In this document: one piece after another, positions 1-64,000 of the stretch
Layout: each line of letters starts with the position of its first letter
How positions within the stretch are numbered: the stretch's first letter is position 1
Virus record (IMG/VR): IMGVR_UViG_3300031884_000002
Span: 62,001-126,000 of that record
Length of the DNA stretch: 64,000 bases
Strand: one strand, 5' to 3'
Position numbers and translations under genes: made by a program
Notes under the pieces: generated by a model
What the model was told of the DNA's origin: nothing
Databases searched by the model: none
The model's input: the letters and a program-made list of their open reading frames with translations, nothing else

Positions 1-500
1 TCTATAGATAAAATCTAAATTGTCAATCATTATCGCCGCTATAATAGGCTTTCTGTTTTTTGATTATGTTAATTGGATACACACATTTCGGACAAGTTAT
101 TAAAGGTGTGTTTGACTCTACATCCCATGCTAAAATAGTCCATTTACTATAATGAATATCTTTAGCATCCATAAAACTCATTGCTTTATTACAGATATCA
201 CATTTAAGATGCCAATGATTAGCCATTATTAACTTGTTTTTCTAAATTATGATGAAACTTAAATGCTTCTTGTAATAATACAATCAAATGAAGAGTTTCA
301 TCCGATGTAAATTTAAGTTCAATTTCATCAAATCCTTCTCCAACTTTAAGTTTTATGCCGCCATTATATTTAATTTCTTTAAGATTTATAGCATCATATC
401 TATATTTTATATTGTGATTTTACTTCTATAGTAGATACGAGAAACATTACAGTTCCGGCAACAGACCACACTAACAACAATGCAATAATTATAAATTCTA

Positions 501-1115
501 TCATATTTTACATCCTTTATACATTTTCATTTCGTTAAGATTATAATGAAAACTAAAATCTGGTAATGATTTTTCTTTTATTCTATTTAAATACTTAGAA
601 ATTGTGTCAGCGGTGCCACCATCCTTTAAAGTTTCTTTATCTCCAAACGTCATTGCCAGAATATAATGAGACATTGACACGTTAGTATTTCTATTTTTAA
701 ACCCATGAACCACCGTAACATCGGCACCTTTATCTATTGCTTGTTGTATCTCTTTAATAGAGTTTTGTTTAGTTTCTTTTTCAAATTGACTATGATACCA
801 GTTTGCAGTATCCGCAACTGTTCCAAAATCACTATAATTATCTATATAAGTTCCATTCTCATATTCACACGGAAGAAATAATTTAAGATTAGGCATTCTA
901 TTATTAAGATATAATCTTACTGCTATCGAATCTGCGCCAGCCGCACCACCCGATACAAGCGTATTAAGTGGATATTTTTCTTTTAAATTTATATAATCTA
1001 TAAGTTTGTCTGCTACTCTATACATTTCATTATATAAATCAAGTGATAATTTATCATAATCATTATGACGAAATGCCGTTCCAACAATCGCAAGTGAATT
1101 TTCATCTTTTATCAT
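501..1115 (-). CDS. SLOG-superfamily (DprA/YspA-like) nucleotide-binding protein
   Basis: VSGGAAGAD, RN and DGGT motifs typical of SLOG folds. Confidence 0.65.
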   Translation of the reverse strand: MIKDENSLAIVGTAFRHNDYDKLSLDLYNEMYRVADKLIDYINLKEKYPLNTLVSGGAAGADSIAVRLYLNNRMPNLKLFLPCEYENGTYIDNYSDFGTVADTANWYHSQFEKETKQNSIKEIQQAIDKGADVTVVHGFKNRNTNVSMSHYILAMTFGDKETLKDGGTADTISKYLNRIKEKSLPDFSFHYNLNEMKMYKGCKI

Positions 1116-1123
1116 ACTTCAAT

Positions 1124-1151
1124 AGTATATCAGAACATTTAGAAATGTCAA
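1124..1151 (-). promoter_or_regulatory. sigma70-type promoter TTGACA-N16-TATACT (representative of about 22 such sites)
   Basis: Minus strand TTGACA tttctaaatgttctga TATACT, 8 nt before the ATG at 1115. Confidence 0.8.
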
Positions 1152-1211
1152 TTGTTTTTATTCCAATTATAAATATGTTGTTATTTTTTGATTAAAATCA
1201 CTATATCTCTA

Positions 1212-1219
1212 TATTTATA
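1212..1219 (+). promoter_or_regulatory. TATTTATA putative late-promoter motif (representative)
   Basis: The same octamer precedes starts at 11616, 22919, 31217, 41324, 43376, 52730, 58520 and 63133 (+), and 19611 and 24512 (-). Confidence 0.7.
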
Positions 1220-1223
1220 ATGT

Positions 1224-2030
1224 ATGAAGACATCAAATATAAATTATAACGAACAACAAACTATCATTTCATATAGTAATAATGGAATGCTAGTAAATGA
1301 TATAGCAAATAAATTAAATAGAAATGAAAAATCTATAAGAAACATTCTTAATAAAAATAAAATTCCAATACACTTCAATGACAAAAGAATTAAAAAATGG
1401 AGCGAACAAAATATAACGACTCTTAAAAATATGGTCCAATCTAATATATCTCATAAACAAATAGCCATAAAATTAAATAGAGGGGTGGCTGCAATATCAA
1501 AAAAATTAAAAGAATTAAATTTAAATTCCAATTTTCTTTTAAAAATAGAAGAAAATAAATGTTTAAAGTCCCAAGGAAAGAAAAAATGTAATGAATGCCA
1601 ACAAATAAAGAATATAAAAGAATTTAAACATTGGTGTAGAAAATGTGAAAATTGCCGAAATTTAATATTACAAAATAGAATTGAAAAAATGTCTAAAAAT
1701 AATGATTTAAAATATATTTTGATGGAAAAATTAAAATGGAATAGATATAGAGTTAAAAAATATAAATTTGAATGTGACATTGACTTACAATTTTTAATAG
1801 AATTATATAATAAACAAAATGGAAAATGTTATTATTCAAATAGAGTAATGTCATTATCTACACATAATGAAAATTCTATTTCGATTGATAGAATAGATTC
1901 TACACAAGGTTATACTAAAAATAATGTTGTATTATGTTGTAATAGAGTAAATTTAATTAAAAACGATATGACAATAGAAAACTTTAAAAATATTATAATA
2001 GATTTATATAATAATATAAATAATTTTTAG
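1224..2030 (+). CDS. HNH-like homing endonuclease with N-terminal HTH repeats
   Basis: CYYS...SIDRIDSTQGYTKNNVVLCC..VN..K C-terminal nuclease motif; CxxC pairs. Confidence 0.75.
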   Translation: MKTSNINYNEQQTIISYSNNGMLVNDIANKLNRNEKSIRNILNKNKIPIHFNDKRIKKWSEQNITTLKNMVQSNISHKQIAIKLNRGVAAISKKLKELNLNSNFLLKIEENKCLKSQGKKKCNECQQIKNIKEFKHWCRKCENCRNLILQNRIEKMSKNNDLKYILMEKLKWNRYRVKKYKFECDIDLQFLIELYNKQNGKCYYSNRVMSLSTHNENSISIDRIDSTQGYTKNNVVLCCNRVNLIKNDMTIENFKNIIIDLYNNINNF

Positions 2031-2044
2031 ATGGAAGTCAATGG

Positions 2045-2287
2045 TTATTTTTTAAACCAGTTACAAATAGAAGGGAATATGATATTGTATATTGGAGTTA
2101 TAATATACAATGTAAAAAGACACACCAAATATACAAAAAATACTATAGGACCAAGTATTAAACATAACAATGCTAATTTAAACTTATTTTTTACATTATC
2201 AGTTATATTTTCCCAAAATATTATGGCAATAACAAGTCCAATTATCATCCATAATGATAAAAAGTCAGATATAATAAAAGGTAACAT
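2045..2287 (-). CDS. small membrane protein
   Basis: Two hydrophobic segments. Confidence 0.5.
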   Translation of the reverse strand: MLPFIISDFLSLWMIIGLVIAIIFWENITDNVKNKFKLALLCLILGPIVFFVYLVCLFTLYIITPIYNIIFPSICNWFKK

Positions 2288-2295
2288 ATCAATAT

Positions 2296-3744
2296 TTAGT
2301 TAGCATTAAAAATATGAGTAGTATAACCAGCACGATAGCCAGCAATATATAATACATGATTATCACTATCGGCGGCATCAACATCACCTTCAAGGTATCG
2401 AGCCGGATTATTATCAATCATATCATTGGCACCGGCTACAAATCCTTCAACAAAATGATTATTATTACTATTTGGAACTCGTTGTAACACCATCTGCTGA
2501 ATAATATAACTAACCACTTGAGCGAAAGTTAATTCTTTATTATTTTCTACTTTTTCGGCTTCTGAATCAGAAATATCAATCTGAAATATTTCTTCCATTG
2601 CCATAAGTAATTCAACGCCATCCAATGAGTCAAGTCCGCATGAATGAATCTTATCAGTTAATTTAATTTCAGGATTAACTCCTAAATCTCCATATAACTG
2701 TTCATGTGTCAAATCCCTAATTTGAGACCATATATTTTCAATAAACAATAAAGGTCTCTTTTCCACCTTGGAAATATGTGCTTCAACGGGAATTGGAGAT
2801 TCAATCGGAAAATTAGTTGTTAATGCATCAATTTCTTCATTGGCTTTCTTTTCAATTTCACAAATACATTCATTGTCTATATTGATAGGAGAAGCACACT
2901 TGCTACAATGACAATTTTCCATTACAGAACCACATCCATCACAATAATCATCTCCAACTGGAGTAGAAGGAACCGTAGTGTTTTCATTATTAAATACCAA
3001 TGGAAGATAATTCTCCAATTCTCCAATTACTTTATATTTACAAATACGATGTTTTTGAAACTCACAGTCCCTTGGAACTGTAACAAAATCTACGGGGTCA
3101 ATTTCAACCAGAATGACTCGTTTTCCATATTCTCTGGCATATTCCAAAGAACCGGCGTGAAGTCCGGGACCACATTCAGTTAAATAATTGTCACATACAG
3201 ATGAACGTTCAACTTCAATCGTGGAGCCAATAGTATTAAGAATACGTCCCTTTTCATCCACTTTACCTTGTAAAACTACAGTTTCGAGATTTCCAGTAAT
3301 AGACCAATAATCTTCATTAACCCCCTTATATGCAATTACAAATCCAGCATCCGTCAAAGTCAATCCCAAATGTTCCATAAATTTATAAGATTCTTCGATT
3401 GCCCTTTGCGATGGATTTTTACGAAGACGTTCAATATAATTGGCAATTGGTTGATAAGGAAATCCCGATTTAAGAAATGCCATAACCCGTTGAGCATCAA
3501 ATGTATTAATATGCCGACCATTATAAGTTACACCGGCAGTATTAACTGAAAGTTTTCCATTTGAATATTCCTCAACAACAGTTTTCATAGAAATCAATCG
3601 TTCAAGCAATTCCTTATTTCCAGCCTTGAATGCGTCTCGCAATTCATTCCATTTTGGATGGTCTGATTTTGCCGTTAGAATCTGTTTCCCATTATCAATA
3701 ATGAGAGTCAATGTTTCGTTAATTAAACTGGATGCGGTAATCAT
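2296..3744 (-). CDS. rIIB: rIIB-like protein fused to a Cys-rich linker and an acyl carrier protein domain
   Basis: rIIB motifs AYKGV, CGPGLHAGSLEYA and VEIDPVDFVTVPRDC..K.R.CKY; ACP motif GLDSLDGVELLMAMEEIFQIDISDSEAE; lies downstream of rIIA. Confidence 0.85.
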   Translation of the reverse strand: MITASSLINETLTLIIDNGKQILTAKSDHPKWNELRDAFKAGNKELLERLISMKTVVEEYSNGKLSVNTAGVTYNGRHINTFDAQRVMAFLKSGFPYQPIANYIERLRKNPSQRAIEESYKFMEHLGLTLTDAGFVIAYKGVNEDYWSITGNLETVVLQGKVDEKGRILNTIGSTIEVERSSVCDNYLTECGPGLHAGSLEYAREYGKRVILVEIDPVDFVTVPRDCEFQKHRICKYKVIGELENYLPLVFNNENTTVPSTPVGDDYCDGCGSVMENCHCSKCASPINIDNECICEIEKKANEEIDALTTNFPIESPIPVEAHISKVEKRPLLFIENIWSQIRDLTHEQLYGDLGVNPEIKLTDKIHSCGLDSLDGVELLMAMEEIFQIDISDSEAEKVENNKELTFAQVVSYIIQQMVLQRVPNSNNNHFVEGFVAGANDMIDNNPARYLEGDVDAADSDNHVLYIAGYRAGYTTHIFNAN

Positions 3745-3768
3745 ATTTTTGTTTTAAGTTTTCAAAGT

Positions 3769-4065
3769 ATATAGGTTATAGATTAAATGTCAAGTATCTT
3801 ATTTAGGTATAACGGTTGCAGTATTGGCATCAGTATCAAACTCTATAGTAATATATTCACCATATCTTACCCATTTATCAGCAAACTCTTCAAGTTCATG
3901 TCTAACATCATCATATGCTTGATGACGCTCTTCATCATCGACAATATTTTGAGTAGCAGAACCAGCAGCATCAATCGCTGATTGATATACTGCATCCGGA
4001 CTTTTGAATGTAACTTTAAACTTCATATGTTCGTATGATATAGGTTATAGATTAAATGTCAAGTA
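3769..4065. repeat. 28-bp direct repeat of promoter sequence flanking the 75-aa gene
   Basis: atataggttatagattaaatgtcaagta at 3769-3796 and 4038-4065. Confidence 0.9.
3799..4026 (-). CDS. hypothetical phage protein
   Basis: ORF with its own promoter at 4035-4062. Confidence 0.7.
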   Translation of the reverse strand: MKFKVTFKSPDAVYQSAIDAAGSATQNIVDDEERHQAYDDVRHELEEFADKWVRYGEYITIEFDTDANTATVIPK

Positions 4066-4286
4066 GGAATTACTTTCACTCTGCATAATTTGGAATCGGG
4101 AAAATAAGTTTTCATATAAAACTCAGGAGTTACTTCATTTTTATAGTTGTCAAGTTTAGTATAAAACTTATCCCTTCCAAAATGATGAAAATCATATCTA
4201 CAATCTTTGTTATATTCTGTCAATGGATGAATAATCATCCATCCTTCAATATGTTCATCAGTATTCATAATTATAGTTTCTAAACA

Positions 4287-6665
4287 TTAAGCCGTAACTA
4301 ATTCTTCCGGTTGAATATCAACTAAATCAACTACATCGGTTTTAACTGTTTCCGTATATTCATTATATAAATCAATCGACTTGATATATTTTACAAAATT
4401 ATTACGACTAATTTCATTATTGAGTGAACCATTTCTCATATTATGCCAATTAATATAAGGATAGATTTTAATGATTTCATTTTTAATATCTTCAATATTA
4501 ACCGTTGGTTTAATTCCTTTAACAAAATTACACCAAATATAAAGTTGTTGAATAGCATCAATAAATCCAGTTGTATCTTTATTTTTATTAAGAGAAAAAG
4601 AAGTATTAAACAATTTAATCAATACATGATTATCACCTAATTCTTTAGTTAGAAGTTCAGCCTCTTCAATGTTAATAACCGAAGTATCGGCATATTGATT
4701 AACCAAATCTTGAGGATTAATATTGGATGATATACTTTCTACAATAAACTTATCCAGCGGCAACCAAGTTTTATTTTCAATAGCATTCTCAAACCATTTG
4801 GCACCAGCGGTAATACTATCAATAATATAAACCCTCTCAATATCCAAGTTCAATTTATCATTGATAGTTTTAATATATCCCATCACATCACTAACATAGA
4901 TTTCATTATCATTAAACTTGATTTTATTTCCACGAAAATAATTCTTACGTCCACGTTTACTTGGTGCTTTATATAGAAAATAAACGTCTTCATCAATATC
5001 TTTAAATGCAACATCGGACTCTTCAACCTCTTCCGATACAAAATCCATATATTCCATCTTACGAATAACCGAAGTCCAACTACCACCCGAACGAGTTCCT
5101 TTATTAGCAGAATACCAAACCTTGGCATCGGCCAACAAATCGGATAGATTTAGAGTCGGCACAGTATCAAAATTATATTCTTTATAGAATGCAGATTTAA
5201 TATTATTGGTTTCAAAGTTCAATACATGAATAATCTTATATTGATAATTTTTAGAAAATAACAAATACCGCATAACCATAGCCATTCCGCTTCTCTTATT
5301 GGTATCGTTAATAACAACTCCAACCTTATCGGATGCTGTAATTCCATTATAAACATTAGATTTGCATTTAAAAGTTTTAATCCGGTTCTTCTTGGGACGA
5401 TAAGTAGTCATTACTGGAGCATATGGATTATAATCTTTTCCATCAAGGTTGTCCGAAGATAATGCATTATCAAATCGATTAATATGTCTAAAAGAAGCAT
5501 CTGTAATTGGAATACCATTCCAAATAAGTTGTCCCTTCAACGTATCTTCCAATTTAGATAAATTACCAGCCAAGATTTTAATATTATCAATGGCAATACT
5601 GCCATCTTCCGTTTCAATCGGCAAACCACTTCCGAAAATAGAATTATATATTTTCTTTGCTTCCCAGATATTAAAAGCATTGGAAAACTTTTCCTGCACT
5701 GATTCCTTGATTTTGACAATAATATCTTCAATTTTAGAAATTAAAGCCTCCAATGTCAATTTGGAATATTCTAATGCCTCTCTCGAAGGAACAAATTCCA
5801 AATCACCCATTTTATATTTTAAAACTAAATCATTAGAATGAAGCAAATCCAATAAAGCACGGCTCTTACTATCAATCGGCAATTGGTTGGAAATTTTATT
5901 AAAATCCAAGGGGTAAGAAACGTTTCCCATGTAAGCCACCGCAACCGCAGCATATCCAGATTTGGGACGAATTTCCCAACCATCACCTTTCAAGGTGGCT
6001 GGAGTAGTCCTGAATTTATCAATTTGTAATTGATATTCATCATTCAGATTAACGAGTTGAGGAAGCATTTCCCAATATTTAAAATAATTAGCGGCTTCCT
6101 GATGAATATCATACATCATTTCACTTTTAATAGGAATACAAACTTCAATGCCGGTAGGTTCATCAGAAACAATACGAGCCATTTCATAAATTTGAGGAAG
6201 TTTAGTTTTATCTCCCTTAATAATTTGATAAATTGCCTTTTCTCCTTTATTCCAAGAAGTAACTGTCATAGAATCACTTACACATTGAAAAGATTTTGAT
6301 CCAAATCCCCACGAACCATTAAAATCATTGGAATTTCTACGTGTAGATGTTCCCATATTACAATAAATTTTAACAATTTCCTCGGCATTCAATCCAGCAC
6401 CAAAATCTCGGAATTTAAGTGTCAAATCATTATATACAGGCAATGTAACTATAAAATCAGAAATTGGCTTCTTGGCTTCAATATGAGCGTCAAAAGCATT
6501 GTTAGCATATTCCCTCACAACTGCCAATTCTTTCTTGGAATACATTTTATCAGATAGACAATCCATAATTCTGGCTCTCTCAGCAGCATCAAAATCAACT
6601 TGTCCAATAAGTTTTACACCGGAACCATTCGTTTCAATCGTCTGTTGTGTTTCGTTGGATATCAT
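4287..6665 (-). CDS. rIIA: rIIA-like protein (N-terminal GHKL/Hsp90-like ATPase)
   Basis: REYANNAFDAH, RDFGAGL, STRRNSNDFNGSWGFGSKS and PSREALEY motifs; paired with rIIB. Confidence 0.88.
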   Translation of the reverse strand: MISNETQQTIETNGSGVKLIGQVDFDAAERARIMDCLSDKMYSKKELAVVREYANNAFDAHIEAKKPISDFIVTLPVYNDLTLKFRDFGAGLNAEEIVKIYCNMGTSTRRNSNDFNGSWGFGSKSFQCVSDSMTVTSWNKGEKAIYQIIKGDKTKLPQIYEMARIVSDEPTGIEVCIPIKSEMMYDIHQEAANYFKYWEMLPQLVNLNDEYQLQIDKFRTTPATLKGDGWEIRPKSGYAAVAVAYMGNVSYPLDFNKISNQLPIDSKSRALLDLLHSNDLVLKYKMGDLEFVPSREALEYSKLTLEALISKIEDIIVKIKESVQEKFSNAFNIWEAKKIYNSIFGSGLPIETEDGSIAIDNIKILAGNLSKLEDTLKGQLIWNGIPITDASFRHINRFDNALSSDNLDGKDYNPYAPVMTTYRPKKNRIKTFKCKSNVYNGITASDKVGVVINDTNKRSGMAMVMRYLLFSKNYQYKIIHVLNFETNNIKSAFYKEYNFDTVPTLNLSDLLADAKVWYSANKGTRSGGSWTSVIRKMEYMDFVSEEVEESDVAFKDIDEDVYFLYKAPSKRGRKNYFRGNKIKFNDNEIYVSDVMGYIKTINDKLNLDIERVYIIDSITAGAKWFENAIENKTWLPLDKFIVESISSNINPQDLVNQYADTSVINIEEAELLTKELGDNHVLIKLFNTSFSLNKNKDTTGFIDAIQQLYIWCNFVKGIKPTVNIEDIKNEIIKIYPYINWHNMRNGSLNNEISRNNFVKYIKSIDLYNEYTETVKTDVVDLVDIQPEELVTA

Positions 6666-6748
6666 AATTTAATAATTTGTTATGCTCCAAGAATATAGAT
6701 TTTAGATTAAAAGTCAATGAAAATATTTTCGATTTTTGTAATGTTACG

Positions 6749-7270
6749 TTTATTTATTTTGACTACCTTAATTAAGAATATTAACGAAGACATCGCCAAT
6801 CCCCCGAAATACTCAAAATATCCTTTATTTATTTTGACAGCGGCAATCGCAGAGCAACTGAATACCGATGGAGTCCCCGAAATACTAAAAATATCCTTTA
6901 TTTATTTTGACTCAATTGAAGAACTTGGTAATCCATAAAGATTTACACCCCGAAATACTCAAAATATCATTTATTTATTTTGACATTCGATATTTAAGGT
7001 CCTCAATATCAAGGTCATACCCGAAATACTCAAAATATCCTTTATTTATTTTGACATGATATGGGAGATTAAAAGTAATCTGGCTCCAGTTCCCGAAATA
7101 CTCAAAATATCCTTTATTTATTTTGACTTTATATTCCAGCCTAATGATTTTAATCGATCAATCCCGAAATACTCAAAATATCCTTTATTTATTTTGACCA
7201 ATTGCTCCATTCATATATTAATAAGGGAGTAGTACCCGAAATACTCAAAATATCCTTTATTTATTTTGAC
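6749..7270. CRISPR. CRISPR array 1: 7 full 36-bp repeats plus 1 partial, 7 spacers of 35-39 bp
   Basis: CCCGAAATACTCAAAATATCCTTTATTTATTTTGAC at 6803, 6876, 6949, 7020, 7092, 7163 and 7235 (two copies with single substitutions); partial copy at 6749-6763; internal stem TCAAAATA/TATTTTGA; unique spacers. Confidence 0.98.
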
Positions 7271-7459
7271 AGCCTTCCCGTAAAGGGTTTATTGTCAACT
7301 ATTTAAAAGGCTTTCCACGAGCGGCTATATCAGAAAAGATATAACCTAACTCATGCTAGGCATGTCGGATGCCTAAATATTTGTCAAAGAACAACTTACA
7401 TCTTGCGAGCGGTTATGCGTAACTATCTCATCACCACACCGCTCGCAAGAAAAATTAAA
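7271..7459. promoter_or_regulatory. CRISPR leader / possible scaffold RNA region
   Basis: Non-coding; 13-bp perfect inverted repeat TCTTGCGAGCGGT (7401-7413)/(7438-7450); third CGAGCGG copy at 7318-7324; 7-bp hairpin at 7357-7375. Confidence 0.7.
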
Positions 7460-7639
7460 TTACCATCCTCTACGTTTATTTTGACTACAAAGTTTTTTAT
7501 AATTCAACTCTTCTTCATTGGTTAATCTCCAATATGTAGCCCCCTCTATTCGTTTTTCTCGATGTTTTTTTTCAACAAAGGAATGAGCGTCTCTAAGAAT
7601 ATTATTTTTTATTTCTGTTTTATTTCTTCTGTGTCGCAT
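7460..7639 (-). CDS. 59-aa basic ORF overlapping the effector 3' end (below the ORF-track cutoff)
   Basis: Hand translation MRHRRNKTEIKNNILRDAHSFVEKKHREKRIEGATYWRLTNEEELNYKKLCSQNKRRGW*. Confidence 0.5.
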   Translation of the reverse strand: MRHRRNKTEIKNNILRDAHSFVEKKHREKRIEGATYWRLTNEEELNYKKLCSQNKRRGW

Positions 7640-8973
7640 AATGTAAACACCATACCTCGTGATTCAATGTTATTTTTTAAAGTAGATTTAAACTTGAACC
7701 AAGGGAATTCACCGGCTAATTTAAATCCTTTTGTTGTGTTTAGTACAATTTCATTACAACAAGTTCTTTCGGCGTGTTTACATAACATAGCTACAGTTTG
7801 TTTAATAAAAGCATCGGTTCTTTTTTCAAAATTGTTAGCGACAACTGCTGATTTGCTATTAAAACACGAAACATTCCCAGAACGACGTTCACATTTTCTA
7901 TCCTGTGAAAACCTATCAATATATTCTCTTCTTTTTTCTGACAAATGAACTCCATAATCCTCAGATAAAATTGATTGGAGTTCTTTTAATTTATTTTCTG
8001 GAATATGAGGATATAATTCTTTAACTGTATTAGCATCTAATACTTTGGATAATAATATCTTTTCCTCGGCTACCCATCTGTTAATATTATCTGCGTTATA
8101 CACTTGGAACTTTCTACCACCAACCCACATAGCAAGAAAAGTATCAGGGGCAGTAAATAACATCATTGTTCTATTATTTTTTTTGTCTAAAAGAGAACGT
8201 GGTTGTTTTACTACAATTTTAACTTTATAAGCAGCTTTTTGTTTGTTCCCATTATCATCTCGTTGAGTGATAGTATGATGATGAACTCCTCCTACTCGTT
8301 CACGAACAATCGCACAACTTCCCCATTTAGCATTTCCTTCCATTATTGCTTTCAAGTTTCCATGCTCTCTGCCAAAATTATCACCTCCCGCCAATCTTAA
8401 TTGAATTCTATTATTTATTCTTCCGCATCCAATTACAAATTCTATTACATAAGCAATAGACCCACAAGTATTTAACACTTTTATATCACAAGCCACAGAA
8501 GGTATTTCTAATGGTTGTCCTTCTTTATAGAAGGGTTGATTTTCCCGCCCAAGAAACACAAGCAACTTCTTTTTATTAAATAATTTAGTAATTTTATTCT
8601 GAAGAGTCGATGCGATTACTGATGATGGAATTAAAGGAAATAATTTCCGTGCTTCATTATAAATTTTCTTTTGTAGGGCATTATATTTTTCCTTAGATGG
8701 AGAAACATATTTTTCATCCAATCCACTTTTAACTGGTTCGCTCTTAAACAAGGATGATAACGCCCAATTATGAAACAAATCGTTTTGCTTAAATAATTCA
8801 TCTAATCGAGAATCAACTTCTTTCCATTCCATATTAAGAGGTTCTGCAATAGGTAGGGTAATGGAAAATACATTACTTACAGTATCCGCTGTAAACGCAT
8901 ATGGCTTGGGTTCCTGCCATAGCCAACCATCTCGAAGTTCGAGCAACCCTTTTTTATTTACTTCAAATTTCAT
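7609..8973 (-). CDS. Cas12f/TnpB-like type V effector, predicted nuclease-dead
   Basis: Adjacent to the array. YNEARKLFPLIPSS resembles the in-window TnpB segment YKIKELFPTLPSQ. GRENQPFYKEGQPLEIP and IMEGNAKWGSCAI resemble Cas12f WED/REC segments. RuvC-I position reads MLFTAPD (no IDLG) and RuvC-II reads IVLNTT (no E). FPWFKFKSTLKNNIESRG is followed by the stop, with no Zn finger or RuvC-III. Confidence 0.75.
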   Translation of the reverse strand: MKFEVNKKGLLELRDGWLWQEPKPYAFTADTVSNVFSITLPIAEPLNMEWKEVDSRLDELFKQNDLFHNWALSSLFKSEPVKSGLDEKYVSPSKEKYNALQKKIYNEARKLFPLIPSSVIASTLQNKITKLFNKKKLLVFLGRENQPFYKEGQPLEIPSVACDIKVLNTCGSIAYVIEFVIGCGRINNRIQLRLAGGDNFGREHGNLKAIMEGNAKWGSCAIVRERVGGVHHHTITQRDDNGNKQKAAYKVKIVVKQPRSLLDKKNNRTMMLFTAPDTFLAMWVGGRKFQVYNADNINRWVAEEKILLSKVLDANTVKELYPHIPENKLKELQSILSEDYGVHLSEKRREYIDRFSQDRKCERRSGNVSCFNSKSAVVANNFEKRTDAFIKQTVAMLCKHAERTCCNEIVLNTTKGFKLAGEFPWFKFKSTLKNNIESRGMVFTLCDTEEIKQK

Positions 8974-9860
8974 AACATTAAGGATTTAAGACCTTTATCG
9001 ATTTTATCCAATGGAATATAATCAACCGGACTACTATTAAAATTTACAATTGTTCCATTCGTAATATGATAAACATCAACTTGACTTAAATTTTTATAAG
9101 TTGAAATATATGCAAATCCGTGTTGCCATGCATTGGCACGCCCACCTTTAGTAGCAAATTCCGGAGAAAGATTACATAAACATCCAATCGACCACGACCA
9201 CATAATATCTTTATCTCCCGCTTCATTGATACGATTTCGTTTACTAAAATCTTTATAAGTAATAGCATGACTATCCGCATGAACAACTCTATGATTTTGC
9301 ATCATATATTGAGTTTCACTAAGTCCATTGCCATGCATAACATAGACATCTCCAACTTCATATATTGGACGAATAGAGCCTCCATTCCAAGGAATATAAG
9401 TTATATTAAGTTCTTTCCATATGGAACATTTACGAATACTTATACCATCTCCAAAACTTCGAAGCAAATCATTTTTTCTTAATTCAAATTCGGAACGATA
9501 TTCGTGATTACCTTCGATAAAAATAATTTCAGCATTGGGCACAAACTTACGAATAACACGGAGAAATTCTTTTCCCATATTAAGAGTTTCTTTCCACGCA
9601 GAAAAATGATATTCTCCATCGTCAGTCATAATCAATCCTCCCTTATTTATTTTAGCAGTCCATCCAGAGCACTGTTGATTATCAAACATATCTCCCATAA
9701 TAATAACTCTATCAGCACCATATTTTTTAATAATCTGCATCAATGGAGACAATGCAACTGGATCATGACGGCAATCTGGCAATTTAACCTTTCCATCTAC
9801 TAACAATGCTGCTTGAAGATGTAAATCTGGAATTGTAATTGTTGTCTCTAATTTATTCAT
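8970..9860 (-). CDS. calcineurin-like metallophosphoesterase
   Basis: PDLH, GDMFD and EGNHE motifs; ATGA overlap with the effector start. Confidence 0.85.
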   Translation of the reverse strand: MNKLETTITIPDLHLQAALLVDGKVKLPDCRHDPVALSPLMQIIKKYGADRVIIMGDMFDNQQCSGWTAKINKGGLIMTDDGEYHFSAWKETLNMGKEFLRVIRKFVPNAEIIFIEGNHEYRSEFELRKNDLLRSFGDGISIRKCSIWKELNITYIPWNGGSIRPIYEVGDVYVMHGNGLSETQYMMQNHRVVHADSHAITYKDFSKRNRINEAGDKDIMWSWSIGCLCNLSPEFATKGGRANAWQHGFAYISTYKNLSQVDVYHITNGTIVNFNSSPVDYIPLDKIDKGLKSLML

Positions 9861-9869
9861 TATTGAAGG

Positions 9870-9898
9870 AGTATATCAGGTTAATAAAAAAATGTCAA
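9870..9898 (-). promoter_or_regulatory. promoter of the phosphoesterase-effector operon (TTGACA-N17-TATACT)
   Basis: Near-consensus hexamers 9 nt before the ATG at 9860. Confidence 0.8.
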
Positions 9899-10456
9899 TA
9901 ATTTATTCGGGCACTATTTTAACGGTGACTTTTCCCGGTTGGGTAAGAAAACCTTCATTATGAAGATAATAAATAAAATCGGCACAGAACTCTTTTCGCT
10001 CATATCCTTCAAGTCCTAACATAGTCCAAGGATGATTACCATATATCGTAATTGCATTTCCATCTATTTTGAACTTTATATTGCGTAAGTTCATTTATAT
10101 CTTAACAATATCCTCATAATGATTATTACATTCGGCCTCTTTAATATAACGTTTAGCGGTTCGGTGTCGAGATTCATCTGGAAACTTTCTAATTACAGAA
10201 TACAATAATTCATTATAATTGTCAAGTAAGTTTTTAACGCAACGATGACACATCCAATATTCTGTTTTATTAGGTTCTCCTAAGTTTAAACAACCTACAG
10301 TAGTCCATTTGCATACAGAACAAGTTGGATTTGTTTTATTACAGACTTCATTTATTAAATCAGTCGGTGTAACTTTATTCATATTTTTAAAGAAACGTTT
10401 AAAATCATCAACCTCTTCATCAATTGCATTGTTATCCAAATCGTTATATTTATAAT

Positions 10457-10849
10457 TCATAATTTATTTTTTCTATCTTCTAAAATTGAATTAATAGCAG
10501 TTTTATAGATTTCTCCTAATTTTGGCTGTTTTAATATCATTTCCAAATGTTCGGTTTCACATTTACTGACTAATACATATTTAAATGGTCCATTACCATC
10601 TTTACCATATGTTCCCCACACTAATTTATTTTTAATAGTTTCTAATGAGTCGGTATCAGATAAGTTCCATTCTTCATATAATGAAGTATGTAAATCACCA
10701 CAACGACGAATATAAGAACAGCCACCGTCTGCTGCTATACTGGCACCATTGGCAAATGTATAAGAAACATAATCATGAGTATTACGAGAAAGGATAAAAA
10801 TATCCTCGTTTGGTTTCTCTAAAATCTTTATTGCATTTTGTATAATCAT
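10457..10849 (-). CDS. conserved phage hypothetical protein
   Basis: DGG..YIRR and WGTYGKDG motifs seen in phage proteins. Confidence 0.55.
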   Translation of the reverse strand: MIIQNAIKILEKPNEDIFILSRNTHDYVSYTFANGASIAADGGCSYIRRCGDLHTSLYEEWNLSDTDSLETIKNKLVWGTYGKDGNGPFKYVLVSKCETEHLEMILKQPKLGEIYKTAINSILEDRKNKL

Positions 10850-11073
10850 AATTTATTTATAAGTTTTCCATATAATTGGAAAACAAGGTATAAAACATAG
10901 ATACCAAGTGGTTTCCGTGGCATTTAATTCTACGATTTCGGTAAATGAATGATTGCTAGAATAACCGTGATTTTTTAACAAATCTCCACAATGGCAAGTT
11001 GGTTCGGATTTAACAGTTTTCCAGTATAATCCAATCCAACAATCCTGTTTAACAAATTGCATTTTCATATTTC

Positions 11074-11532
11074 TTAATTCCAATAAGAATATAGTAACCA
11101 CTTGGGTTCTTCGGTGTATTTAATATTATATTTTTTACAAAAATCGGTAATTATAGTTGGGTCTTGTTTAGTTATTTCTTGCAATTCCAACGGATATCCA
11201 CGATTTGCCGTTTGTTCAGTTCCTCTAATTCCTATAATATACATAGGACATTCGTGATGACAATGAGTAAACACTTCAACCGGACATTTATTATTTTTTA
11301 CAATTTCACGTTGCTCGTCAAAATATTTATCAATTATTTCTTGGGAAGGACGAATACCATTTAAATATTCTCCATTTTCATCATAAATTTCGAAGGATGG
11401 TTTAAATTTCGAAACTTCACGTAAATACCATTCTTCAAAATCCCCATCAAAGGGTTCATTGTCCCACGGAAATTCAGTTCCTTCCTCAAAGGGAATTCCA
11501 TAACAAATATTAGCATCAGTTGATTGTCCCAT
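11074..11532 (-). CDS. hypothetical protein
   Basis: 152-aa ORF behind the promoter at 11542-11569. Confidence 0.7.
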   Translation of the reverse strand: MGQSTDANICYGIPFEEGTEFPWDNEPFDGDFEEWYLREVSKFKPSFEIYDENGEYLNGIRPSQEIIDKYFDEQREIVKNNKCPVEVFTHCHHECPMYIIGIRGTEQTANRGYPLELQEITKQDPTIITDFCKKYNIKYTEEPKWLLYSYWN

Positions 11533-11627
11533 AATTTTAAAAGTATATCAGAGTTTAGATTAAAGTCAATCAAAAAATATTTTCATTTTGTCTGACGTTT
11601 TTTGCTTTGACGTTATATTTATAGTGT

Positions 11628-12812
11628 ATGAATGATGCATCAAAATTAAACCAAAGTCAAGAGAAAGAAGTTATATGGGAAGAAAGAAATTATACAGAAC
11701 CAGAGAAGAATTACTTGAACAGCAACGTGCCAGAGCAAAACGATATTACAACAAAAACAAACAAAGAATATCCGCTGTCAGAATGGCCAATTACTATAAA
11801 GCCAATAAAAAGCGGAATATACAAAATAATAAATAAAATTAATAATAAATATTATGTAGGAAGTGCTAAAAATATAAGAAACAGATGGAAAAAGCACTTT
11901 ACTGATCTAAATACAAATCGACATCCCAACTATCATTTGCAGAGCGCATATAATAAATATGGAAAAGATAGTTTTATTTTTACATTTATAGAAGAAGTCG
12001 AATCTAATAAAAAACTGTTATATAAAGTAGAATATAAATATTTAAGAATTGCTAAAAAAGAAAAACCAAATGTATATAATTTAAGGTTTAAACCGGCTGG
12101 AGGACCAACCGATACATATGGGCGATGGAAAATATCAGAATATAACAAAACAAGAGTATTTACGAAAGAAACAAGAGCAAAAATGTCGGCGGCATTAAAA
12201 AGAAGAAAAGTAACAAACGAAACACGACAAAAACTAAGTGATACTAATAAATTATATTATTCTATACCTGAAAACAGACAAAAACTCATAGAAATGAGTA
12301 AAAAAGTAAATCGGCAGAAAATAGGAATTAAAAATAGAGACAAAACTATATATAAATTTATAAATGTAAATACAGGAGAAATATTCGAAGGAATTAGATA
12401 TGATTTTAGAACAAAATATAACTTAAGGAAAAGCAGTGTTAATGGAGTTATTAAAAAACGAAGAAAGACAGTTAGTGGCTGGAGATTATTTGATAATTCA
12501 TATGTTCCAATTGTCGGAAAAAATAACAAATATAAAAATAAAGAAGAATCAAATTTTTCCAAACGCAAAATTAAAAATAGACCTTCAAAAGAGGAACTTC
12601 TCACAATGATATGGAATAAATCCACAATTCAAATAAGTAATGAGTTTTGCGTGAGCAAAGGAGCAATTAGAAAATGGTGTATAGGATACAATATACCACT
12701 TCCTCCTGTTGGTTATTGGATTAAATTAAAATATGGATATAAAGATGAATGTCTTAAAATAAAAGAAGAACAATTTAAAAAATTTAATCTTGTTTGTAAT
12801 TTTGATTTATAA
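11628..12812 (+). CDS. GIY-YIG homing endonuclease with NUMOD-type repeats
   Basis: SGIYKIINKINNKYYVGSAKNIRNRW and LQSAYNKYG. Confidence 0.92.
   Translation: MNDASKLNQSQEKEVIWEERNYTEPEKNYLNSNVPEQNDITTKTNKEYPLSEWPITIKPIKSGIYKIINKINNKYYVGSAKNIRNRWKKHFTDLNTNRHPNYHLQSAYNKYGKDSFIFTFIEEVESNKKLLYKVEYKYLRIAKKEKPNVYNLRFKPAGGPTDTYGRWKISEYNKTRVFTKETRAKMSAALKRRKVTNETRQKLSDTNKLYYSIPENRQKLIEMSKKVNRQKIGIKNRDKTIYKFINVNTGEIFEGIRYDFRTKYNLRKSSVNGVIKKRRKTVSGWRLFDNSYVPIVGKNNKYKNKEESNFSKRKIKNRPSKEELLTMIWNKSTIQISNEFCVSKGAIRKWCIGYNIPLPPVGYWIKLKYGYKDECLKIKEEQFKKFNLVCNFDL
11675..11836 (+). CDS. overlapping basic peptide MGRKK-1 (53 aa)
   Basis: MGRKKLYRTREELLEQQRARAKRYY...; first 20 aa identical to the paralog at 58580, differing only by synonymous changes. 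Confidence 0.75.
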   Translation: MGRKKLYRTREELLEQQRARAKRYYNKNKQRISAVRMANYYKANKKRNIQNNK

Positions 12813-13779
12813 TTTTCAAAGACCACGATTTTCCAATGCTATTAGAGTAAAATGGAATTATAGGACTTACAACAATTCCTTCGGCTGGTTTATTGTTGGG
12901 ATATAATTGTTTATCGGCGATTTGTCTAAAATATTCTACTGTATGAATGTTTTTATCAAAAACAAACCGGTCAATGAGCGGAACAATAGGAATGTTCAAT
13001 GTATTGCATAAAGTATTTAACTCATCCCAAGTATATAAATTACGAGTATCCAAATCTTTTGCTCTGAATATTCTAAGTTGCCGATCCTTTAATTCTAATC
13101 TGTTTCCATTCAATCCGGTGCCGATAGACTCTGCTTGAATAGCAATATTTTTATTTAATTGAATTAGTTTAGATTTAATATCATATTTATCAACCATTTG
13201 ATATGGAAATCCTTCTCCTTCTTTTAACTTCAGGCGACGACTACAAGCGTCAAATTCGGAATTATTGTAGATAAAAGTAGTGCTACTACCATCCATCTTT
13301 TGGGTTATAACTACTTCTTTACCATCTAATTCCAATAATGCTTCAGGATAACTTAATAAATTGAGTTCATCACTAATGGAAATTAGCGAAGATGGAAATC
13401 CACCTTTAGTTTCTCCATTATTTATAAAAGTCTCCGGTTTTTCATATTTCAATACTCCCAATATAGAAGTAACATCATCCCCAATATTATATTCTCCATT
13501 CGGGAGAATAGACAATGGTTGAACTAACCCGCTTGATGGAGTACCTTTGAACCGAGCATTCCAAACACGATATTTCTGCTTTTCCATGAATTTGAAATTT
13601 TCTGTTGGTGGCACAATACTATCAATCTCAATAAAAACTACCTTATCTCCATTTTTAAATTGTCCCTTGGACACCACAACCGGCCATTCTTTAATTTTAG
13701 CACATTCAAGGCGCAAAACTTCCGGATTTGGATGTGGTGTTATAGAGTGTATAGTTTCTATGTATGCTAATTTACTCAT
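12784..13779 (-). CDS. ATP-dependent RNA ligase, DRB0094-like family
   Basis: N-terminal OB-like segment GDKVVFIEIDS; motif I KMDGSS; EGIVV; KIIN..Y. Confidence 0.88.
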   Translation of the reverse strand: MSKLAYIETIHSITPHPNPEVLRLECAKIKEWPVVVSKGQFKNGDKVVFIEIDSIVPPTENFKFMEKQKYRVWNARFKGTPSSGLVQPLSILPNGEYNIGDDVTSILGVLKYEKPETFINNGETKGGFPSSLISISDELNLLSYPEALLELDGKEVVITQKMDGSSTTFIYNNSEFDACSRRLKLKEGEGFPYQMVDKYDIKSKLIQLNKNIAIQAESIGTGLNGNRLELKDRQLRIFRAKDLDTRNLYTWDELNTLCNTLNIPIVPLIDRFVFDKNIHTVEYFRQIADKQLYPNNKPAEGIVVSPIIPFYSNSIGKSWSLKIINQNYKQD

Positions 13780-14349
13780 AATGGTTAAAGTATATAGGTA
13801 AAATCTAAAATGTCAAGGTCTATTTATTTTGAATATATAAATAGAAACTATCGGTGAAAACATTATAAAGTCGCAATAAGCTCTGGTTTAGTTCTAAAAA
13901 TACGAATCCCTAATTCCGACTCATAAAACCCACGATGATTAGAGTTTATAGTATAATCTATAATAAGCATTGGATGATTTGTGTTTTTTACAACATCTAT
14001 ATAATAATGAATTTGTATATCATGTATAGAGAATTTTTCTGGTTTATTATTTAACATCATCCAGATAGTATCTCCGATATTTAATTTAGTTTCAAATGTC
14101 ATATAGTTTATTCATACGGTCTATTATCTTTTAAATCTTCAGTTAAATAATCATATACTCTGTCTTTAAATACGGTGTCGCTCAATCCCCACTGTTCCGC
14201 TATGAACTTTATATCGATTGGAAGTGTATTATATATTTTATCCAATTGATTGTCAGTAGGTTCAGTATCATTGTTATGAGCGGTCAACGCATCAATAATA
14301 ACATCGTTGAATGCGTCTTGGTCTGATTCTGAATATTCTTTATATTTTT

Positions 14350-15537
14350 TCATGATAATCCAATAGATTTAAAAAAGTTTTCCCTATGTAAAATGGAAAA
14401 TAATTCTAATTGTTTAGCATCTTTATTTTGTAAATCATAAATCGGTTGACCTTTTTCATTTTTAATTAAAACAATCTTACCATGTCCAGTATCTTCAATA
14501 GATTTCATTAAACTTCTAACTTTTTGATTATTATTGAATTGAGATTTTAGGCGTCTATTAACATCGGACCAGTTATTCTGATATCTTTCTAATAAACGCC
14601 GAATTAATTCATCGGTAGATGTATCTACAACAATCACATTATTATTACATAGATAATGCATATTACAATCTATAAGCAATGCTCCATTTAGAATAATAAG
14701 TCCTGTTTTACCAGCAATTTGCTTTCTAATTTCTCTAATCATTATAGGCTTATATAAATCTTGTATTTTTTTATTAAAAAAACAATCATTAAATATTGCT
14801 TCCTGTAAATCTAATTTTATAATTTTAAAATATTCAGTCTTATTTTTATCGGATAACATTTCCATCACGGTTTTACGCATATCCATTACTTCAATATTTT
14901 CCTTAAATGTATCGCCATATGTTAAATTATATGCAATTTTATCCATATCTATATGAGTAACTGGTAAATTAGAATACCCATCAATCAATAACTGAGTTAT
15001 ATAAGATTTACCACAACCAATGGTGCCGGTAACTCCGATAATATATTGTTGATTTATTTTAATTTCCAATAATTGCTTGGCCGATAAAGAAACATAATCC
15101 CTAACATCGCCATTGTATTTAATCAATTCTTTGGCGGCTGATGAACTAATTTTAGCATCAATCGGATTAGAAAATAAAACACAAGTATCAACTCCGTTTT
15201 CCTGTGCCACCGTTACTTCGTGTAACATTCGTTCATATTCCGTATCTTTAATATCCCGAATACCTTTAATAATAGTAACAATACCTTTGGAACGAGCATA
15301 ATCGCTAACTAATTGATTATCAGGGAGAACATCAACTTCAAACTCGGTTGATAATAAAGAAGGCAGAGCACTATAAATAAGTCCAATCCGTTCTTCAATA
15401 TTAAATGTATATTTTTTAGCAGGATTATTCGCCACTAAAACAACCACCTTGTCAAACATTTTTAGTGCTCGCTTAACAATGTTGGCGTGTCCCTCGTGAA
15501 AACAATCAAAACTTCCAGCGTAAATACAAGATTTCAT
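14350..15537 (-). CDS. coaD: bifunctional phosphopantetheine adenylyltransferase / dephospho-CoA kinase (CoaD-CoaE fusion)
   Basis: YAGSFDCFHEGH, KGIR...EYE and ISSSAAKEL, followed by a P-loop IIGVTGTIGCGKS and IDMDKIA. Confidence 0.85.
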   Translation of the reverse strand: MKSCIYAGSFDCFHEGHANIVKRALKMFDKVVVLVANNPAKKYTFNIEERIGLIYSALPSLLSTEFEVDVLPDNQLVSDYARSKGIVTIIKGIRDIKDTEYERMLHEVTVAQENGVDTCVLFSNPIDAKISSSAAKELIKYNGDVRDYVSLSAKQLLEIKINQQYIIGVTGTIGCGKSYITQLLIDGYSNLPVTHIDMDKIAYNLTYGDTFKENIEVMDMRKTVMEMLSDKNKTEYFKIIKLDLQEAIFNDCFFNKKIQDLYKPIMIREIRKQIAGKTGLIILNGALLIDCNMHYLCNNNVIVVDTSTDELIRRLLERYQNNWSDVNRRLKSQFNNNQKVRSLMKSIEDTGHGKIVLIKNEKGQPIYDLQNKDAKQLELFSILHRENFFKSIGLS

Positions 15538-15690
15538 AAATTTACAATTATTCCATTTTTACTTTTAACAAATGATATCAATGTTTCTTTGGAACCAGTC
15601 GATACAAAAGAATAAAATATAAACCAAGATTGGCGATATAATAGGTATATATCATGTACTTCATCATATGCTTTAATTTTATATTTCATA

Positions 15691-16173
15691 TTATTTAATT
15701 GTAGATTTATACCAATAATAAATATTGGTCTTAGTTAATTCATTTCCATATACAGTCATGCTATATTCAAGTAATTTATGAAAAAAATCAACCGCAATAT
15801 AATTCATATCAAATAGGTTACAAGACTCAATAAAACGAGTCATTCTTTTATGGTTATGATTTCCTGCCGTTGCCCAAAAACGTGGTCCAGCAATCATGGG
15901 TTGATTAACATCCCAAAACTCCACCATCAATTTAATAGCATTATTAAATCGAAGAGAAAAATCCTCCCTACTTGCTAAGTAATCTACTGTATAGTCATCC
16001 AATACAGGAGAACCTTCAACACACTGACTTGGTGTATATGTTGGAAAAATCCATTGGATATAATCATGAGTATTTTCCAATTCTCCATTGGACATTAACA
16101 TAATATCTCCAAATGTTTTACCAGAATTATTAGTTCCGTTGCCTATATAAAATTCAATTAAAGCATTATTCAT
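15691..16173 (-). CDS. opioid growth factor receptor (OGFr) conserved-domain protein
   Basis: LENTHDYIQWIFP and NHNHKRMTR; start placed at MNNAL because of an ATGA overlap with the upstream gene. Confidence 0.8.
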   Translation of the reverse strand: MNNALIEFYIGNGTNNSGKTFGDIMLMSNGELENTHDYIQWIFPTYTPSQCVEGSPVLDDYTVDYLASREDFSLRFNNAIKLMVEFWDVNQPMIAGPRFWATAGNHNHKRMTRFIESCNLFDMNYIAVDFFHKLLEYSMTVYGNELTKTNIYYWYKSTIK

Positions 16174-16613
16174 AAATATTTTAAAGCAAAGTAATTTATA
16201 GTTAAATGTAATAAGTTGTCGGTGATAATATAGAGCCAAATGGTTATACAGAATAATCTACGTTGTTGTAATACATTATCAAAATAAACTTCACCTTTCT
16301 TAGAATTGATTGGACTGTCATCAAAATACCCAGTCGTATCACAATTTCCGAATGAAGGATATTGAAACTTGGGATTGATATGATTTTTTAACCAGATAAG
16401 TCTTCTAACTATAATGGGAAATCTATCAATAATAAAATGGGTGCCGCCAATAACCAACAATGCTTTCCAAGAAAAAGTTAAAAACAAGAATAAAGAAGTA
16501 TAAATCAAAACATGAACCAAGCATGGCATAGTCTTTTTAGACTTATTCATTGCCATCCAATCCGATTGTCCGATTATATAATCTCCAAAGCCGTGTATAA
16601 TTAGTTGTAACAT
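16170..16613 (-). CDS. DUF3307-like membrane protein
   Basis: HGFGDY..Q..WMA..K, HFIID and DNLLH. Confidence 0.75.
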   Translation of the reverse strand: MLQLIIHGFGDYIIGQSDWMAMNKSKKTMPCLVHVLIYTSLFLFLTFSWKALLVIGGTHFIIDRFPIIVRRLIWLKNHINPKFQYPSFGNCDTTGYFDDSPINSKKGEVYFDNVLQQRRLFCITIWLYIITDNLLHLTINYFALKYL

Positions 16614-16630
16614 AGTATGAATATATCAGA

Positions 16631-17125
16631 TTATATCAAATTTGTCAATCTAAATTTTGTGGCTTCATCATAACAATAATTATGATCCCAATGACATGCA
16701 TTATTCTCATGAAGAACTAATAATTCACATTGAGATAACCCATATGATATTGATAATATCGTTCCATCAATATCATTCTGAGTAATGCAGATTACATCAT
16801 CATTCATAAGACATATTATTTCAACTCTATCCATTATACTATTAAATTTGACTTTAGAATAATCAAATTTATTATTGTGAATTCGATTTGCTCGTTTGAT
16901 AAATTCATCAACTGATAATTTAAGTTTATTATATCCACATCTGGGACAATTCGTTCCGGCTAAATGTGAATTCGGAGTCTGTTTAAATGTTCCGTGTAGA
17001 GGACATATTATAATTCCTTTTATAGATGATTTAATATAAATAAATTTTGAATAGTCATATTTATCATTATGAACTTTATTTGCTTTAATAACAAAGTTAG
17101 AAGTATTTGTTACTTTATTTTTCAT
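16631..17125 (-). CDS. DUF723-repeat protein, probably a homing endonuclease lacking its nuclease domain
   Basis: HNDKYDYSK...CPLHGTFKQTPNSHL..CPRC repeat; no recognisable nuclease C-terminus. Confidence 0.65.
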   Translation of the reverse strand: MKNKVTNTSNFVIKANKVHNDKYDYSKFIYIKSSIKGIIICPLHGTFKQTPNSHLAGTNCPRCGYNKLKLSVDEFIKRANRIHNNKFDYSKVKFNSIMDRVEIICLMNDDVICITQNDIDGTILSISYGLSQCELLVLHENNACHWDHNYCYDEATKFRLTNLI

Positions 17126-17126
17126 A

Positions 17127-17216
17127 CTATCTGTGCCTTTAATTAAAAAACAAGCAAATGTATTCTATACCGTTTAGACTATTGTTGGCACAGATAGGGG
17201 TATGTAGCGAATACAT
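17127..17216 (-). promoter_or_regulatory. structured 5'-UTR (pseudoknot or switch) abutting the ATG at 17125
   Basis: ATGTATTC/GAATACAT plus ATACC/GGTAT stem whose loop CTATCTGTGCC is complementary to GGCACAGATAG just before the ATG. Confidence 0.65.
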
Positions 17217-17229
17217 ATAATGAAATCAT

Positions 17230-17682
17230 TCAATTTATATCAAAAAAATCAAACTTTTCTCTCGGCACTTTATAAAAATATTCTCCATATTTCACAAATT
17301 TATTACTTGACTCTTTTAAATGTTCGTCTCCCATATATTTACTAACTATTTTACCTTTAATAATACCAATTCGAGAGTAGTTTTTTGATAATATCACATA
17401 ATCAGTTTTTCCATCTAATAGAAACTTTTTTTTGCGTTCGGCTATATTGACTAATTCGTAGTCAAACTCAACACTTTTCCATGCTAATCTATGTTCCACC
17501 TCTACACTATACTTTCCACATTTGGATATTAAATCCACGCCATACCGTGATTTATTATCTTCCAAAATAATACCTAATTTGTCTTTATAATATTCTTTAA
17601 CGACTTCTCGTGATTTTGGGTCATGGGCGGCATGTAATGCTTTACTGAACTTTTTTTGTTTTCCGAATGTAGTTTTTTCCAT
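17230..17682 (-). CDS. putative PD-(D/E)XK-fold nuclease
   Basis: YGVDL...VEVEH motif spacing. Confidence 0.45.
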   Translation of the reverse strand: MEKTTFGKQKKFSKALHAAHDPKSREVVKEYYKDKLGIILEDNKSRYGVDLISKCGKYSVEVEHRLAWKSVEFDYELVNIAERKKKFLLDGKTDYVILSKNYSRIGIIKGKIVSKYMGDEHLKESSNKFVKYGEYFYKVPREKFDFFDIN

Positions 17683-18485
17683 ATTTTATATATCTTTTCC
17701 TTCTATGATTTTGAACTTGTTTTTCTTTAACTCTTTCAATGCTGAATTGTGAGTTCCGCCATATTCATAATAATCAGTGTCGGGAACCTTTATGAATTTA
17801 GAGGGGATTGGTCCATTATATAATCGATACCAATATATATTAGACATTCCATAAAACTTTTCTCGATTATGAATAATTGCTATTCTTACAATATCAGTTG
17901 AAAAATTACATTCGTGCCATTTATTATTAGGTTCTTTTTTACATATAGAACACAATGAATCAGGTAAACGTTTATATATACAATCGTGCTCGTATAATTT
18001 ATTTGTCTTCACTCCGCACATCGGACAGTAATAAACATATTTTGGAGTTTTGCATTTATGCTTAGGAACTAATTTATGAGTTTCTCCACAATCGGGGCAA
18101 GTTGGATTTCCAATTATTATAGTTTTACATTTATGGTCGCTACAATAGTTAAAATCTTCTCCACACTTATCACAATAATTAGTAAATGAACCAGTCATAT
18201 GTAATTTAGGCTTTATTTAACTTTGCATTAGGATAACATTTTTGACACATAAATATTTTTTTCTGTTTGTTATCAACTCCGATATAACCTTTACCAAAAC
18301 ATTTCTTACAATTATTCTTGGGAGCATGAGGAACATTAACTTTAATATCCTTAGTTCCAATTACTAATGGTGGCATAATTTTACCGGCTGCTGTTGATTT
18401 TAATTCATAAACAGGCTTAGGTACATTTTGGTTAGGTTGGGCTGGTTTAGGTATGTATTCAATTGGTTCGCTCATATAAATCAAA

Positions 18486-18521
18486 AATCGCTAATATACT
18501 TTATATTATATATTAGCGATT
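18486..18521. other. 13-bp perfect inverted repeat (hairpin)
   Basis: aatcgctaatata-N10-tatattagcgatt in the intergenic gap. Confidence 0.7.
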
Positions 18522-19007
18522 GACAAAAGACAACTTTTTATATTTGTTATTTAAACTTTACATATTTTAATTCTTCATTAGTAAGTTTGGAAGTTATCAA
18601 TTTCCTCATTTCTTCTTTTTTTAATTTCAAAACGTCTCGTTTAAGTTTATTATTTTCTTTTTCTTTTTGTTCGTCCAATTTAAACTGTTGAACTTTACGT
18701 TTAAACTCTTCTTCATAATCTTCCCAGAGCCATCTAATAGGTATTTCATATCTATATGGTTCAGGTAGTTTAAACTCTCCACTAAATCTAATATAATCAT
18801 ATTCATTATATTTTTTAGGGTCAAACCAACCATCTCCTCCCATATCACCCGAATCAGCACAATTATCATAATCCCACCATTTTAATTTGATAGAAATATA
18901 TCTAAGTATATCTCCAAATCTATCAGATACAATACGGATAATAGCATCATATTCACGTTCAGTAATATCATCAGACCGCAATAACAAATATTGTTCTTTA
19001 GTAATTT

Positions 19008-19607
19008 TCATAATTTTTTATTATAATATTTTCGTCTATCATTTAATAAAACTTCCGATTCGTTATACCGATCTTTACAAAATAAAACTACTTTTTTACA
19101 AATAGAAACAAAATACTTTTCATCAAATATATTTTTAATTCTATTAACATCTTTATGTATCCACTGAATATTATTAGCAGTATAATCTTTATTGGAGTCA
19201 ATTCTATCTAATGATGCAGTCCATTCTTTATCTGTTCCATAAGCAGGAAATCTAATATCCATACCCGTTAAATTACACTTTTTCCCCTGTTTAATAAATA
19301 TTTCATATGCTAATTTTTTACTTATATTTAATTTTAAATTTCGTTTAGTGGCTCCGGTTTTAATTCTATTCCATACTTGGTCTGGCAAACCATCTGGGTA
19401 AATATCTTTTTTATGGCGGGCACAATATCCACACTGTTTACTATAACCTTTTGTTAAATAACAGGTAGGAACAGAAGAAGTTCTTCCACACTTACATTCA
19501 CATAACCAATATCTATCATGACTTCTTTTTTTATTAGTATTTAATTTTAAAACCTTCCAATTATTAAAAATTTTTCCAGTTAATTCATATTTTGGTGTTA
19601 ATTTCAT
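19008..19607 (-). CDS. HNH-like homing endonuclease
   Basis: WLCECKCG and CNLTG...ASLDRIDSNKDY..NNIQWIHKDVN..K; TATTTATA 3 nt before the ATG at 19607. Confidence 0.8.
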   Translation of the reverse strand: MKLTPKYELTGKIFNNWKVLKLNTNKKRSHDRYWLCECKCGRTSSVPTCYLTKGYSKQCGYCARHKKDIYPDGLPDQVWNRIKTGATKRNLKLNISKKLAYEIFIKQGKKCNLTGMDIRFPAYGTDKEWTASLDRIDSNKDYTANNIQWIHKDVNRIKNIFDEKYFVSICKKVVLFCKDRYNESEVLLNDRRKYYNKKL

Positions 19608-19667
19608 ATCTATAAATATAAACTCATTATACAAAAAAACATAATTTTAAATGTATAATGACATATA

Positions 19668-20309
19668 TTAATGATGATCAGCTTTAAATATTTGTTTTTT
19701 ATCGGCACACTTTTCAATTTCTCTAAACGAAATTGGAGTAGCCCATACATCCCATCCACAATCAATTTGCTTCATTCGCAAATCAGTCGGCAAAGTTAAA
19801 TCACAATTTCCGTGGCTATGTGATACTAATGATACGGCACCATTTGACATTTTATCAAATACATAATAAGGATAATGATTACATATAAACAATTTTCCAT
19901 TCCATATTAAATTGATATAATCACCTAAATATAAAATTTTATTTAACCATTCATATCCTACTACTTCATATCCAAATTTCTCAATACAATGATTATAATA
20001 TTCCTTTTCCCATGAATTATTATGATTACCTCGAATAAACCATAATTTAGGATTTATTCTTCCTATTAAATTATAAAATTTATCAATAGGAGTATTTAGA
20101 CAAAAATCTCCTAATATTAAAAGAGTATCCATAGGCTTACATGTAGTGTTTATTTTATCCAAAATGCCAGAAGTCATTTCATCTGCGGAATTATATCCCC
20201 GAGATTTCCAAATTGGAACTTCCCATCTTGGATCGTGGTTTAAATGAGGACAACCAGTAACGAATAAATTGCCATCATCTCCATCTTTAAATGTTAATGT
20301 TTTAATCAT
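19668..20309 (-). CDS. calcineurin-like phosphoesterase
   Basis: PHLNH, LGDF, RGNH, NHYP and SHSHG. Confidence 0.8.
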   Translation of the reverse strand: MIKTLTFKDGDDGNLFVTGCPHLNHDPRWEVPIWKSRGYNSADEMTSGILDKINTTCKPMDTLLILGDFCLNTPIDKFYNLIGRINPKLWFIRGNHNNSWEKEYYNHCIEKFGYEVVGYEWLNKILYLGDYINLIWNGKLFICNHYPYYVFDKMSNGAVSLVSHSHGNCDLTLPTDLRMKQIDCGWDVWATPISFREIEKCADKKQIFKADHH

Positions 20310-20944
20310 ATCTCTTTAATTATTGTATCCATTATGATACGCTTTATGCTTATATCGGTCTTTGTTTTTATTAAAAGGATTATTATAACCCCTGTTTAAT
20401 CGTTTATCATTCATTCCCTTACTCCACGCCTTACAAATCGCTTCTGATTCTTTACTCATAATTGATGTTTAATCTCGTCACGAATGGCATCAGAAACATT
20501 ATAATCATATGGATGTTCATGATGTTTAACAATTTTTAATGTTTCTTTTTTACATGCATCCCATGCCGTTTCCCAAATATATTTTGAGTCCATATTATAT
20601 GTAGGATTATCTAATTTGATTATCCATTTAGAATATGCTTTATCTAATTTTGATTTTTTCATATTATTTAGTATGTTTTATATTTCCACACATTTCACAT
20701 TGTAAATAGTAACGAGTTCCTTTTACTCTATCCATCACATCTACAAGATTAGTAATTTCAATTATTTTCCATTTGTGCTCGCATATATGCCAATTACCAG
20801 TAAATAAAAACTTTAATATTCTATACATAACATTATTCTAAATAATCATCTCGAAACTTAAGTAATTCTTCCAATGAGTTAATTTCTACAATATTTTCAC
20901 TATTATATCTATCTGATGCTTTGTTAATTATAAACTTCATAATA

Positions 20945-21262
20945 TTATTCTTTAATATGGTTATATACCCCGTTTGCCTTCTTTTTCCATTTTCGTTTTT
21001 TATTTATTTCCAGTTTTTGAATACAAAACTCAAGTAAATCATCCATCGTCCAACCTTTTCTCCAAGCGGCATCTAATAACAATAACATACAATCCGCCCA
21101 TTCCATTGTATCGGCTGGATTTTCGATTAATTCCACCACTTCTTCTTGTAAGTGTAGTAATGGAGCAATACAAGTCCTTTCTGATGGAGTGCCAAATGTT
21201 TCATTAGAAAACTTGGTTCTATCTTCTATAAACTTATTAAACTTTTTTAAATCGGTTAACAT
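20945..21262 (-). CDS. DUF550 / dATP-dGTP diphosphohydrolase-like (MazG fold)
   Basis: HLQEEVVEL...EWADCMLLLLDAAWRKG...KLEINKKR.W. Confidence 0.75.
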   Translation of the reverse strand: MLTDLKKFNKFIEDRTKFSNETFGTPSERTCIAPLLHLQEEVVELIENPADTMEWADCMLLLLDAAWRKGWTMDDLLEFCIQKLEINKKRKWKKKANGVYNHIKE

Positions 21263-22379
21263 ATTTTAATCAAACGTTTTATGAATTATACAATAAAATA
21301 TTCCAAGTAACATAGAAACAAATCCTGCCGCTTCTATTGCTTCTGTAGATTTCATTCTGATCGAAACTGCTCCACATACTATCCAAATTATAGTAATAAT
21401 AAACAACCAAGGATTAGTTAAAAATAAGTTCATAATTTATTACAGTAGTTATTACTTCCAAATAGTTTATCAAATAAACCAGTTTTTCCAAACACATCAT
21501 CGAATATAGGTAAAATATTATCTTTAAGTAAAATTGGTTTCACTACAGAACATTTTAAATTACAAAATGGACAAGTAAGATTGACTTTATCACTAATAGA
21601 ATAATATTCAGTGCGTGTCAAGTTTAAAAAACTTAAATCTTTTGATTCTAATTGAAATATGCATTGACAATTAGGACACCTGAATTGGTTGGTAGTCCAC
21701 CAAGTTTCAAGTTCTGATTTTGGATTTTTGGCAATTCCATCTTTAATAATTTTCATAATTTATTTTTCTATCATTTTCAAAATATCTTCTTTTAAATAAG
21801 AAATATCTTCATGCTGCCAATCTCCTTTAAATATATTATCCCTATATCTAATAAGTCCAAGAACCGATAAGCAAGCGGCATTCCAAGCATCTTTTACTTC
21901 GGGAGTATCTGAATAATAGTTCTCATAATATTTATCCTTCCATTTCTCATATTTCGATTTTTTCATAATTTATTTTTCTATCAAGTTTTCAATGTTATAT
22001 TCAATTATATCTAAATCTTCATGTTGAGGAAATCCTCGACATACTTTCATTACAGATTTAATCTCTTTTAACGCAGCTTCTATGGCAGCGTTCCAAGCAT
22101 ATTGGGATACGGGTAAATCTTGGGTATGTCCCAAGGGAGTAGTGAAAAATTTTTCACTCCATTTCTTATATTTCGACTGTTTCATAATTATTTAGCATAT
22201 TCCGAAAGAATATCGGATATTTGTTGACTAATTTCGTTTGGCACTTCATCTTCTAATTTCAAATCAGGAAAAGTGTCATTTACTATTAACAACATATATT
22301 CTGGATATACATCGTCTAATTCAAGATATATCTGGTCTATTAACGTCATATCCAAAGTATATCAGGAATAGATTAAATG

Positions 22380-22838
22380 TCAAGCTTTTACATACCACGA
22401 TGGAATATTACCAGATTTCCACTTAGCAAACGTCTTATCTTTAATATAAAACGTTTGATATGCAGTAACATAATCATTGTGTTTATATTCATCTGGCATA
22501 CATTGGAAATGAGAAGTTTGTGGTAAATTAGGTAAATTTATGGCTGAATAATTATTCAATATCCATGCCAATACTGCTTGTGATTTATGTATTCTATTAT
22601 ATCGTTTAGAATATTCATTAAATATTTCTCTACAATGTTCTATCAACCAATCATAATTTTTAATAGTTTCTCTTGTCCATTTAGAACAGGGATGATTATA
22701 ATGAGTTCTTTTATATGGAGCCACATCAAATGCATTACATAACATTTGACACGATTCCATTCCCATTTTAACTATATGTTTATCACATAGTTCTTGTGCC
22801 GCAATAATCGGAGATACGTTTACCGCAAATATATTCAT
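22380..22838 (-). CDS. pyrimidine-dimer glycosylase-like phage protein
   Basis: MNIF...CDKHIVKM..E..QML, YKRTHYNHPC..W and H.S. Confidence 0.75.
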   Translation of the reverse strand: MNIFAVNVSPIIAAQELCDKHIVKMGMESCQMLCNAFDVAPYKRTHYNHPCSKWTRETIKNYDWLIEHCREIFNEYSKRYNRIHKSQAVLAWILNNYSAINLPNLPQTSHFQCMPDEYKHNDYVTAYQTFYIKDKTFAKWKSGNIPSWYVKA

Positions 22839-22932
22839 TTTTCAAATTTTAACAGTTATACTCATAAAGTCAAGTAAATATTTTTGGAGTTTTTTCGGTG
22901 TTTTATTATTTTCAATGATATTTATAATGTAT

Positions 22933-23076
22933 ATGGGAAGAAAAAAAATATACATTACAGAGTCCGATAAGATTGCCGCTGCCAGAAAATGGAGAATGAA
23001 TTATTATTGGAAAAACCAAAAAAAAGAGCAAAAACGAAATCTTAAAAACTATTATGAAAGAAAAAGAACCAACTAA
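22933..23076 (+). CDS. basic peptide MGRKK-3 (47 aa) overlapping the HNH start
   Basis: MGRKKIYITESDKIAAARKWRMNYYWKN...; immediately after TATTTATA. Confidence 0.7.
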   Translation: MGRKKIYITESDKIAAARKWRMNYYWKNQKKEQKRNLKNYYERKRTN

Positions 23077-23851
23077 TTATTATAAAAGTTGTCCTAAATG
23101 TAATAAAATAATTTATTATAAACATCCTCAAACGTTACAAAATTCAATACAACATAATTGGAATTGTAGGAAATGTGTATTATTGGAAAGACGAGGACTA
23201 TACACAGAACAAGAAGAACAATTTTTAATAGATAATTATTCTAAACTGGGAAGAGACGAATGTGCTAAACGATTAAACAGAACTACATTTTCAATAGGAG
23301 TAAAAACCAGTAAAATGGGACTTATTATGACCCCACAGCCAAAAGATCCAATAAATAACCAAATATGTGGAAGATGTAATGTAGAATTAAACAAATCACA
23401 TTTTACAAAAGATAAACGACGAATAAATAAAATAGGTATTATGTGTAAAAAATGCATGTGGAAAGATAGACAACGACCCGATAAAAAATTAAACAAAAAG
23501 AAATATGATTTTAAATATAAACACATTAAAAAGAAAAGTCCAATTTTTAAATTAAGATGTAAAGTCAAAAAACGAATAATGGCAGCAATAAAATCCTCAA
23601 AACTTAAAAAGAGACATTCGATCATAGAATTATTGGGATGTTCTATTATAGATTTCCAAAAATATTTACAATCACAATTTAACTCAGGTATGACGTGGGA
23701 AAATTATGGTTTTCGAGGATGGCATATGGATCATAAAATACCATTATCATCCGCAAAAACACAAGAGGAACTCGAAAAACTATTTCATTATACAAATATA
23801 CAACCTCTATGGTGGTATGATAATTTAAGTAAAAAAAATAAAATATTATAA
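23054..23851 (+). CDS. HNH homing endonuclease
   Basis: LLGCS...MTWENYG..GWHMDHKIPL...HYTNIQPLW..DNLSK. Confidence 0.88.
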   Translation: MKEKEPTNYYKSCPKCNKIIYYKHPQTLQNSIQHNWNCRKCVLLERRGLYTEQEEQFLIDNYSKLGRDECAKRLNRTTFSIGVKTSKMGLIMTPQPKDPINNQICGRCNVELNKSHFTKDKRRINKIGIMCKKCMWKDRQRPDKKLNKKKYDFKYKHIKKKSPIFKLRCKVKKRIMAAIKSSKLKKRHSIIELLGCSIIDFQKYLQSQFNSGMTWENYGFRGWHMDHKIPLSSAKTQEELEKLFHYTNIQPLWWYDNLSKKNKIL

Positions 23852-24229
23852 ATTATTCTTAAAATTAAGAAGTGTGCAGTGAAACCCCCAAAAATTAGTA
23901 TCTATAATTTTCATCATATTTTTAATTTCCATTGCCTCTTCACATTTAACATTCATCCATACATTCTTTTTAGAAATAGTAATATTAGTAGGGTCATACT
24001 CAAACTCTATTCGTTTACCTTCCAAGTGTTTAATAGGGGAGATATCAATGTTTTTACCATGAATGTCAGGTAGATAAATAGAAATGTGTGCGCCATGCGC
24101 CGGAAGCTGAGATTTAACAGTATTCCAATTATACAGTTGAAATAATCGTTGATAATAACGAACAATGTCGTAAGAACAAATTATTCTTACGCCTTTCTCA
24201 ATCTGTAGTTTTCCTATGGATTTAAACAC
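23846..24229 (-). CDS. 2H phosphoesterase-like protein
   Basis: Two HxS/T motifs (AHISI and FHCTL) about 70 aa apart. Confidence 0.65.
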   Translation of the reverse strand: MFKSIGKLQIEKGVRIICSYDIVRYYQRLFQLYNWNTVKSQLPAHGAHISIYLPDIHGKNIDISPIKHLEGKRIEFEYDPTNITISKKNVWMNVKCEEAMEIKNMMKIIDTNFWGFHCTLLNFKNNL

Positions 24230-24269
24230 AATCTAAGTATATCGAAGTATATTTAGAAGTCAATAAAAA

Positions 24270-24510
24270 TTGAATGATGGTTAGCCGATATTCTATAATT
24301 ATGACTGACATTTATCTCATTATTGCTAATGGAAGTGTGCTAACAACTTCTGCTCCAACCTGTCCGCATAAGGAAACCGGCACCTTTGGACTTTTAGGAT
24401 TGCTACTTCCGTGGTATTGGCGAGTAATCTCTCCCACGTTAGGTTTGGTAGTATCGAACTTCTTCTAATTGAAGGCTTTACTTCAACCAGCGTCAATCTC
24501 CATCATTCAA
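24270..24510 (-). ncRNA. rnpB: RNase P RNA, minimal (241 nt)
   Basis: P1 UUGAAUGAUGG/CCAUCAUUCAA; P2 GAUUGAC/GUCAGUC; P3 10-bp hairpin; P4 AGU[U]CGAUA/UAUCGGCU with the bulged U; P5 ending in GGAGCA; P7 AACCU/AGGUU; P15 GAAGU/ACUUC; P18 CAUUA-GCAA-UAAUG; J18/2 AGAUAAAU; AUAGAA before P4 3'; TATTTATA immediately upstream and a U-tract downstream. Confidence 0.9.
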
Positions 24511-25515
24511 CTATAAATATATCATTTTTTATAGTAAATGTCAAGTGCTTTTGTGGCAAATCCAATTGCTTCTATTTTTGACATCCAACCGGCTTCAAAT
24601 GTTGTTCCATAATCTTCAATATAATTAAATAATCTCGTATTTGAAAAGTTTAAATTATCAAAATAATCAGTTTCATTATTCCATACTCCCATAGACCATG
24701 AAGACCCTCTGGCTCTAAAATAATACCATTTTCCATCCTTCAATGTTCCTTCTATTTGAACGGGACAATAACCTTGAGGCATTTCTAATTTATAAGGATT
24801 TTGAAACTTCCATACAAACCAAGTTTTCCATCTATCTATATAATTATTCAATTTTTTCATATGTTCCACTTGATATTTCTTTTTTAATAGAACGTCCAAA
24901 TAAATATCTAATCCAATAAGTTCCATTGGAAGTTTCAACTTTATAAACTCTTGCATTTTCTATAATCCAATAAGGACCAGTACAAACAGTTCTATATTCA
25001 ATAGAATTGATACTTATTTTATTATTTTCGGCCCATTTATGAATATCGGTATTATCACCATAATAGATAACAACAACCCAAATGATACATAACACAATAA
25101 AAGATACTAGTATAAATCCAGATTTCATTTATTCATTTCCTTCTCTGGATCACGTTACCAATTCCAAAACTCACAATTTTTCATAGGAACATAATTATAA
25201 ATCATATCAAATATTAGTTTGGCATCATCTATTGCTTTTCTTTTTTTAATAGAATCTCCATAAATAATATCTTCCAATAAACTTTTCAGTTCATCTCGTT
25301 CTTGTCTCAATTCAGATATAATCCGGTCCTTTGATGGTAATTCAATTTCTTTCATATTAAGTAAATAAATATTTTAAATGCGTGAATATTTGATATGTTA
25401 AAGCAGCCATCATTATCAACATTGCCAATGAAACTATACATAACATAGGAATCAATACTAAATAAACAAAACATTTCATAATCATACTTCAACTATATAG
25501 ATTACATTCTATTTG

Positions 25516-25971
25516 TCAAGTGTTTTTAACAAAACGTTTTACTCTTGCCTTTTGCCACCATTTTAAAACCTTACCGGCATATTTTGGTTCACTGCTACTG
25601 GCAGATTGAGGAATAACATTTTTAACTTTTAATGTATCCTCAACTTGTTGAAAATCCAAATATCCTAATTTTACAAATAAAGTAGGCTCTAATAACCATC
25701 CTTCATTCGTCACATTTACATCAAAAACTCCTTCTGGTTTTGATGCCATTACTTGTTCTTTTGTTTTATAAACTGTAAATACTTCTCCCAGTGCATAGGG
25801 AACAGCCGTAATACATTGTTCTATGGTTGGAGACACACATATTCTGGCTCCTAATGGTTCAGATGGAGTTCTATTAAATCCAGCTTCAAAATCTCTTGGT
25901 ATTAGAAGTTCTTCTTCTTTTTCAAGAGTAGTTGAAATATGATACCAATGCCGCTTTTTTGAATATAGCAT
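25516..25971 (-). CDS. possible ADP-ribosyltransferase-fold protein
   Basis: WYHIS...RICVSPTIEQC...TNEGW (H-S-E spacing). Confidence 0.35.
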   Translation of the reverse strand: MLYSKKRHWYHISTTLEKEEELLIPRDFEAGFNRTPSEPLGARICVSPTIEQCITAVPYALGEVFTVYKTKEQVMASKPEGVFDVNVTNEGWLLEPTLFVKLGYLDFQQVEDTLKVKNVIPQSASSSEPKYAGKVLKWWQKARVKRFVKNT

Positions 25972-27055
25972 AATTCATATTAACCCGCATTAAATGATTT
26001 TAATACAACTCCAGATTTAGCATCTGGCATAGCAGTTCCAATTAAAGTTGCTTTAATATTATTAGGAGTAGTCCAACTCCAACGTATCACGCTATGATAG
26101 GTTATTTCTATTTTTTTAGCATCCTCTTCATTTTCTGCAATTACAACTGTGGCATCATAATCATCATAACTCCATTTATCAGTTCGTTCAAGTAAATATA
26201 TATTCATAGTTTTACATTTTATATACTTCTAATTTCTTTTTAGATTTTATCACTTTTTGTATTTCTTTAATATTGGAAAATATCCAGTTTTTAGAATTAA
26301 CAGCATACTCCACTGAAGGATATACTCTATTCAAACTTCCTTCTAACCATTGACAATATATTTGTAATGCGTGTTTAGCCTTGTTACCAGTAACATTCCA
26401 ATCCACTTTTCCATTTAGTTGAACTAAACACATATTAGTTATCTGGGTAGGTGTCTGCTGTAACTCAACGTCAACTCCACCACTTCGACAATGTAAGTTC
26501 ATACTCATAATTTATTTTCCAATTTTAGAAGTTTCTTTAACAATCAAACCTCCAATAGAATTACATATGATATTATCCGGTATATTATTATTTTTAGCAT
26601 CGTTTAATATGACTAATAAATCACATACCAATGATAATCTTCCGACTTTATAACCTTCGTCATATCCAATTTCATATTTGGAACGGTTATCTTGCCAATC
26701 TGCTCCTCCTGATGGATTACTCATAATTGTTTATTAAATACTTTATCTATTTCATCAGATGCTTCTTTTAAGAGAATTATTGCTGCACTAACATAAGAAG
26801 TCACGCCATCTCTATTAGAAGGATGACATATTTGTTCGTTACACAGCATTTTGGCAATCATATACACTTCATATGGACTTGGTTTATTTGTTTGTTCTAT
26901 ATTATGGATTTGATTATTCATAATTGTTTTTTAACTATAATATTTGGAATCTCACATCCGGCCTCAATTCTATGTCTAATTTCTTTTACCATAGCATCAA
27001 AAAACTCAAGCCGAAGCCTAATTTTTTCTTTTTTAGATAATTTACGATTCATATA

Positions 27056-29002
27056 TTACAACATTTTCAACAACTCGTTCTGATCAATAATTTTTATACC
27101 ATTCTTCTTGGCTTTAATTGTTTTGGATGATTGACTATTTGGATCGGCTACTACCAAATAATCGATAGATTTAGAAAACGTGTCCGAATATCCATTTCCC
27201 GATTGTTCAATCAATTTATGATAATATTCTTTTTTCTCTGGGAAAGTTCCAGACAAAACAAAAATCAATGCTCCATCTTTAAGGGTAGATTTAGTGCTGG
27301 CAGAAATACTCAATCCATTCTTAATGAAACGAAGAATGTAATCTTTTTTCTTGATTAGTTCATCATTTATATTGGATGCTACATTTGGAAGAGATGATTC
27401 ATTAGCATATTTAATCAACGTGACGCCATCCAACCAATTAGTTAAAGAATCCATTTTACCCTTTAGGGATTCAATAACAATCGCTACACGCCTCTTTCCA
27501 AGAGAAGTTATTCCTAAACTTCCTAAAAATTCATTCAATGGAAGTTTTCTTTTTTTCTCAATTTCTTCAATCAATTTCACAGCACGTTTTTCTCCAAATC
27601 GGGTTCCTTTATCAAGGATTAAATCGGCCAATTCATTTTCTTTATTTTTCAATAAATATAAATCTGCTGCCGATTCAATAAGTTTATTCTTTAATAATGC
27701 TTCAATTACCGATGTCCCAATTCCTTGGATATCCGTCGATTTTACAAACTTTTCCACTTTGCCAACAATCTGTGCGTCACAATCTGAATTTACACAATAA
27801 ATATTGACACTATCATCCCCATTTACATTAGACCTTTTTTCTAATTTTCCATTACAAATGGGACAATGTGTAGGAGTTATAATTTTAATTCTATTTTTTG
27901 CCGGTTTTAAAACTTGACTTATATTTGGAATGATATCATTACATTTTATAATTTCAATTTCATCATTGATATATAAATCAAGACGTTCAATTTCATCATA
28001 ATTATGAAGAGTTGGACTTTCAATAGTAGCTCCACCAATTTGACAAGGAGCAATGGTTGCTACAGGACAAATCTGACCTGAAGCCCCCACTTGAACCTTT
28101 ACGGCTAAAAGTTTAGATGTTGCTTTTTCTGCTTTAAACTTTATAGCAATAGAAGATTTTGGTCTGTTGTTAGAATCTCCTAATTTAGATTGAAGTTCAA
28201 TTGAATTAGCACAACAAATAATACCATCCAACCAATAATTTATTTTAGGTCTAATAATTGCTGTTTTTTCATACCACTCCCACACTTCATCCAAAGTTCC
28301 GACAAAATGTTCTACGACATTAAATCCTAGTTCTTTTAATTTTTTAAAAGCCTCTTCTTCGGTATTTCCGATGGGATTTCCATTTATATCATATAATTTA
28401 AAAGCATAAAAAGTCAAATGTTCGGAATCTTCTCCCGATTTTCGTCGAGCAAGGGAAGTCAAATTACGAGGATTCGACGATTTATTAGAATCAACCTTAT
28501 CCCAATCATCAACATTCAATACAATTTCTCCACGAACAAACCCACTAAAATTATGATTCGTAGATTTAGGAATACCTTTAAACAACAATGCGTTTTGAAA
28601 TAACCGTTCTCCAATTATTCCATCTCCTCTGCTTACGGCATCTACCAATTTATCATTTTTAAAAGTAAGACTTATAGACATTCCATCCATTTTATGGCTT
28701 GCTATAAACTTTTCATTTTTAGAAACTCCGGATTTTAATAAATTATTTTTAATCCAATTATCAAACTCTACACGGTCAACTGCCTTATCCTGTGAACCCA
28801 TTGGTATTTCATGTTTTACTTTTGATAAAATCGTGCCGCCAACATCAAATCCAACTCTTTTCAAGCGAATATCATTGGGATTTAATTTTTTTAATTCATC
28901 AATCCATCCATCATATACACTATCATCTACGATTGCTACACCAATCGTATAATAGGCGTAAGCCGCCTTATCTATTTTCTTCTGTAATTCTAACAATGTC
29001 AT
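27056..29002 (-). CDS. ligA: NAD-dependent DNA ligase
   Basis: KMDG adenylation motif, SRGDG, VRGE, NPRN, DGI, AIKF, Zn finger and C-terminal BRCT. Confidence 0.96.
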   Translation of the reverse strand: MTLLELQKKIDKAAYAYYTIGVAIVDDSVYDGWIDELKKLNPNDIRLKRVGFDVGGTILSKVKHEIPMGSQDKAVDRVEFDNWIKNNLLKSGVSKNEKFIASHKMDGMSISLTFKNDKLVDAVSRGDGIIGERLFQNALLFKGIPKSTNHNFSGFVRGEIVLNVDDWDKVDSNKSSNPRNLTSLARRKSGEDSEHLTFYAFKLYDINGNPIGNTEEEAFKKLKELGFNVVEHFVGTLDEVWEWYEKTAIIRPKINYWLDGIICCANSIELQSKLGDSNNRPKSSIAIKFKAEKATSKLLAVKVQVGASGQICPVATIAPCQIGGATIESPTLHNYDEIERLDLYINDEIEIIKCNDIIPNISQVLKPAKNRIKIITPTHCPICNGKLEKRSNVNGDDSVNIYCVNSDCDAQIVGKVEKFVKSTDIQGIGTSVIEALLKNKLIESAADLYLLKNKENELADLILDKGTRFGEKRAVKLIEEIEKKRKLPLNEFLGSLGITSLGKRRVAIVIESLKGKMDSLTNWLDGVTLIKYANESSLPNVASNINDELIKKKDYILRFIKNGLSISASTKSTLKDGALIFVLSGTFPEKKEYYHKLIEQSGNGYSDTFSKSIDYLVVADPNSQSSKTIKAKKNGIKIIDQNELLKML

Positions 29003-29237
29003 AATGCTATGAGTATAGCGATATAGTTTTAAAAGTCAAGAGTTAAAAATATTGTCACTTTTTTGTTCTTTTTTAATTTCCATACATTATGATAAATGTA
29101 AATAAAAATGATTTCATATTATTATTTTTTATATTCTAAAACTTCTACATTAGCATTTTCAAAATTTTCAAAATACCCATGCCAAGTTCCAGTATAAACA
29201 TCTTCGATTATTCCGCTTGATAATTTAACTTTTATAA

Positions 29238-30242
29238 TGTTATTATAAAATTAAAGAATTATTTCCAACTCTCCCATCTCAATTTATTATAAAAATGGAG
29301 CAAGATGTTATTTCAACGTATAAATCCATAAAATCTAATAAACATAAACTGGAGTTTCCGGCTATTAAAAAATCATTATCCATTCAACTTGACAAGCGTA
29401 TCTATAAGTGGATAGACAGGAACCATATAAAAATCACCACTCTAAATAAACAAGCAATCTGTTCTTTTAATGCTTATAATAAATTAAAAGAGATGGACTT
29501 TTCTAAATTAAAAGACCCAAAATTGTTTTATAAAAATAAACAATTTTACTTGTCCTTGATATTTGATGATAATAAACAATTTACTGATAATAACAAAGTA
29601 TTAGGAATTGACTTAGGATTAAAACGAATAGCAACATTAAGCAATGGAATTATATTCAAAGGAAACGAGTTTAACAAACATAAACGTAAAATTAGATGGA
29701 ATAAACGTAAATTACAATCCAAGAAAAATAATTCTCATTCTGCTCGTAAAAAATTAAAATCATTAAGAAGAAAAGAAACCAATTTTAGTAAAAATTACAT
29801 ACATAATTTAACAAAAAATATAATTATAAATAATAAAGAAAATATTTTAGTAATCGAAGATTTAAGTAAAATTAAAGTTAAGAACAAAGGAAAGAGATTT
29901 AACAATCGGTTAAGTCAATTACCATTTTTTAATTTTAGAACCATACTAACATACAAGGCACAACTATATGGAAAAATAGTTGAAACGGTTAACCCTGCTT
30001 ACACCAGTCAAATAGACCATAGAGGATTGACAAGTGGAACACGTAGAGGATGTAGATATTATGGTTCAGACGGAACAATGTTAGATGCCGATGTAAATGC
30101 GGCACTAAATATTGGAAATCGGTATAAAGATAATAAATCTTTAACCAAACACTCCATTTCGTGCTGTAAAGTACTTGATGGACAGGTGAACGTCAACTCA
30201 CCAATCGTCTCTATCAGTCAGAGGCAAGCACCGACCCTTTAG
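29238..30242 (+). pseudogene. tnpB: 5'-truncated TnpB (IS200/IS605 family)
   Basis: GIDLG, IEDL, YTSQ and DADVNAALNI. Homology to the 46660 TnpB extends upstream of the ATG at 29295 (CYYKIKELFPTLPSQ) to a TAA at 29235, so about 45 N-terminal aa are missing. Confidence 0.8.
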
Positions 30243-30259
30243 GGTCGTGTGTTATTGAC
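30224..30259 (+). mobile_element. IS200/IS605 right end (hairpin + TGAC)
   Basis: CAAG-caccgaccctttagggtcgtgtg-ttatTGAC, similar to the end at 46644. Confidence 0.8.
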
Positions 30260-31228
30260 CAAATAGTTATATGTTTTAATGTTAGATATTTTCATGTTTA
30301 ATATATTACTTTCATCTGTATCCAATCGGGTGCCGTATCAAACCAATCTTTATTATTAGTTATCATAATATCTTCTTGATTGTCTCCCCAGTGAATATTA
30401 TTATCTATAATTTTAATTTCAGAAGGAAACTTTAATTTACTATTATATTCCTTAACCAATGGTAAAATGTCAGTAACCCTGTAATAACGAGAATACCACA
30501 AAGCATCGCCGTCACCTCCAGCCGAAGCACATTCATTATATAATAAATCAATGAGTTTCATCAAATGTTCTCGACTACTCATTTTATTTATATCACAATA
30601 ATTTTGTTTAATTTCCATATTTTGTTAAGTCATCATCGAACGTCATATCATATAACAGTTCTTCAAGTTTGTCAATCCTCTTTTTTAGAGGTAATTTCTT
30701 CAATGCTTTTAAATACGATTTCTTATGTTCTGATTTTTGTTTATTTTCACATAAGCCACATTTACCATTATAATGAGCGGTGATTTGCTTACAACTATTA
30801 CAATGTGATTCGTCGTATAACATATAATTTAATCATATATAGTGCTTAGTATATATCTATCTATTTTATCCAATTTTGGAGTTACTTGAAGTTTATGAAA
30901 ATAATTTTGAGTTTTATATTTAGTTGCTTTCTCTCCTTTAATTACCACAAACCCTAAGTTTTTCCATTCATCCCAAGTATGCCAATCTTTAAAATTGGAA
31001 TTATCAGGAGTTGCAATTTTGCCTGTAGTATAATACATATTACTATATCGCAACCTCATATTTGATTGGATTGCTACACTTATAATTTGTGGCTTTACCG
31101 ATATATTTAATTGCATTCATAATTTTATTCTCAATTATACCAAATATCCGACAAACCTCAACTTTTTATATTTTAGCACCATGTCATTTTTTATTTCATT
31201 TGTAATTTCTGAATACTATTTATATAGT

Positions 31229-31930
31229 ATGAGAACAAAAATTATAGGAATTTATAAATTAACATCACCATCAGGAAAAAGTTATATTGGTCAAAGTAGA
31301 GATATTATCATGCGGTTTCGTGGTCATAAATCAGACACGAAAAGAAAACATCAAAAATTATACTATGGTATTAGAAAATATGGATATGAAAATTTTACCA
31401 AAGAAATTTTAGAAGAATGTTCAATGGATGTATTGGATAAAAGAGAAGTTTACTGGATTGATTATTACGACTCCATTAATAATGGTTACAATTGTGATGT
31501 TGGTGGACAAATTCATAAAGCATTTAGTGCGGAACACATAGAAAAAATAAGACAAGCAGCCATAAAGCAAAATGCCGAAGGTAGGGGAGCACCAACTATA
31601 GAATTTTACATTGATGATGTCCTTTACAAATCTATAAGTGATGCTAGTAAAAAATTAGGTATACCTCATAAAACAGTTCATAACAGATTAAATTCTCCAA
31701 ATTTAAAATATGCTAATTATAGATATGCCGATGTAAGTAAAATACCAAATAGGGAACTTCGGGTGTGGCAATCAAAAACAGCAATGGTAAACGGTATAAT
31801 ATATAATTCTGCTTCTGATGCGTCCATAAAAACCGGAATAAATTTTTGCACATTATGCAGATGGCTACGAAATAATACCAATAATTGTTATTATATTGCA
31901 ACCGGAGCAGTTAAAACAGGACCACTTTGA
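31229..31930 (+). CDS. GIY-YIG homing endonuclease with NUMOD1-like repeats
   Basis: GIYKLTSPSGKSYIGQS; start at MRTK after TATTTATA. Confidence 0.9.
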   Translation: MRTKIIGIYKLTSPSGKSYIGQSRDIIMRFRGHKSDTKRKHQKLYYGIRKYGYENFTKEILEECSMDVLDKREVYWIDYYDSINNGYNCDVGGQIHKAFSAEHIEKIRQAAIKQNAEGRGAPTIEFYIDDVLYKSISDASKKLGIPHKTVHNRLNSPNLKYANYRYADVSKIPNRELRVWQSKTAMVNGIIYNSASDASIKTGINFCTLCRWLRNNTNNCYYIATGAVKTGPL

Positions 31931-32760
31931 TAATTGATAAGTTCTGTATCAACATATTCCCAATCAAATATAGAAGTGAATTTCTCGGTTTTTATAGTTG
32001 GCAATTTATAAATAGGGCGAGTTAGCAATTCTCTTACTTGAGTTAAATGATTTGCATATAAATGAACATCCCACAAAAATCCAACTAGTTTACCTTCTTT
32101 TAAGCTGGATTCTTTTGCAAGTAAGTGTAAGAGAAGACCATAGCTGCTTGCGTTTGCGGGAAAACCCAAAAAAGTATCCACCGAACGTTGTGTCCAAGCA
32201 AGATTTAATTCACCATCAATTACAGATAATCTAAATCCATCGTGACACGGCGGCAAACTCATATAGTTTAATGCCAATGGATTCCACGCAGATACAATCA
32301 TTCTTCTATCCATTGGATTTTTCTTTAATGTATCAACAACATTTTGCAACTGGTCAATTCCATTCTCCATGCTCCAATCAGAATGGGGGTCATGAAAATC
32401 CCTCCACTGGGTTCCATATATTAATCCCAAATCATCTTCTGCCGCCATCTTCACTTTGGTTGCGTCATCATTACCATATGGAACTCGGCTCGGGTTGCAC
32501 CATCCATCCCAATAATGACATCCCCTGTCTTGGAGCCATTTTTTACTTCTTAATCCTTTGATGAAGAATTCCAGTTCTACTTTAGTAGATTTGAATGGTA
32601 ATTTCCGACTCGTCAATAAAGGAAACCCCTCAGCCATATCATGCTCGAACATAAACCCCGCAATGGTAAGACAATCAACTCCTGTGCGATTGCCTTTCCA
32701 TTTACCTTCGGTTAGTATCTTATTTAATAATCTAAAATATTCTTTATCTGTATTATTCAT
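31891..32760 (-). CDS. thyA: thymidylate synthase
   Basis: RTG, FPLLT, YGTQWR, DRRMIVSAWNP, LPPCH, QRSVD and HLYANH. Confidence 0.98.
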   Translation of the reverse strand: MNNTDKEYFRLLNKILTEGKWKGNRTGVDCLTIAGFMFEHDMAEGFPLLTSRKLPFKSTKVELEFFIKGLRSKKWLQDRGCHYWDGWCNPSRVPYGNDDATKVKMAAEDDLGLIYGTQWRDFHDPHSDWSMENGIDQLQNVVDTLKKNPMDRRMIVSAWNPLALNYMSLPPCHDGFRLSVIDGELNLAWTQRSVDTFLGFPANASSYGLLLHLLAKESSLKEGKLVGFLWDVHLYANHLTQVRELLTRPIYKLPTIKTEKFTSIFDWEYVDTELINYQSGPVLTAPVAI

Positions 32761-32772
32761 AGTTTTTATTTT

Positions 32773-33249
32773 TTAATGTAATTCTCTTTCATAATATCTT
32801 ATAACTTTAGCATTGTCAAACTCTTTTATTATTTCTTGTTTATTAAATAAATGTTCGAACTCAAACATAAATGTATCTCCTTCATATTCTTTATCTATCA
32901 GAGTAACATAAAACTCTTTAATATCAGGCATACATAACTTATATGTATCTCTGCCACCGGCTACAATAGAATCTTGAGGTATAATATTCAGTTTAGAAGT
33001 AGGAATGTAATGATACATAGTAGAAGTTTCACATATAGCACCGGCACCTTCTTTTATAGAGTTGGATAATACCCATATAGTTCTATTTTTTAGAGCCGGA
33101 AGTTTCTCATATGTTTTTCTTCCAATTACAATAGATTTATTTAAAGTAAACTCTTTAAACCATTTAAAATCTTCTTTTATTGGACTCCATGGTAATTTTC
33201 CATCTTTACCTATACACCGATTTTTAGACATCGCCATTATCGCTAACAT
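32773..33249 (-). CDS. folA: dihydrofolate reductase
   Basis: IGKDGKLPW, DFKWFKEFT, GRKT, L.NR, AGG and GDTF. Confidence 0.96.
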   Translation of the reverse strand: MLAIMAMSKNRCIGKDGKLPWSPIKEDFKWFKEFTLNKSIVIGRKTYEKLPALKNRTIWVLSNSIKEGAGAICETSTMYHYIPTSKLNIIPQDSIVAGGRDTYKLCMPDIKEFYVTLIDKEYEGDTFMFEFEHLFNKQEIIKEFDNAKVIRYYERELH

Positions 33250-34441
33250 AAATTATTTAAAACTTTCTTCTAATCCACTAATTTCATCCGTTGCATAATG
33301 ACTATCTAATTCTTGTAAATAATTATATTTAGGAGTATTATGTATTTCATCAGTTATTTGATTTCTAATATTAACTGCTTCTTTTAAGACGGAATCTATA
33401 AAGTGTTGGTCGGGAGGTTGTCCTATCCAGCAAGTTCTTACATTGCGTCTTCCTAAAATCTGATTTCGAGCACAATAACTCGATGATAAAAACCAATGAA
33501 TATAACCATCATTGGAATTAAAATCTCTATCTATATATGGACTTATATTATAAAACATAACCACTTTATCAGTATGACCGGCATTAACTCCTTGTATATA
33601 TTTCCATGCTTTGGCTAATGCTTCTTTGGCAGTGTAATATTTATTATCATTCATAATTTTTATATTTAGATATATTCATTAAGTGACGTTTTCTGTTCTT
33701 TAGTTAACGGTTTCATTACACAATTTTTTTCGTGGTCTGGTTCTGAACTCTTAATTACATTTTTTCCACACCAGTAACACTCATATTCGGTTACTTTTTG
33801 CGCTTCAATTAGACGTTGTTTTAATTTATCAAGGTTTATAGGCATAAATTATTTTTAGGTGTTAAGTCTATATAAACGTGTTTTTCTTCAGTATAATGTG
33901 AATTATCACACCACCAAATCCAAGGATTATCCATATCTTGGGTCATTTGTTGAAAACACAAAGGACAATATTGTTGATTATCCATTTTTCAAATAGGGAT
34001 AAATTGCTTTTTGCTGTATATCTCCACCGGTTTCTTCGATTGGATAAAATTTATCTTTCTCTAAGGTTATAGTTTGGTCTCTGTCAGTCATTATACCAAG
34101 TTTTCCATTCCGTTCAACTAATTTTATTTCGACTATGCCAACGCTTAATAAGGTATTCCATATTTTTCGTAATTCTTCATCAACTGGCATATAAGGAGGA
34201 GAATACCATAATTCTTCCATATGAGGTTTTTCTATATGATTATCCAATTCATCAAATAATCCCGTATTACTCCGTTTTTTAATACGAGCAGCATCGTCCG
34301 AAGTAAATGGCTCTATAAAAACTAAATCTTTTTTATCTTTAAAGTTAAAATTAGATGAAGTTCCATCAAATAATCCTGTCTTACTCCATTTTTTAATTAA
34401 TCGTATGGATAATTCTTCGTTAGTTTCATTATTATTTTCGT

Positions 34442-34909
34442 TCATAAATGGTTATATTTACATAATTCCGTGCCAGTTCTAAGAAATACAAATTGGTTAT
34501 AAAATGTTGGATATTTATCAAATGAAACATATATACAATAGATATGTTTTCTATTTAAAGTAAAACGTGCATATTTAACACAGTTATCAACAAACTCTTC
34601 ATTGAAGTTAGATTTATCAATAGTATCTATTCTGCCGCACAATTCTCTATTAAAACTAGCCTTAACAACTTGAGGAATATCATTCACTCCCATATAATTA
34701 ACATATCGTCTATGTGTCATATTGTATTTATTAACAATGTCTATAGATGGAAATATTTCCAACGTAGTATCTTTTAAAATTGTGCCGTGATGATTAAATC
34801 CTTTTTCATACCAGTGATACTCGGATGGAATTACAGGATTAGAATAAGTTGATACTACAGTTCCAATTATTCCTAATCCTAACAGTTTCGTAAATGTTCT
34901 TCTATTCAT
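34442..34909 (-). CDS. protein with a twin-arginine-like signal peptide
   Basis: MNRRTFTKLLGLGIIG. Confidence 0.55.
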   Translation of the reverse strand: MNRRTFTKLLGLGIIGTVVSTYSNPVIPSEYHWYEKGFNHHGTILKDTTLEIFPSIDIVNKYNMTHRRYVNYMGVNDIPQVVKASFNRELCGRIDTIDKSNFNEEFVDNCVKYARFTLNRKHIYCIYVSFDKYPTFYNQFVFLRTGTELCKYNHL

Positions 34910-35132
34910 AAAGTTCCGTTCCATGTTCTATCTTCCATTTTAAACATACGTAATAATTCATTAGCATATTTTTTTGCATTTTTAATATCTTTTAATTTCC
35001 ATTTAATTCTATTAAATCTAATTGTGCCGCCTTTTAATATGGAAATATAAGCACCTTCTTGTAAGAATTGTAATTCTTTATTACTCAATTTACTCTTGGA
35101 TATTTGAGCGTCATAATTTTCATTTTCAATTT

Positions 35133-35851
35133 CTAACCGACACCAAAAGTTTTTCCATTCAATCGATATAACATATCCTCTGGTTTCAAATTTTGATTAT
35201 CAAATAATTGACTATAAATTTTATCTCTAAAATGGTCTAATATTTTAGTTTCATTATCTTTTACAATTTTAAATGCTATATGATATGCTTCTGTTTTTAA
35301 TAATTGTCGTTTTAACTTTTTTCTAATGGGAGACATATCAATAAACTCACTCATTCTTGGAGATTTATATTTAAAATCACATTCCTCATTTCCATTGGAA
35401 TATTCTTCTTCAAACTGCCATCCGTTATTTTCAAACTCTTCAATAACTTTAATTTGGGACGGAGTAAATTTAAAACAGTTAAACACAGTTTTCATTATAT
35501 GATATTTTTAATATCTTCAGCCTTTAACGCCGGATTATCAAGTGCTTGTTTATAAAATTTATCTCTATAATATTTCAATATATACTCTTCATTGGAATTA
35601 ACAAAATCAAAAGCAAACGCCCAAGCCTCTCCTTCTAATAACTGATGTGCTCCTTTAAACTGATCTCCATATGACATATATAAAGTTTTAAACTTTTTCA
35701 TTCTTGGAGATTTATATTTAAAATCACATTCCTCATTTCCATTATGATGATTGGTCGAATATTCTTCTTCAAATACCCATCCTCTATCATCGAACTTTTT
35801 TAAAATCTTAAGTTGTTTAGGTGTAAATACAAAGTAATTAAAGTTAATCAT
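35133..35851 (-). repeat. tandem paralogous genes (35133-35495 and 35495-35851) sharing an identical 46-bp block
   Basis: Block at 35351-35396 and 35698-35743 encoding NGNEECDFKYKSPRM. Confidence 0.9.
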
Positions 35852-38065
35852 ATTCTATTTCTCCATTATCTTTTAGTTTAAACGATATTGTATTATGTTT
35901 AGGTTTAAATCCAAGTATTTCTTCTCCGGTCTCCGGGTCAATTCCATATTTAGGCCAATGTTTTTTATATTTATCGGCTTCTTTATTCAATTCTTCATCA
36001 ATATTTAATCCATTAACTTTAGCCCATAAACCTGTCAAAATAAGACCCGATACATCATCACCGTGGCAAAATAATTTAAATCTATTCCGTATATCTTTAC
36101 TCAATGGAGTATCTTGTTCCCACAACGACCAATTATTCCGTAAATACATCCCCATTGTAAAATGAACTCCACTCTGATTTTCTGCTTTAATATATTCAAT
36201 ATCTTTAGTCTCTAATAAACTATATAGATAATCAATGGCTTCATTTAATGTTACCGGAACAAAATCTTCATTTATAGGTTTCATATTTTAAAAATTATCA
36301 GTAGTTTTCCATAAATCTTCAAACTTCAATGGTGGTGTTTTAGATATTATTTCATCATAGTCCTCTTGCGTTATTTTAACAACATTGTCTTGTGAAAATG
36401 ATTTATAATCATTGAAAATACCATATTCCGCCCAAATAGACAATTCGTAAATACATACCGTTCGTTCATCTTTAAGATAAGGTGGTTCATAATCATAATC
36501 TTCCCCATACGAAGACCAACCATGTGCTCCACCCGAAACATAAGTTCCAGTTTTTACATATTTTTTAGATACTACTCTGCCGACCTTATTTAATAATTCC
36601 GGTTCAAGTTTAGTATGAATTGTTCTTTCTCTGCCGCCCCATCCTTTGGCTCTTAATAATAATCGAGCAAATGACATTTCAAGTTCAGATACATCCTTTT
36701 CTTTACCTGTTAAAAAATAACTTTTAACGGTATTAAATCCGGCAGATATTATCAATTCATTTAATAATTTACGTTGTTCTGGTGTAATGTGATTATCTAA
36801 AATATCTTGAGTAGTAAGCGGATATCCAGCCCTAATAAATGTTTCTGGGTTGAGTATTTCTACATAATCACCAACTCTAATAACTTCATTTTTAGGTTTT
36901 TTTACTTTAACCAATTCCCACGGACTTGGACTTTTTTCACATTTACACTTCTTTAAAATCATATCAACAATTGACTTACAACGTCGGCATTTCCATATTT
37001 GATTATTCATAATCTTTGGGTATCATTCCTCTAATTTCGGTTTGAGTTTCGGTTATTCTTCCATCAAACCATCCGTCTTGCCAATGAGAATATTCAGATG
37101 AAAATGGAGTGTATGGATTAACGCTACTATCATAATTATGCCAAGCGGCTTTCCAGCCTTCATTATATATTTCATTTCTAGGTTTCATTTTAGTTTAATC
37201 CAATCCCTTCCATAATTCAGGATCGGGATGTAGTTCTTTACAACGATCAACGAATGCTTTTCGGTTTGGTAAATGACTTTTACCTGCTAATGTAGCAGTC
37301 ACAATTCCAAGTTTAATATCCAAATCAATAATACAATCGGGATTGGTCCATACAAAAAACATATTATTCAACAACCACCAATCACCCACCGTCATCAAAT
37401 CATCAATAAGGTTCCATATCGAATCGAGTTGAGAATCGGTCATTATATTAGATTTCATAATCTCGAATTTATTTCACTACATTTTTTTAAGATTTCAGAT
37501 TTATTATACGTTATATCAGTTTCATTACACATATACCCATGATCGTAATTTGTAGTTGTAAGTTTCATTCCCCGAAATTCTTTAGTTCTGGCTTTTAATC
37601 TATCTGGTCGTTTAATACCATATCTATAATGAATTTTATTATCCGTCCACCATTTTTCTTGTTCTATTCTCCATATTTCCATTTTTACAGGTAAATAATA
37701 TGAATTAGGATGCTGAGTTCCGGCATATCGAACAGTCAGTCCATAGATCCATACTTCATCTCCCAAATTAAATTTAGTTTTCATTTTTTATTTTCGATAG
37801 ATTTTCTTGTTTAATATCTTCTAATTTTCTAAATTGACGAGAATCAAATGCGGTTTCTGTTCCGGTTGGGATATAGATTACAGGACATCCTATAAGTTGT
37901 AATCCCGCATATCCAGTATCAGTGTTATACACCACATTTTTAATTACATACACTGCATTTTCAATAGGAAATCCATCAGGATATGAAAATATAGTTGTAT
38001 CTATATATCCATAATTAGGCAAGTTTTGCCCTGTATTTGCTATACATACTACTTTATCAGATATA

Positions 38066-39178
38066 TTAAACATTCTTATTCCTCAATTCAGTCGATGATA
38101 TCGGCATATTAAAATTAGCCGCTTCATCTGATTTAATCATTAAATGACTGTATCTATCATCAATTTTAATCCCATTACGACCAAATACTAAAAACTTAAC
38201 ATTTTTACGAGTAAAAAAGTATTCTAAATCATCAACTGGAATGCCATATTTATCATCAAACACTCTAATAAACGTATCGGCACCCATTACAAATGTTATT
38301 TCACATTTAGGATTGTGTTTTTTAATTATATTTATTTTATCTATAACCAAAGAAGCATTAGTAATAATATATGTATTATCAGCAATAGAGTCCAATCTAT
38401 TTTTTATGTCAATTAAATCTATCGTTCCTTTATCTGCGTTTTTAATAGATAATTCAAGTAATACTGGATAATTTAATATTTTTTCAGATAATTCCTTAAT
38501 TTTACGATGCCCTTCGTGATAAGGATTAAAACTTCCTCCAAAAACAGCAATTCTTTCAATGTTGGATATTGATATATTGGAATAATAACCAATCTCTCCT
38601 TTAACTAATGAATATAATTTACCAGCATGTGCTATCTTTAATTCTCCAGTCATGCCCTTATCATCCACATAATTATATTCCCAAATATAATCATCTCCAC
38701 TCATAGAGTCAACAACTTTATTTAACAAATACAATATTCTATCGGATATGTATAAATCTTCTTCTACTCTTGTCATTACACCATACGGAATTGTAATTTT
38801 AAGACATACCGTAAAATAACTGATATGTATGGCAATATTAACTTTATGTAGTCGTCCAACTCGTTCTCCGTCAAAAGCAATAGAACTGGCGGCACCAATA
38901 CCAATAGATTTATCGATATCAATACCGGCAATACGACACTGCTGATATGATGCCAATGCTAATTTACGAGCGGCTAATGGACTGGAATATTCATCTATTT
39001 TAGTTCCTATAAAATTATCAAATATAGTTCTATCATACGGAACAATACATCCAACTATAGTTTTGGATGCTCCGCTAATTTTACAGTAATCCGCAATAAA
39101 TGATTGTCCTCCACCTGATATAGCAACAAATGCCTTGTAAGGAGAGTCGTTAATTTTATTTACAATTCCTTTATCCAT
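38066..39178 (-). CDS. CinA/PncC-like domain fused to a NadD-like nucleotidyltransferase
   Basis: N-terminal SGGG...GASK; C-terminal GGSFNPYHEGH, MGADT and ISSTELR. Confidence 0.7.
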   Translation of the reverse strand: MDKGIVNKINDSPYKAFVAISGGGQSFIADYCKISGASKTIVGCIVPYDRTIFDNFIGTKIDEYSSPLAARKLALASYQQCRIAGIDIDKSIGIGAASSIAFDGERVGRLHKVNIAIHISYFTVCLKITIPYGVMTRVEEDLYISDRILYLLNKVVDSMSGDDYIWEYNYVDDKGMTGELKIAHAGKLYSLVKGEIGYYSNISISNIERIAVFGGSFNPYHEGHRKIKELSEKILNYPVLLELSIKNADKGTIDLIDIKNRLDSIADNTYIITNASLVIDKINIIKKHNPKCEITFVMGADTFIRVFDDKYGIPVDDLEYFFTRKNVKFLVFGRNGIKIDDRYSHLMIKSDEAANFNMPISSTELRNKNV

Positions 39179-39428
39179 AATTTTATAATAAACTTTCGAC
39201 TAATTCTTTTTTAGAGTTGAAAATCTCCGATTCTTTATAAGAATCATTTCCAATTTTATATTCAACACTACAAAGTATTTTTGGTTTATTACTATACTCC
39301 TCTAATTTAGCATTATACATAAATGCTGGATAATAAACAACTACGATTTTTTCTATTTGGGCCGATGATGGTGTATTATTTTTCATATACCATACAAAAT
39401 TGCCAATTTTATATTTTGTTTTCATATA

Positions 39429-40097
39429 TCAATTTAAACTGGTAACTGTATATTCCGGTCTAATACCTTTATTCATATCAACAGACCCATCGGAATTGAG
39501 CCTAACATATCCAATATCATTTTTCATTTTAATGAATTGTTTAATAGCAATCTTCTCTCCCAATGTAGAAGCAGCCGATTGAACCAATTGTCCAATAGTA
39601 ATCTTATCATCCTTGACAAACTTTTGATTCATCAGACAATAATCAGATATATATTTTCCAATTTTACCCTCTATAATTTTATCAATAATATTTCCCGGTT
39701 TATTTTTATTAGTGGAAAATACATCCTGTTTAATATGGTTAATTTCTTCCGGTTTAATTTCATCTTTACTTATAGAAGTAGGAGTAATTGGAGTGGAACA
39801 TATATGCATACAAATGTCCTTGGCTAAATTGACAAATGTTTCATTTTTTGCCACGAAATCAGTTTGACAAGCCAATACAATCATTGCGCCAACTTTGTGA
39901 TTATGAATGTAAGAATATACAATGCCAGCATTGGCTACTCGGTTTGCCATATCAGTAGTATCGGTTTGCTTTTCTTTAATTAGAAAATCTATTGCTTTTT
40001 CTACATCTCCACCGGAGGTTTCCAATGCAACATTGATTTTATTATAAGGAGACATTGTAATGTCTCGGATATGTTTAATTTTTTCTGGTTGTGTCAT
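39429..40097 (-). CDS. tsf: translation elongation factor Ts (short form)
   Basis: UBA-like N-terminus, GIVYSYIH, CQTDFVAKN, KPGNIIDKIIEGK and QKFVKD. Confidence 0.93.
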   Translation of the reverse strand: MTQPEKIKHIRDITMSPYNKINVALETSGGDVEKAIDFLIKEKQTDTTDMANRVANAGIVYSYIHNHKVGAMIVLACQTDFVAKNETFVNLAKDICMHICSTPITPTSISKDEIKPEEINHIKQDVFSTNKNKPGNIIDKIIEGKIGKYISDYCLMNQKFVKDDKITIGQLVQSAASTLGEKIAIKQFIKMKNDIGYVRLNSDGSVDMNKGIRPEYTVTSLN

Positions 40098-40412
40098 AAA
40101 TCGTTAATATTCTGAGTTAATGCCCATTGTATGGAATCTTTGGTATTTAATACCATTCTCCAACCGGTTTTAGTTTTACATAAATGGGTATTCTTAACAA
40201 ATACTGGAGGAAGTATATCAGATTTTTTCTTCAAGTCAAGATATTCCGATTCTAAAAAATTGATATAGGCATTAAACTTTGCTTCTCTGTCTAATTTGGA
40301 TATTTTCTCACAATTTCCATTGGCACATTTAGATTCTGTATCATCTATATCTTTAAACAAAACAGTTCTATTATTACAATGTTCGCATACCAACCATAAT
40401 ATGAATGGTATT

Positions 40413-41255
40413 TTATTTTTCATTTAATTTATATTCCATTTCGACAATTTCATTGACTCGTTTAACTATATCTTTCTTATTAGTTTGATATAGACCAGCC
40501 GATGAAAATGAAGTTAATTCTAAAAGCCAACAGTTGCCATCGGCATCTTCTGCGATATCAATGCAAAATATAGAGTCGGGATAATATCCAACTTTTAATA
40601 TTTCTTTACATTTTTCAGTTGCTTTGGGCGGCACACTTGGAATATAAGTTCGCTTTCCTTGATATTGGTAAGTCGATGCCGCAATTATTTCTCCTCCATT
40701 GTATTTACTACATACTAAACGATATTCCCCTGTAATTTGTTTAGGTGTAGATATAATCATTATATCGTTATCAATTGCACTGCTGGCAATAGAGTTTTCC
40801 CAGAATCTATCAAAATCCTGCATATCTATTAGTTGAGCCTGAAATGTTTTTTCGCCACTATCAGGCCGGATAAAAATCAATGCTTCTTTTCCAAATGTTC
40901 TATAGAAATAGAACTTATCTTCCTTTAAGTTTTTAAGAGTAGTAAACGCATTCGTATCATTGAATAAATGTTTTTGAAAATACGGATAGTATTTACTACA
41001 TAAATAATTATTCCAATTATTATAAGCAATAGGAAAACAACCTCTGGGTAAACGACTCGCTATATTTTTAGTCATTTGAATTGAACCTTGAACTATAACA
41101 CAATCATTCTCTTCAAATCCAGCCGGATTAAAGTCAAAATGATTATGCCGTCCAATGACAAAACAATATCGTCCAGATTCTTTAATAGCAGAAATTAAAT
41201 CATTATAATCTTCGCTATCAGTAAAGTTTTCTATAATATATTTCACTTTTTTCAT
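40413..41255 (-). CDS. ATP-grasp domain protein (R2K/DUF4343-like)
   Basis: FIRPDSGEKTF, EYRL and CIDIA...LLE..FSSAGLY. Confidence 0.75.
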   Translation of the reverse strand: MKKVKYIIENFTDSEDYNDLISAIKESGRYCFVIGRHNHFDFNPAGFEENDCVIVQGSIQMTKNIASRLPRGCFPIAYNNWNNYLCSKYYPYFQKHLFNDTNAFTTLKNLKEDKFYFYRTFGKEALIFIRPDSGEKTFQAQLIDMQDFDRFWENSIASSAIDNDIMIISTPKQITGEYRLVCSKYNGGEIIAASTYQYQGKRTYIPSVPPKATEKCKEILKVGYYPDSIFCIDIAEDADGNCWLLELTSFSSAGLYQTNKKDIVKRVNEIVEMEYKLNEK

Positions 41256-41337
41256 TATTATTAGTGTAATAAAAAATATGATACAAGTCAAGTAAAATTA
41301 TCAATACTTCCTATTTTGTTTTATATTTATATAATAT

Positions 41338-41973
41338 ATGAAAATATGTAAATTATGTCAAGTAAACCAACTCAAATCCAATTTTTACAAAGGACATTTA
41401 AAATGTAAATCTTGTTGTATTAAAACCCAGAAAATATGGGCCAATTCTCATAGAGATTTAACAAGAAAATATTTTAAAAAATTTAAAACAAACAATCCAA
41501 TTAGATATAAAAAACAACAACAAAAATATATAAATAAAAATAGAAAAATATTATCAGAAAAAAGTTGTATATGGAGAAAAAATAATAGACCTCGGTGGAA
41601 TAAATATATAAAACAATATAAAAAAGAAAATATAAATTATAGATTAAGCGAATTATTAAGAAGTAGAATATATAGTGCTCTTAAAGGAATAACAAAATCA
41701 AAGTCAACTATCCAGTTACTTGGTTGTACGTATGATGAATTCAAACATCATTTAGAATCTAAATTTTTAGACGGTATGAATTGGGATAATTATGGTAAAT
41801 GGCATATAGATCATATAAAACCATGTGCTTTGTTTAATTTATCTAAAAAAGAAGAACAATTAAAATGTTTTAATTATAAAAATTTACAACCACTATGGGC
41901 TAAAGATAATTTAAAAAAACATACAAAATATACACCACAAATGTTTAATCATAACCAATATCCATGTTCATAA
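41338..41973 (+). CDS. HNH homing endonuclease
   Basis: MNWDNYGKWHIDHIKPC...NLQPLWAKDNLKK. Confidence 0.88.
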   Translation: MKICKLCQVNQLKSNFYKGHLKCKSCCIKTQKIWANSHRDLTRKYFKKFKTNNPIRYKKQQQKYINKNRKILSEKSCIWRKNNRPRWNKYIKQYKKENINYRLSELLRSRIYSALKGITKSKSTIQLLGCTYDEFKHHLESKFLDGMNWDNYGKWHIDHIKPCALFNLSKKEEQLKCFNYKNLQPLWAKDNLKKHTKYTPQMFNHNQYPCS

Positions 41974-42118
41974 TGGGCAGCATCATTACAAGCATAAATC
42001 CATCCACAACTCCAAGTATCATATCCAACATTCATATTCTTCAGTTTCGTATGTATATGGATTTTCTGTAGAAGTAAGTCCACAACAATATGAGTTATAT
42101 CCATCCTCAAATATAGAA

Positions 42119-42730
42119 TCATCGTTCATTTAATTTCTTTTTTAAATCTTCGACAGTATATAGATGTTTGTCTTGTTTGTCAATCCATTTCACAGATTCA
42201 GTTAAAGTTTTCTCCAACTTTTTACCATCCGTTTTAACTTGCTTATTAGTAAATCCCCAGAATGTTAATTCGTATAATATTTCTGCCACTTGACCTTCCA
42301 GTGACAGATTTTTTACTTTATTTATAATGGGAGTATCAATATATTTATTCCAATCTGCCGGTCCAATTGAAAAAAACTTATTATATTTATCTAAATTACA
42401 ATTATAATGTCCTTGAGGAAGTGGCTCTCCACCCCACGGTTTCAATCCTTTATTTGGTTTCTCATAATTATGATTTAATAGACATACTTCAATATAATTT
42501 TCATAAGTTCCAAATGATTTAGCCGATTTAACGCATATTGACATTTCATCGGGTTTATTATGTTTAAGCGTAAGTAATTCATTAACTACTTTACTATATG
42601 CGGAAGTAATCTGTTTTAGTGTATGTCGGTCACATTTATAAGCATAACTTTTTTCTTTTTTATAAAGATATTCATATACTCCATTTTTTCCATTTAAATG
42701 GACTATTTTAAATAAATCTCTCAGAGTCAT
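42119..42730 (-). CDS. hypothetical protein
   Basis: 203-aa ORF with an ILYELTFWGF motif. Confidence 0.6.
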   Translation of the reverse strand: MTLRDLFKIVHLNGKNGVYEYLYKKEKSYAYKCDRHTLKQITSAYSKVVNELLTLKHNKPDEMSICVKSAKSFGTYENYIEVCLLNHNYEKPNKGLKPWGGEPLPQGHYNCNLDKYNKFFSIGPADWNKYIDTPIINKVKNLSLEGQVAEILYELTFWGFTNKQVKTDGKKLEKTLTESVKWIDKQDKHLYTVEDLKKKLNER

Positions 42731-43386
42731 ATATTTACCTCCGGTGCAATTTCTAAATATTCATAGTTAATATGGTCGGGTTCCATACGAGCAAACCTTC
42801 GATTACAATATTTACCAAAGTTCACCAATGCATCTTTTTCATGTTTTCCATGAATCAGACATGAAACTCCCTCTTGGGAGTATCCTGATATACCTCGAAC
42901 TTTAACGCTAACTTTTGCTTTAATATAGAATAACATAATTTTAATTTAAGACATTGTGGTTGATGGAATTAACTCTGCGATTTTTCTAAGATTTTCCAAA
43001 CTTACATTTTTACTGTTCCTGCCATATTCAAATGATTTCCAAATAACACTACATAATTTAGCTGATTCTACTTCATCCAACCATTCTTGTTCGGATGCGT
43101 ATAACACATAATCCACACAATAATCAGTCTTTTGACTCCAATTTTCTAATATGTATTGAGTTTCAAACACATACTGTCCCCGTGTTTCAGCCGTGAAATA
43201 TTTATTACCCACTTTGGTAACTACTACGGGAGTAAGAACTTGTGGAGAATTTCGGGCGGCATTTCCGGTATTCAATCGGAATAATTGCTGTCCTATGACT
43301 GGTTTTGGTCTCATATTTCAAAAGTATATCAGGTTATATCTGATTGTCAAGGTATTCTTTCGAATTGGTAAGTTATATTTATAAAT

Positions 43387-43989
43387 ATGATAAAAGAACA
43401 TCACATAGTTAATATGGATATGGATAAAGCTTTCGATATTTTTCAGAAAAGTTATACCAAATCAACCGGAAAAAGTTGGGATAAAGATAAGTTTATCGAT
43501 AGAGCTATAGACTGGGAGTTTTATGGTGATGATAATGGATTTGTAGCACTCCGAAAACAAAAAAGTGATTTGGTTAAATTAGTTGGTGCCGCTGGAAGTT
43601 TAAAATCTGTATATAAAGGTATGCAAGATATTAAACATTTATATAGTAGTAAAATGGTATGGGGACTCGTATCAAGAGATATTAGCAGTCAATTGGAAAA
43701 ACTTGGATTTTATGTATTTAGATTAAAAGGAGGGCTGTCTGATAAAATGATGATATTTTTTATAAAAAATACAATTCCATCATCCGTACTGGGCGGGGCA
43801 ACTATCAATGGTATTGATAAAGATGGAAGTCTTAATTTAACATATGGTGATGTGGGGTCAGTTGATAAAGTATTGATTGGAAATAAAGGATATTTTCAAT
43901 TCCTCATTAACAGTATTCAAAACAACGGCAAAATCCCAGATATGATTAAAAACAAATTAATTGCCGCAATCAATAATATAATTCAATAA
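43387..43989 (+). CDS. hypothetical protein (late-promoter class)
   Basis: ORF following TATTTATA at 43376. Confidence 0.7.
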   Translation: MIKEHHIVNMDMDKAFDIFQKSYTKSTGKSWDKDKFIDRAIDWEFYGDDNGFVALRKQKSDLVKLVGAAGSLKSVYKGMQDIKHLYSSKMVWGLVSRDISSQLEKLGFYVFRLKGGLSDKMMIFFIKNTIPSSVLGGATINGIDKDGSLNLTYGDVGSVDKVLIGNKGYFQFLINSIQNNGKIPDMIKNKLIAAINNIIQ

Positions 43990-43992
43990 TCT

Positions 43993-46614
43993 ATGATTAA
44001 GCTAATTGACCTTATAGTTGAAAGAAGAAGTCATCCCAAGTTAAATCCGAAAACCTCAGTGGCGTCTCAAATATTAGAGTTTTCAAAACAAGACGATTTG
44101 TTTGTATCATTTACTGCAATTGCCAAAATCGGAATAAATCCAAAAAGTAACTATGATACTCCTCTTGGACTGTATTGTTATCCACTTAAAACCGCATCGA
44201 ACTATTATACTAAAAATAATAAATTAGGAATTGATTTTCCATTTGCATCGGAACATCCATATCTATATGTTCTTAAAAAAAATGAAGGCATTCGAGAACT
44301 TAATATAACTACATATACCAAAGAACAAGGAAATCAAGACATAGATAAATTAATAAGTGTATATTCACATTTTTTTGAGCCGGATGCATTACAAATCCTT
44401 AAAGCTTCATGTAGTCGAAATACGAAATTTTCCAGAGAGCAGATTGGAGAGTTTTGGTATTTTTGTAAAAAACTGTCGGAAATGATTGCTCAAATTAAAA
44501 ATACAAAACCGACCATTATATGGAACATATTATTATATAAGAATCTTGGATATGATTTGGTTATAGATGAAGGAAGAGGAGTTATACATGGAAATGAAAA
44601 ATGTCAAGCATTCTTTACAAATAAAAGAGCATTCAGCGTTTATAGAGTGTTGGATAATCCATATTCCGAAGAAAAATCAGTAAGACGTAAACATATTAAT
44701 TACCAAGCATTAACTAAAAATATTAAAAATCTTAAACAATATATAGAATATAAAAAAGACGAATTAAGTTATAATGATATTACAAATATACTACACTGTG
44801 TTCAAAACTCTCCTCAAGTTGTACATTATTTAGCCGCAAATATCCCATTAACAGAATCTAATATAGATAGTCTTTTTAATAGAACTCAAGATAAACAGGG
44901 ACTTATTGATATTTTACTTAATCGAGATATTCCGCTTACAGATTATAATATAACTGTATTATTATCCAATTCTCCAGACCTAGAAAAAACGCTGGAAATA
45001 TTATTAAATAAAAATATTCAATTTGATGATGATATTGTAGAACGTCTATTGCGGGCTGCAACTGATAAAATAAAAATGGTTAATATTTTATTTGATAAAA
45101 ATATTCAATTAACTAGTAATATAGTGGGGTCGATGCTTACTATAGTTCCAGATAAGAAATATATAGTTCATATGTTATTAAATAAAGATATTCCTCTGGA
45201 TGATATTACCATTCATAATTTATTATCACACTCCCCCGATAAAAAAGATGTAGCAGAGTTTTTATTAAACGTAAAAGGAGTTTTACCAAATGCTATATTT
45301 ACTTCTGACAATATAGAATATATGTTAAAAACGGTAATGGATAAACAACAAGTTGTAGATTATTTATTAAGTAAAAATATAGAATTAGATATGGAAAGTA
45401 TAATAAAATTAATTATAAATGCTCCAAATAAACAACAGATAGGAGATTATATAACAAATAAAGATATTATATTATCACAGTATTGCATACAATCCTCAAT
45501 ATATGATTCGGATGATAAAGAATCAGTAATCAATATGTTTCTGAAATGTGGAATGCCGCAAGATAAAATATTTACAAACGATGTGATAAACCATATTATA
45601 ATCACAGCAAATAATAAAAAACATTCAATTGATTGGTTGTTAAGTCATAATATTGGATTGGATGAAAGTAATATTATTAATATTTTAAGATATTCGGTTA
45701 ATAAACAAGCATCGATTGAGTATATATTAAACAATTATGAAATGACAAAGACGGTAATAGATTATTTATTAGTAGAATCTCCCAACCAATTGGATACGCT
45801 TGATGCTTTACTTAGTAAGAATATTCAATTATCTCCAACTTCTATAAATATTATTTATCAAGCATCAAACGATAAAATAAAAACATTAGAAAATCTATTG
45901 AGTAGAAATGTTCCACTAAAACCTGATAATATATACTATCTATTACATAATTTTCCCAATTCTATGCAAATTTCAGATTATATAATAAATAATGTTACAT
46001 TGAATGGTGAAATTATAAGTTCAATAATTAAATATACTCCGAATAAACTTAAAACGATAGAGACATTACGAAATAAAGGAATTGATATAAATAAATTATC
46101 AACCCCAATAGACACAAATATATTTATAACGGCTGTAAATAAACAAGAAAACCTAGACGCATTATTAAAATCGGGAATGTCAATAAATACTATATTTAGC
46201 GATGAAAACGTAGAAGAATTATTAAATAATTCATATAATAGGGATGATTTGGTTGAATTTTTATTAAACAATAATGTACCTCTAACTTCTAACAATGTTA
46301 GTAACTTAATCAGGTATTCCTCTCATAGTCAAAAACCAAAAACAGTCTATATTTTACTTAATCGAGATATTCCACTTGAAGACCCTAAAGTTGTAAGTTA
46401 TATAGTAAACCATGCCCCAAATAAAGTAAAAACGTTAGACATGTTATTAGACAAAAATATAAAAATATCAAAAGACCAAATAGACGACTTATTTGCATAT
46501 TCGACTTGCTCAGAAACTAACGAGCTTATAAAGTATTTTAAATTTAATGATTTACCTCTTCCAACCGGATATATAGACGAACGACTCCATATATATAAAG
46601 AATATTATAGTTGA
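43993..46614 (+). CDS. 873-aa protein with an N-terminal globular domain and ~29-aa helical repeats
   Basis: Recurring LLN(K/R)(D/N)I.L...I..LL..SPDK units from about aa 260 to the end. Confidence 0.75.
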   Translation: MIKLIDLIVERRSHPKLNPKTSVASQILEFSKQDDLFVSFTAIAKIGINPKSNYDTPLGLYCYPLKTASNYYTKNNKLGIDFPFASEHPYLYVLKKNEGIRELNITTYTKEQGNQDIDKLISVYSHFFEPDALQILKASCSRNTKFSREQIGEFWYFCKKLSEMIAQIKNTKPTIIWNILLYKNLGYDLVIDEGRGVIHGNEKCQAFFTNKRAFSVYRVLDNPYSEEKSVRRKHINYQALTKNIKNLKQYIEYKKDELSYNDITNILHCVQNSPQVVHYLAANIPLTESNIDSLFNRTQDKQGLIDILLNRDIPLTDYNITVLLSNSPDLEKTLEILLNKNIQFDDDIVERLLRAATDKIKMVNILFDKNIQLTSNIVGSMLTIVPDKKYIVHMLLNKDIPLDDITIHNLLSHSPDKKDVAEFLLNVKGVLPNAIFTSDNIEYMLKTVMDKQQVVDYLLSKNIELDMESIIKLIINAPNKQQIGDYITNKDIILSQYCIQSSIYDSDDKESVINMFLKCGMPQDKIFTNDVINHIIITANNKKHSIDWLLSHNIGLDESNIINILRYSVNKQASIEYILNNYEMTKTVIDYLLVESPNQLDTLDALLSKNIQLSPTSINIIYQASNDKIKTLENLLSRNVPLKPDNIYYLLHNFPNSMQISDYIINNVTLNGEIISSIIKYTPNKLKTIETLRNKGIDINKLSTPIDTNIFITAVNKQENLDALLKSGMSINTIFSDENVEELLNNSYNRDDLVEFLLNNNVPLTSNNVSNLIRYSSHSQKPKTVYILLNRDIPLEDPKVVSYIVNHAPNKVKTLDMLLDKNIKISKDQIDDLFAYSTCSETNELIKYFKFNDLPLPTGYIDERLHIYKEYYS

Positions 46615-46659
46615 TTGTCAAGGTATTCTTTAATTGTCTCTAAGTCAACAACACCTACC

Positions 46660-47799
46660 CTAAAGGGATAGGTGCTTGAACGGCCCCGAGGAGCGGGACT
46701 TATATTCGTATGGCGTATTGACTGACGCCTGCCCATAAGTCAGATTTGTGGTCTGTGATACGGGATGTTTGGACATTTTTCCAATGTTGATAGCAGCATT
46801 GATGTCCGAGTCATATATCATTCCATTTACTTTAGAGTAAAATCTACAACCTCTTCTTTCACCTTCGACTTTACCCGTTACCGAGTCTCGTTGTGATGTA
46901 TAGGAAGGGCAAACAAACAGAACAGTTTTACCTTGGTTCTGTGCCTTATAGGTTATTACTCTACGGAGTTCAAACATTGGAACTTGTGATATACTTCTTT
47001 TATTTTGGTATTTGTGTTTCTTTCTTTTTATGCTCTTGAGGTTTTCAAGACAAATTGTATCGGCTTCCGTTCGGAGAACGGCATTGGAAATTAGATGGGT
47101 TTGGTTCTTGTTCTTGTTTCGTTCTTTTCTTCGTAACGAATAACGAAGTTTCCTACGGGCACTCTTCGTTCCCTTGGATTTGAGTTTGTCTTTCAAGTAT
47201 CTCAATCTTCGTTTTTCACCGTTGAACTTCTTATCAATAATAAGTCGCCCATCCGAACAAGCAGCACTCCTACGGATGCCGATGTCCACTCCTAATGCCA
47301 ATCGTTGTTTGAGTTTTTCAACTTTGTTTTCAAAAGAGAAAGCGATACATACTTTATCATTATCCACATATATTAGAGGGTCTTGGTATGCGTATTTTTC
47401 CATCAACTCTTTCAGTCGTGGATAGACAACAAACTTGAAGGTCTGTCGTTTTCCTGTGGTCGTGATGCGAATAGAAAACTTATCTGGGATTGAGTAAAGT
47501 CGTTTATCCAATCTCATTGAGAGGTTCTTTTTTACAATGAGAGTTTTCTTATGCTTATTGGATTTCGCAGACCGATAGGAAGCAAGAACTTCTTGTTCTG
47601 CTTTGATTATTACTTGGGATGGGATTTCTGGATTTGACTTACGAACATTTTTATACACTTTGGAGTGAAGAACTACAAGAGAGTTCTTTGTTTCTGGTAG
47701 TTGTTCCTTGGAAGCAAGGTTGAATACAAACCTTTCGTATTCAAGCAACTTTTTCAGTTCTTGACAATCTCCTAAAAGTGTGGTATTGTAACTCAACAT
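46660..47799 (-). CDS. tnpB: TnpB RNA-guided nuclease (Zn-finger-less)
   Basis: GVDIG, LENL, YTSQ and DSDINAAINI. Confidence 0.92.
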   Translation of the reverse strand: MLSYNTTLLGDCQELKKLLEYERFVFNLASKEQLPETKNSLVVLHSKVYKNVRKSNPEIPSQVIIKAEQEVLASYRSAKSNKHKKTLIVKKNLSMRLDKRLYSIPDKFSIRITTTGKRQTFKFVVYPRLKELMEKYAYQDPLIYVDNDKVCIAFSFENKVEKLKQRLALGVDIGIRRSAACSDGRLIIDKKFNGEKRRLRYLKDKLKSKGTKSARRKLRYSLRRKERNKNKNQTHLISNAVLRTEADTICLENLKSIKRKKHKYQNKRSISQVPMFELRRVITYKAQNQGKTVLFVCPSYTSQRDSVTGKVEGERRGCRFYSKVNGMIYDSDINAAINIGKMSKHPVSQTTNLTYGQASVNTPYEYKSRSSGPFKHLSL

Positions 47800-48278
47800 A
47801 GTTTTAGATTTTTGGATATTTTTTGTATTCGTGAAAGGAATTCGTTATCATCAAAATATGATTTTAACATATTACATCCCTTACAGCAAACTACACAGTT
47901 TTCTTTTGTATAACCAATTTTATTATTTTTCCTATCTAAATTATAAGCACAGGTGGCACCTACCTTTCGATATGGTTCCCATTTAACTAATTCCCCACAA
48001 TAATGACAATTGGAAATTTTTGTTAATTCAAGAAATTCATCAAAAGTTAAATCTACAATAATATTTTTCGTTCTATGTTTTTGAGAATTTAGAAGAAAAT
48101 TATATAAGGAACGAAAGGGAGGCAAATGCCGTTGTTTATTTCTCATTGTTTCTCTTGTTTTTTCGGTCAATATTTCAATTTCTCCGTTTTTATAAAGAAT
48201 ACAAAAACAATCACGACACCAATTAGACCGCACGTCTTTTTCTTTTCCACATTTACAAAAATTTCTCTTGTGTTTCAT
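47793..48278 (-). CDS. HNH-like endonuclease inside the IS
   Basis: CHYCG...LDRKNNKIGYTKENCVVCC..CN..K. Confidence 0.75.
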   Translation of the reverse strand: MKHKRNFCKCGKEKDVRSNWCRDCFCILYKNGEIEILTEKTRETMRNKQRHLPPFRSLYNFLLNSQKHRTKNIIVDLTFDEFLELTKISNCHYCGELVKWEPYRKVGATCAYNLDRKNNKIGYTKENCVVCCKGCNMLKSYFDDNEFLSRIQKISKNLKLC

Positions 48279-48302
48279 ATTAGTCTTCTATATATATACA
48301 AG

Positions 48303-48482
48303 ATGAAAACAAAAACACCAAATTATATTAAGAAATCTCAAAAAATGTGGATAGAACGAAAATTGAAAGATGGTTGGAAAAGATTCTCGGTTATTCAACC
48401 ACCCGAAATAATTGAAAAACTGAAACGATATCAAAAAGAACTATATGCCGAGTATAAAATAAATAAACTCGATTATCTTTGA
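48303..48482 (+). CDS. small basic protein
   Basis: MKTKTPNY...DGWKRFSV; this ATG is preferred over the longer ORF-track call. Confidence 0.5.
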   Translation: MKTKTPNYIKKSQKMWIERKLKDGWKRFSVIQPPEIIEKLKRYQKELYAEYKINKLDYL

Positions 48483-48514
48483 CATTTTTATTTTTCGTGT
48501 TATACTTCTCCATT

Positions 48515-48889
48515 ATGAGTGATTTCAAAGTAATAGAAAAAGCGTTTCCGAGCAGAGAACCTGAAAGTGGTATTCCACCAGAAACAAGATGGATTATTGT
48601 TGATGCCAACGACAAACTTTTGGATGATGCTGGTGGTTATGGATACAAAACCAAACAGAATGCTTTGAAAGCGGGTTGGTATAAGTTTCAAGGTGGTAAA
48701 AACAAGATTGACGAAATCAAATCGTGGTGGAAACAGAATAAAGCATTCTCACGAAGATTGAATAGATTTCAGGAAGATAACTTCAAAGAGATTGCTTACA
48801 ACCAAATCAACTTTGAAGAAGAGACAGTCAAAATTGCCAAAGAAATGAACATTGACGGGTTTGAAGTAAAGTTTTTGAAGTATTTATGA
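48515..48889 (+). CDS. hypothetical passenger protein coupled to tnpA
   Basis: Promoter at 48479-48506; LDDAGGYGYKT motif; ATGA overlap with tnpA. Confidence 0.7.
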   Translation: MSDFKVIEKAFPSREPESGIPPETRWIIVDANDKLLDDAGGYGYKTKQNALKAGWYKFQGGKNKIDEIKSWWKQNKAFSRRLNRFQEDNFKEIAYNQINFEEETVKIAKEMNIDGFEVKFLKYL

Positions 48890-49269
48890 GCCATAGCAAG
48901 TATCTGCTCCAATTCCATTTAGTTTTTTCAACTAAATATCGTAAAAAGATATTGTCGGGAGCATTGAGTGATGACTTGAAGCAGATTATGTATGATATTG
49001 CTAATGAGAAGGATATTATCATCAAAGCAATGGAGACGGACGATGACCACATACACCTAATGGTTGACTATCCTCCTACAAAGTCGGTATTAGAAATGAT
49101 GAATAACTTCAAGTCCATTTCAACATTTAGAATATACAAAAAACATAGAGCATTTCTCAAAGGGCATTATTGGAAGGAAAATACTCTATTCTCTGATGGA
49201 TACTTCGTTTGTTCCATTGGGGAAGCATCTCCAGAAACAATCAAAAAATACATACAAACTCAGGGATAA
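48886..49269 (+). CDS. tnpA: IS200-family Y1 HUH transposase
   Basis: HLVFSTKYR, DHIHL and YFVCSIG...IKKYIQTQ. Confidence 0.96.
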   Translation: MSHSKYLLQFHLVFSTKYRKKILSGALSDDLKQIMYDIANEKDIIIKAMETDDDHIHLMVDYPPTKSVLEMMNNFKSISTFRIYKKHRAFLKGHYWKENTLFSDGYFVCSIGEASPETIKKYIQTQG

Positions 49270-49938
49270 GTTATCGTTGCTCCTCCCCTACCCTAAAGGG
49301 ATAGGGGTTTCCGCAACGATAGATAATATGAAATGTACTAAAGTTTTAGGGTTGACAAATAGAAAATAATCTATAAACTGTGGCAATATGAAAGATAAAG
49401 AACCAATTTACATGAAGTATTTTACGTATAACTTTTTACTTATGTTGTTAGAAAAAGAATTGGAAGACGCACACAAGTTATATTTAAAAGCACATGATAT
49501 GATTGGAGAACTTGAAGTTAAAGAAGATTTATATGGATTTCCAGTAACTCGAACTTATGACCCTCATAAAGATAAACGAGCAAGCGACCAATTATATATA
49601 TCATTTCAAGCCAGAACAAAGGTTATAAATGATATGAAAAAACAATTAGGGTTTGCATATTCAAAAGCGGCACATCCTAATATGATTAAAGAGAAAGGAT
49701 TTTTTCCTACTTATGAATAAGCGACGAATATTTAGCGACGAATATATTGATAAAGAAATTGCTAAAATTGATGCCATACATGAACGTTCTAATGTAATTT
49801 GTAATTACCCTAACTGCTTAATAGATGGTCTTCTTTCTTTTCAGAAAAAAGAAATAGATGAATATATTAAACATAGAGTTGATGTTTCGTATGTTGATGG
49901 ATTTTGGGCTGGATGGTCTTTGAGAGACGGATATAAAT

Positions 49939-50424
49939 ATGAATAATTATAGCGATAAAATATTAGAAATAGCGACGAAAGCGCACGACGGTCAATATAG
50001 AAAATATGGATGTCGTTTACCATATATAACTCATCCGATTGCAGTTGCAAATATTTCAGAGGAAATCTTAAAAAACGAACTTAAAAGTTCAATTATGCTG
50101 GAATCTGAAATAAATGAAAATATTGAAATTATTCGCAGTATTGCATATCTTCACGATACAATTGAAGACACGAATCTTACAGAATTAGAATTGATTCGTG
50201 ATATTCAGCCGCTTACTTCACATTATCAATTTATAGTTAATAATGTAATGTATTTAACAAAATCAAATAAAGATTTTGATTTATTTATTTATTTGGATAA
50301 TATTAAATCTAACCTATTTTCCAGAATAGTTAAACTGGCGGATTTACAACATAATATGTCCGATTTGAAAGTTCAAAAGAAATTAGATTATTATAAACTT
50401 GTTAGATTTTATTTAAATAATTAA
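49939..50424 (+). CDS. HD-domain small alarmone hydrolase-like (RelA/SpoT hydrolase family)
   Basis: AHDGQYRK...PYITHP..VA, LHDTIED and VKLADLQHN. Confidence 0.85.
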   Translation: MNNYSDKILEIATKAHDGQYRKYGCRLPYITHPIAVANISEEILKNELKSSIMLESEINENIEIIRSIAYLHDTIEDTNLTELELIRDIQPLTSHYQFIVNNVMYLTKSNKDFDLFIYLDNIKSNLFSRIVKLADLQHNMSDLKVQKKLDYYKLVRFYLNN

Positions 50425-50429
50425 AATGA

Positions 50430-50681
50430 ATGTGATTAAATCCACATTTGCTTCTTTAATGACACACCAGTGATGGAGTAATATATACGATGAAGGGTGA
50501 AGTGTTAGATGATAAACAAATTATTATTTAATGACACAAATATGGTTTATATGTAAGTCCATAATTATCAAATGTGTTAGATGATAAACAAATTATTATT
50601 TAATGACACAACGTAAACGGAACCGTCAGGCGACAGCAACACCGAGTGTTAGATGATAAACAAATTATTATTTAATGACAC
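50430..50681. CRISPR. CRISPR array 2 (orphan): 3 identical 36-bp repeats plus 1 degenerate, three 36-bp spacers
   Basis: GTGTTAGATGATAAACAAATTATTATTTAATGACAC at 50502, 50574 and 50646; 23/36-identical copy at 50430. Confidence 0.93.
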
Positions 50682-51429
50682 AAAGAGAAGTGTGATTTTG
50701 ATATTGACAATCAATCAGATTAGGATATAATGTTAAACATTATGAATATACATCTCCTTATAGGACAACGAAAAGAAAAATATGACGGAGAATATGCTCC
50801 TGAAGTATTGGAAGCGATGGATGAATATGGGTATAATGAAAATCCATTTTGTTGGTTAAATGAAAAATTAAAAGAATACCAAGATACTAATGAGTTTGAA
50901 GCAGTTAAAATCATAACTATTATGGTGCCGCATTCGGAAATTATGAAACAACTAATACCAAATGACAAACCAATTACTGCGGCAATAGTTAATCCTTGAC
51001 ATTTTATAAAACTCCTATATACTTCTATTACTATGAAAAAACTAAGTGCGATTATTTACTCTATATTCTGTATAGCCGTGGCAATGGTAGGTTATAACAT
51101 TAACGTTGCGGCAAATAGTAACTGGCCATTATTCTGGTCGATTATGGATTATATTTTCACTCCTATTACTATTGCTAAATGGATGATTTGTCAACAACTC
51201 AACATATCCATAATCAAACATACCTTTGCGTTTTTCTTCAATTAAACTTCTCCTTGACTTCAATTCTATAATCACTATAATGTGGTTATGACAAAAAAAA
51301 TAAAATTAAAGTTTAAAGGAAATAGATTTTCACAAGCATTTGAGTTTTTACGCAATTCATTACAAATCCTTTTTACTGGTAAAACTTCAATTGAAGTTAA
51401 CTTAGAATTAACAAAAAATATATAATACT

Positions 51430-52704
51430 ATGAGTAACTTAATTAAAGAAGCGAGATTGATCTTTTTGGAGCAAAACGACGAAACTAATTCGTATAAATG
51501 GTGGAATGCTCAACTATATGATGATGGAAAAGTAAAAATTCAATATGCGAGGGTCGGTGCGGAGCACCCTCAAAGCGGAGAATGGGATGGTGGCGAGAAA
51601 TATTTTAACAAGAAAGTGTCTGAAAAATTAAAAAAAGGCTATGTAGAACAAAAAACCATTGGGTCGGCAACTGCTTCATCCACTCCATCAGTTACGGTGA
51701 AAAACTCCGATTTATTAGAAATTGCCAAGAAACAAATTATTAAAACTTCCAATCCAATTCTTGAGCGTTTAATTAAACGCTTGGTAGATTCTAATATTCA
51801 TAAGATTACCAGTAGCACTCAAATTACATATAATTCAACTACTGGATTATTTAGTACACCACTCGGATTAATCGATAAATATGGAATAGATGAGGCCCGT
51901 TTAATATTAGCCGACATATCAACTTTAGTAAATCAAAACAGGTTTAATAATGAATTTAATAAACTAGTATTTAAATATCTTACTATAATACCTCAAAGTT
52001 TAGGTATGAAAAAAATCCAGCCAATAACTATAATTCCTAATAATGAGGCTTTACAAGAACAATTAGACATCTTAGATTCTTTAAGTGCGTCATATCAAGC
52101 ACTTCAACCAACTTCTCAATCTTTACCGCAAAATCAGACAACAGAGGAAGTATTTAAAGTTAATTTAGATATATTAAATGATAATAATGAAAGATCTAGG
52201 CTTAATAATTTTTTTGAAAAATCAAAGAAGTCAATGCATGGATATGATAATATTAGAGTAAAGGAAATGTATAAAGTTGATATTAACACAATGACTTCAA
52301 ACTTTTTACACACTGATCCAAACATAGTGGAAACCTTCCACGGAAGTTCAATGGCAAACGTTCTTTCAATATTGAAAAGTGGATTAAAAATTAATCCTCC
52401 ATCTACAGCAGCCATAGCCGGAAAATTATTCGATAATGGAATTTATGGGTCGGTTAATAGTACAAAAAGTTTAGGATATTGTTTAAACAAATGGTCTCAA
52501 GGTGGAGTAGGTGATGCAGCATTTTTATTTATATGCTCATTCGCAATGGGTAAAACATATACCACTACGGCATATGGATGTAAACGTCCGACTAATTATG
52601 ATAGTATTTGGGCCAAGGCTTCTTCAAATAGATTGAAAAACGATGAATTAATTGTTTATTCTGAAAATAGAGTAAAAATCAATTATTTATTAGAGTGTAA
52701 ATAA
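51430..52704 (+). CDS. poly(ADP-ribose) polymerase-like protein (WGR + helical + catalytic domains)
   Basis: WGR-like YARVG; YLTIIP helical domain; FHGS, GKLFDNGIY, KSLGY and NDELIVY (H-Y-E triad). Confidence 0.88.
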   Translation: MSNLIKEARLIFLEQNDETNSYKWWNAQLYDDGKVKIQYARVGAEHPQSGEWDGGEKYFNKKVSEKLKKGYVEQKTIGSATASSTPSVTVKNSDLLEIAKKQIIKTSNPILERLIKRLVDSNIHKITSSTQITYNSTTGLFSTPLGLIDKYGIDEARLILADISTLVNQNRFNNEFNKLVFKYLTIIPQSLGMKKIQPITIIPNNEALQEQLDILDSLSASYQALQPTSQSLPQNQTTEEVFKVNLDILNDNNERSRLNNFFEKSKKSMHGYDNIRVKEMYKVDINTMTSNFLHTDPNIVETFHGSSMANVLSILKSGLKINPPSTAAIAGKLFDNGIYGSVNSTKSLGYCLNKWSQGGVGDAAFLFICSFAMGKTYTTTAYGCKRPTNYDSIWAKASSNRLKNDELIVYSENRVKINYLLECK

Positions 52705-52753
52705 TTAGAATTATTCGTCAAGTGTTAGATATTTATAGTTAGAATATTAACCA

Positions 52754-53614
52754 TTGAAGGATATGAATAAAAAACAATTTACTAAAGATACATCACCATT
52801 TCCATTATTAAATAATAAAGAATGGCTATATCAGAAATATTTAGTTGAAAAATTAAATACAGAAAAAATTGCCAAGTTAGTAGGCTGTGCGAACGGAGCA
52901 ACGATTAGTAGAAATCTTAAAAAATTTAATATTCCGATGCGAAGTTATAGTGAACGTAAACGCAATGCTAATGTTAATTATTTAAAACTAAATATGCCAG
53001 TAATCAATGGATCTCTTCTAGGAGATGCGTTTATTACTAAACAACGTATAAAAAATGGAAGTTGTGGAATATCCAAACGAAATATCCATTATAATCATCT
53101 ATTATATTTTGCCTCTAAAATATTGACAAAAATCCCAGAATCAAGAATTTTTGGTCCATATGAATCTTCTACAAACCTAACTCCAAATGGAAAGCCAGTA
53201 TATTTTCTAAATACATTTAAATTACCAGAAATAGCCGAATTGCGAAATAAATGGTATCCGAATGGAATCAAGATTATACCGAAAGATATTGTTTTAACAA
53301 AGGAAAGTTTATTACATTGGTTTTTGGATGATGGATATTCATATTTTTACAAACAGCGGTACAAAACAACCGAGTATAAATATACACGAGTATTTTTTTG
53401 CACAAATAATTTTACAAAAAAAGATTTAGAATGGTTATGTGTAAAATTAAAGAACGAATTTAATCTTAAATTTACACTATCAAAGAAAGGAATTCGAAAA
53501 GATGGAACTCAGTCATATTTATTAAAACTAAGTGATACTCAAGTAGAAGAATTTTTTAAACTTATAGGGAAATGTCCCGTAAAAGAGTTAGAATATAAAT
53601 GGAAAATTGTTTAA
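52754..53614 (+). CDS. LAGLIDADG homing endonuclease
   Basis: GSLLGDA and HWFLDDG; WYPNG.K..P; CTNNF. Confidence 0.88.
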   Translation: MKDMNKKQFTKDTSPFPLLNNKEWLYQKYLVEKLNTEKIAKLVGCANGATISRNLKKFNIPMRSYSERKRNANVNYLKLNMPVINGSLLGDAFITKQRIKNGSCGISKRNIHYNHLLYFASKILTKIPESRIFGPYESSTNLTPNGKPVYFLNTFKLPEIAELRNKWYPNGIKIIPKDIVLTKESLLHWFLDDGYSYFYKQRYKTTEYKYTRVFFCTNNFTKKDLEWLCVKLKNEFNLKFTLSKKGIRKDGTQSYLLKLSDTQVEEFFKLIGKCPVKELEYKWKIV

Positions 53615-54977
53615 TACTTGACTTTTTATAAATCTTCGATATACTCATAAGATGAAAATACAAGTTACTCGAACATTTGAGCCGATTACTAAAATAGTAG
53701 AGGATTGTCACGAATGTCCCTATTTTTGGAAAGATAATGACGGACAAATGACACTGCAAATGTGCGCCCATCCTAAGTTTGGAACGGGTGGATATGATAA
53801 TGTTATTCCGGACCTTAGAAGGCAATGGGAGAAAGATTATAAAAATAAAATATCAAATAGATGTCCGTATCGAATACTTCAATCTACACTAATGATAGCA
53901 AGTTAAAATTATGAAATCTATTTATGATAAACTATATCGTGGACCTATCTTTAAAAGATGGTTCCGCAATTGGTATGTTTTAGAAAAGGGAAAGGGATAT
54001 AGTACCAATTATACATATGGTAATTGGTATGATGCTACTTTTAATGAGGGCTGTGTATTTGGTCCTTTTTGGAGTGAAAATAGTGTAAAATGTGCCGCAA
54101 TGGAAGCAAATAACCAAAATTATCACAGTATGTTTTCATAATTATGAAATGTTTATTTGGACATAAATTAGGAAAAATAGACGGCGACTTCCAATATTGT
54201 ATTAAATGTGGAGAAAAAAGAGTAAAATGGATATGAAATCATTCAATGAATATTTTAAGGGTAAAATCGATATTTATTTCGACGAGGCTATTATAAATGA
54301 AGAAATATATAATAAACTTCGTGCTGAGTTTATATCACAAGGAATATCAATGGCAGCATCAACGGTTGCTTTAAGTGGATTGGAGTTTCCATATGCTATT
54401 CGTGACGCATTACAATTAGAAATAAATGAGTTAAAAAACAAATTATGAGTACAAGTTATAATACTTATGTTGGACCTTATATCAAAATATATAATCCTGA
54501 GTTATACACCACGATTGTTATTAAAGGATGTGCTTGGAATAAATGTGAAAAATATAAAATATTGTCACATAGCAATTATTGTTCTATGTGTGGAAATCCT
54601 ATCATTGAAGTGGAAGTTCCATCTATAACAAAAAAGATTAAACTTAATGTATATACCGAATTAAATGAAAAACTATATAATCCATATACAGAATATTCTC
54701 CTAAACATTTAAAAGATTATGATATTTATATTCCAAATATCAAAGGATATGGATACCATCCTACAGACGAAACTTATGAGTTTGAAATGATTGATGGTGA
54801 TATTCATAATGTATTATGTAATTTTAATATGTCAATGGAAGATGAAATCATCATATTAAAAAAGAAGTTTGGAATACCAAATGTCAAAACTCAATATGGC
54901 GTACTTGGATATTTAACTTGACTTCCAATCTATCATCTATATACTTCTTAACGTAACAATTAACAAATAATAAAATT

Positions 54978-55592
54978 ATGTGTGATAAAAACTCAAATCT
55001 AAACAAGGCAATCTTGACTCAAGTTCAAGAGTTTGCCAATAACTCAACCACGTTCTCAATCCACGATACTACTGTGGCATTGCGAAATAAGGCAAATGCT
55101 GGCAATCTTAATCTGCCAGAGTTTGAAAATCAAATTGGACAATATAAATATAACATTCCTCATAAGTCGGTGAAAACTGCATTTTTGGAATTGTTGTCCG
55201 ATGGCATTTTCGCCGAAATTGGACTTGATGTTAGTAGCCAATACAACGGAGTATATAATGAATACACCGCTACTGTGACTACTCCTACCCAACCTCCAGT
55301 CTCCATCGTAAGTTCGCCTGTGGCAAATGTTACAATTACAAATCCTCCTTTTACACCTACATCTCAATCGGTTACGGTAAATAAGAAATCCAAACAAGAA
55401 GTAGAATCTAAGGTGTCTAATTATTTGGATAGTCATACAGGGAAACAAGTTTCTATCGAACAAATCCGTGCCGCCATCAAATGTAATGGCTGGACTTGTG
55501 CCGAAATCTTGGATATTGTTAAAACTCAATATCCTAATAATACCCAACTCGGAACGAATTATTATCCTTCTAAGGAATTGGTTGTTGCTTAA
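54978..55592 (+). CDS. hypothetical two-domain protein with a Pro/Thr linker
   Basis: ORF behind the promoter at 54918-54945. Confidence 0.65.
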   Translation: MCDKNSNLNKAILTQVQEFANNSTTFSIHDTTVALRNKANAGNLNLPEFENQIGQYKYNIPHKSVKTAFLELLSDGIFAEIGLDVSSQYNGVYNEYTATVTTPTQPPVSIVSSPVANVTITNPPFTPTSQSVTVNKKSKQEVESKVSNYLDSHTGKQVSIEQIRAAIKCNGWTCAEILDIVKTQYPNNTQLGTNYYPSKELVVA

Positions 55593-55774
55593 TATGGAAA
55601 ACTCCACATTAAAAGACATAGCCATCATCGTCCCAGCAGAGTTTATTGATGATTTCTATAAAGTAATTGAAAGTGGGCTTGAACGAGCCAAACTTACAGG
55701 AGATGTTAGGAAGTCATTAAAAGAATGGTGGGAAGTTGAACGATGTTTCATTAAATAACAAAAGAAAAGAGGCT

Positions 55775-57042
55775 GTGAATGCTCCCAACCTCTAAAGAGG
55801 TTGGGCTTCTATCCTAACTTGCGTTAGAAAAAGAGTCCATTCCGACTCTTAAAATATTTCTTGCAGCATTCAAATCCCTACCAATGTTAAGATTACAAAT
55901 AGGACATTTGTGTTGTCTTTCTGACAACTCTTTCTTAACAATGGTTCCGCATCCCGAGCATATTTGGGTCGTGTATCGTGGGTCAACATTTACTACTTCA
56001 CAGCCAGCTTCTACCGCTTTACTATGGAGCATTTGTCTAAATGCTGCCCAACCCGAGTCCAATATGCTTCTATTCAACGCTCGCCAATTGTCATTCAACA
56101 TTTGGCTTGGTCGAATATCTTCCACACAAATATGAGAATACTCGTTCACTAGTTTCTTGCTCAACTTGTGTAGGAAATCTTTTCGTTGGTTCTTCACTCT
56201 ACAATGGAGTTTAACCAATTCTCTCTTGGTCTTTATCTTCGTCTTGTCATCCTTCGGTTTAAGTTTCAGTTTGGAATACTTACCTTGGACTTTGGAAAGT
56301 TTCTCCTGTGATTGTTTAAGAAAATGAGGATTAGGAATAGTGGTTCCATCCGAACAGGTCACAAAGTCAATACATCCAACATCAATCCCAACTGCTCGTT
56401 TCCATTTTCGTTTTTCAATCTTCACTTCAACTTCACACGAGAAAATAGCATACCAATGTGTGCCTTCACGCTTAATGGTCAAGGTCTTTACCTTGCCTTC
56501 CATTGGTCGGTGGAAGTTAATACGAACGTCTCCAATCTTGGACATCCACATTTTCTTCTTTCCTATCTTAAATCCTGTCTGTGGAAAGGTGAAGGAGTCA
56601 TACCGGTCATAGGACTTAAAGCGTGGGAAACCTGCTTTTCCACTCTTATCCTTCAATCTGCGGAAGAACCCAAGATAGGCAAGGTCAAGTCGGGCAGATA
56701 CGTTTTGGAGGACTTGCGAATGGACTGGAGTTTTCAGTTCCATATCCTTAATTATTTTACAACAATCAAAGTGAGTTAAAGTTTTCTTGGTCTTCTTGTA
56801 GTGGTCGTTTCGCTTCTCAAGGAGTTGGTTATAAACGTAGCGACAAGTATTCAGCGTCTCTTGGAGACGGATAGCACTGCCTCCTTTGGGAGACAATTTG
56901 AACTTGTAATTGCGTTTTACTTTCATTCTATAACATACATATCATCCACTTTAAGGAAAATGTTATTTTATTTCTGTTTCCTTAATATGGTCGTCATTCA
57001 TCCCCTTGGCTAAAGCCGAAGGGGCTTTCTGACTCCAAAAAT
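55775..57042 (-). mobile_element. IS1341-like element (tnpB only)
   Basis: Minus-strand left end TTAC|...AAAG-hairpin ccccttcggctttagccaagggg; right end GAAG-hairpin cccaacctctttagaggttggg...TCAC. Confidence 0.88.
55814..56926 (-). CDS. tnpB: canonical TnpB with HTH and Zn ribbon
   Basis: YKFKLSP, GFPRFK, GIDVG, VEDI, CSGC...CPIC and RDLNAARNI. Confidence 0.96.
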   Translation of the reverse strand: MKVKRNYKFKLSPKGGSAIRLQETLNTCRYVYNQLLEKRNDHYKKTKKTLTHFDCCKIIKDMELKTPVHSQVLQNVSARLDLAYLGFFRRLKDKSGKAGFPRFKSYDRYDSFTFPQTGFKIGKKKMWMSKIGDVRINFHRPMEGKVKTLTIKREGTHWYAIFSCEVEVKIEKRKWKRAVGIDVGCIDFVTCSDGTTIPNPHFLKQSQEKLSKVQGKYSKLKLKPKDDKTKIKTKRELVKLHCRVKNQRKDFLHKLSKKLVNEYSHICVEDIRPSQMLNDNWRALNRSILDSGWAAFRQMLHSKAVEAGCEVVNVDPRYTTQICSGCGTIVKKELSERQHKCPICNLNIGRDLNAARNILRVGMDSFSNAS

Positions 57043-58532
57043 GTAAATACTATGGCTTGAGAATATTTATGTTAATAATTTATTCAACAAACTTATCAAC
57101 AAAGGTTAAACATTTATTTTTCCATTCTTCTACATCGGAAAAATCTGGCCCAAACCGTGCTCCATATGATATACTCGTAGGTTCATTGTATAATTCTACA
57201 TTATCTTTCTGAATAATAAGCCTTCCGCTATATCCATCTCCTTCCGAGATAACCATAATATCATATTTATTATCTATTTTATTTTTCCAAATTGTATTCA
57301 TAATCTATTTTACAATTCCATATTCACGTTCAATTCTATTAATTGTAGAATCACATCCACGATTAATTGCTTCAAATGCCCAATATTCTAAAACCTCATC
57401 TGGTAATACGGGATATAACACCGATAATCTTTTTTCTATATCATCTAATGTAGATTTAAGAACAGTATCTCTAATTTTATTATATTCATTAACCTGATAT
57501 TGAAGTTTTAACTTCCATTCATCTCTTAATGATGGAGAGGTTCTGGCTACAATAGTGCCTTCCGTATATTTAGCAATACTCAATAGTATATCATCACTTG
57601 ATATAAAAATATTCTGCTTATCACATACTCTTCTATTTTTTACAATAACATTTCCATCTATTACTATATCAGAAATGCTATGTAATGTTTTATCAGATGC
57701 GGCTTCATTGTGAATTTTTGGATCGTAATTATAATTATGTATAAAATAAAATGTATTCATATTTAATCTCCATCAACTATAGTAGTTTGTTGTTTTGCTT
57801 TAAATCCTACACATTTTCCAGTATCATCAATTTTACAAAGAGAAGGGACCGAACACTTCAATTCTTTATTGAAGAAGCATCCGGTTGCCCTACAGTCAAT
57901 CTCTTCATAATCTCTACTCACCCAAGGATGATGGTAAGAATTATCTCCCTGTCTTCCCATTAAATGGCAAGTATCCATAATAATTAAAACTGTTTACCAT
58001 TGATTGGAATGGTTTGAACTGACTCCTTAGTGCGAATTTTTATTCCGTGTTCCTTTAGTGATTTGGGCTTAATTAATTGAAACAATTCTCCAAGATTAGT
58101 AATTTTATTTTTCTTTTTCTTAGTTAATTCATTCTGAGTTTTAGCCGCATCTCTAAGTCTCTGAAGAACCGTTTCTGCCGGAGTTCCCTCTTTATAGGTT
58201 ACAACAAAGGCATCAAATTCATCTTTAATCTTACCTTCTGGATCGTTAATAAATACAAGATGATTATAGAGTAACTTAGGCAATTTATTAGCTTCTTTTT
58301 CCTCTGCTTCCTCAACAGCTACCGCTTCAAGGTCTTTAATAATTGCTAATATAGTAGGTTCATCTACATTGCGTTCAGTTAATGTTAATTTAATTTGTTC
58401 TATGTCGAATTTTGCCATATATTTTTATTAATTTTTAATTATGTTAAAGTATAACAGAAATATTAAAAATGTCAATAAAAATATTTTCATTTTATATGAC
58501 GTTTTTTAATATGACATTATATTTATACTCGT

Positions 58533-59483
58533 ATGAATGATACATCAAAATTAAACCAAAGTCAAGAGAAAGAAAAAATATGGGAAGAAAAAAGTTATAT
58601 AGAACCAGAGAAGAATTACTCGAACAGCAACGTGCCAGAGGAAATAGATACTATAATAAACACAAAAGAAAAATCAATATTAAAAATATGCGACGATACT
58701 ATAACAAAAAAAAGTGGAATATACAAAATAATAAATAAAACAAATAACAAATACTATATAGGAAGTGCTAAAAATATTAGAATTAGAATTAAATATGGTC
58801 ATTTATGGGCACTAAAATCTAAAAAACACAGAAACAGACATCTTCAAAGAGCATGGAACAAATTTGGAGAAGATAATTTTTATATAATGATTATAGAATA
58901 TGTTCCTATAGAATTATTAAAAATTGTAGAACAAAGATATTTAGATATAGCAAAATCAGAAATAGATAATGTATATAACATACAGTTTATAGCCGATAGA
59001 TTAGAAGTAACTGATTATATGCGAGAATGTGTTAGAGCATCAAATAAAAACAGAGTATGGACAAAGGAATCTCGTAAAAAATTAAGCAAAGTTCATACTG
59101 GGTATAGACATACAGATGAAGCCAAACAAAAAATGAGCGATGCCAATAGAGGTAAAATTATTTCTTTGGAACATAGATTAGCAGTTGGAATTGCGACAAG
59201 AGAACGGATCAAAAAATATGGATCTCCAATGAAAGGAACTCACATGTCCAAGGAAACAAAACAAAAACTTAGTAAATCAAGAACTGGAAAATATAGAGGG
59301 AAGGAAAATCACGCATTTGATAATACTATTTATAATTTTATCCATAACAAAACTGGCGAAATATTTGTAGGAACTAGACACGAATTAAAATTAAAAGCAA
59401 ATCTTTGTATTGATAGTTTATATAAACTAATAAATAATAAAATATTTACTTCCAAAGGTTGGGCATTAATATATCCTATTTAA
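58533..59483 (+). CDS. GIY-YIG homing endonuclease with NUMOD3 repeats
   Basis: SGIYKIINKTNNKYYIGSA; HTDEAKQKMS; N-terminus paralogous to the 11628 gene. Confidence 0.92.
   Translation: MNDTSKLNQSQEKEKIWEEKSYIEPEKNYSNSNVPEEIDTIINTKEKSILKICDDTITKKSGIYKIINKTNNKYYIGSAKNIRIRIKYGHLWALKSKKHRNRHLQRAWNKFGEDNFYIMIIEYVPIELLKIVEQRYLDIAKSEIDNVYNIQFIADRLEVTDYMRECVRASNKNRVWTKESRKKLSKVHTGYRHTDEAKQKMSDANRGKIISLEHRLAVGIATRERIKKYGSPMKGTHMSKETKQKLSKSRTGKYRGKENHAFDNTIYNFIHNKTGEIFVGTRHELKLKANLCIDSLYKLINNKIFTSKGWALIYPI
58580..58738 (+). CDS. overlapping basic peptide MGRKK-2 (52 aa)
   Basis: Same 47-nt offset from the endonuclease ATG as the peptide at 11675. Confidence 0.75.
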   Translation: MGRKKLYRTREELLEQQRARGNRYYNKHKRKINIKNMRRYYNKKKWNIQNNK

Positions 59484-59901
59484 TATTCATCTGTATTAGT
59501 TCAATGTTCCATTCTTTAGCAAGTTGCTTGGTAAGTTCATTGGGGTATTTTTCCATCTCTTCACAATAATATACTTTCGATATTTGTTTATAACCAATAA
59601 TTTTAATACATTCGGGACAAGGTAAATGAGTAACTGCTAAAAACTCAACTTCATATGGTAATATTCTATTTAATACATTGGCTTCTCCGTGAACTACTCG
59701 TTTTCTTCGTTCATCTCTATCTGACCAATCTATATCATGTTTAGGTAATGCTCCATTATATCCCAATGCAAAATCATTTCCATTCTTTTTTAAAGCACAT
59801 GCACCTACTTGAACGTAAGGGTCTTCACTTCTATATTTGGCAATATCATATGCCAGACGCAGACAAGTTTCTTCCCAAGATAATCGGGGTCTTCCATTCA
59901 T
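59476..59901 (-). CDS. dCMP deaminase
   Basis: RSEDP..QVGAC, GYNG, HGEAN and PCPEC. Confidence 0.92.
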   Translation of the reverse strand: MNGRPRLSWEETCLRLAYDIAKYRSEDPYVQVGACALKKNGNDFALGYNGALPKHDIDWSDRDERRKRVVHGEANVLNRILPYEVEFLAVTHLPCPECIKIIGYKQISKVYYCEEMEKYPNELTKQLAKEWNIELIQMNIK

Positions 59902-62900
59902 ATAATTTCTTCAATAGTAATTTTATATTTTTTAGTCGTATTAAAAGGTAGTAATCCATAATATTTCATTTCCACAAATCCTTTTTCTCCATACCCAGAA
60001 ATTAAAGTATTAGGACTATGTACAATATCAAAATAATATAACCCCGTATAAAAAAAAGGTTCTTCAGTAGAAGGTATATTATGAGAAACTGAAGTTAGCA
60101 TAATGTCAAATGATACTGGTTTAAACACAATAGGATGTTCTATTGGTATTTCTTTATACATTGGTTCTAATTTAGATATAACTTTATCATATGGAACATA
60201 TTCTATAGTATTAACATTAGAAATAACATTTACCAAAAAATGTTTATTATCATTTCCGGTATTAGTATCGCCTATAATTCCTTTGCGTTTTATACCCAAA
60301 ATACTATTGTATTCTATACTATCGTTTATTTTTAATTCATTTATTTTCATAATATTGTCAAGTCCAGAGTATATTCCTATGAGTTACTAACCAAATCATG
60401 TATTCAGTATCAGTATCATATATCAATTTTTCCAGCCGATTGGTTTCTCCATATAATTCTTCATATTTTTTCTTGGCGTCATCAGGATTATTATATTGAA
60501 GAGGAAATCCTTTGGATATATCAAATGGAGGATATGAGTCATCTAATTTTTTCTGCATTTCGGCTCTGCCGGTTTTAGCCCAATTATATATTTTAATAAT
60601 TGCTTCTTTTTCAGATTTAAGATTATCCCATCCTATTACATTTAAAGCATCTTCGCCTTCAATATAATCAATTATACCGGCAAATAAAACATTCTCATAA
60701 ATTGTGTCAAGATCTAACCATCTATTACTTATTGACTTCTTAACCCACTTATTTCTAGGGTTAAGCCAACACCTAATTCCATATGATATATCTCGATAGA
60801 AATAAGGACATAAAATAGTATATTTATCTTGTAATTTATTCCAGAGTTTCATTTTAATCGTTTCAGTAATTCTTGTTTTAATTCTAATACTTTATTATCA
60901 TATATTCTAAATCCACCTGAATTATTACAGGCATCTTTCGCAGAATAATCTACCCATCTTGTATATAAATCTAATAATTGTTCGTTAGTTACCAATTCGT
61001 TGACTACCCGCTTTATACCATTATAACCCATGGATTTTTGGAATATTCTATCACTTTTAATCTTTTTCTGTCTTTTTAAGTTTTCTAATGCCAAATCCTT
61101 CATCACTTCAATTGGAAGTTCGTATTTTTTACATCGGTGAGGAGCATCATTATCATTTACTAAAATCCATTTAGTTTTATATTTTCCCCATCGGACATGA
61201 GTAGTTCCACATCCTTTACATTTAGGATTTTCAATATAGTGGGGATATGAATAATAATCATCAACCCACATACTATCTGCGTCCATATCGGCTATATCAC
61301 CCATTTTTTAAGTTTAACATATTTGACTCAAATGTCAATTTAATTTGACATGTAGATTAAACCTGCTATATTGAGAATATGAAATTAACCGGCAAACTTT
61401 TAGAAAAATATTTGGAGAATCCAAATGGAATGGACGAAGAAGTGAGAGAAGCATTGAAATTGCCAGATAATAGATATTATTCCATTGTTACATGGAGTAT
61501 AAATGAAGCATCAATTGGAAATGTATATGTGTCTAGGGTAGAACGAGTTGTTAAAAATAAAAAAGTTTCAAAATCAGACCAGAAAAGTAATCCTTGACTT
61601 ACAATCTTAAAACTGTATAATATGTGGCTATGTGGAAAAGAATAATAACCGATATGCCGCCTGAAAATACAAGAATTATTATATCAGATGGAGCAACCAT
61701 TGCCATTTGCCGTTATATATTGGGAAATGAGTGTATTCATTGGTTGTTTGATTCTGAATCATTTTCAGACATTAAAATAATTTATTGGATGGAATTGCCA
61801 AAACTTCCACCTGAAATTAAACAAATATCGGCGGAAATATAATTTATGTATAACCTAATTAGCACTACTAAACCAAATGCAAAAAAAGAATATGATTGTA
61901 TTTGGTGTTCTGAAAAAATCCTAAAAGGAGAACAACACGTAAAAGAAGTCGGTGAATATCAAGGAGATTTTCAAAGTAATCGCTGGCACCAAGAATGTCA
62001 TAACGCCGCTCAATTATATTTCGAGGAAAGTAATGAAAATGAGTTCACTCCACATAATAATGAACGTGGTTCAAAAAAAGAAAAAATCCTAGATGTAAAA
62101 CCAGTATATATAAATAAAATGATAGATAGATTGACTAAAATCGTATCATTTGAAATGAATCCTAATGAATCTAAAAGATATTTCAATTTAGTAGATAGAC
62201 ATAGAGCAGTTTGTAACGCATATTCATTTAAAATATTATTCTCACCAAATGGAATAGGAACCGGAGTTCAAATTATTTGTGGAACTTGTGATGTTAAATG
62301 GGATATAACCGATTATGATAGTTGGTAATTTATGAATATTGAAACCATAAAAATAAGCGATGACGTTTCAATTGAAATATGTCATGGACACTGGACCAAA
62401 ATAATATACGAAATACCAGAAGATTACGAAGACCAAAGTTGTGAGTTTCCAATTTCAATTGAAGAACTTAGAATTTTAAAAAAATATTTAAACTCCAGAA
62501 CCGATTTATGAAATTAGTATTAACATACGATATATCGGACCACTGTACTTATTCATATCCAAATCATATTCCATTTGAATATGAATCAAAAGAAAAGGCG
62601 GAATATGATTTATATGAAGAGTGGCAACGAATTGGAAGAGAATTAGTCATGTATTCCAAATGGGAAGAAAAGTGTCCCAGCACATCTTCTAAACAAGAAA
62701 AATGGAAAGCGTGGGATAAAATGAAACCCAACGTTAATTTAAATATTAAATTGGGAACAATTAAAGAATTGGACGTTAATGATTTTACAATATATCAATC
62801 TTTGTCCAATAAACCACGAGAATACAATGAGCCAAAAATCATGACCTTGGATGAATGGTTTAATTATTATAAAGAATAATATGACAGAAAAAGATACAAA

Positions 62901-63147
62901 CTCGGTAATTGAATTATTACAAATGGCAATATGTCCTAATTGCGATGGTAATGGAATTATCCAAACTCAATCTCGACAATATGTAACACGAGAGATGGCA
63001 CTAGATTGCGGATGTCCCGATATGGAAGGTTCAGTATTTAATGATAATGAATACGACCAATGCCAATGGTGCGATGAACGTAGGATGTTAATAAACAAAT
63101 ATAAAATATGAATTATTTTAGATTTGATCCTATATTTATAAAACTAT

Positions 63148-63546
63148 ATGAAGAAAAAAATTAATTTATTTTTAGATGATGAACGTCTTCCAAGACATGT
63201 ATATTGGATAGAATTACCATTGGTGGAATGGACCATTGTTAGAACTTATAATGAGTTTGTAAATGCTGTTTTAAATAACAATATTAATATCGTTAGTTTT
63301 GATCATGACCTTTGTATGGAACATTATCAAGAATATCATAGAGCCAATGATACTGATAAAAATATAAATTATAATAACATTAAAGAAAAAACCGGATATC
63401 ATGCCGCTATATTTATGGCAGAATATTGTATTGAAAACAAATTAAAATTACCAGAATATTATATTCATAGTATGAATTATATGGGAAAACAAAATATTCT
63501 ATCCGTTTTAACTTCGGCTCAAAAAGTCATTGACAATAATCTATAA
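63148..63546 (+). CDS. cyclic-phosphate-processing receiver-like domain protein
   Basis: LFLDDER, SFDHDL, TGY and IHSMN. Confidence 0.75.
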   Translation: MKKKINLFLDDERLPRHVYWIELPLVEWTIVRTYNEFVNAVLNNNINIVSFDHDLCMEHYQEYHRANDTDKNINYNNIKEKTGYHAAIFMAEYCIENKLKLPEYYIHSMNYMGKQNILSVLTSAQKVIDNNL

Positions 63547-63827
63547 CCTGATATACTCCGTTCATTATGAAATTACGAATTATGCTTAGTGCAATAACTG
63601 TGTTTTTATCTTTAACACTTGATAAAACAATTAACTTCTTCTATTCTCCTATTACTGGACTTGCCACTGCTAATAGTTTAAATGATAGCGTAGGTAATTA
63701 TGGATGGGCTAAGTTTGTCCGTGATGGTGAAATTAACGATTTAATCTGGTGGTCTTGTGCTGTGATTTTATCTATTATTTGGATACAATTTATGATTAAA
63801 TATAATAAACAAAATAATTAACAATTT

Positions 63828-64000
63828 ATGAAAAAACAACTACTCATCGGGCTGCTTGCTATTGGCATTGCAGCGACACTAACTGGATGTGGACCTGCTA
63901 AAGTTCAAACTCCTAAAGAAATTAAACCAAATGAAACTTGCTGGGTAATTCCACTTGATACATTGAGTCAATCAGGACAAGCAAAGTTTAATTCGGTTGA
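63828..64000 (+). CDS. lipoprotein (partial, runs off the window)
   Basis: MKKQLLIGLLAIGIAATLTGC lipobox. Confidence 0.65.
   Translation, partial: MKKQLLIGLLAIGIAATLTGCGPAKVQTPKEIKPNETCWVIPLDTLSQSGQAKFNSV

Follow-up and report, generated by a model that had tools for sequence, protein, structure and literature searches.

The window analysed here is a stretch of 64,000 nucleotides (positions 62,001 to 126,000 of IMG/VR record IMGVR_UViG_3300031884_000002) and is part of a 354-kb freshwater jumbo-phage record. It contains three cassettes in which a short ORF for a basic peptide beginning with MGRKK is found at the start of, or just upstream of, a predicted nuclease gene. The features of these cassettes, in window coordinates, are as follows.

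11593..11613 (+): direct repeat (X box) of cassette 1, TGACGT twice with a period of 15 nt; the second copy abuts the -10-like motif
11614..11623 (+): TATATTTATA promoter (-10-like) motif of cassette 1
11628..12812 (+): GIY-YIG/NUMOD3 homing-endonuclease ORF (394 aa), with its ATG 5 nt after the promoter motif; codons 1-61 are a stop-free spacer that overlaps the peptide gene
11675..11836 (+): MGRKK peptide gene (53 aa), nested in the -1 frame relative to the nuclease (equivalently, the nuclease is in frame +1 of the peptide)
11811..12059 (+): GIY-YIG catalytic domain of the 394-aa ORF
58494..58515 (+): direct repeat (X box) of cassette 2, ATATGAC twice with a period of 15 nt
58518..58527 (+): TATATTTATA promoter motif of cassette 2
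58533..59483 (+): GIY-YIG/NUMOD3 homing-endonuclease ORF (316 aa), with its ATG 6 nt after the promoter motif
58580..58738 (+): MGRKK peptide gene (52 aa), nested in the nuclease ORF
22918..22926 (+): -10-like ATATTTATA motif of cassette 3, followed at once by ATG-TAT-ATG, the second ATG being the MGRKK start
22933..23076 (+): MGRKK peptide gene (47 aa from the MGRKK ATG; the ORF listing starts it at 22915) in a conventional arrangement
23054..23851 (+): EndoVII/HNH-like nuclease gene (265 aa) with its own ATG at +121, in frame +1, overlapping the peptide gene by 23 nt

The nuclease assignments were made by profile searches. Both GIY-YIG ORFs match PF01541 (E=2.4e-11 and 4e-07), and NUMOD3 was matched at E=1.3e-11; in the 394-aa ORF the GIY-YIG match covers residues 62–144 and starts at profile position 2. 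Both genes are free-standing and lie on the strand opposite their neighbours, consistent with GIY-YIG homing endonucleases, although cleavage activity is inferred from sequence alone. The third nuclease matches PHROG 1035, endonuclease VII (E=4.4e-13). In cassette 1, the catalytic domain begins where the conserved 44-residue part of the peptide ends (window 11806), and the last 8 codons of the peptide and its stop overlap the first codons of the domain.

In the preliminary description, three basic ORFs were said to overlap two GIY-YIG genes and one HNH gene with the nuclease in frame +1, and all four substitutions in the first 20 peptide codons of the GIY-YIG copies were said to be synonymous in the peptide frame but to change residues in the nuclease frame. 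This observation is confirmed. All three ORFs and their frames are as described, and codons 1–20 of the two GIY-YIG copies differ at exactly four positions (codons 4, 5, 7 and 14), each change being synonymous in the peptide frame and non-synonymous in the nuclease frame. One qualification is that the third copy is not overprinted on the HNH 5' end in the same way, since its +1 frame has a stop inside the peptide ORF and the HNH gene has its own start. An assembly error is ruled out, as sixteen lake-water DNA runs contain window 58300–59600 at 100% of sampled words.

The arrangement is far more general than the window alone reveals. The phage carries 10–11 copies of the MGRKK ORF, and the 11 paralogs align without gaps over 44 aa. 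Mean pairwise amino-acid identity is 0.45 in the peptide frame (frame 0), against 0.31 and 0.35 in the other two frames. Homologs (E<=1e-3) form at least 413 clusters at 50% identity, nearly all of 44–60 aa with the domain at residues 1–44, and the ORF length (45–57 codons) and ATG are conserved in more than 400 clusters. No Pfam or PHROG family matches the peptide, and every source name is "hypothetical" or a spurious label. A tblastn search of GenBank phages gave no match, although a 44-aa query has little power in that database. AlphaFold2 (AF2) predicts a single basic helix with pLDDT 93, over residues 10–52 in the 53-aa peptide of cassette 1, following an extended MGRKK N-terminus.

If the nuclease frame is read through the overlap, it is expected to be kept free of stops. 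In 8 copies in this genome and in 45 non-redundant loci from other viral contigs, a 200–390-aa nuclease ORF follows in frame +1, and no long overlap uses frame +2. In the 8 genome copies whose nuclease lacks a start next to its domain, frame +1 has 0 stops across the peptide ORF (joint probability about 3e-11 under synonymous resampling), whereas the 3 copies without such an overlap (two whose downstream nuclease has its own ATG, and one stand-alone) have 5, 1 and 5 stops, as expected. In the 45 external loci, 11 stops were seen against 80.5 expected, and 36 loci are stop-free against 4.9 expected; these loci are related to each other, so the p-values overstate independence. Codon choice follows the same pattern. 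Leu6 before an A-starting codon is CTT/CTC in 31/31 loci that are open from upstream, and TTA or CTA is used there only in loci whose frame +1 opens after the peptide ATG, while Arg after Met37 is CGA/CGT in 9/9 cases and never AGA. Exclusive use of frame +1 also follows from the fact that frame +2 cannot be kept open (P=0 in simulation).

Selection at the amino-acid level was assessed by classifying substitutions in both frames. Changes that are synonymous in the peptide frame and non-synonymous in the nuclease frame occur at 2.57 times expectation, and the reverse class occurs at 0.80 times; changes synonymous in the peptide frame are at 2.57–3.69 times expectation. These results show purifying selection on the peptide frame only; the preliminary description had proposed that selection acts on the hidden frame.

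Each of two independently translated frames is expected to have its own start codon. The peptide ATG is invariant. The nuclease frame always has its own ATG, which lies either 4–8 nt after a TATATTTAT promoter motif or at +31/+40. The -10-like motif, TATATTTATA in cassettes 1 and 2, occurs 116 times in the genome, and about 30 long non-cassette ORFs start 4–8 nt after it, whereas only 20/255 long ORFs have a Shine-Dalgarno-like motif. Loci without an upstream frame +1 ATG have one at +19 to +43 in 15/16 cases, against 5/23 of the others (Fisher p=1e-5), so that the two positions are complementary. The 5' regions are unstructured (z +0.2 to +1.6), except that a stable hairpin covers the AUG of the third window copy (z = -3.2). 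However, the peptide ATG has no consistent Shine-Dalgarno motif where it lies downstream of the nuclease ATG, and its internal initiation is left unexplained.

The same promoter-plus-peptide module precedes GIY-YIG, EndoVII/HNH-like and Vsr-like nucleases, and the element is a portable module shared by unrelated nuclease families, namely GIY-YIG, LEM-3-like GIY-YIG, SegE-like, HNH_3/EndoVII-like, DUF559/Vsr-like and DUF723/treble-clef proteins. Downstream ORFs include 24 GIY-YIG, 3 DUF559/Vsr, 1 HNH_3 and DUF723/DUF4379. One module class (TTTCAC box, EQSNxRSKRYY peptide) precedes GIY-YIG, NUMOD3-only and DUF723-type proteins, the last being treble-clef zinc-finger proteins with a Vsr-like tail by alignment. 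In marine phages, the element also precedes a DNA methyltransferase. A few relatives are in-frame fusions to the same nucleases (locus L020 and relatives P0022 and P0053). YYxxNKxxI repeat arrays are visible by eye in downstream ORFs but were not significantly detected by an HMM of the peptide. A search for empty sites through RNA-ligase neighbours found eight loci, none of which kept the flanking 152-aa gene, and assembly of reads from four DNA runs gave only fragmentary contigs with nothing on slippage or empty sites.

Direct repeats of at least 5 nt, as in the X boxes, occur in 28/42 cassettes, 5/30 other promoters of this phage and 19% of shuffles. Their period is 14–15 nt. The box sequence differs between cassettes, but both copies within a cassette match and change together (CACG/CACG in locus L032 versus CATG/CATG in locus L075). 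This suggests, but does not show, that the peptide is an operator-binding regulator, and the link could reflect physical linkage rather than recognition. Furthermore, the marine 60-aa subfamily sits inside an operon, with no TATATTTAT-type motif or direct repeat evident in the 120 nt upstream of it, so a promoter-binding role cannot be universal.

Taken together, we favour, with moderate confidence, true dual coding with two independent starts. In this view, the MGRKK ORF is a real gene for a small protein of about 45–55 aa that lies out of frame inside the first ~150 nt of free-standing homing-endonuclease genes, and both frames would be translated from their own ATGs close to the 5' end of a short-leader or leaderless transcript made from the common TATATTTAT promoter of the phage. 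In one class (class A), which includes both GIY-YIG copies in the window, the first ATG after the promoter opens the nuclease frame and the peptide ATG lies 11–77 nt further on. In the other (class B), the first ATG is that of the peptide and the nuclease frame starts at an ATG at +31 or +40. The first 45–60 nuclease codons would be only a stop-free spacer, with amino-acid selection acting on the peptide, and the frame would always be +1 because only that frame of this Lys/Arg/Glu-rich ORF can be kept free of stops by synonymous codon choice. Promoter, two starts and peptide ORF would together form a portable 5' module that recombines in front of unrelated nucleases. The geometry, the selection on the peptide frame, the stop avoidance and start codons in the nuclease frame, and the portability are established by the analysis, whereas translation of both frames and leaderless transcription rest on comparative inference, and the role of the peptide is inferred. 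Our best guess on that role, at lower confidence, is that the peptide binds DNA and recognises the cassette-specific direct repeats that flank the promoter, setting when or how much nuclease is made, as a separate protein in most cassettes and as an N-terminal fusion in a few.

The interpretation in the preliminary description, a portable regulatory module acting as a repressor or inhibitor peptide, through translational coupling or through a +1 frameshift fusion at the A-runs, is thus only partly supported: portability and selection on the hidden frame hold, and a repressor or regulator role is compatible with the repeats, but frameshifting is not supported as the main mechanism. Programmed +1 frameshifting, or transcriptional slippage that removes one A, would join the MGRKK domain to the nuclease, with the short peptide as the non-shifted product. 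This is suggested by the constant +1 relation, by a nuclease domain that starts right after the peptide domain without an adjacent ATG, by A-runs at some junctions (A5 at window ~11800, A8 at window ~58700 and in genome copy 4), and by in-frame fusions with matching junctions (locus L022 versus genome copy 8, L020 versus L027/L068, and P0022 and P0053). However, a frameshift needs only a short overlap, yet frame +1 is cleared of stops over the whole peptide ORF, far upstream of any junction A-run and from as early as codon 6. The nuclease frame always carries its own ATG, the junctions share no slippery motif or stimulator, and L022 differs from copy 8 by a 4-nt indel rather than by A-run length. 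Early slippage at the MGRKK A-run (ATGGGAAGAAAAAAA) was rejected, since copies 1, 7, 8 and 9 lack the run and some loci have frame +1 stops at +16 to +37, and a shift at the peptide stop (AAA-TAA-A) was rejected because it would delete the GIY strand in the GIY-YIG copies. Frameshifting is therefore considered unlikely, although the fusions and A-runs leave room for a minor frameshifted product.

An antidote or inhibitor that binds the nuclease, made from the same mRNA to keep the ratio fixed, also appears improbable. The peptide is always co-encoded with a DNA-cutting or DNA-modifying enzyme, nesting guarantees joint expression, and the peptide ORF stays intact beside decayed nuclease ORFs (genome copy 3, with a +1 ORF of only 75 aa, and locus L017, with one of 86 aa). 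But the partners have unrelated folds (GIY-YIG, HNH/EndoVII-like, Vsr-like PD-(D/E)xK, a methyltransferase), making a common protein interface unlikely, the only shared nuclease-frame segment is the unconstrained spacer, fusions place the domain on the nuclease itself, and a very basic single helix looks more like a nucleic-acid binder. Least likely is that the peptide frame is untranslated and conserved through a promoter-proximal element, an mRNA structure or a recombination hotspot. The first 15 nt (ATGGGAAGAAAAAAA) are conserved even at synonymous sites, and paralogous cassettes could homogenise their 5' ends by gene conversion (copies 1 and 2 are 87% identical over 431 aligned columns, including upstream DNA), but divergent members keep the amino-acid pattern while the nucleotides change, the length and ATG of the ORF are conserved, no RNA structure is present apart from the hairpin of the third window copy, and the domain also occurs in frame within longer proteins and as a conventional stand-alone gene with a Shine-Dalgarno-led downstream gene. 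A eukaryotic giant virus with leaky scanning was rejected, since the genome encodes tail sheath, baseplate-like and terminase-like ORFs and is an IMG/VR phage record.

Nested genes are already represented in phages by lambda Rz/Rz1 and the phiX174 overlapping genes, in which a complete small gene lies out of frame inside another (Rz1 is in the +1 frame of Rz), each with its own start, and both products are made. Those pairs are fixed parts of one pathway (lysis, morphogenesis) in one lineage, whereas here the nested gene sits at the extreme 5' end next to the promoter, overlaps an unconstrained spacer, and is portable across unrelated nuclease genes and hundreds of viral contigs. OrfA/OrfAB of IS1 and IS3-family elements likewise combine a small basic N-terminal DNA-binding protein, thought to regulate, with a catalytic ORF in another frame, and in-frame fused relatives exist. 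They use -1 frameshifting at A6G/A7 motifs, with a short overlap and no independent start for orfB, whereas here the frame is +1, the overlap spans the whole small ORF, the nuclease frame has its own ATG, and no common slippery site exists. Controller proteins of restriction-modification systems (e.g. C.PvuII, C.AhdI) are encoded immediately upstream of, and overlapping, a nuclease gene with repeated operator boxes at their own promoter, and the C.PvuII transcript is leaderless. They are helix-turn-helix dimers of 80–100 aa that bind palindromic C-boxes, with a short overlap; the MGRKK peptide is a predicted single helix of about 50 aa without an HTH family hit, and its putative operator repeats are direct, so it does not qualify as a C protein. 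No Pfam bZIP hit was found at E<=0.1–1, although a single long helix with a basic N-terminal half is compatible with that type. Among free-standing phage homing endonucleases, I-TevI binds an operator overlapping its own promoter, and T4 seg/mob genes are under hairpin control (reviewed in PMC2988022). In T4 the regulator is the nuclease's own C-terminal DNA-binding domain or an RNA hairpin, and no separate nested protein is known; here only the third window copy has a hairpin over its AUG.

A more far-reaching possibility, which remains tentative, is that each cassette carries a private switch, in which a roughly 50-residue single-helix DNA binder, encoded inside the nuclease's own 5' end, co-evolves with a pair of direct-repeat operator boxes in its promoter. 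The ten or so cassettes in one phage genome would then be regulated independently of each other, and the promoter-operator-peptide unit would be a plug-in module that can tame any DNA-cutting or DNA-modifying gene placed behind it in frame +1. This would be a new, minimal class of sequence-specific DNA-binding protein, offering a very small scaffold with many natural variants of differing specificity.

These results reveal a family that gene callers and curated libraries miss, although it is present about ten times in one phage and in hundreds of metagenomic clusters. A whole protein gene is nested in the start of mobile nuclease genes under a simple rule (always +1, stop-free, two ATGs), which bears on the annotation of overlapping genes in phages. 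The arrangement also gives a case for studying how leaderless mRNAs choose between start codons, and is relevant to how phages express and restrain selfish nucleases.

The 353,772-bp IMG/VR virus record, of which the window covers bases 62001-126000, has a G+C content of 30.5%, and its long ORFs include proteins that, read by eye, look like tail sheath, baseplate and large terminase. It is therefore a jumbo phage, and bacterial translation rules apply. Window 58300-59600 is present at 100% of sampled words in sixteen lake-water DNA runs, which indicates that the source is freshwater and that the sequence is not a one-off assembly error. In one 2023 freshwater metagenome (run X17), a contig joins window position 58796 to 59590 with 24 other letters in between (depth 6.9), which may represent a variant or relative lacking most of the second GIY-YIG gene, or a mapping artefact from a paralog.

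The three MGRKK ORFs and their nuclease partners are as set out in the preliminary description, and its observation is confirmed:

11675-11836 (+), MGRKK peptide ORF, inside the 394-aa nuclease ORF 11628-12812 (+)
58580-58738 (+), MGRKK peptide ORF, inside the 316-aa nuclease ORF 58533-59483 (+)
22933-23076 (+), MGRKK peptide ORF, overlapping the 265-aa nuclease ORF 23054-23851 (+)

Pfam places a GIY-YIG domain at residues 62-144 of the first nuclease and 61-128 of the second, with NUMOD3 motifs, whereas the third nuclease matches PHROG 1035, endonuclease VII. Between the two GIY-YIG copies, peptide codons 1-20 differ at four positions, and all four changes are synonymous for the peptide and non-synonymous for the nuclease frame. 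The third copy differs in kind, since its frame +1 has a stop inside the peptide ORF, the nuclease starts at its own ATG at +121, and the overlap is only 23 nt.

To determine how widespread the peptide is, the phage's own genome was searched, which gave 12 matches, and a profile search confirmed 10 strong copies and one divergent copy. These align without gaps over 44 residues, with the pattern MGRKK[LI]x.T.EE...A.R.....YY..NK..I...RM..Y[WY], and their mean pairwise amino-acid identity is 0.45 in the peptide frame, against 0.31 and 0.35 in the other two frames. A profile search of 1.84 billion representative proteins found 413 clusters at E<=1e-3, nearly all of 44-60 aa with the domain at residues 1-44. 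Neither Pfam nor PHROGs has a family for the peptide, the ESM Atlas lists only "hypothetical" clusters, and the source names are "hypothetical" or spurious. A full-text literature search for MGRKK and for overlapping ORFs in homing endonucleases found nothing relevant. AlphaFold2, run with a 109-sequence alignment, predicts one continuous helix over residues 10-52 at a mean pLDDT of 93. Four proteins of 230-270 aa (P0016, P0114, P0136 and P0142) start with MGR[KP]KLY.T.EE... and carry a second copy of the same motif. Two of them, P0016 and P0136, carry source names as hypothetical proteins of the mushroom-forming fungi Candolleomyces eurysporus and Coprinellus micaceus. Thus, going by these source names, the helix module is not confined to phages.

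The frame relation between peptide and nuclease is general. In 8 of the genome's copies the downstream domain is in frame +1 and has no ATG next to it, and frame +1 is open through the entire peptide ORF. In 62 loci from other viral contigs (48 non-redundant; loci carry L numbers here), a 200-390-aa ORF follows in frame +1, and in almost all of them it is open from upstream or from no later than +40. No locus has a long overlap in frame +2, and the one +2 case (genome copy 9) is a conventional ATGA start-stop overlap. Among 43 external loci, the downstream proteins were 24 GIY-YIG, 2 LEM-3-like GIY-YIG, 1 SegE-like, 23 with NUMOD3, 3 DUF559/Vsr, 1 HNH_3, and DUF723/DUF4379 zinc-ribbon types. 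Genome copies 4, 6 and 10 form an EndoVII/HNH-like group by BLAST clustering. In genome copy 3 (genome 135275-135502, minus strand; L003:1477-1704), the peptide ORF is intact and frame +1 is still open, but the nuclease ORF stops after 75 aa and continues in another frame, so that it looks like a decayed endonuclease beside a preserved peptide gene. L017, L043 and L091 look similar.

To assess which frame is under selection, we compared 42 locus pairs with 2-30 nucleotide differences over the first 126 nt and classed every difference by its effect in each frame.

Table. Nucleotide differences by effect in peptide frame / nuclease frame, observed relative to expected.
Synonymous / non-synonymous: 2.57x
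Synonymous / synonymous: 3.69x
Non-synonymous / synonymous: 0.80x
Non-synonymous / non-synonymous: 0.69x

The peptide is under purifying selection, and the overlapped part of the nuclease shows essentially none at the amino-acid level. The nuclease frame is nevertheless kept open. When synonymous codons were resampled using the genome's own codon usage, the eight nested copies should carry 0.5-4.7 stops each in frame +1, yet all have none (joint P about 3e-11). The three copies without such an overlap (two with a downstream nuclease that has its own ATG, one stand-alone) have 5, 1 and 5 stops, as expected. In 45 external loci, 11 stops were observed against 80.5 expected, and 36 loci are stop-free against 4.9 expected. 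Codon choices show how this is achieved. Leu6 followed by an A-starting codon is CTT or CTC in 31/31 loci that are open from upstream, although TTA is the commonest Leu codon overall, and Arg after Met37 is CGA or CGT in 9/9 cases and never AGA, which would create TGA in frame +1. Frame +2 cannot be opened for this amino-acid composition (P=0 in every simulation), which explains the exclusive use of +1 without invoking a frameshift mechanism.

We next examined where the two frames start. The promoter (-10-like) motif TATATTTAT occurs 116 times in the genome, and about 30 long non-cassette ORFs begin at an ATG 4-8 nt after it (for example at window 1210-1218, genome 63210, and at genome 215575, 227004 and 142514, the last three on the minus strand). 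Some of these promoters also carry a perfect TTGACA 16-17 nt upstream. Only 20 of 255 long ORFs have a Shine-Dalgarno-like motif. This phage therefore appears to use short-leader or leaderless transcripts widely, although this is inferred from motif spacing alone. In both GIY-YIG cassettes of the window, the ATG at the canonical distance (5 and 6 nt) is the nuclease-frame ATG, at 11628 and 58533. Across all loci there are two classes. In class A, the first ATG after the motif is in the nuclease frame, and the peptide ATG lies 11-77 nt further on; in class B, the first ATG is the peptide's own, and a nuclease-frame ATG lies at +31 or +40. The two positions are complementary, since a frame +1 ATG lies between +19 and +43 in 15/16 class B loci, against 5/23 class A loci (Fisher p=1e-5). 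The 5' regions of class A transcripts are less structured than shuffled controls (z +0.2 to +1.6). In contrast, the 5' end of the third window cassette (22927-23039) folds into a stable predicted hairpin that pairs AUGUAUAU, just before and into the MGRKK start, with AUAUACAU (-17 kcal/mol, z = -3.2). The other cassettes are unstructured, and the hairpin may be a translational control particular to this copy. Taken together, the start-codon positions and the lack of structure favour two independent initiations on one short 5' region.

A +1 frameshift fusion, one of the options raised in the preliminary description, is ranked lower. A fusion mechanism needs only a short overlap, and does not explain stop avoidance from codon 6 onward or the complementary ATGs. 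The junctions share no slippery motif, the in-frame relative L022 differs from genome copy 8 by a 4-nt indel and not by A-run length, and shifting at the peptide's stop would remove the GIY strand. However, in-frame fusions do exist. L020 is fused to the same zinc-ribbon/Vsr-like nuclease that is in frame +1 in L027 and L068, the protein P0022 is fused to an EndoVII-like nuclease and sits after TATAAT plus 5 nt, and the protein P0053 is fused to a GIY-YIG/NUMOD3/HNH-associated protein. A minor fusion product from the A8 run at window ~58700 cannot be excluded, and contigs from DNA reads say nothing on this point. Thus, the frameshift option is disfavoured rather than ruled out.

The promoter, both starts and the peptide ORF travel together. 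One class, with a TTTCAC box and an EQSNxRSKRYY peptide, precedes several unrelated proteins: GIY-YIG (L045, L046), a NUMOD3-only protein (L033), a DUF723/treble-clef protein whose C-terminus aligns with a Vsr-like tail (L068), and an unclassified protein (genome copy 5). All three window cassettes are on the + strand between genes on the - strand, and the P0022 cassette likewise lies on the strand opposite to its neighbours, which fits free-standing mobile insertions. The 3' end of each window nuclease ORF overlaps the 3' end of a convergent gene: over 12784-12812 an RNA-ligase-like ORF, over 59476-59483 a dCMP-deaminase-like ORF, and over 23846-23851 a 127-aa ORF.

The cassette promoters contain a direct repeat with a 14-15-nt period, and the second copy abuts the -10-like motif. 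An exact repeat of at least 5 nt occurs in 28/42 cassettes, against 5/30 other promoters of this phage and 19% of shuffles. One promoter outside the cassettes (genome 352163, minus strand) also has a direct repeat (TCCAC twice, period 16 nt) before TATATTTAT, with the ATG of a 269-aa ORF 5 nt later. The repeated sequence differs between cassettes, including the ten in this genome, but both copies within a cassette match. Related cassettes show the same change in both copies, as in CACG/CACG in L032 versus CATG/CATG in L075, and TTGTAGT twice in copy 7 versus (T/A)TAGAGT twice in copy 8. A variable site that is kept duplicated implies a cassette-specific partner. Because the module moves between nucleases, that partner should be encoded within the module, and the peptide is the only candidate. 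Box classes track peptide residues 19-23.

Table. Peptide motif and promoter box.
RAKRYY: TGAC
RSKRYY: T(T/C)CAC
RDxRYY: GTCG
RNKRYY: CAGTC

Physical linkage could produce the same pattern, so this is a lead and not a result. A role as a DNA-binding domain, which is likewise inferred, fits two further observations. In-frame fusions to nucleases exist, and arrays of YYxxNKxxI-like units, seen by eye, occur in the EndoVII-like nucleases of copies 4 and 6, L021 and L028. The EndoVII/HNH-like nucleases behind some cassettes (L004:1601-2430, L006:690-1538, L021, L028 and L043) begin with long tandem arrays of a ~17-aa unit (Y..NKEKI......Y) that resembles the C-terminal half of the peptide, although Pfam, PHROGs and an HMM of the peptide do not detect these arrays. 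One observation argues against a universal promoter-binding role. A 60-aa marine MGRKK subfamily ending in LYGDQ (L093-L098, 3001-3183), listed in 212 blocks of the collection searched, including Tara marine data, always sits between a FEN-like 5'-3' exonuclease and an N6/N4 DNA methyltransferase, in a gp32-UvsX-FEN-[peptide]-methyltransferase-DnaB operon. There frame +1 has stops, and the methyltransferase has its own Shine-Dalgarno-led ATG.

The interpretation in the preliminary description is thus supported in part. Its reading of a portable module shared by unrelated endonuclease families is borne out by the loci examined, whereas the regulatory function it proposed is plausible but unproven. 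The open nuclease frame, the selection on the peptide frame and the movement of the module between nucleases rest on the sequence comparisons, while leaderless transcription, initiation at both starts, and any DNA binding or regulation by the peptide are inferred.

The geometry resembles that of nested phage genes such as lambda Rz/Rz1, the logic resembles IS OrfA/OrfAB and the controller proteins of restriction-modification systems, and the inferred purpose resembles I-TevI autorepression. No description of this arrangement was found in the searchable literature. It differs from Rz/Rz1, from OrfA/OrfAB, from the controller proteins and from I-TevI autorepression in that a whole conserved small gene is nested at the 5' end of the host gene, the overlapped part of the host gene is an unconstrained spacer, and the unit is portable across unrelated nuclease folds.

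Follow-up and report, generated by a model that had tools for sequence, protein, structure and literature searches.

The analysed window, a 64,000-nt stretch covering positions 62,001 to 126,000 of the 354-kb lake-water phage record IMGVR_UViG_3300031884_000002, contains a 290-nt gap between two minus-strand ORFs (23846-24229 and 24522-24956). The GC content forms a local peak in this gap (42% against about 28% in the surroundings). The initial annotation, made from the sequence alone, proposed that the minus strand of the gap encodes a minimal RNase P RNA, the RNA enzyme that trims tRNA precursors. The following elements were identified in this region:

A gap between genes and its RNA elements

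24539-24544 (-): -35-like hexamer TTGACA of a sigma-70-type promoter (consensus match only)
24516-24524 (-): extended -10-like element TGATATATT
24512-24519 (-): phage motif TATTTATA, overlapping the -10-like element
24268-24512 (-): whole mini RNase P RNA, about 241-245 nt from the P1 5' strand to the P1 3' strand
24500-24512 (-): P1 5' strand, forming 13 contiguous pairs with 24268-24280
24492-24498 (-): P2 5' strand GAUUGAC, pairing with 24303-24309
24465-24490 (-): P3 hairpin, 10 bp with loop UAAAGC
24452-24465 (-): CR-I-like GAAGAAGUUCGAUA, including the P4 5' strand (24460-24452, pairing with 24290-24283) with a bulged U at 24457
24448-24451 (-): P5 5' strand, pairing with 24403-24406
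24442-24446 (-): P6 pseudoknot 5' strand AAACC in J5/7, pairing with GGUUU at 24374-24378 in the P17 loop
24410-24438 (-): specificity-domain stub with P7 (24438-24434 with 24414-24410), a 3-bp hairpin (24433-24431 with 24424-24422) and the single strand GCCAAUA (24421-24415)
24400-24406 (-): P5 3' strand followed by J5/15 CAA of the invariant GCAA
24354-24399 (-): P15-P16-P17 arm (P15: 24399-24397 with 24356-24354) with the L15 strand AGGUU at 24361-24357
24332-24350 (-): extra hairpin between P15 and P18, 5 bp with a 9-nt loop
24318-24331 (-): P18, 5 bp with a GCAA tetraloop
24310-24317 (-): J18/2 (CR-IV) AGAUAAAU
24283-24302 (-): J2/4 with AUAGAA (24296-24291), then the P4 3' strand UAUCGGCU (CR-V)
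24263-24267 (-): run of five U directly after P1
24274-24468 (+): 64-aa antisense ORF, probably spurious

The observation made in the initial annotation was confirmed. All helices named there (P1, P2, P3, P4 with the bulged U, P5, P15 and P18 with the GCAA loop) were present and were checked against 24 homologues. The joining segments AGAUAAAU and AUAGAA and the U-tract after P1 were also present. The region inside P7 was indeed short, about 19 nt, and contained no CR-II or CR-III motifs. The P6 pseudoknot, P7, P16 and P17 had been missed. The ORF held there to be spurious was listed mechanically, but open frames across the homologues varied in length and frame, and the substitutions followed RNA pairing instead.

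A promoter scan upstream of P1 revealed TTGACA, a 17-nt spacer and TATATT preceded by TG, with 11 of 12 consensus matches. This arrangement predicts a transcription start at about 24509-24511, the 5' end of P1, although the start was inferred from the usual promoter spacing and not measured. The terminator scan found no hairpin-type terminator. The TATTTATA motif was not significantly enriched as a bare word in the window (36 matches against 25.8 +/- 5.7 expected), but genome-wide it stood in the sense orientation upstream of 66 of 396 crudely called genes, against 8 for its reverse complement, with the ATG following mostly 3-6 nt later. The possibility that TATTTATA is the T4 late promoter was rejected, as the T4 consensus TATAAATA is its reverse complement and was not enriched upstream of genes here.

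Conservation and covariation in the phage family

To check if the RNA is related to RNase P RNA, Rfam models were first searched against the sequence itself, a test proposed in advance for this reading. No RNase P hit was obtained at gathering thresholds, at E <= 10 on 801 nt or with RF00010 on the whole genome, and only chance snoRNA and sRNA matches appeared. This reflects the sensitivity for a short AT-rich sequence, not absence. A blastn search of the RNA against 50,697 phage records also found nothing. The single-sequence fold z-score was only -1.97.

In contrast, a covariance model (R1) built only from 24 homologues in other phage contigs, and thus without the window sequence, hit 24269-24510(-) over its full length (model positions 1-212 of 212) with 122.8 bits and E 3e-36. 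It was the only copy in the 354-kb genome. Rfam models RF00010 and RF00373 hit family members over the whole model at E 1e-8 to 1e-17, significantly but below threshold (40-63 bits against a gathering score of 100). Among these homologues were L064 (62.5 bits, E 1e-16), L133 (52 bits), L152 (42.7 bits), L144 (49.3 bits) and L024 (63.5 bits). In the RF00010 alignment of L064 only the specificity domain was missing, with about 140 S-domain model positions replaced by about 50 nt. The phage model in turn hit canonical type-A RNase P RNAs such as L050, which scored 264 bits on RF00010.

The core motifs were invariant or nearly so in the 25 sequences. In CR-I, GAGGAAGUUCG was invariant, and so were the J5/15 GCAA (25 of 25 sequences), which corresponds to the E. 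coli A248 region, and the L15 GGU. The canonical J18/2 AGAUNAAU was conserved as AGAU[A/G]AAU in all 25 sequences, with seven of the eight positions invariant, and aligned to AGAugAAU of RF00010. The J2/4 ACAGAA was kept with small variants (AUAGAA in the window, ACAAAA in some members); three A positions of the AUAGAA block were invariant, two more positions were nearly so and the GGCUA that follows was invariant. The homologues of the window's subclade have GNRA loops (GAAA, GUAA, GCAA) at the P18 position, and the extra hairpin is present only in this subclade. DNA contigs from four sequencing runs, two of which contributed no sequence here, showed a single population variant, 24344 C>T on the plus strand, located in the loop of the extra hairpin.

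The absence of compensatory changes had been named beforehand as grounds for rejecting the identification, but such changes were abundant. In the wider alignment 97.1% of cells paired against 69.2% in shuffles, the covariation score was 0.589 against 0.154, with 0 of 500 shuffles as high, slid controls paired at 24-45%, and 21 of 25 modelled pairs showed compensatory changes. P2 was 95% paired, with 7 of 7 pairs compensatory (slid controls 0.21-0.41). The base of P3 was 98% paired, with compensatory changes, and was recovered by RNAalifold. P5 was 100% paired with 3 of 4 pairs compensatory, whereas P15, P16 and P17 were 100%, 95% and 88% paired, all with compensatory changes. P7 was 77% paired on fixed columns, with 4 of 5 pairs compensatory. 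P1, P2, P6 and P7 were not part of model R1 and were counted with separate scripts. Cognate P1 helices averaged 7.9 bp across the family against 4.35 +/- 1.5 for non-cognate flanks. For P6, all 25 sequences had 4-8 Watson-Crick pairs in more than 10 different sequence versions (cognate mean 5.5 against non-cognate 3.2 +/- 0.9).

P4, formed by CR-I and CR-V, was 100% paired, with the bulged U at the same place and five pairs below and three above it; 4 of 8 pairs covaried, and 6 of 8 in the wider alignment. However, the two pairs next to the bulge, equivalent to E. coli A67-U and G68-C, were G-C and U-G throughout the family. Those positions are near-universal in cellular RNase P, and the effect of the change on metal binding is not known. 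The helices P1-P7 and P15-P17 of bacterial type-A RNase P RNA were supported, whereas the specificity domain was replaced by a stub of roughly 25 nt.

Genomic context, distribution and protein partner

The IMG/VR record was rated 100% complete by CheckV, and the genome encodes a tail sheath, RIIA, an SbcC-like nuclease subunit, a baseplate wedge subunit and a virion structural protein. A search for tRNA clusters, suggested in the initial annotation, revealed about 24 tRNA genes plus a tmRNA. Of 25 tRNA genes, 20 encode CCA and 20 have T at -1, the features read by a type-A enzyme; the contact between L15 GGU and the tRNA 3'-CCA was not assayed. In this phage the RNA gene is a stand-alone unit far from the tRNA genes, but 18 of 41 family loci (44%) had a tRNA gene within 100 nt.

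The family comprised more than 40 members in phages with 36-63% local GC, with one copy per genome. Unannotated members sit in cultured phages, Stenotrophomonas phage DLP6 (KU682439.2, about 105773-106019) and a Microbacterium foliorum phage. Most pattern hits in all collections were chance matches and were filtered out with the covariance model. Only 1 of 80 pattern hits returned from cellular genomes was a member, on a 3-kb MAG contig. Relatives of the two flanking proteins were found in 5 viral contigs, none of which had the RNA next to them, so the RNA is not linked to those genes. A Pfam search of nine neighbouring ORFs found only a pyrimidine dimer glycosylase and no candidate cofactor.

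The suggestion in the initial annotation that the RNA uses host RnpA or a phage substitute fits the data. No rnpA was found in this phage with the Pfam model (PF00825), a phage RnpA protein query, a profile of phage RnpA homologues or an RNR-motif scan (best E-value 0.18), so the host protein would be needed, and the observations do not settle whether a partner is available. Two records of related huge phages, of 476 kb and 483 kb, carry both the mini-RNA and a 99-aa RnpA homologue with an intact RNR motif, which sits beside ClpP and not in the bacterial rpmH/yidC context.

Interpretation and relation to known RNase P RNAs

The interpretation given in the initial annotation was largely supported. 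Transitive homology and covariation establish the element as an RNase P RNA that descends from the bacterial type-A ribozyme, keeps the whole catalytic domain and has lost nearly all of the specificity domain. The analysis demonstrated the homology to type-A RNase P RNA, the conservation of helices by compensatory change, the invariant core motifs, the membership in a phage-specific family and the physical linkage of that family to tRNA genes. The remainder of the model was deduced and is held with good but not full confidence. In this view, the roughly 240-nt RNA is transcribed from its own promoter, consisting of the overlapping sigma-70-type element and the TATTTATA motif, folds into the P1-P4 core, binds the host RnpA, as this phage encodes none, and cuts the 5' leaders from the phage's own tRNA and tmRNA precursors. 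It would hold the 3'-CCA with the L15 GGU and read position -1 with J5/15. Ribozyme activity was not assayed and no RNA-sequencing run was listed, so expression and the RNA ends are unverified. The lack of an Rfam hit for the window sequence itself, the altered P4 pairs, the absence of rnpA and of a hairpin terminator, the distance of the gene from the tRNA genes in this phage and the apparent lack of pre-tRNA processing by the camelpox virus RNA also speak against this view. Without the T-loop-reading domain the RNA probably depends more on the protein and on the CCA contact, and it may accept a wider range of substrates. The likely benefit to the phage would be tRNA-processing capacity extra to, or independent of, the host's during infection.

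The proposal that the RNA is expressed late in infection was only weakly supported. The TATTTATA motif precedes a baseplate wedge gene and a virion structural gene, but it also precedes other kinds of gene and is overlapped by the near-consensus sigma-70-type promoter.

Other explanations were considered less likely. The RNA could be a catalytically dead decoy that soaks up host RnpA or pre-tRNAs, shutting down host tRNA maturation or redirecting the protein. [quoted passage not shown] However, a decoy would not need the invariant L15 GGU, the J5/15 GCAA, the bulged U geometry of P4 or the P6 pseudoknot, yet all are kept under compensatory evolution. Moreover, the phage itself needs RNase P for its 24 tRNAs, family genes are embedded in tRNA arrays, and some relatives encode their own RnpA together with the RNA, which looks like a holoenzyme. 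This reading was regarded as unlikely.

More doubtful still is an active ribozyme whose main substrates are not tRNAs but host or phage mRNAs, or other structured RNAs, cut at sites mimicking an acceptor stem with a CCA end. The loss of the S-domain, which gives tRNA specificity in cellular enzymes, the distance of the gene from the tRNA genes in this phage and the cleavage of several non-tRNA substrates by bacterial RNase P (PMC11143913) are in line with it, whereas the proximity of family members to tRNA genes and the CCA and U(-1) of the phage tRNA genes speak against it, and no candidate non-tRNA target was identified. A decaying remnant of a captured host rnpB is very improbable. The lost S-domain, the lack of an Rfam hit for the window sequence and the lack of expression evidence could suggest it, but members from diverse phages share the same architecture and invariant core, do not show frequent helix-breaking changes, occur as one copy per genome, and the gene studied here has a near-consensus promoter.

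A broader possibility, put forward only tentatively, is that many tRNA-rich phages, from 160-kb T4-like phages to phages over 600 kb, carry their own orthogonal RNase P with a roughly 200-nt RNA, a reprogrammed P4 and no T-loop reader, accompanied in the largest phages by a phage RnpA. Such a system would take over or replace host tRNA 5' processing, for example by preferring phage precursors or escaping host measures aimed at RNase P, rather than merely adding capacity. It would be the first virus-encoded active RNase P and the smallest natural bacterial-type RNase P RNA.

RNase P RNA is regarded as a housekeeping ribozyme of cells and organelles. No mention of phage-encoded RNase P RNA was found in full-text literature searches, reviews and RNase P annotation papers, and Rfam 15 has no family that detects the window sequence. 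A phage-borne, naturally minimised bacterial-type version would add RNA-based tRNA processing to the translation-related functions carried by large phages. It is a natural experiment showing how little of the ribozyme is needed once the specificity domain is gone, and would provide a compact scaffold of about 200 nt for structural and engineering work. The family also explains unannotated gaps in the tRNA arrays of sequenced phages, and its presence in cultured phages makes it directly testable.

The closest known system is bacterial type-A RNase P RNA (RF00010; E. coli M1 RNA), with which the phage RNA shares the topology of P1-P2-P3, P4 with a bulged U, P5, the P6 pseudoknot (L17 pairing with J5/7, the type-A hallmark), P15-P16-P17 and, in the window's subclade, P18 with a GNRA loop, as well as the CR-I, CR-IV and CR-V blocks, J5/15 GCAA and L15 GGU. 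It differs in its length (about 200-250 nt instead of about 350-400 nt), in the P4 pairs next to the bulge, in its scores of 40-63 bits, or nothing, against the gathering score, in being encoded by phages and in the replacement of P8-P14 with CR-II and CR-III, which read the tRNA T-loop, by P7, a tiny hairpin and a conserved CGUUAnUACC strand. Constructs retaining only the C-domain of E. coli RNase P RNA cleave substrates with reduced efficiency (PMC5839562). Those are laboratory truncations, whereas the phage RNAs are natural, keep a small conserved stub inside P7 and have evolved as a family.

The archaeal type-T RNase P RNA of Pyrobaculum and relatives (RF02357) is also a natural RNA of about 200 nt that keeps the catalytic domain with almost no specificity domain, and was reported to be active (Lai et al. 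2010). It works with archaeal proteins, has no type-A P6 or L15 arrangement and arose independently; no direct comparison was made beyond Rfam's clan competition. The camelpox virus RNA, the only other viral RNase P-like RNA found mentioned, reportedly lacks a specificity domain. It derives from eukaryotic H1 RNA, appears not to process pre-tRNA in vitro and reduces host RNase P activity by only roughly 20% (PMC3001073). It is a single lineage with no known association with tRNA genes, whereas the phage family derives from bacterial type A and keeps every core motif. The reduced mitochondrial RNase P RNAs of yeasts are likewise encoded next to tRNA genes in a small genome, but they lose much of the catalytic domain as well and rely on a large protein, whereas the phage RNAs keep a complete bacterial catalytic domain.

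The RNA gene and its genome

The window region 24230-24521 is a 290-nt gap between two minus-strand ORFs, 23846-24229 and 24522-24956. Its GC content peaks at 42.5% in a region that is otherwise about 28%. Reading of the minus strand showed that the observation made in the initial annotation held, as every element listed there was present:

24512-24500 with 24280-24268, minus strand: a 13-bp closing helix
minus strand: GAAGAAGUUCGAUA, which pairs with UAUCGGCU around a bulged U
minus strand: the segments AGAUAAAU and AUAGAA
minus strand: a hairpin with a GCAA loop

On its own, the sequence was not compelling. The minimum-free-energy fold was only 2 sd better than that of shuffled sequences. 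A search with the Rfam RNase P models, which had been proposed in advance as a way to check the assignment, returned no RNase P hit for this sequence at gathering thresholds, at E <= 10 on 801 nt, or when RF00010 was run over the whole genome.

The IMG/VR virus record is 353,772 bp long (the window corresponds to bases 62001-126000), has 30% GC and is rated complete by CheckV. It encodes a tail sheath, RIIA, an SbcC-like nuclease subunit, an NAD-dependent ligase, a baseplate wedge subunit and a virion structural protein, and is therefore a large myovirus-type phage. It comes from lake water, and at least 17 DNA runs contain the stretch completely. The existence of tRNA genes elsewhere in the genome had also been named as a point to examine, and ARAGORN revealed 24 tRNA genes, a tmRNA and an amber-suppressor tRNA, most of them located at the two ends of the record and none in the window. 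The amber-suppressor tRNA (anticodon CUA) and the tmRNA lie outside the window (genome positions 131456-131530 and 15248-15637). TAG ends only 12 of 254 long ORFs, so TAG may be partly recoded. In the neighborhood of the RNA gene, a DenV-like pyrimidine dimer DNA glycosylase (PF03013, E 1e-8) is encoded at 22380-22838 on the minus strand. Next to it, at 23054-23851 on the plus strand, lies a lone 265-aa ORF rich in Cys and Lys, with no Pfam match, sitting among minus-strand genes.

Homologues and conserved structure

To identify relatives of the RNA, synteny, blastn and motif-based searches were performed. Synteny gave no homologues and blastn against deposited phages gave nothing, whereas degenerate DNA patterns built on the RNase P-like motifs did find relatives in viral contigs. 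Filtering resulted in 24 distinct homologues of 190-300 nt, which align with the window RNA over its whole length (alignment A2). Their local GC ranges from 36% to 59% and the contigs range from 20 to 476 kb. Invariant columns include GAGGAAGUUC of CR-I, GCAA, the GGU of GGU.G..GC, GGCUA, seven of the eight AGAUAAAU positions and three of the J2/4 adenosines. A covariance model built from the 24 homologues without the window sequence (model R1) hit window 24269-24510 on the minus strand at 122.8 bits, E 3e-36, covering all 212 model positions, and this was the only copy in the genome.

More members were found elsewhere. Among metagenome contigs, 15 of the first 80 pattern hits belonged to the family, and further members were detected in a 483-kb phage record and in a 634.8-kb uncultured phage (LR745206.1, 502060-502279). 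In two cultured phages, the RNA lies in unannotated gaps of tRNA arrays, namely in Stenotrophomonas phage DLP6 (122.9 bits; locus L296:2459-2705, KU682439.2 about 105773-106019) and in a 192-kb Microbacterium foliorum phage (71.2 bits; locus L297:2384-2606). In one representative genome for each of 185,579 prokaryotic species, the same pattern gave 115 stretches, and among the 80 of these that were examined only one was a family member. This sequence (L186:315-539, minus strand) is located on a 3-kb contig with 13 tRNA genes binned to a Candidatus Roizmanbacteria MAG; the contig is probably a mis-binned phage fragment. On present evidence, the family belongs to phages.

The presence or absence of compensatory changes among homologues had been set out beforehand as a criterion for the RNase P assignment, and such changes were abundant. 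RNAalifold on A2 recovered P3, P4 with its bulged U, P5, P15, P16 and P17, with compensatory changes in 16 of its 24 pairs. In the model-based alignment of 40 distinct sequences, 97.1% of cells formed standard pairs against 69.2% in shuffles, the covariation score was 0.589 against 0.154 and none of 500 shuffles reached any observed measure. Sliding the 3' partners by 1-3 columns dropped the pairing to 24-45%. Counts on columns anchored by invariant motifs gave the paired fractions listed below, with compensatory changes in most pairs.

Paired fraction of cells for each helix, counted on columns anchored by invariant motifs
P2: 95%
P3: 98%
P4: 100%
P5: 100%
P15: 100%
P16: 95%
P17: 88%

The inner pairs of P4 illustrate the covariation, as they read AUA/UAU in the window, and CCG/CGG, AGA/UCU, CAG/CUG, GGA/UCC and CGA/UCG in others. 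Two further helices were supported by a register-free test of cognate against non-cognate strands. The P6 pseudoknot between J5/7 and the P17 loop, which was not listed in the initial annotation, had 4-8 Watson-Crick pairs in all 25 sequences, in more than ten versions (AAACC/GGUUU in the window; CAGCU/AGCUG, UCCAAG/CUUGGA and GCGGAAA/UUUCCGC elsewhere), with a cognate mean of 5.5 against 3.2 +/- 0.9. For P1, the cognate mean was 7.9 against 4.35 +/- 1.5. P6 together with P15-P17 is the hallmark of bacterial type-A architecture.

Inside P5 there is only a 5-bp P7, a 3-bp hairpin and a conserved single strand (CGUUAnUACC in the family, GCCAAUACC in the window), and the specificity domain with CR-II and CR-III is absent. 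P18 with a GNRA loop and an extra hairpin before it occur only in the window's subclade. In DNA contigs from one lake run, the only variant across the stretch was 24344 C>T on the plus strand (G169A in the RNA), which is located in the loop of this extra hairpin and does not affect any pair. Many members of A2 (for example, loci L010, L015, L032 and L149) share a conserved AGAGAA before P2 and AAGCUCA after P4. Some also have a P17 loop GGUGAGC that could pair with GCUCA, but the correlation was not strict and was left unexplained.

Relationship to RNase P, tRNA genes and RnpA

The link to RNase P was supported in both directions. Rfam RNase P models hit several family members over the entire model at significant E-values, although well below the gathering score of 100 bits.

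Hits of Rfam RNase P models to members of the phage family (locus, model, bits, E-value)
L064: RF00010, 62.5 bits, 1e-16
L133: RF00010, 52 bits, 4e-13
L152: RF00010, 42.7 bits, 6e-10
L144: RF00373 (archaeal), 49.3 bits, 7.5e-11

The L064 alignment matches P1, P2, P3, CR-I, P5, GCAA, P15-P17, P18, CR-IV and CR-V, and skips about 140 S-domain positions. Conversely, R1 hit bona fide type-A RNAs present in the analysed loci (L020, L021, L018, L037 and L050), with the S-domain treated as an insertion; L050 scores 264 bits on RF00010. The window RNA is therefore a divergent, AT-rich member of a family that is homologous to type-A RNase P RNA. One systematic difference matters. The two P4 pairs next to the bulged U are G-C and U-G in the mini family, and A-U and G-C in the canonical sequences (pairs 71-604 and 72-603 of the alignment). 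The helix geometry of five pairs, a bulged U and three pairs is kept, however, two nucleotides that are near-universal in cellular RNase P (A67 and G68 in E. coli numbering) are replaced.

Other kinds of phage-borne RNase P RNA were also encountered at the examined loci:

L039:2869-3272: full-length type A (196 bits), inside a tRNA array of a 152-kb contig
L024:676-885, minus strand: a roughly 207-nt form with the canonical GAGGAAAGUCCGG
L034:4914-5219, minus strand: a roughly 306-nt form
L048:947-1112, minus strand: apparently only a 3' half, with an ORF just upstream that has the appearance of an HNH endonuclease, judged from the sequence

Of 41 family loci, 18 have a tRNA gene within 100 nt and 24 have one within 1 kb, and several RNAs start directly after a tRNA 3' end. 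In this phage, the gene stands alone. The phage tRNA genes (genome positions 486-42502 and 336333-352679, outside the window) mostly encode 3'-CCA (20 of 25) and have T at -1 (20 of 25), often within a TTAAT leader. A type-A enzyme reads those features with the L15 GGU and with J5/15.

No rnpA was found in this genome using the Pfam model, a phage RnpA query or a phage RnpA profile. Among five family-bearing records, the 476-kb one encodes a 99-aa protein that passes PF00825 at 50 bits, has the RNR motif AVDRNRIKRLMKE and matches solved RNase P proteins. It lies beside ClpP, a protease gene, rather than in the bacterial rpmH/yidC neighborhood. This RnpA homologue is encoded by huge phages (L167:1501-1797, minus strand, equivalent to G001:C1:440379-440669; also loci L176-L179). 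Its relatives occur in other huge-phage contigs, and the 483-kb record has both the protein and the RNA. In the 476-kb and 483-kb records, the mini RNase P RNA is located 85 kb or more away from the protein gene.

Expression signals and interpretation

A near-consensus sigma-70-type promoter was identified directly upstream of the RNA (TTGACA, 17 nt, TG-n-TATATT, 11 of 12 matches), and it predicts a start at about 24509-24511, the first bases of P1. The TATTTATA pointed out in the initial annotation (24519-24512) overlaps this promoter and is a genuine phage motif (fuller form TTATATTTATA), strand-specific and found upstream of about 66-75 genes in the whole genome, with 75 sites listed. It stands in sense orientation within 60 nt upstream of 66 of 396 crudely called genes, against 8 for its reverse complement. 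The latter, the T4 late consensus TATAAATA, is not enriched. The ATG usually follows 3-6 nt after the motif, most often exactly 4 nt, which suggests a phage promoter that gives leaderless or near-leaderless mRNAs. The motif precedes a baseplate wedge gene and a virion structural gene, but also a transposase-like gene and other genes. The late expression proposed in the initial annotation is plausible but not shown; a transcript had been named as evidence to look for, but no RNA run was listed. Five U follow P1 and no hairpin terminator was found. A second sigma-70-like promoter (TTGACT, 16 nt, TATACT; 24236-24263, minus strand) lies directly after the RNA gene and could serve the downstream ORF 23846-24229.

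The interpretation of the locus as a gene for a phage RNase P RNA was largely supported. The best-supported reading is an active RNase P RNA subunit that uses host RnpA to mature phage tRNA and tmRNA precursors. In this reading, the homology, the architecture, the conservation and the linkage to tRNA genes were demonstrated by the analysis, whereas transcription, protein binding and cleavage, which was not assayed, are inferred. The alternative possibility that the RNA serves as a decoy is weakened by the conservation of substrate-contacting elements, by the phage's own need for RNase P and by the presence of RnpA as well in some relatives. A pseudogene is excluded in practice by the compensatory evolution seen across more than 40 members, whereas a retargeted nuclease cannot be excluded.

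No description of phage-encoded RNase P RNA was found in full-text literature searches, which did not cover most subscription journals, so that a prior description elsewhere cannot be ruled out, and it is not mentioned in a 2024 review of RNase P, in RNase P annotation papers or in jumbo-phage reviews. A precedent for cleavage by a catalytic domain alone was reported in PMC5839562. The archaeal type-T RNAs are a natural example. The only viral precedent found was the camelpox RNase P-like RNA (PMC3001073). The phage RNA is considered to represent a new structural class of the already known bacterial-type RNase P RNA, in a new biological setting.

Follow-up and report, generated by a model that had tools for sequence, protein, structure and literature searches.

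Short CRISPR arrays carried by viruses, through which the CRISPR machinery of the host is exploited against related viruses, form an established class (reviewed in PMC11656645). These viral mini-arrays, found in archaeal portogloboviruses and in many phages, are short, devoid of cas genes and canonical in anatomy, with repeats that are usually identical to those of the host and with one or two spacers that match related viruses and differ between them (PMC11656645). A freshwater cyanophage, N-1, is on record with a cas-less array that is termed functional in the title and abstract of its description (PMC4916379). A further set of phage-borne, cas-less, repeat-derived elements, comprising the RNA anti-CRISPRs (Racr) and the viral crRNA-like regulators, acts on an effector encoded elsewhere and consists mostly of solitary repeat units or of guides with partial matches (PMC10651486; bioRxiv 10.1101/2024.10.29.618823). 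Where among these does a regular array belong that sits in the genome of a lake-water jumbo phage with no effector gene beside it? The array in question, array 2, shares with the viral mini-arrays its shortness, its want of cas genes, its canonical anatomy and spacers that differ between what are probably related viruses, but it has three spacers and neither a host repeat nor a target has been found for it. With cyanophage N-1 it shares a freshwater origin and a cas-less array, and with Racr and its kin a repeat-derived, phage-borne character, although it is a regular array with full-length spacers.

Array 2 occupies positions 50430-50681 of the window, by which is meant the whole stretch of 64,000 nucleotides that was analysed, bases 62001-126000 of a 353,772-bp virus record rated complete by IMG/VR. 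The phage is a T4-like jumbo myovirus from lake water that encodes a Gp20-type portal, a tail sheath and an rIIA-like ATPase. The nearest match to its DNA polymerase, at 39% identity, comes from a Microcystis phage, which may be taken as a weak pointer to the host. The array consists of a decayed repeat followed by three units of spacer plus full repeat (Table 1). The three full copies of the 36-nt repeat are 100% identical and recur with a start-to-start period of exactly 72 nt, made up of the repeat and a 36-nt spacer, and the three spacers, each 36 nt long, are mutually unrelated. Array 2 thus has the generic make-up of a CRISPR array: at least three direct repeats, nearly identical and within the range of 23-55 nt, with unique spacers of much the same length between them. 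When the whole genome was scanned by k-mers, only two regular arrays appeared, this one and array 1 (6803-7271), and the exact repeat occurs three times in the phage genome and nowhere else in it. Since the repeats, the spacers, the k-mer scan and the repeat count agree, the coordinates and the description given in the original prediction, a 36-bp repeat with fixed 36-bp spacers, prove exact, and its remark that the third spacer is GC-rich is borne out by measurement.

The decayed repeat is identical to the full repeat at 23 of 36 positions, including all of the last 11 nt; it preserves the ...TTTAATGACAC end and retains mainly the last 11-15 nt. Its left half is a small hairpin with a T-rich run, lying right after the stop codon of the gene for an HD phosphohydrolase.

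Table 1. Features of array 2, its surroundings and other loci discussed here (window coordinates).
Feature	Position	Strand	Remarks
Degenerate terminal repeat ATGTGATTAAATCCACATTTGCTTCTTTAATGACAC	50430..50465		in register, 72 nt before first full repeat
Spacer 1, 36 nt	50466..50501		40% GC over the 35 nt measured (50467-50501); unique in genome
Full repeat 1, GTGTTAGATGATAAACAAATTATTATTTAATGACAC	50502..50537		boundaries backed by variant unitig of run X23
Spacer 2, 36 nt	50538..50573		19% GC; unrelated 36-nt spacer in its place in X23 unitig
Full repeat 2, GTGTTAGATGATAAACAAATTATTATTTAATGACAC	50574..50609		identical to other two full copies
Spacer 3, 36 nt	50610..50645		56% GC; phage GC about 30%
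Full repeat 3, GTGTTAGATGATAAACAAATTATTATTTAATGACAC	50646..50681		identical to other two full copies
Right flank of array 2	50682..50731	+	22 nt, then early-type promoter of 89-aa ORF 50730-50999
HD phosphohydrolase, SpoT/RelA type, 161 aa	49939..50424	+	Pfam HD E 4e-6; TIGR00691 spoT_relA E 3e-10; phrog_990 metal-dependent phosphohydrolase E 3e-25
Array 1 compact CRISPR system	6731-8973	minus	array 6803-7271, non-coding RNA 7272-7465, protein 7609-8973
482-aa protein with acyl-carrier-protein domain	2296-3744		
873-aa ORF, about 40-residue helical repeats	43993-46614		no family match; left of array 2
TnpB gene	46660-47799		2.6 kb left of array 2
Endonuclease VII/HNH-like gene	47793-48278		
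IS200 TnpA	48886-49269		
PARP protein, 424 aa	51430-52704		PARP catalytic E 8e-21; PARP regulatory E 3e-9
LAGLIDADG endonuclease	52754-53614		
Second TnpB gene, canonical	55814-56926		5 kb right of array 2

Fundamental to the assignment of array 2 as a CRISPR-type element is its behaviour in other samples, for which the contigs of public sequencing runs were aligned to the region. The array is identical in lake runs from 2020 and in one freshwater run from 2023. A further search of the runs with the array alone brought no additional samples, and no RNA run was among those in which the phage occurs. A pond run, X23, yielded a 102-nt unitig in which a different 36-nt spacer, CATAATAGGCTAAACTTTTTAATAGACAATCAGCAC, stands between two repeats: both ends align to the array 2 repeat, the repeat portions show no differences from those of array 2, and the mismatch extends across the whole spacer. 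The unitig has a depth of 2.43 against 2.4 for a 151-nt piece identical to positions 51045-51195, an equality that makes a related phage, and not a cell, the likely source. The array 2 repeat is probably present with other spacers in a related phage, the repeat being conserved while the spacers turn over. The spacer variation expected of CRISPR arrays, the same repeat with other spacers, is thereby seen in one low-depth unitig, which also fixes the 36/36 boundaries independently. As the same repeat with a different spacer of equal length is a signature of CRISPR, the unitig argues against evenly spaced binding sites or terminators.

The exact sequence of the repeat has no match in IMG/VR and, in JGI metagenome records, is found only in the phage's own contig; blastn gave no match among GenBank phages and at most chance single sites in plasmids. 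It is absent, allowing up to three mismatches, from 401 sampled cyanobacterial genomes and is also absent from four genomes reached through other loci, and its letters do not occur in the text of open papers. The comparison with CRISPR repeat databases that had been proposed as a check brought no match, in that the Rfam CRISPR-DR families gave nothing relevant at either gathering or relaxed thresholds. A GTDB-wide scan with a loose pattern, three AATGACAC motifs (the 8-nt end) at CRISPR spacing, returned at least 120 loci, all with unrelated repeats among the matches listed. The repeat of cyanophage N-1 reportedly belongs to a family common in cyanobacteria; the array 2 repeat is found neither in the sampled cyanobacterial genomes nor in Rfam. 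In lake runs X1 and X18, where the phage is abundant, the 38-nt unitig of the repeat has 2.9 times the depth of its flanks, as for three copies and no more, which rules out, for these samples, a host array of appreciable size that shares these 31-mers.

The spacers are equally without counterparts. The proposed search for their targets yielded none: neither the three spacers of array 2 nor the X23 spacer has a protospacer in GenBank phages, in IMG/VR, in the phage's own genome or in the relatives that were fetched, the IMG/VR queries being cores of 22-26 nt from all four (for array 2, the central 24 nt of spacer 1, 26 nt of spacer 2 and the central 22 nt of spacer 3). Relatives sought through the HD protein were not found, and the more distant ones reached through a 70-aa neighbour protein (76% identical) lack array 2, which marks the array as recent in this lineage.

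What protein could use the array? Neither Cas1 nor Cas6 is found in the phage genome. Outside the window, a Pfam scan of 17 of the 18 ORFs of at least 600 aa, a PADLOC search of nine of these that had no Pfam match and fell within the size limit, and a PHROGs search of five of those nine all gave no Cas effector, and none linked to array 2 emerged from the large window ORFs tested against Pfam, PADLOC and PHROGs. Where the scans gave a match, it was to a polymerase, portal, sheath, baseplate or similar protein; among solved structures no relative was found for three large ORFs that lack annotation, two of which resemble tail proteins. The 873-aa ORF to the left of the array was considered as its effector and set aside on account of its repeat-rich translation and want of a Cas match. 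The sole Cas-like protein, whether next to the array or elsewhere in the genome, belongs to the other repeat family. Array 2 is therefore an orphan, of canonical CRISPR-type anatomy with no effector gene alongside, as the original prediction had it. The accompanying idea of a second phage effector outside the window is weakened, as the whole genome was searched and none was found, and the proposed search for effectors or identical repeats in the rest of the genome likewise ended with no effector and with the repeat confined to array 2.

The other repeat family is that of array 1, whose Cas12f-like locus is the more unusual of the two in this window. Cas12f models match only the first half of its 454-aa protein, the predicted structure of which (pLDDT 83) matches AsCas12f (E 6e-18) and a nuclease-dead Cas12f (TM 0.73). 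In alignment with canonical TnpB the protein has no GIDxG first catalytic motif, carries asparagine in place of the second catalytic glutamate, and ends after the second catalytic motif with neither zinc ribbon nor third motif. By these losses it appears truncated and nuclease-dead, and would bind DNA without cutting it; the system is grouped with related dead TnpB/Cas12f systems such as dCas12f (PMC13472631), TldR (bioRxiv 10.1101/2023.11.30.569447) and Cas12m. The protein has 284 remote homologues; ten of these were checked, and none gave a significant match to a Pfam family. For each of its four closer homologues (46-79% identity) an array follows the gene immediately downstream and on the gene strand. 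Across these and the present locus, five in all, the repeats are 36 nt long and differ in sequence but share a TTCGGG end where the repeat meets the spacer; gene and array are separated by a non-coding RNA of about 190 nt whose nucleotide sequence is conserved even where protein identity has fallen to 46%. This RNA is still recognisable beside a homologue at 27% identity by alignment (32% by phmmer). The TTCGGG end and the placement of the array on the gene strand in the relatives establish that array 1 is read on the minus strand. The opposite reading, in which shared ...TTTTGAC and ...AATGAC ends would link the repeats of both arrays, is ruled out by the invariant TTCGGG on the gene strand in those relatives, and the 792-aa ORF beside array 1 (4287-6665) is ruled out as an effector by being a GHKL/HSP90-like ATPase. 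In two samples with the same Cas12f-like protein (loci L006:9677-10385 and L007:2475-3196) the gene-distal spacers are common and the gene-proximal ones differ, which indicates that spacer gain in array 1-type phage arrays is ongoing and polarised, though the window's phage has no Cas1. Many spacers in these arrays are also much GC-richer than the phages.

Array 2 shares with array 1 a genome, the 36/36 periodicity and the placement of a decayed end-repeat, and differs from it in lacking the TTCGGG end, the upstream non-coding RNA and an adjoining effector gene. Neither that repeat end nor a non-coding RNA of about 190 nt is present on either strand, and the identity between the two repeats is at chance level, which upholds the claim that they are unrelated. 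Array 2 has no link to the Cas12f-like protein.

The direction in which array 2 is read is a matter on which two kinds of evidence point in opposite ways. RNA folding favours the plus strand: the repeat folds at -7.9 kcal/mol on this strand versus -2.8 on the minus strand, the stem being at least 11 bp long and dependent on two G-U pairs. Folded as plus-strand RNA, the complete array shows three strong hairpins and has z = -2.8 (none of 200 shuffles folds as well), the minus strand having z = -1.4. With its hairpin and a tail of 6-8 nt (AAUGACAC), the plus-strand repeat is similar in form to repeats cut by Cas6-type enzymes. The minus strand is favoured by where the decayed repeat lies. In array 1, which is read on that strand, the decayed copy is the one most distant from the leader, with only about its first 15 nt preserved, and a minus-strand reading of array 2 gives its decayed copy the same arrangement. 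The sole non-coding flank able to serve as a leader is moreover the right side, 50682-50729, again for a minus-strand reading; a plus-strand reading would put the decayed copy nearest to any upstream leader, an awkward arrangement for the insertion of spacers. No strong promoter was detected ahead of the array on either strand, and a consensus scan gave no intrinsic terminator at it. Of the predicted plus-strand transcription, then, the 11-bp stem with its G-U pairs is real and that strand does fold better, but the decayed-repeat geometry and the right-side leader speak for the minus strand.

The array lies where it was originally placed, between the HD hydrolase stop codon (5 nt to its left) and the promoter at 50704 (22 nt to its right). 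The left neighbour, with its SpoT/RelA-type matches, is not an HD domain of the Cas3 or Cas10 type. The promoter to the right, TTGACA-N16-TATAAT at 50704-50731, agrees with the consensus at 12 of 12 positions, and similar ones at 50996 and 51254 stand ahead of the next two small genes. Near-perfect promoters of this form, at these three sites and at 46622 on the minus strand, precede successive small genes, and two of the sites have the extended motif TTGACAATCAA in common. Such near-perfect promoters point to a host that uses a classical sigma-70 rather than a Bacteroidota-type promoter. The surroundings are rich in mobile genes (TnpB, TnpA and endonucleases), and the statement that there is no cas gene stands for the immediate flanks, with the qualification that two TnpB genes are nearby, one 2.6 kb to the left and one 5 kb to the right. 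Free-standing homing endonucleases are frequent in this phage (window 11628-12812, 52754-53614 and 58533-59483); outside the window, the T4-like portal gene has an intein bearing an HNH endonuclease (G000:295032-299294) and the PhoH gene a Hint/LAGLIDADG insert (G000:330739-332616). The presence of both PARP domains in one protein is unusual for a phage.

The phage has six TnpB genes, at 46660-47799, 55814-56926 and 29217-30221 in the window, at G000:7362-8474 and G000:16153-17283, and as a 442-aa frame ending at 332942; one of the six has two in-frame stops. Comparison of copies shows that four of them have a common guide-RNA end, a TTTA-loop hairpin followed by 8-9 nt, an end that the copy at G000:16153-17283 seems to have lost. 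The repeat of array 2 has no link to these genes. Neither continuity with a tnpB 3' end nor the terminal hairpin expected of an omega RNA is seen for it, and its best alignment to a TnpB guide RNA scores 24, below the 26 that marks the 95th percentile of random genome segments. A genome-wide search for partial copies or complements of the repeat reached a top score of 30 versus 29 in the shuffled genome, so that neither an anti-repeat nor a tracrRNA candidate stands above the background.

The explanation that accounts best for these observations is that array 2 is a genuine orphan viral CRISPR-type mini-array whose RNAs serve an effector provided in trans, the host being its most likely source, a reading to be taken tentatively, at somewhat under an even chance. 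Among its rivals, most weight goes to a decoy or regulatory RNA, followed by a remnant in decay, a source of guides for the Cas12f-like protein of the phage itself, a repeat that is not CRISPR at all and, last, a TnpB-linked array. That array 2 might yield an RNA decoy or regulator, soaking up or misdirecting the effector of a host or rival without attacking targets, is unlikely but has precedents, in cas-less, repeat-bearing phage loci that are known to work in this way (PMC10651486; bioRxiv 10.1101/2024.10.29.618823) and in the solo guide RNAs of VIPR systems (bioRxiv 10.64898/2026.10.15.759431). The three strong hairpins of the plus-strand RNA would suit such a role, and the location of the array among early-type promoters makes early expression plausible. 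RNA anti-CRISPRs are, however, typically solitary units that mimic a host repeat, and in place of the solitary repeat unit without functional spacers that marks Racr there are here three full-length unique spacers, one of which differs in another sample (X23), a combination that points to selection on guides; nor was a matching host repeat found in JGI metagenomes or in the 401 cyanobacterial genomes. The decoy RNA anti-CRISPR of the original prediction is accordingly a poor fit. VIPR-type guides, considered because of those solo guide RNAs, are ruled out for array 2, as the GGYNN repeats and pseudoknot tail are not seen in its spacers. Equally unlikely is a non-functional, decaying remnant that has lost its effector gene, for instance through the traffic of IS200/IS605 elements and homing endonucleases. 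Consistent with decay are the small size of the array and its one degenerate repeat, the want of a cas gene, of a clear leader or promoter and of any target found, a region full of TnpB, TnpA and LAGLIDADG endonuclease genes, and the absence of the array from the more distant relatives with the 76%-identical neighbour protein. A neutral relic in a phage of 30% GC should nevertheless gather differences, and the three full repeats are 100% identical to one another and show none from those of the X23 unitig, which comes from a different water body.

Slightly less likely again is that array 2 provides additional guides for the Cas12f-like, nuclease-dead protein of the phage itself (7609-8973), which would silence targets by binding DNA. 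This protein is the sole CRISPR-associated effector candidate in the phage, the two arrays have the same unusual 36/36 architecture in the same genome, and in both the same portion of the repeat survives in a decayed copy at the left end; but the TTCGGG end and the non-coding RNA of about 190 nt that characterise the family are absent from both strands of array 2, the repeats are no more alike than chance allows, and the pairing predicted between the array 2 repeat and the non-coding RNA is weak and large-looped. Another reading, which we regard as improbable, sees related jumbo phages contending array against array, with array 2 on one side: its RNAs would serve or jam the dead Cas12f-like silencing system of this phage family, and rivals would carry spacers against array 2. 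It takes its lead from a 1292-nt contig of run X23, where 18 nt are identical to positions 50650-50667, within the array 2 repeat, and the preceding 30 letters are GAGTAATTCGGG ATTATGATAAATTTATTG: a TTCGGG is there followed by exactly 36 nt, composed of 18 unmatched letters and the 18 of the array 2 repeat. A relative's counterpart of the conserved non-coding RNA of about 190 nt is likewise present in run X23. The array 1-type locus of a rival phage may thus carry a spacer related to the array 2 repeat, which is offered as a lead only; the match, confined to the half of the spacer far from the repeat, may also be an AT-rich chance match. The guide-RNA-targeting solo guides of the recently described VIPR systems provide a parallel. 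It is very improbable that array 2 is no CRISPR array and consists of evenly spaced protein-binding sites or terminator hairpins. The copies number only three or four, they are intergenic, between a gene end and a promoter, and the decayed copy overlaps a terminator-like hairpin and T-rich run, yet the spacers are unique and of exactly equal length, an unrelated 36-nt spacer lies between the same repeats in X23, the hairpin has no further copy in the 354 kb, and the consensus scan registered no intrinsic terminator. Least credible of all are split guide RNAs for one of the six TnpB nucleases, an emerging TnpB-CRISPR hybrid. This would draw on the two nearby TnpB genes, 2.6 kb and 5 kb away, on a repeat whose outline is like that of a guide-RNA end (a hairpin, a short tail ending GAC(AC), then a variable part), and on a stretch of 14 nt, matching at all but one position, that lies downstream of the TnpB gene at 55814. 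That match is ruled out as being at chance level and lying beyond the guide-RNA end, which comes 8-9 nt past the TTTA-loop hairpin; the alignment score of the repeat is below the 95th percentile of random segments, and the genome holds no scaffold or anti-repeat to pair with it.

With the orphan mini-array as the preferred reading, a course of events can be proposed. Array 2 would be transcribed and cut into RNAs of repeat plus spacer, and these would load onto an RNA-guided effector encoded elsewhere, most likely that of a CRISPR-Cas system of the host or of a co-resident element. The phage could in this way turn the effector on targets that it selects itself, typically competing phages or other mobile elements. 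The insertion of new spacers would likewise depend on a Cas1-Cas2 provided in trans, since the phage lacks its own. The main weakness in reading the effector as that of the host is that no host repeat has been found and that the depth data exclude a sizeable identical host array in the phage-rich samples.

Array 2 adds one case to the known class of viral orphan arrays. If it is active, two RNA-guided systems whose repeats are unrelated operate in this phage: one uses the phage's miniature, apparently nuclease-dead Cas12f-like protein, the other an effector from outside the phage genome. Array 2 is also a natural test of whether a dead Cas12f-like protein takes foreign repeats. Its partner, once found, would identify a CRISPR system of the host or of a rival, and would reveal what a T4-like jumbo phage targets, be it competitors, host defences or host genes, for example.

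What the first reader, a model, noticed from the sequence alone, without database searches (positions are those of the whole stretch)
51430..52704. Phage-encoded WGR-PARP with an intact H-Y-E triad
Seen: a WGR-like domain, a helical regulatory region and PARP catalytic motifs. Known: this architecture matches DNA-break-activated PARPs of eukaryotes and scattered bacteria, and differs from T4 Alt/Mod mono-ADP-ribosyltransferases. Inference: poly-ADP-ribosylation for host takeover, DNA repair or anti-defence.
Basis: partly seen in the sequence, partly recalled or inferred. Interest (0 to 1): 0.6.

Follow-up and report, generated by a model that had tools for sequence, protein, structure and literature searches.

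The report
Jumbo-phage WGR-type PARP enzyme gene
A giant freshwater bacteriophage carries an intact gene for a PARP1/2-like ADP-ribosylating enzyme with all its catalytic residues; such phage PARPs are already catalogued from sequence, but nobody has shown what they do.

Summary
Window 51430-52704(+) is one 424-aa ORF with three domains: WGR (aa 1-78), helical PARP_reg/HD (about 94-228) and PARP ART (about 240-424). The catalytic triad H304-Y339-E406 is intact and invariant in 121 homologues.

The gene lies in a 353.8-kb, CheckV-complete, T4-like jumbo-phage genome from lake water.

The predicted fold matches the PARP1 and PARP2 WGR-CAT chains over the full length (Z 23-24). Residues that separate poly- from mono-ADP-ribosylating H-Y-E PARPs are retained (PARP1 H826, K903, M890 equivalents). 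The loop before the catalytic Glu is short, as in the PAR-forming C. difficile PARP.

The kind is not new. PHROG 23333, GenBank annotations (XacN1, Cellulophaga phi4:1) and four in-silico surveys (2005-2022) already list phage PARPs. I found no biochemistry on them.

New here:
- The gene is conserved across a large clade of uncultured jumbo phages (645 hits).
- It is linked in 19 of 23 loci to a tandem winged-helix protein.
- The same genome has two ARH3-like hydrolases, a TARG1/DarG-like macrodomain, NAMPT and an NAD-dependent ligase, but no PARG.

The biological role is inferred, not shown. Verdict: new member of a known kind, moderate interest.

The parts
51430..52704 (+). PARP gene, 424 aa (P0001): WGR - helical regulatory domain - ART
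   Evidence: ORF. Pfam PARP and PARP_reg above their cutoffs. PHROG 23333 matched over the full length, E 2.4e-46. Fold Z 23-24 to PARP1, PARP2 and PARP4.
51430..51663 (+). WGR domain (aa 1-78); the motif reads Y39-A40-R41-V42-G43 at 51544-51558
   Evidence: Pfam WGR is sub-threshold at 15.8 bits. The family profile aligns to the PARP2 WGR. Model pLDDT is about 90, with four strands and a helix. R41, V42 and G43 are conserved in 120-121 of 121 sequences. N20, K23, W25, K66 and Y71 are conserved.
51709..52113 (+). Helical (PARP_reg / HD) domain, about aa 94-228
   Evidence: Pfam PARP_reg at 37.7 bits. Helices 93-103, 109-129, 150-168, 174-186 and 205-225 in the model. Aligned with the PARP4, PARP1 and PARP2 HD.
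52147..52701 (+). ART catalytic domain, about aa 240-424. H304 at 52339-52341, Y339 at 52444-52446, E406 at 52645-52647. Acceptor-site equivalents: H270 at 52237-52239, L333, K346.
   Evidence: Alignment to PARP1. Invariance in 121 sequences. Codons checked.
51254..51281 (+). Sigma-70-like promoter TTGACT-N16-TATAAT, 11 of 12 matches, the nearest strong promoter upstream of the PARP
   Evidence: This is a consensus match only; transcription has not been shown.
51288..51425 (+). 45-aa ORF that starts 6 nt after the -10 hexamer. Its TAA stop lies 4 nt before the PARP ATG, so translational coupling is possible.
   Evidence: No homologue was found in related loci, so whether it is a real gene is uncertain.
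52754..53614 (+). Free-standing LAGLIDADG homing endonuclease inserted directly downstream of the PARP
   Evidence: Pfam LAGLIDADG_2, E 1.4e-25. Absent from all 23 related loci.
54978..55592 (+). 204-aa tandem winged-helix protein with a Pro/Thr-rich linker, the conserved downstream neighbour of the PARP
   Evidence: A same-strand homologue lies downstream of the PARP in 19 of 23 related loci. Alignment A2. Model pLDDT 76.8. Both domains match only winged-helix folds, Z 7-7.8.
54445..54921 (+). 158-aa Cys-rich (zinc-ribbon-like) protein between the PARP and the winged-helix gene
   Evidence: A homologue was detected in only 3 related loci. No family hit. Membership in the module is doubtful.

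Best explanation
The gene encodes an active ADP-ribosyltransferase of the PARP1/2/3 type (WGR-HD-ART) and is a conserved gene of a clade of freshwater T4-like jumbo phages.

Proposed mechanism:
1. The WGR domain binds DNA nicks or ends.
2. That binding loosens the autoinhibitory helical domain and opens the NAD+ site.
3. The H304/Y339/E406 centre then transfers ADP-ribose from NAD+ onto the enzyme itself and onto nearby proteins (possibly onto DNA ends).
4. The product is most likely short or long chains, because the acceptor-site residues needed for elongation are kept.

In the infected cell this would mark or regulate DNA ends and nicks made during host-DNA breakdown and during recombination-driven phage replication. 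The linked tandem winged-helix protein is the most likely cofactor or substrate.

The phage also supplies NAD+ recycling (NAMPT and an NMNAT-like protein) and candidate erasers (two ARH3-like hydrolases and a macrodomain).

Shown here: architecture, fold, residue conservation, gene linkage and genome content. Inferred: catalysis, DNA dependence, polymer formation, targets and biological role.
For: Domains and fold.

Catalytic and NAD-site residues H304, G305, Y339, K346, S347, Y350 and E406 are invariant in 121 homologues that share only 53-68% identity, which indicates purifying selection on catalysis.

Acceptor-site determinants of PAR versus MAR listed in PMC10711553 are kept:
- PARP1 H826 corresponds to H270 (121 of 121).
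- K903 corresponds to K346 (121 of 121).
- M890 corresponds to M or L at position 333.

The three WGR segments tied to DNA-dependent activity in bacterial PARPs (PMC5966428) are conserved.

Bacterial WGR-reg-cat PARPs from C. difficile and H. aurantiacus make PAR in a reaction supplied with activated DNA (PMC5966428). CdPARP has the same short Tyr-to-Glu spacing: 69 residues, against 64-69 in this family.

A sigma-70-like promoter sits directly in front of the gene in many relatives.

Genome context:
- NAD-dependent DNA ligase.
- NAMPT.
- An NMNAT-like protein.
- Two ARH3-like hydrolases.
- A macrodomain.
- A second complete relative, G001, also has two ARH matches and a macrodomain.

The winged-helix neighbour is conserved in 19 of 23 loci.
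Against: - No enzyme assay exists for any phage PARP in the papers I could search.
- H-Y-E is not sufficient for polymerisation; PARP3 and PARP4 are mono-transferases.
- The loop before the catalytic Glu is about 25-35 residues shorter than in PARP1 and PARP2. PARP1 Y986 is replaced by N404, and the closest catalytic-domain structure by rmsd is the mono-transferase PARP4.
- This copy has Y-A-R in place of W-G-R.
- No PARG of either type is in the genome.
- The ARH, macrodomain and NAMPT genes lie tens to hundreds of kb away. They are also common phage counter-defence genes, and the macrodomain resembles the DarG macrodomain. Their link to the PARP rests on co-occurrence in two related complete genomes only.
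- The complex prediction with the winged-helix protein gave no verdict.
- No RNA data were found.
Confidence: 0.6

Rival explanations
1. The enzyme is a DNA-break-activated mono-ADP-ribosyltransferase, like PARP3 or PARP4, not a polymerase. It may cap DNA 5'-phosphate ends or tag a few proteins with single ADP-ribose units.
For: The catalytic domain superposes best on PARP4 (Z 23.8, rmsd 2.7 A over 274 residues). It has the same overall length as the PARP4 HD+ART. The acceptor loop is short and PARP1 Y986 is N404. The genome has ARH- and macrodomain-type erasers, which remove terminal ADP-ribose, but no PARG.
Against: The residues whose loss explains the mono-activity of PARP3 and PARP4 are invariant here: PARP1 H826 and K903. 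CdPARP has the same short loop and still gives anti-PAR signal and a mobility shift.
Confidence: 0.25
2. It is a host-takeover enzyme. It ADP-ribosylates host proteins such as RNA polymerase or translation factors early in infection, as T4 Alt and Mod do. The WGR would serve only to place it on the nucleoid.
For: Early-type sigma-70-like promoters lie in front of the gene in the window and in relatives. Iyer et al. 2021 proposed this for jumbo-phage PARPs (PMC7824862).
Against: Keeping the autoinhibitory HD and the WGR residues argues for ligand-gated rather than constitutive activity. No host target can be inferred, and the host is unknown.
Confidence: 0.2
3. It is a counter-defence enzyme. 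It inactivates a host immune nuclease or sensor by ADP-ribosylation, or shields phage DNA ends from host exonucleases or restriction.
For: The neighbourhood in relatives is rich in DNA methyltransferases, PNK3P, RNA ligase and dCMP deaminase, which are conflict and repair genes. A precedent exists for an ART-fold anti-CRISPR, AcrIF11 (PMC8120803).
Against: No padloc or anti-defence family evidence was obtained. The gene is widely conserved with stable length and synteny, which is unlike fast-turnover anti-defence genes.
Confidence: 0.15
4. It is an inactive or purely structural relic of a transferred cellular PARP.
For: This copy has a degenerate WGR motif (Y-A-R) and mobile elements all round it: a LAGLIDADG endonuclease, IS200 and TnpB genes.
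Against: The ORF is full-length. Every catalytic residue is invariant across 121 diverged homologues. Y is the commonest first residue of the WGR motif in bacterial PARPs.
Confidence: 0.03

Closest known systems
Human PARP2 and PARP1 WGR-HD-ART module (PDB 7aeo, 6x0l, 4dqy, 4opx)
   Same: Same three-domain order. The family profile aligns end to end with PARP2 at E 5e-32. The model aligns over residues 1-424 at Z 23.0-23.7. The H-Y-E triad and the equivalents of G863, K903, S904, Y907 and H826 are conserved.
   Different: Only about 18-23% identical. It has no zinc fingers, BRCT domain or N-terminal tail. The loop before the catalytic Glu is about 25-35 residues shorter. PARP1 Y986 is N404. 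The WGR motif of this copy is Y-A-R.
Bacterial WGR-PARP_reg-PARP_cat PARPs (C. difficile CD160 CdPARP, Herpetosiphon aurantiacus HaPARP; PMC5966428)
   Same: Same minimal three-domain architecture and similar size (47-52 kDa against about 48 kDa). Same short Tyr-to-Glu spacing (69 in CdPARP against 67 here). Tyr is common at the first WGR position. These enzymes make PAR in vitro.
   Different: These are cellular genes, usually paired with a PARG; this phage has none. The nearest cellular homologue found here, in an Armatimonadota MAG, is only 35-37% identical. I did not align CdPARP or HaPARP directly.
Annotated phage PARPs: PHROG 23333, Xanthomonas phage XacN1 BBA65562.1, Xoo-sp13, Klebsiella phages FBKp34/KP13-16/05F01, Cellulophaga phi4:1
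   Same: Same family and full-length architecture: PHROG E 2.4e-46, and tblastn at 25-32% identity over 97-100% of the length. All are in large or jumbo phages.
   Different: They are distant, at 32% identity or less. Their flanking genes differ: vWA in XacN1, DNA ligase in phi4:1. None has the tandem winged-helix neighbour.
Human PARP4 catalytic domain (PDB 8sx1, 8sx2)
   Same: Best local superposition of HD+ART (Z 23.8, rmsd 2.7 A). Similar loop lengths.
   Different: PARP4 lacks the K903 and H826 equivalents and is a mono-transferase. The phage enzyme keeps both.
T4 Alt, ModA and ModB
   Same: Phage-encoded NAD+-dependent ADP-ribosyltransferases.
   Different: They belong to a different ART clade (R-S-E, cholera-toxin-like; PMC8120803). 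They have no WGR or HD, act on arginine, and are mono-transferases.

Membership tests
PARP family, PARP1/2/3-like clade (WGR-HD-ART) | PARP-type ART fold with the H-Y-E triad | tested here: met
   Pfam PF00644 at 75 bits. H304, Y339 and E406 align to PARP1 H862, Y896 and E988 and are invariant in 121 sequences. Fold Z 21-24.
PARP family, PARP1/2/3-like clade (WGR-HD-ART) | Helical regulatory domain (PARP_reg/HD) directly N-terminal of the ART | tested here: met
   PF02877 at 37.7 bits against a cutoff of 26.8. Helical bundle at aa 93-225 in the model. Aligned with the PARP4, PARP1 and PARP2 HD.
PARP family, PARP1/2/3-like clade (WGR-HD-ART) | WGR domain | tested here: met
   This copy is sub-threshold on Pfam (15.8 against 22 bits) and reads Y-A-R-V-G. 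The family consensus is W-G-R-V-G. The profile aligns to the PARP2 WGR. The model aligns from residue 1 with the PARP1 and PARP2 WGR-CAT chains.
PARP family, PARP1/2/3-like clade (WGR-HD-ART) | Activation by DNA breaks | not testable with these tools
   Only indirect evidence: the WGR segments N20-W25, R41-G43 and K66-Y71 are conserved, and the HD is retained.
Poly(ADP-ribose)-forming PARPs (as opposed to mono-transferases) | Functional acceptor site: equivalents of PARP1 H826, K903 and M890 (PMC10711553) | tested here: met
   H270 in 121 of 121; K346 in 121 of 121; position 333 is M in 97 and L in 24. Caveats: the acceptor loop is shortened and Y986 is N404.
Poly(ADP-ribose)-forming PARPs (as opposed to mono-transferases) | Polymer actually produced | not testable with these tools
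   Needs an in vitro assay. The precedent is bacterial CdPARP and HaPARP only.
Complete reversible PAR system (writer plus PARG eraser) | PARG encoded with the PARP | tested here: not met
   Neither PF05028 nor PF10021 matched in the 353.8-kb genome. The PF05028 control rang nowhere, so only the bacterial-type PARG result is a firm negative. Two ARH3-like proteins and one macrodomain are present instead.
PHROG 23333 (phage 'polymerase', i.e. PARP) | Full-length match to the family profile | tested here: met
   E 2.4e-46, 159.5 bits, aa 9-423 against profile positions 5-382 of 383.
T4 Alt/Mod-type ARTs | R-S-E active-site triad, no WGR or HD | tested here: not met
   The triad is H-Y-E and WGR and HD domains are present. 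The clade definition is taken from PMC8120803.

The most novel reading that the evidence does not exclude
This clade of jumbo phages runs its own PARG-independent ADP-ribose signalling cycle on DNA ends inside a bacterium. A break-gated PARP writer works with a dedicated tandem winged-helix partner, ARH3-like and macrodomain erasers remove the mark, and NAMPT regenerates NAD+. This would be a prokaryotic-virus counterpart of the eukaryotic DNA-damage PAR response, and possibly related to its evolutionary source.
Probability: 0.15. Interest if true: 0.75.

Novelty: new member of a known kind. Interest (0 to 1): 0.42.

Why it matters
[quoted passage not shown] Phage PARPs have been listed in surveys since 2005, but I found no assay of one.

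This locus shows three things:
- The enzyme is a conserved, selected gene of a large clade of environmental jumbo phages. It is not a sporadic pick-up.
- It keeps the residues needed for chain elongation.
- It has a specific candidate partner gene.

That gives a concrete system for asking what a DNA-break-gated ADP-ribosyltransferase does during phage infection, and whether PAR signalling can work without PARG.

It does not change current classification.

Tried and rejected
- Megablast of 8 kb around the gene against GenBank phages found no match.
- A single-protein scan of IMG/VR found nothing; the alignment-based scan then found 16 loci.
- Complex prediction with PARP plus the 204-aa winged-helix protein scored 0.00 and returned no verdict. 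It is not evidence either way.
- The winged-helix protein has no significant Pfam or PDB sequence match. There was only a sub-threshold BrxL_N hit, and Foldseek E-values were 0.02 or worse.
- The 158-aa Cys-rich neighbour, the HD hydrolase and the small upstream ORFs are not conserved next to the PARP, so I dropped them as partners.
- The winged-helix neighbour is not found beside the PARPs of XacN1, KP13-16 or Cellulophaga phi4:1, so I rejected the linkage as a general phage-PARP feature.
- No PARG was found. The eukaryotic-type PARG search had no positive control, so that result is weak.
- No RNA run holds the locus, so expression could not be checked and read laying was not used.
- I did not run the large representative-protein search, because the family was not left open.
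- The NMNAT-like assignment of window 38066-39178 stays weak. All NCBIfam hits are far below their cutoffs and there was no PDB hit.
Full report
**1. Observation**

The ORF listing finds one ORF at exactly 51430..52704 on the + strand, 424 aa, ATG to TAA.

Pfam results:
- PARP catalytic domain: aa 254-399, E 7.6e-21, 75 bits, cutoff 26.7.
- PARP_reg: aa 131-220, E 2.5e-9, 37.7 bits, cutoff 26.8.
- WGR: aa 12-75, E 0.015, 15.8 bits, below the cutoff of 22.

phmmer against PDB sequences puts the human PARP1 catalytic fragment first, at E 6e-17. The motif correspondences are:
- FHGS aligns with WHGS (H862).
- GIYGS aligns with GIYFA (Y896).
- NDELIVY aligns with YNEYIVY (E988).

The triad is therefore H304, Y339 and E406, at codons 52339-41, 52444-46 and 52645-47.

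**2. The WGR domain is real, though this copy's motif is unusual**

The word-based protein search returned 645 homologues. The best 120 are 53-68% identical and 395-444 aa long.

In the 121-sequence alignment A1 the family consensus reads W-G-R-V-G (W39 in 117 of 121, G40 in 110 of 121, R41 in 121 of 121). The window's copy reads Y-A-R-V-G. That explains its weak Pfam score.

Garcia-Saura et al. report that Tyr is the commonest first residue of this motif in bacterial PARPs (PMC5966428). The substitution is therefore not a sign of decay.

A profile of A1 aligns from position 7 to 419 with the human PARP2 WGR-HD-ART at E 5e-32. This includes the NNKY and WGRVG segments.

**3. Fold**

AlphaFold2 with A1 gives mean pLDDT 82.1 and pTM 0.62. 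The layout is:
- A beta-rich N-terminal domain, aa 1-78, pLDDT about 90.
- A disordered linker, aa 80-93.
- A helical domain, aa 93-225.
- A second linker, aa 229-239.
- The ART domain, aa 244-424.

Foldseek's best matches are the WGR-CAT chains of PARP1 and PARP2 bound to DNA breaks (E about 1e-22, roughly 485 aligned columns).

VIA-align results:
- PARP4 HD+ART: Z 23.8, rmsd 2.7 A over 274 residues.
- PARP1 4opx_C and 4dqy_C: Z 23.7, spanning model residues 1-424.
- PARP2 7aeo_A: Z 23.0.

The three-domain architecture is that of the PARP1/2/3 clade.

**4. Poly or mono?**

H-Y-E is necessary but not sufficient. PARP3 and PARP4 carry it and are mono-transferases.

Frigon and Pascal (PMC10711553) attribute this to loss of acceptor-site residues: PARP1 H826, K903 and M890, and the L985/Y986 region. 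The mapping through the alignment, with counts, is:
- H826 corresponds to H270, 121 of 121.
- K903 corresponds to K346, 121 of 121.
- M890 corresponds to position 333, M in 97 and L in 24. The window has L.
- Y986 corresponds to N404, 117 of 121.
- N987 corresponds to D405.

The stretch between the conserved S-V/I-W-A-K block and the catalytic Glu is about 25-35 residues shorter than in PARP1 and PARP2. The Tyr-to-Glu spacing is 64-69 residues in the family, against 92 in PARP1.

CdPARP has its triad at H322, Y359 and E428, so its spacing is 69. In a reaction supplied with NAD+ and activated DNA it gives anti-PAR signal and a mobility shift. That signal is rucaparib-sensitive and is removed by PARG.

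The short loop therefore does not exclude polymer formation. My judgement is that oligo- or poly-ADP-ribosylation is more likely than strict mono-transfer, but this remains inference.

**5. Genome and habitat**

The window is bases 62001-126000 of a 353,772-bp IMG/VR virus record that CheckV rates 100% complete. GC content is about 30%.

The window encodes:
- rIIA, rIIB, an NAD-dependent DNA ligase, an RNA ligase and several homing endonucleases.
- An EF-Ts-like protein, an R2K ATP-grasp protein and an NMNAT-like protein.

It is a T4-like jumbo phage.

The DNA is held by lake-water and freshwater metagenome runs. No RNA run holds it.

**6. Distribution**

Many homologues lie on contigs of 100-364 kb. 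Sixteen IMG/VR contigs carry the gene.

Cultured-phage homologues are distant, at 25-32% identity. They are in Xanthomonas XacN1 and Xoo-sp13, Stenotrophomonas CM1 and RAS14, three Klebsiella phages, and Cellulophaga phi4:1 and phi17:2. Several are already annotated as poly(ADP-ribose) polymerase.

Only two hits came from 185,579 species genomes, both Armatimonadota MAGs at 35-37% identity. This scan is pattern-limited. One of them, L028, sits among cellular genes: a DtxR-like repressor, an Nramp transporter and a helicase, at GC 60%. Genuine bacterial relatives therefore exist but are far off.

**7. Context of the gene**

Synteny in relatives:
- Upstream lie a DUF2828/DUF7788 protein and two N6/N4 DNA methyltransferases.
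- Downstream lie PNK3P, a PKD protein, dCMP deaminase and RNA ligase.

In the window the region is broken up by mobile elements:
- IS200 TnpA.
- Two TnpB genes.
- A LAGLIDADG endonuclease at 52754-53614, directly after the PARP. It is absent from all relatives.

One neighbour is consistently kept. The 204-aa protein at 54978-55592 has a same-strand homologue downstream of the PARP in 18 of 23 loci by tblastn, and in one more by profile search. This holds down to 40% PARP identity.

This protein has no Pfam or PDB sequence match. Its model (pLDDT 76.8) has two compact domains joined by a Pro/Thr-rich linker. Each domain matches only winged-helix domains (Fur, PerR, PurR, Z-alpha, ScpB, cullin WHB, ORC) at Z 7-7.8 and rmsd 2.2-2.8 A. 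The Z values are modest, but the fold class is uniform across the list.

It is not found beside the XacN1, KP13-16 or phi4:1 PARPs. A complex prediction gave no verdict.

I regard this protein as the best candidate for a cofactor or substrate. That rests on linkage alone.

**8. NAD and ADP-ribose genes elsewhere in the genome**

- Two ADP-ribosylglycohydrolase-family proteins (140 and 130 bits). Their best solved relatives are ARH3 (E 6e-17 and 1.6e-10).
- A 156-aa macrodomain protein just outside the window. It is nearest to TARG1/OARD1 and to the DarG macrodomain.
- A NAMPT: E 1.5e-97 to solved NAMPTs, and NCBIfam 470 bits against a cutoff of 405.
- No bacterial-type PARG. The eukaryotic-type PARG search was negative but had no positive control.
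- The other complete relative examined, G001 at 365 kb, also has two ARH matches and a macrodomain.

These genes are compatible with a writer, eraser and recycling set. They are also ordinary phage counter-defence equipment, so the association is suggestive only.

**9. Expression signals**

A TTGACT-N16-TATAAT site lies at 51254-51281. Sites matching at least 11 of 12 positions are enriched in the window: 27 observed against 5.8 +/- 3.0 in shuffles.

In at least nine relatives such a site ends 9 nt before the PARP ATG, with no Shine-Dalgarno sequence between them. This suggests early, host-RNA-polymerase-driven, near-leaderless transcripts.

In the window a 45-aa ORF is interposed between the promoter and the PARP. 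Its stop codon lies 4 nt before the PARP ATG.

**10. What is known**

- Otto et al. 2005 (PMC1266365) surveys the PARP-like transferase family. It came up in the search for PARP, bacteriophage and WGR, but I did not open it.
- Perina et al. 2014 (PMC4245714) list PARP genes in phages Aeh1 and Cellulophaga phi4:1, with conserved H-Y-E.
- Iyer et al. 2021 (PMC7824862) note PARPs in a few jumbo phages, citing BBA65562.1. This is the XacN1 protein found here as hit H1.
- Iyer et al. 2022 (PMC9503650) count the PARP family among the most frequent viral ARTs.
- PHROG 23333 already holds the family.

I found no biochemical or genetic study of a phage PARP.

**11. Verdict**

The finding is real and correctly identified. 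The kind is already known from sequence, so this is a new member of a known kind.

What this analysis adds:
- The enzyme's conservation across a large uncultured jumbo-phage clade.
- Retention of the elongation determinants.
- The clade-specific winged-helix partner.
- The PARG-less eraser and NAD-salvage context.

The mechanism (break-gated ADP-ribosylation, probably polymeric, acting at DNA ends during infection) follows from homology and conservation. It awaits an enzyme assay.

Noticed in passing
Whole window; examples at 50704-50731, 50996-51023, 51254-51281, 61345, 63530 (+) and 1151, 4062, 9898, 13816, 16648, 22383, 25519, 43350 (-): Near-consensus sigma-70 promoters (at least 11 of 12 matches) are about five-fold enriched: 27 against 5.8 +/- 3.0 in shuffles. 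In 15 of the 27, an ATG opening an ORF of 40 aa or more lies only 6-10 nt after the -10 hexamer, with no Shine-Dalgarno. This suggests widespread leaderless or near-leaderless early mRNAs in this phage clade. The same geometry precedes the PARP gene in at least nine relatives.
   Followed up: partly
window 46660-47799(-), 48886-49269(+), 55814-56926(-), 29295-30242(+): The window has a heavy load of IS200/IS605-type elements. There are two TnpB (OrfB_IS605 / Cas12f-like TNB) genes, one IS200 Y1 transposase and a further transposase-like ORF. This is unusual for a lytic-type T4-like genome, and the elements interrupt the synteny seen in relatives.
   Followed up: partly
window 52754-53614(+), 11628-12812(+), 58533-59483(+): There are several free-standing homing endonucleases: a LAGLIDADG directly after the PARP, and GIY-YIG/NUMOD3 types elsewhere. 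The LAGLIDADG is absent from all 23 related loci.
   Followed up: partly
window 49939-50424(+): A 161-aa HD-domain protein resembles the hydrolase domain of RelA/SpoT (NCBIfam spoT_relA E 2.6e-10; PHROG 990). It may be a phage small alarmone hydrolase. It is not conserved next to the PARP in relatives.
   Followed up: no
window 39429-40097(-), 40413-41291(-), 38066-39178(-), 27056-29002(-): Four notable genes lie in this part of the window: an EF-Ts-like protein (92 bits), an R2K-clade ATP-grasp protein, a protein with a weak C-terminal NMN/NaMN adenylyltransferase-like domain, and a full-length NAD-dependent (LigA-type) DNA ligase. Together with the NAMPT at G000:C1:281008-281748, this phage invests heavily in NAD+-dependent chemistry.
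   Followed up: partly
G000:C1:5290-6051(-), 8664-9662(-), 61123-61470(-), outside the window; G001:C1:263874-265781: The genome has two ARH3-like ADP-ribosylhydrolases and a TARG1/DarG-like macrodomain. In the complete relative G001, the two ARH matches lie in tandem within one 688-aa open frame, which may be a fusion.
   Followed up: partly
L024:978 onward (+2 frame) and L024:4289 onward: One relative carries two copies or fragments of the winged-helix partner gene, one upstream and one directly downstream of its PARP.
   Followed up: no
L004, L006, L007 (upstream of the PARP in relatives): A conserved DUF2828/DUF7788 protein of about 500 aa and a pair of divergently oriented N6/N4 DNA methyltransferases lie 2-5 kb upstream of the PARP in relatives. 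In XacN1 a vWA-domain protein directly follows the PARP. There may be a recurrent PARP-vWA association, but I did not test it.
   Followed up: no
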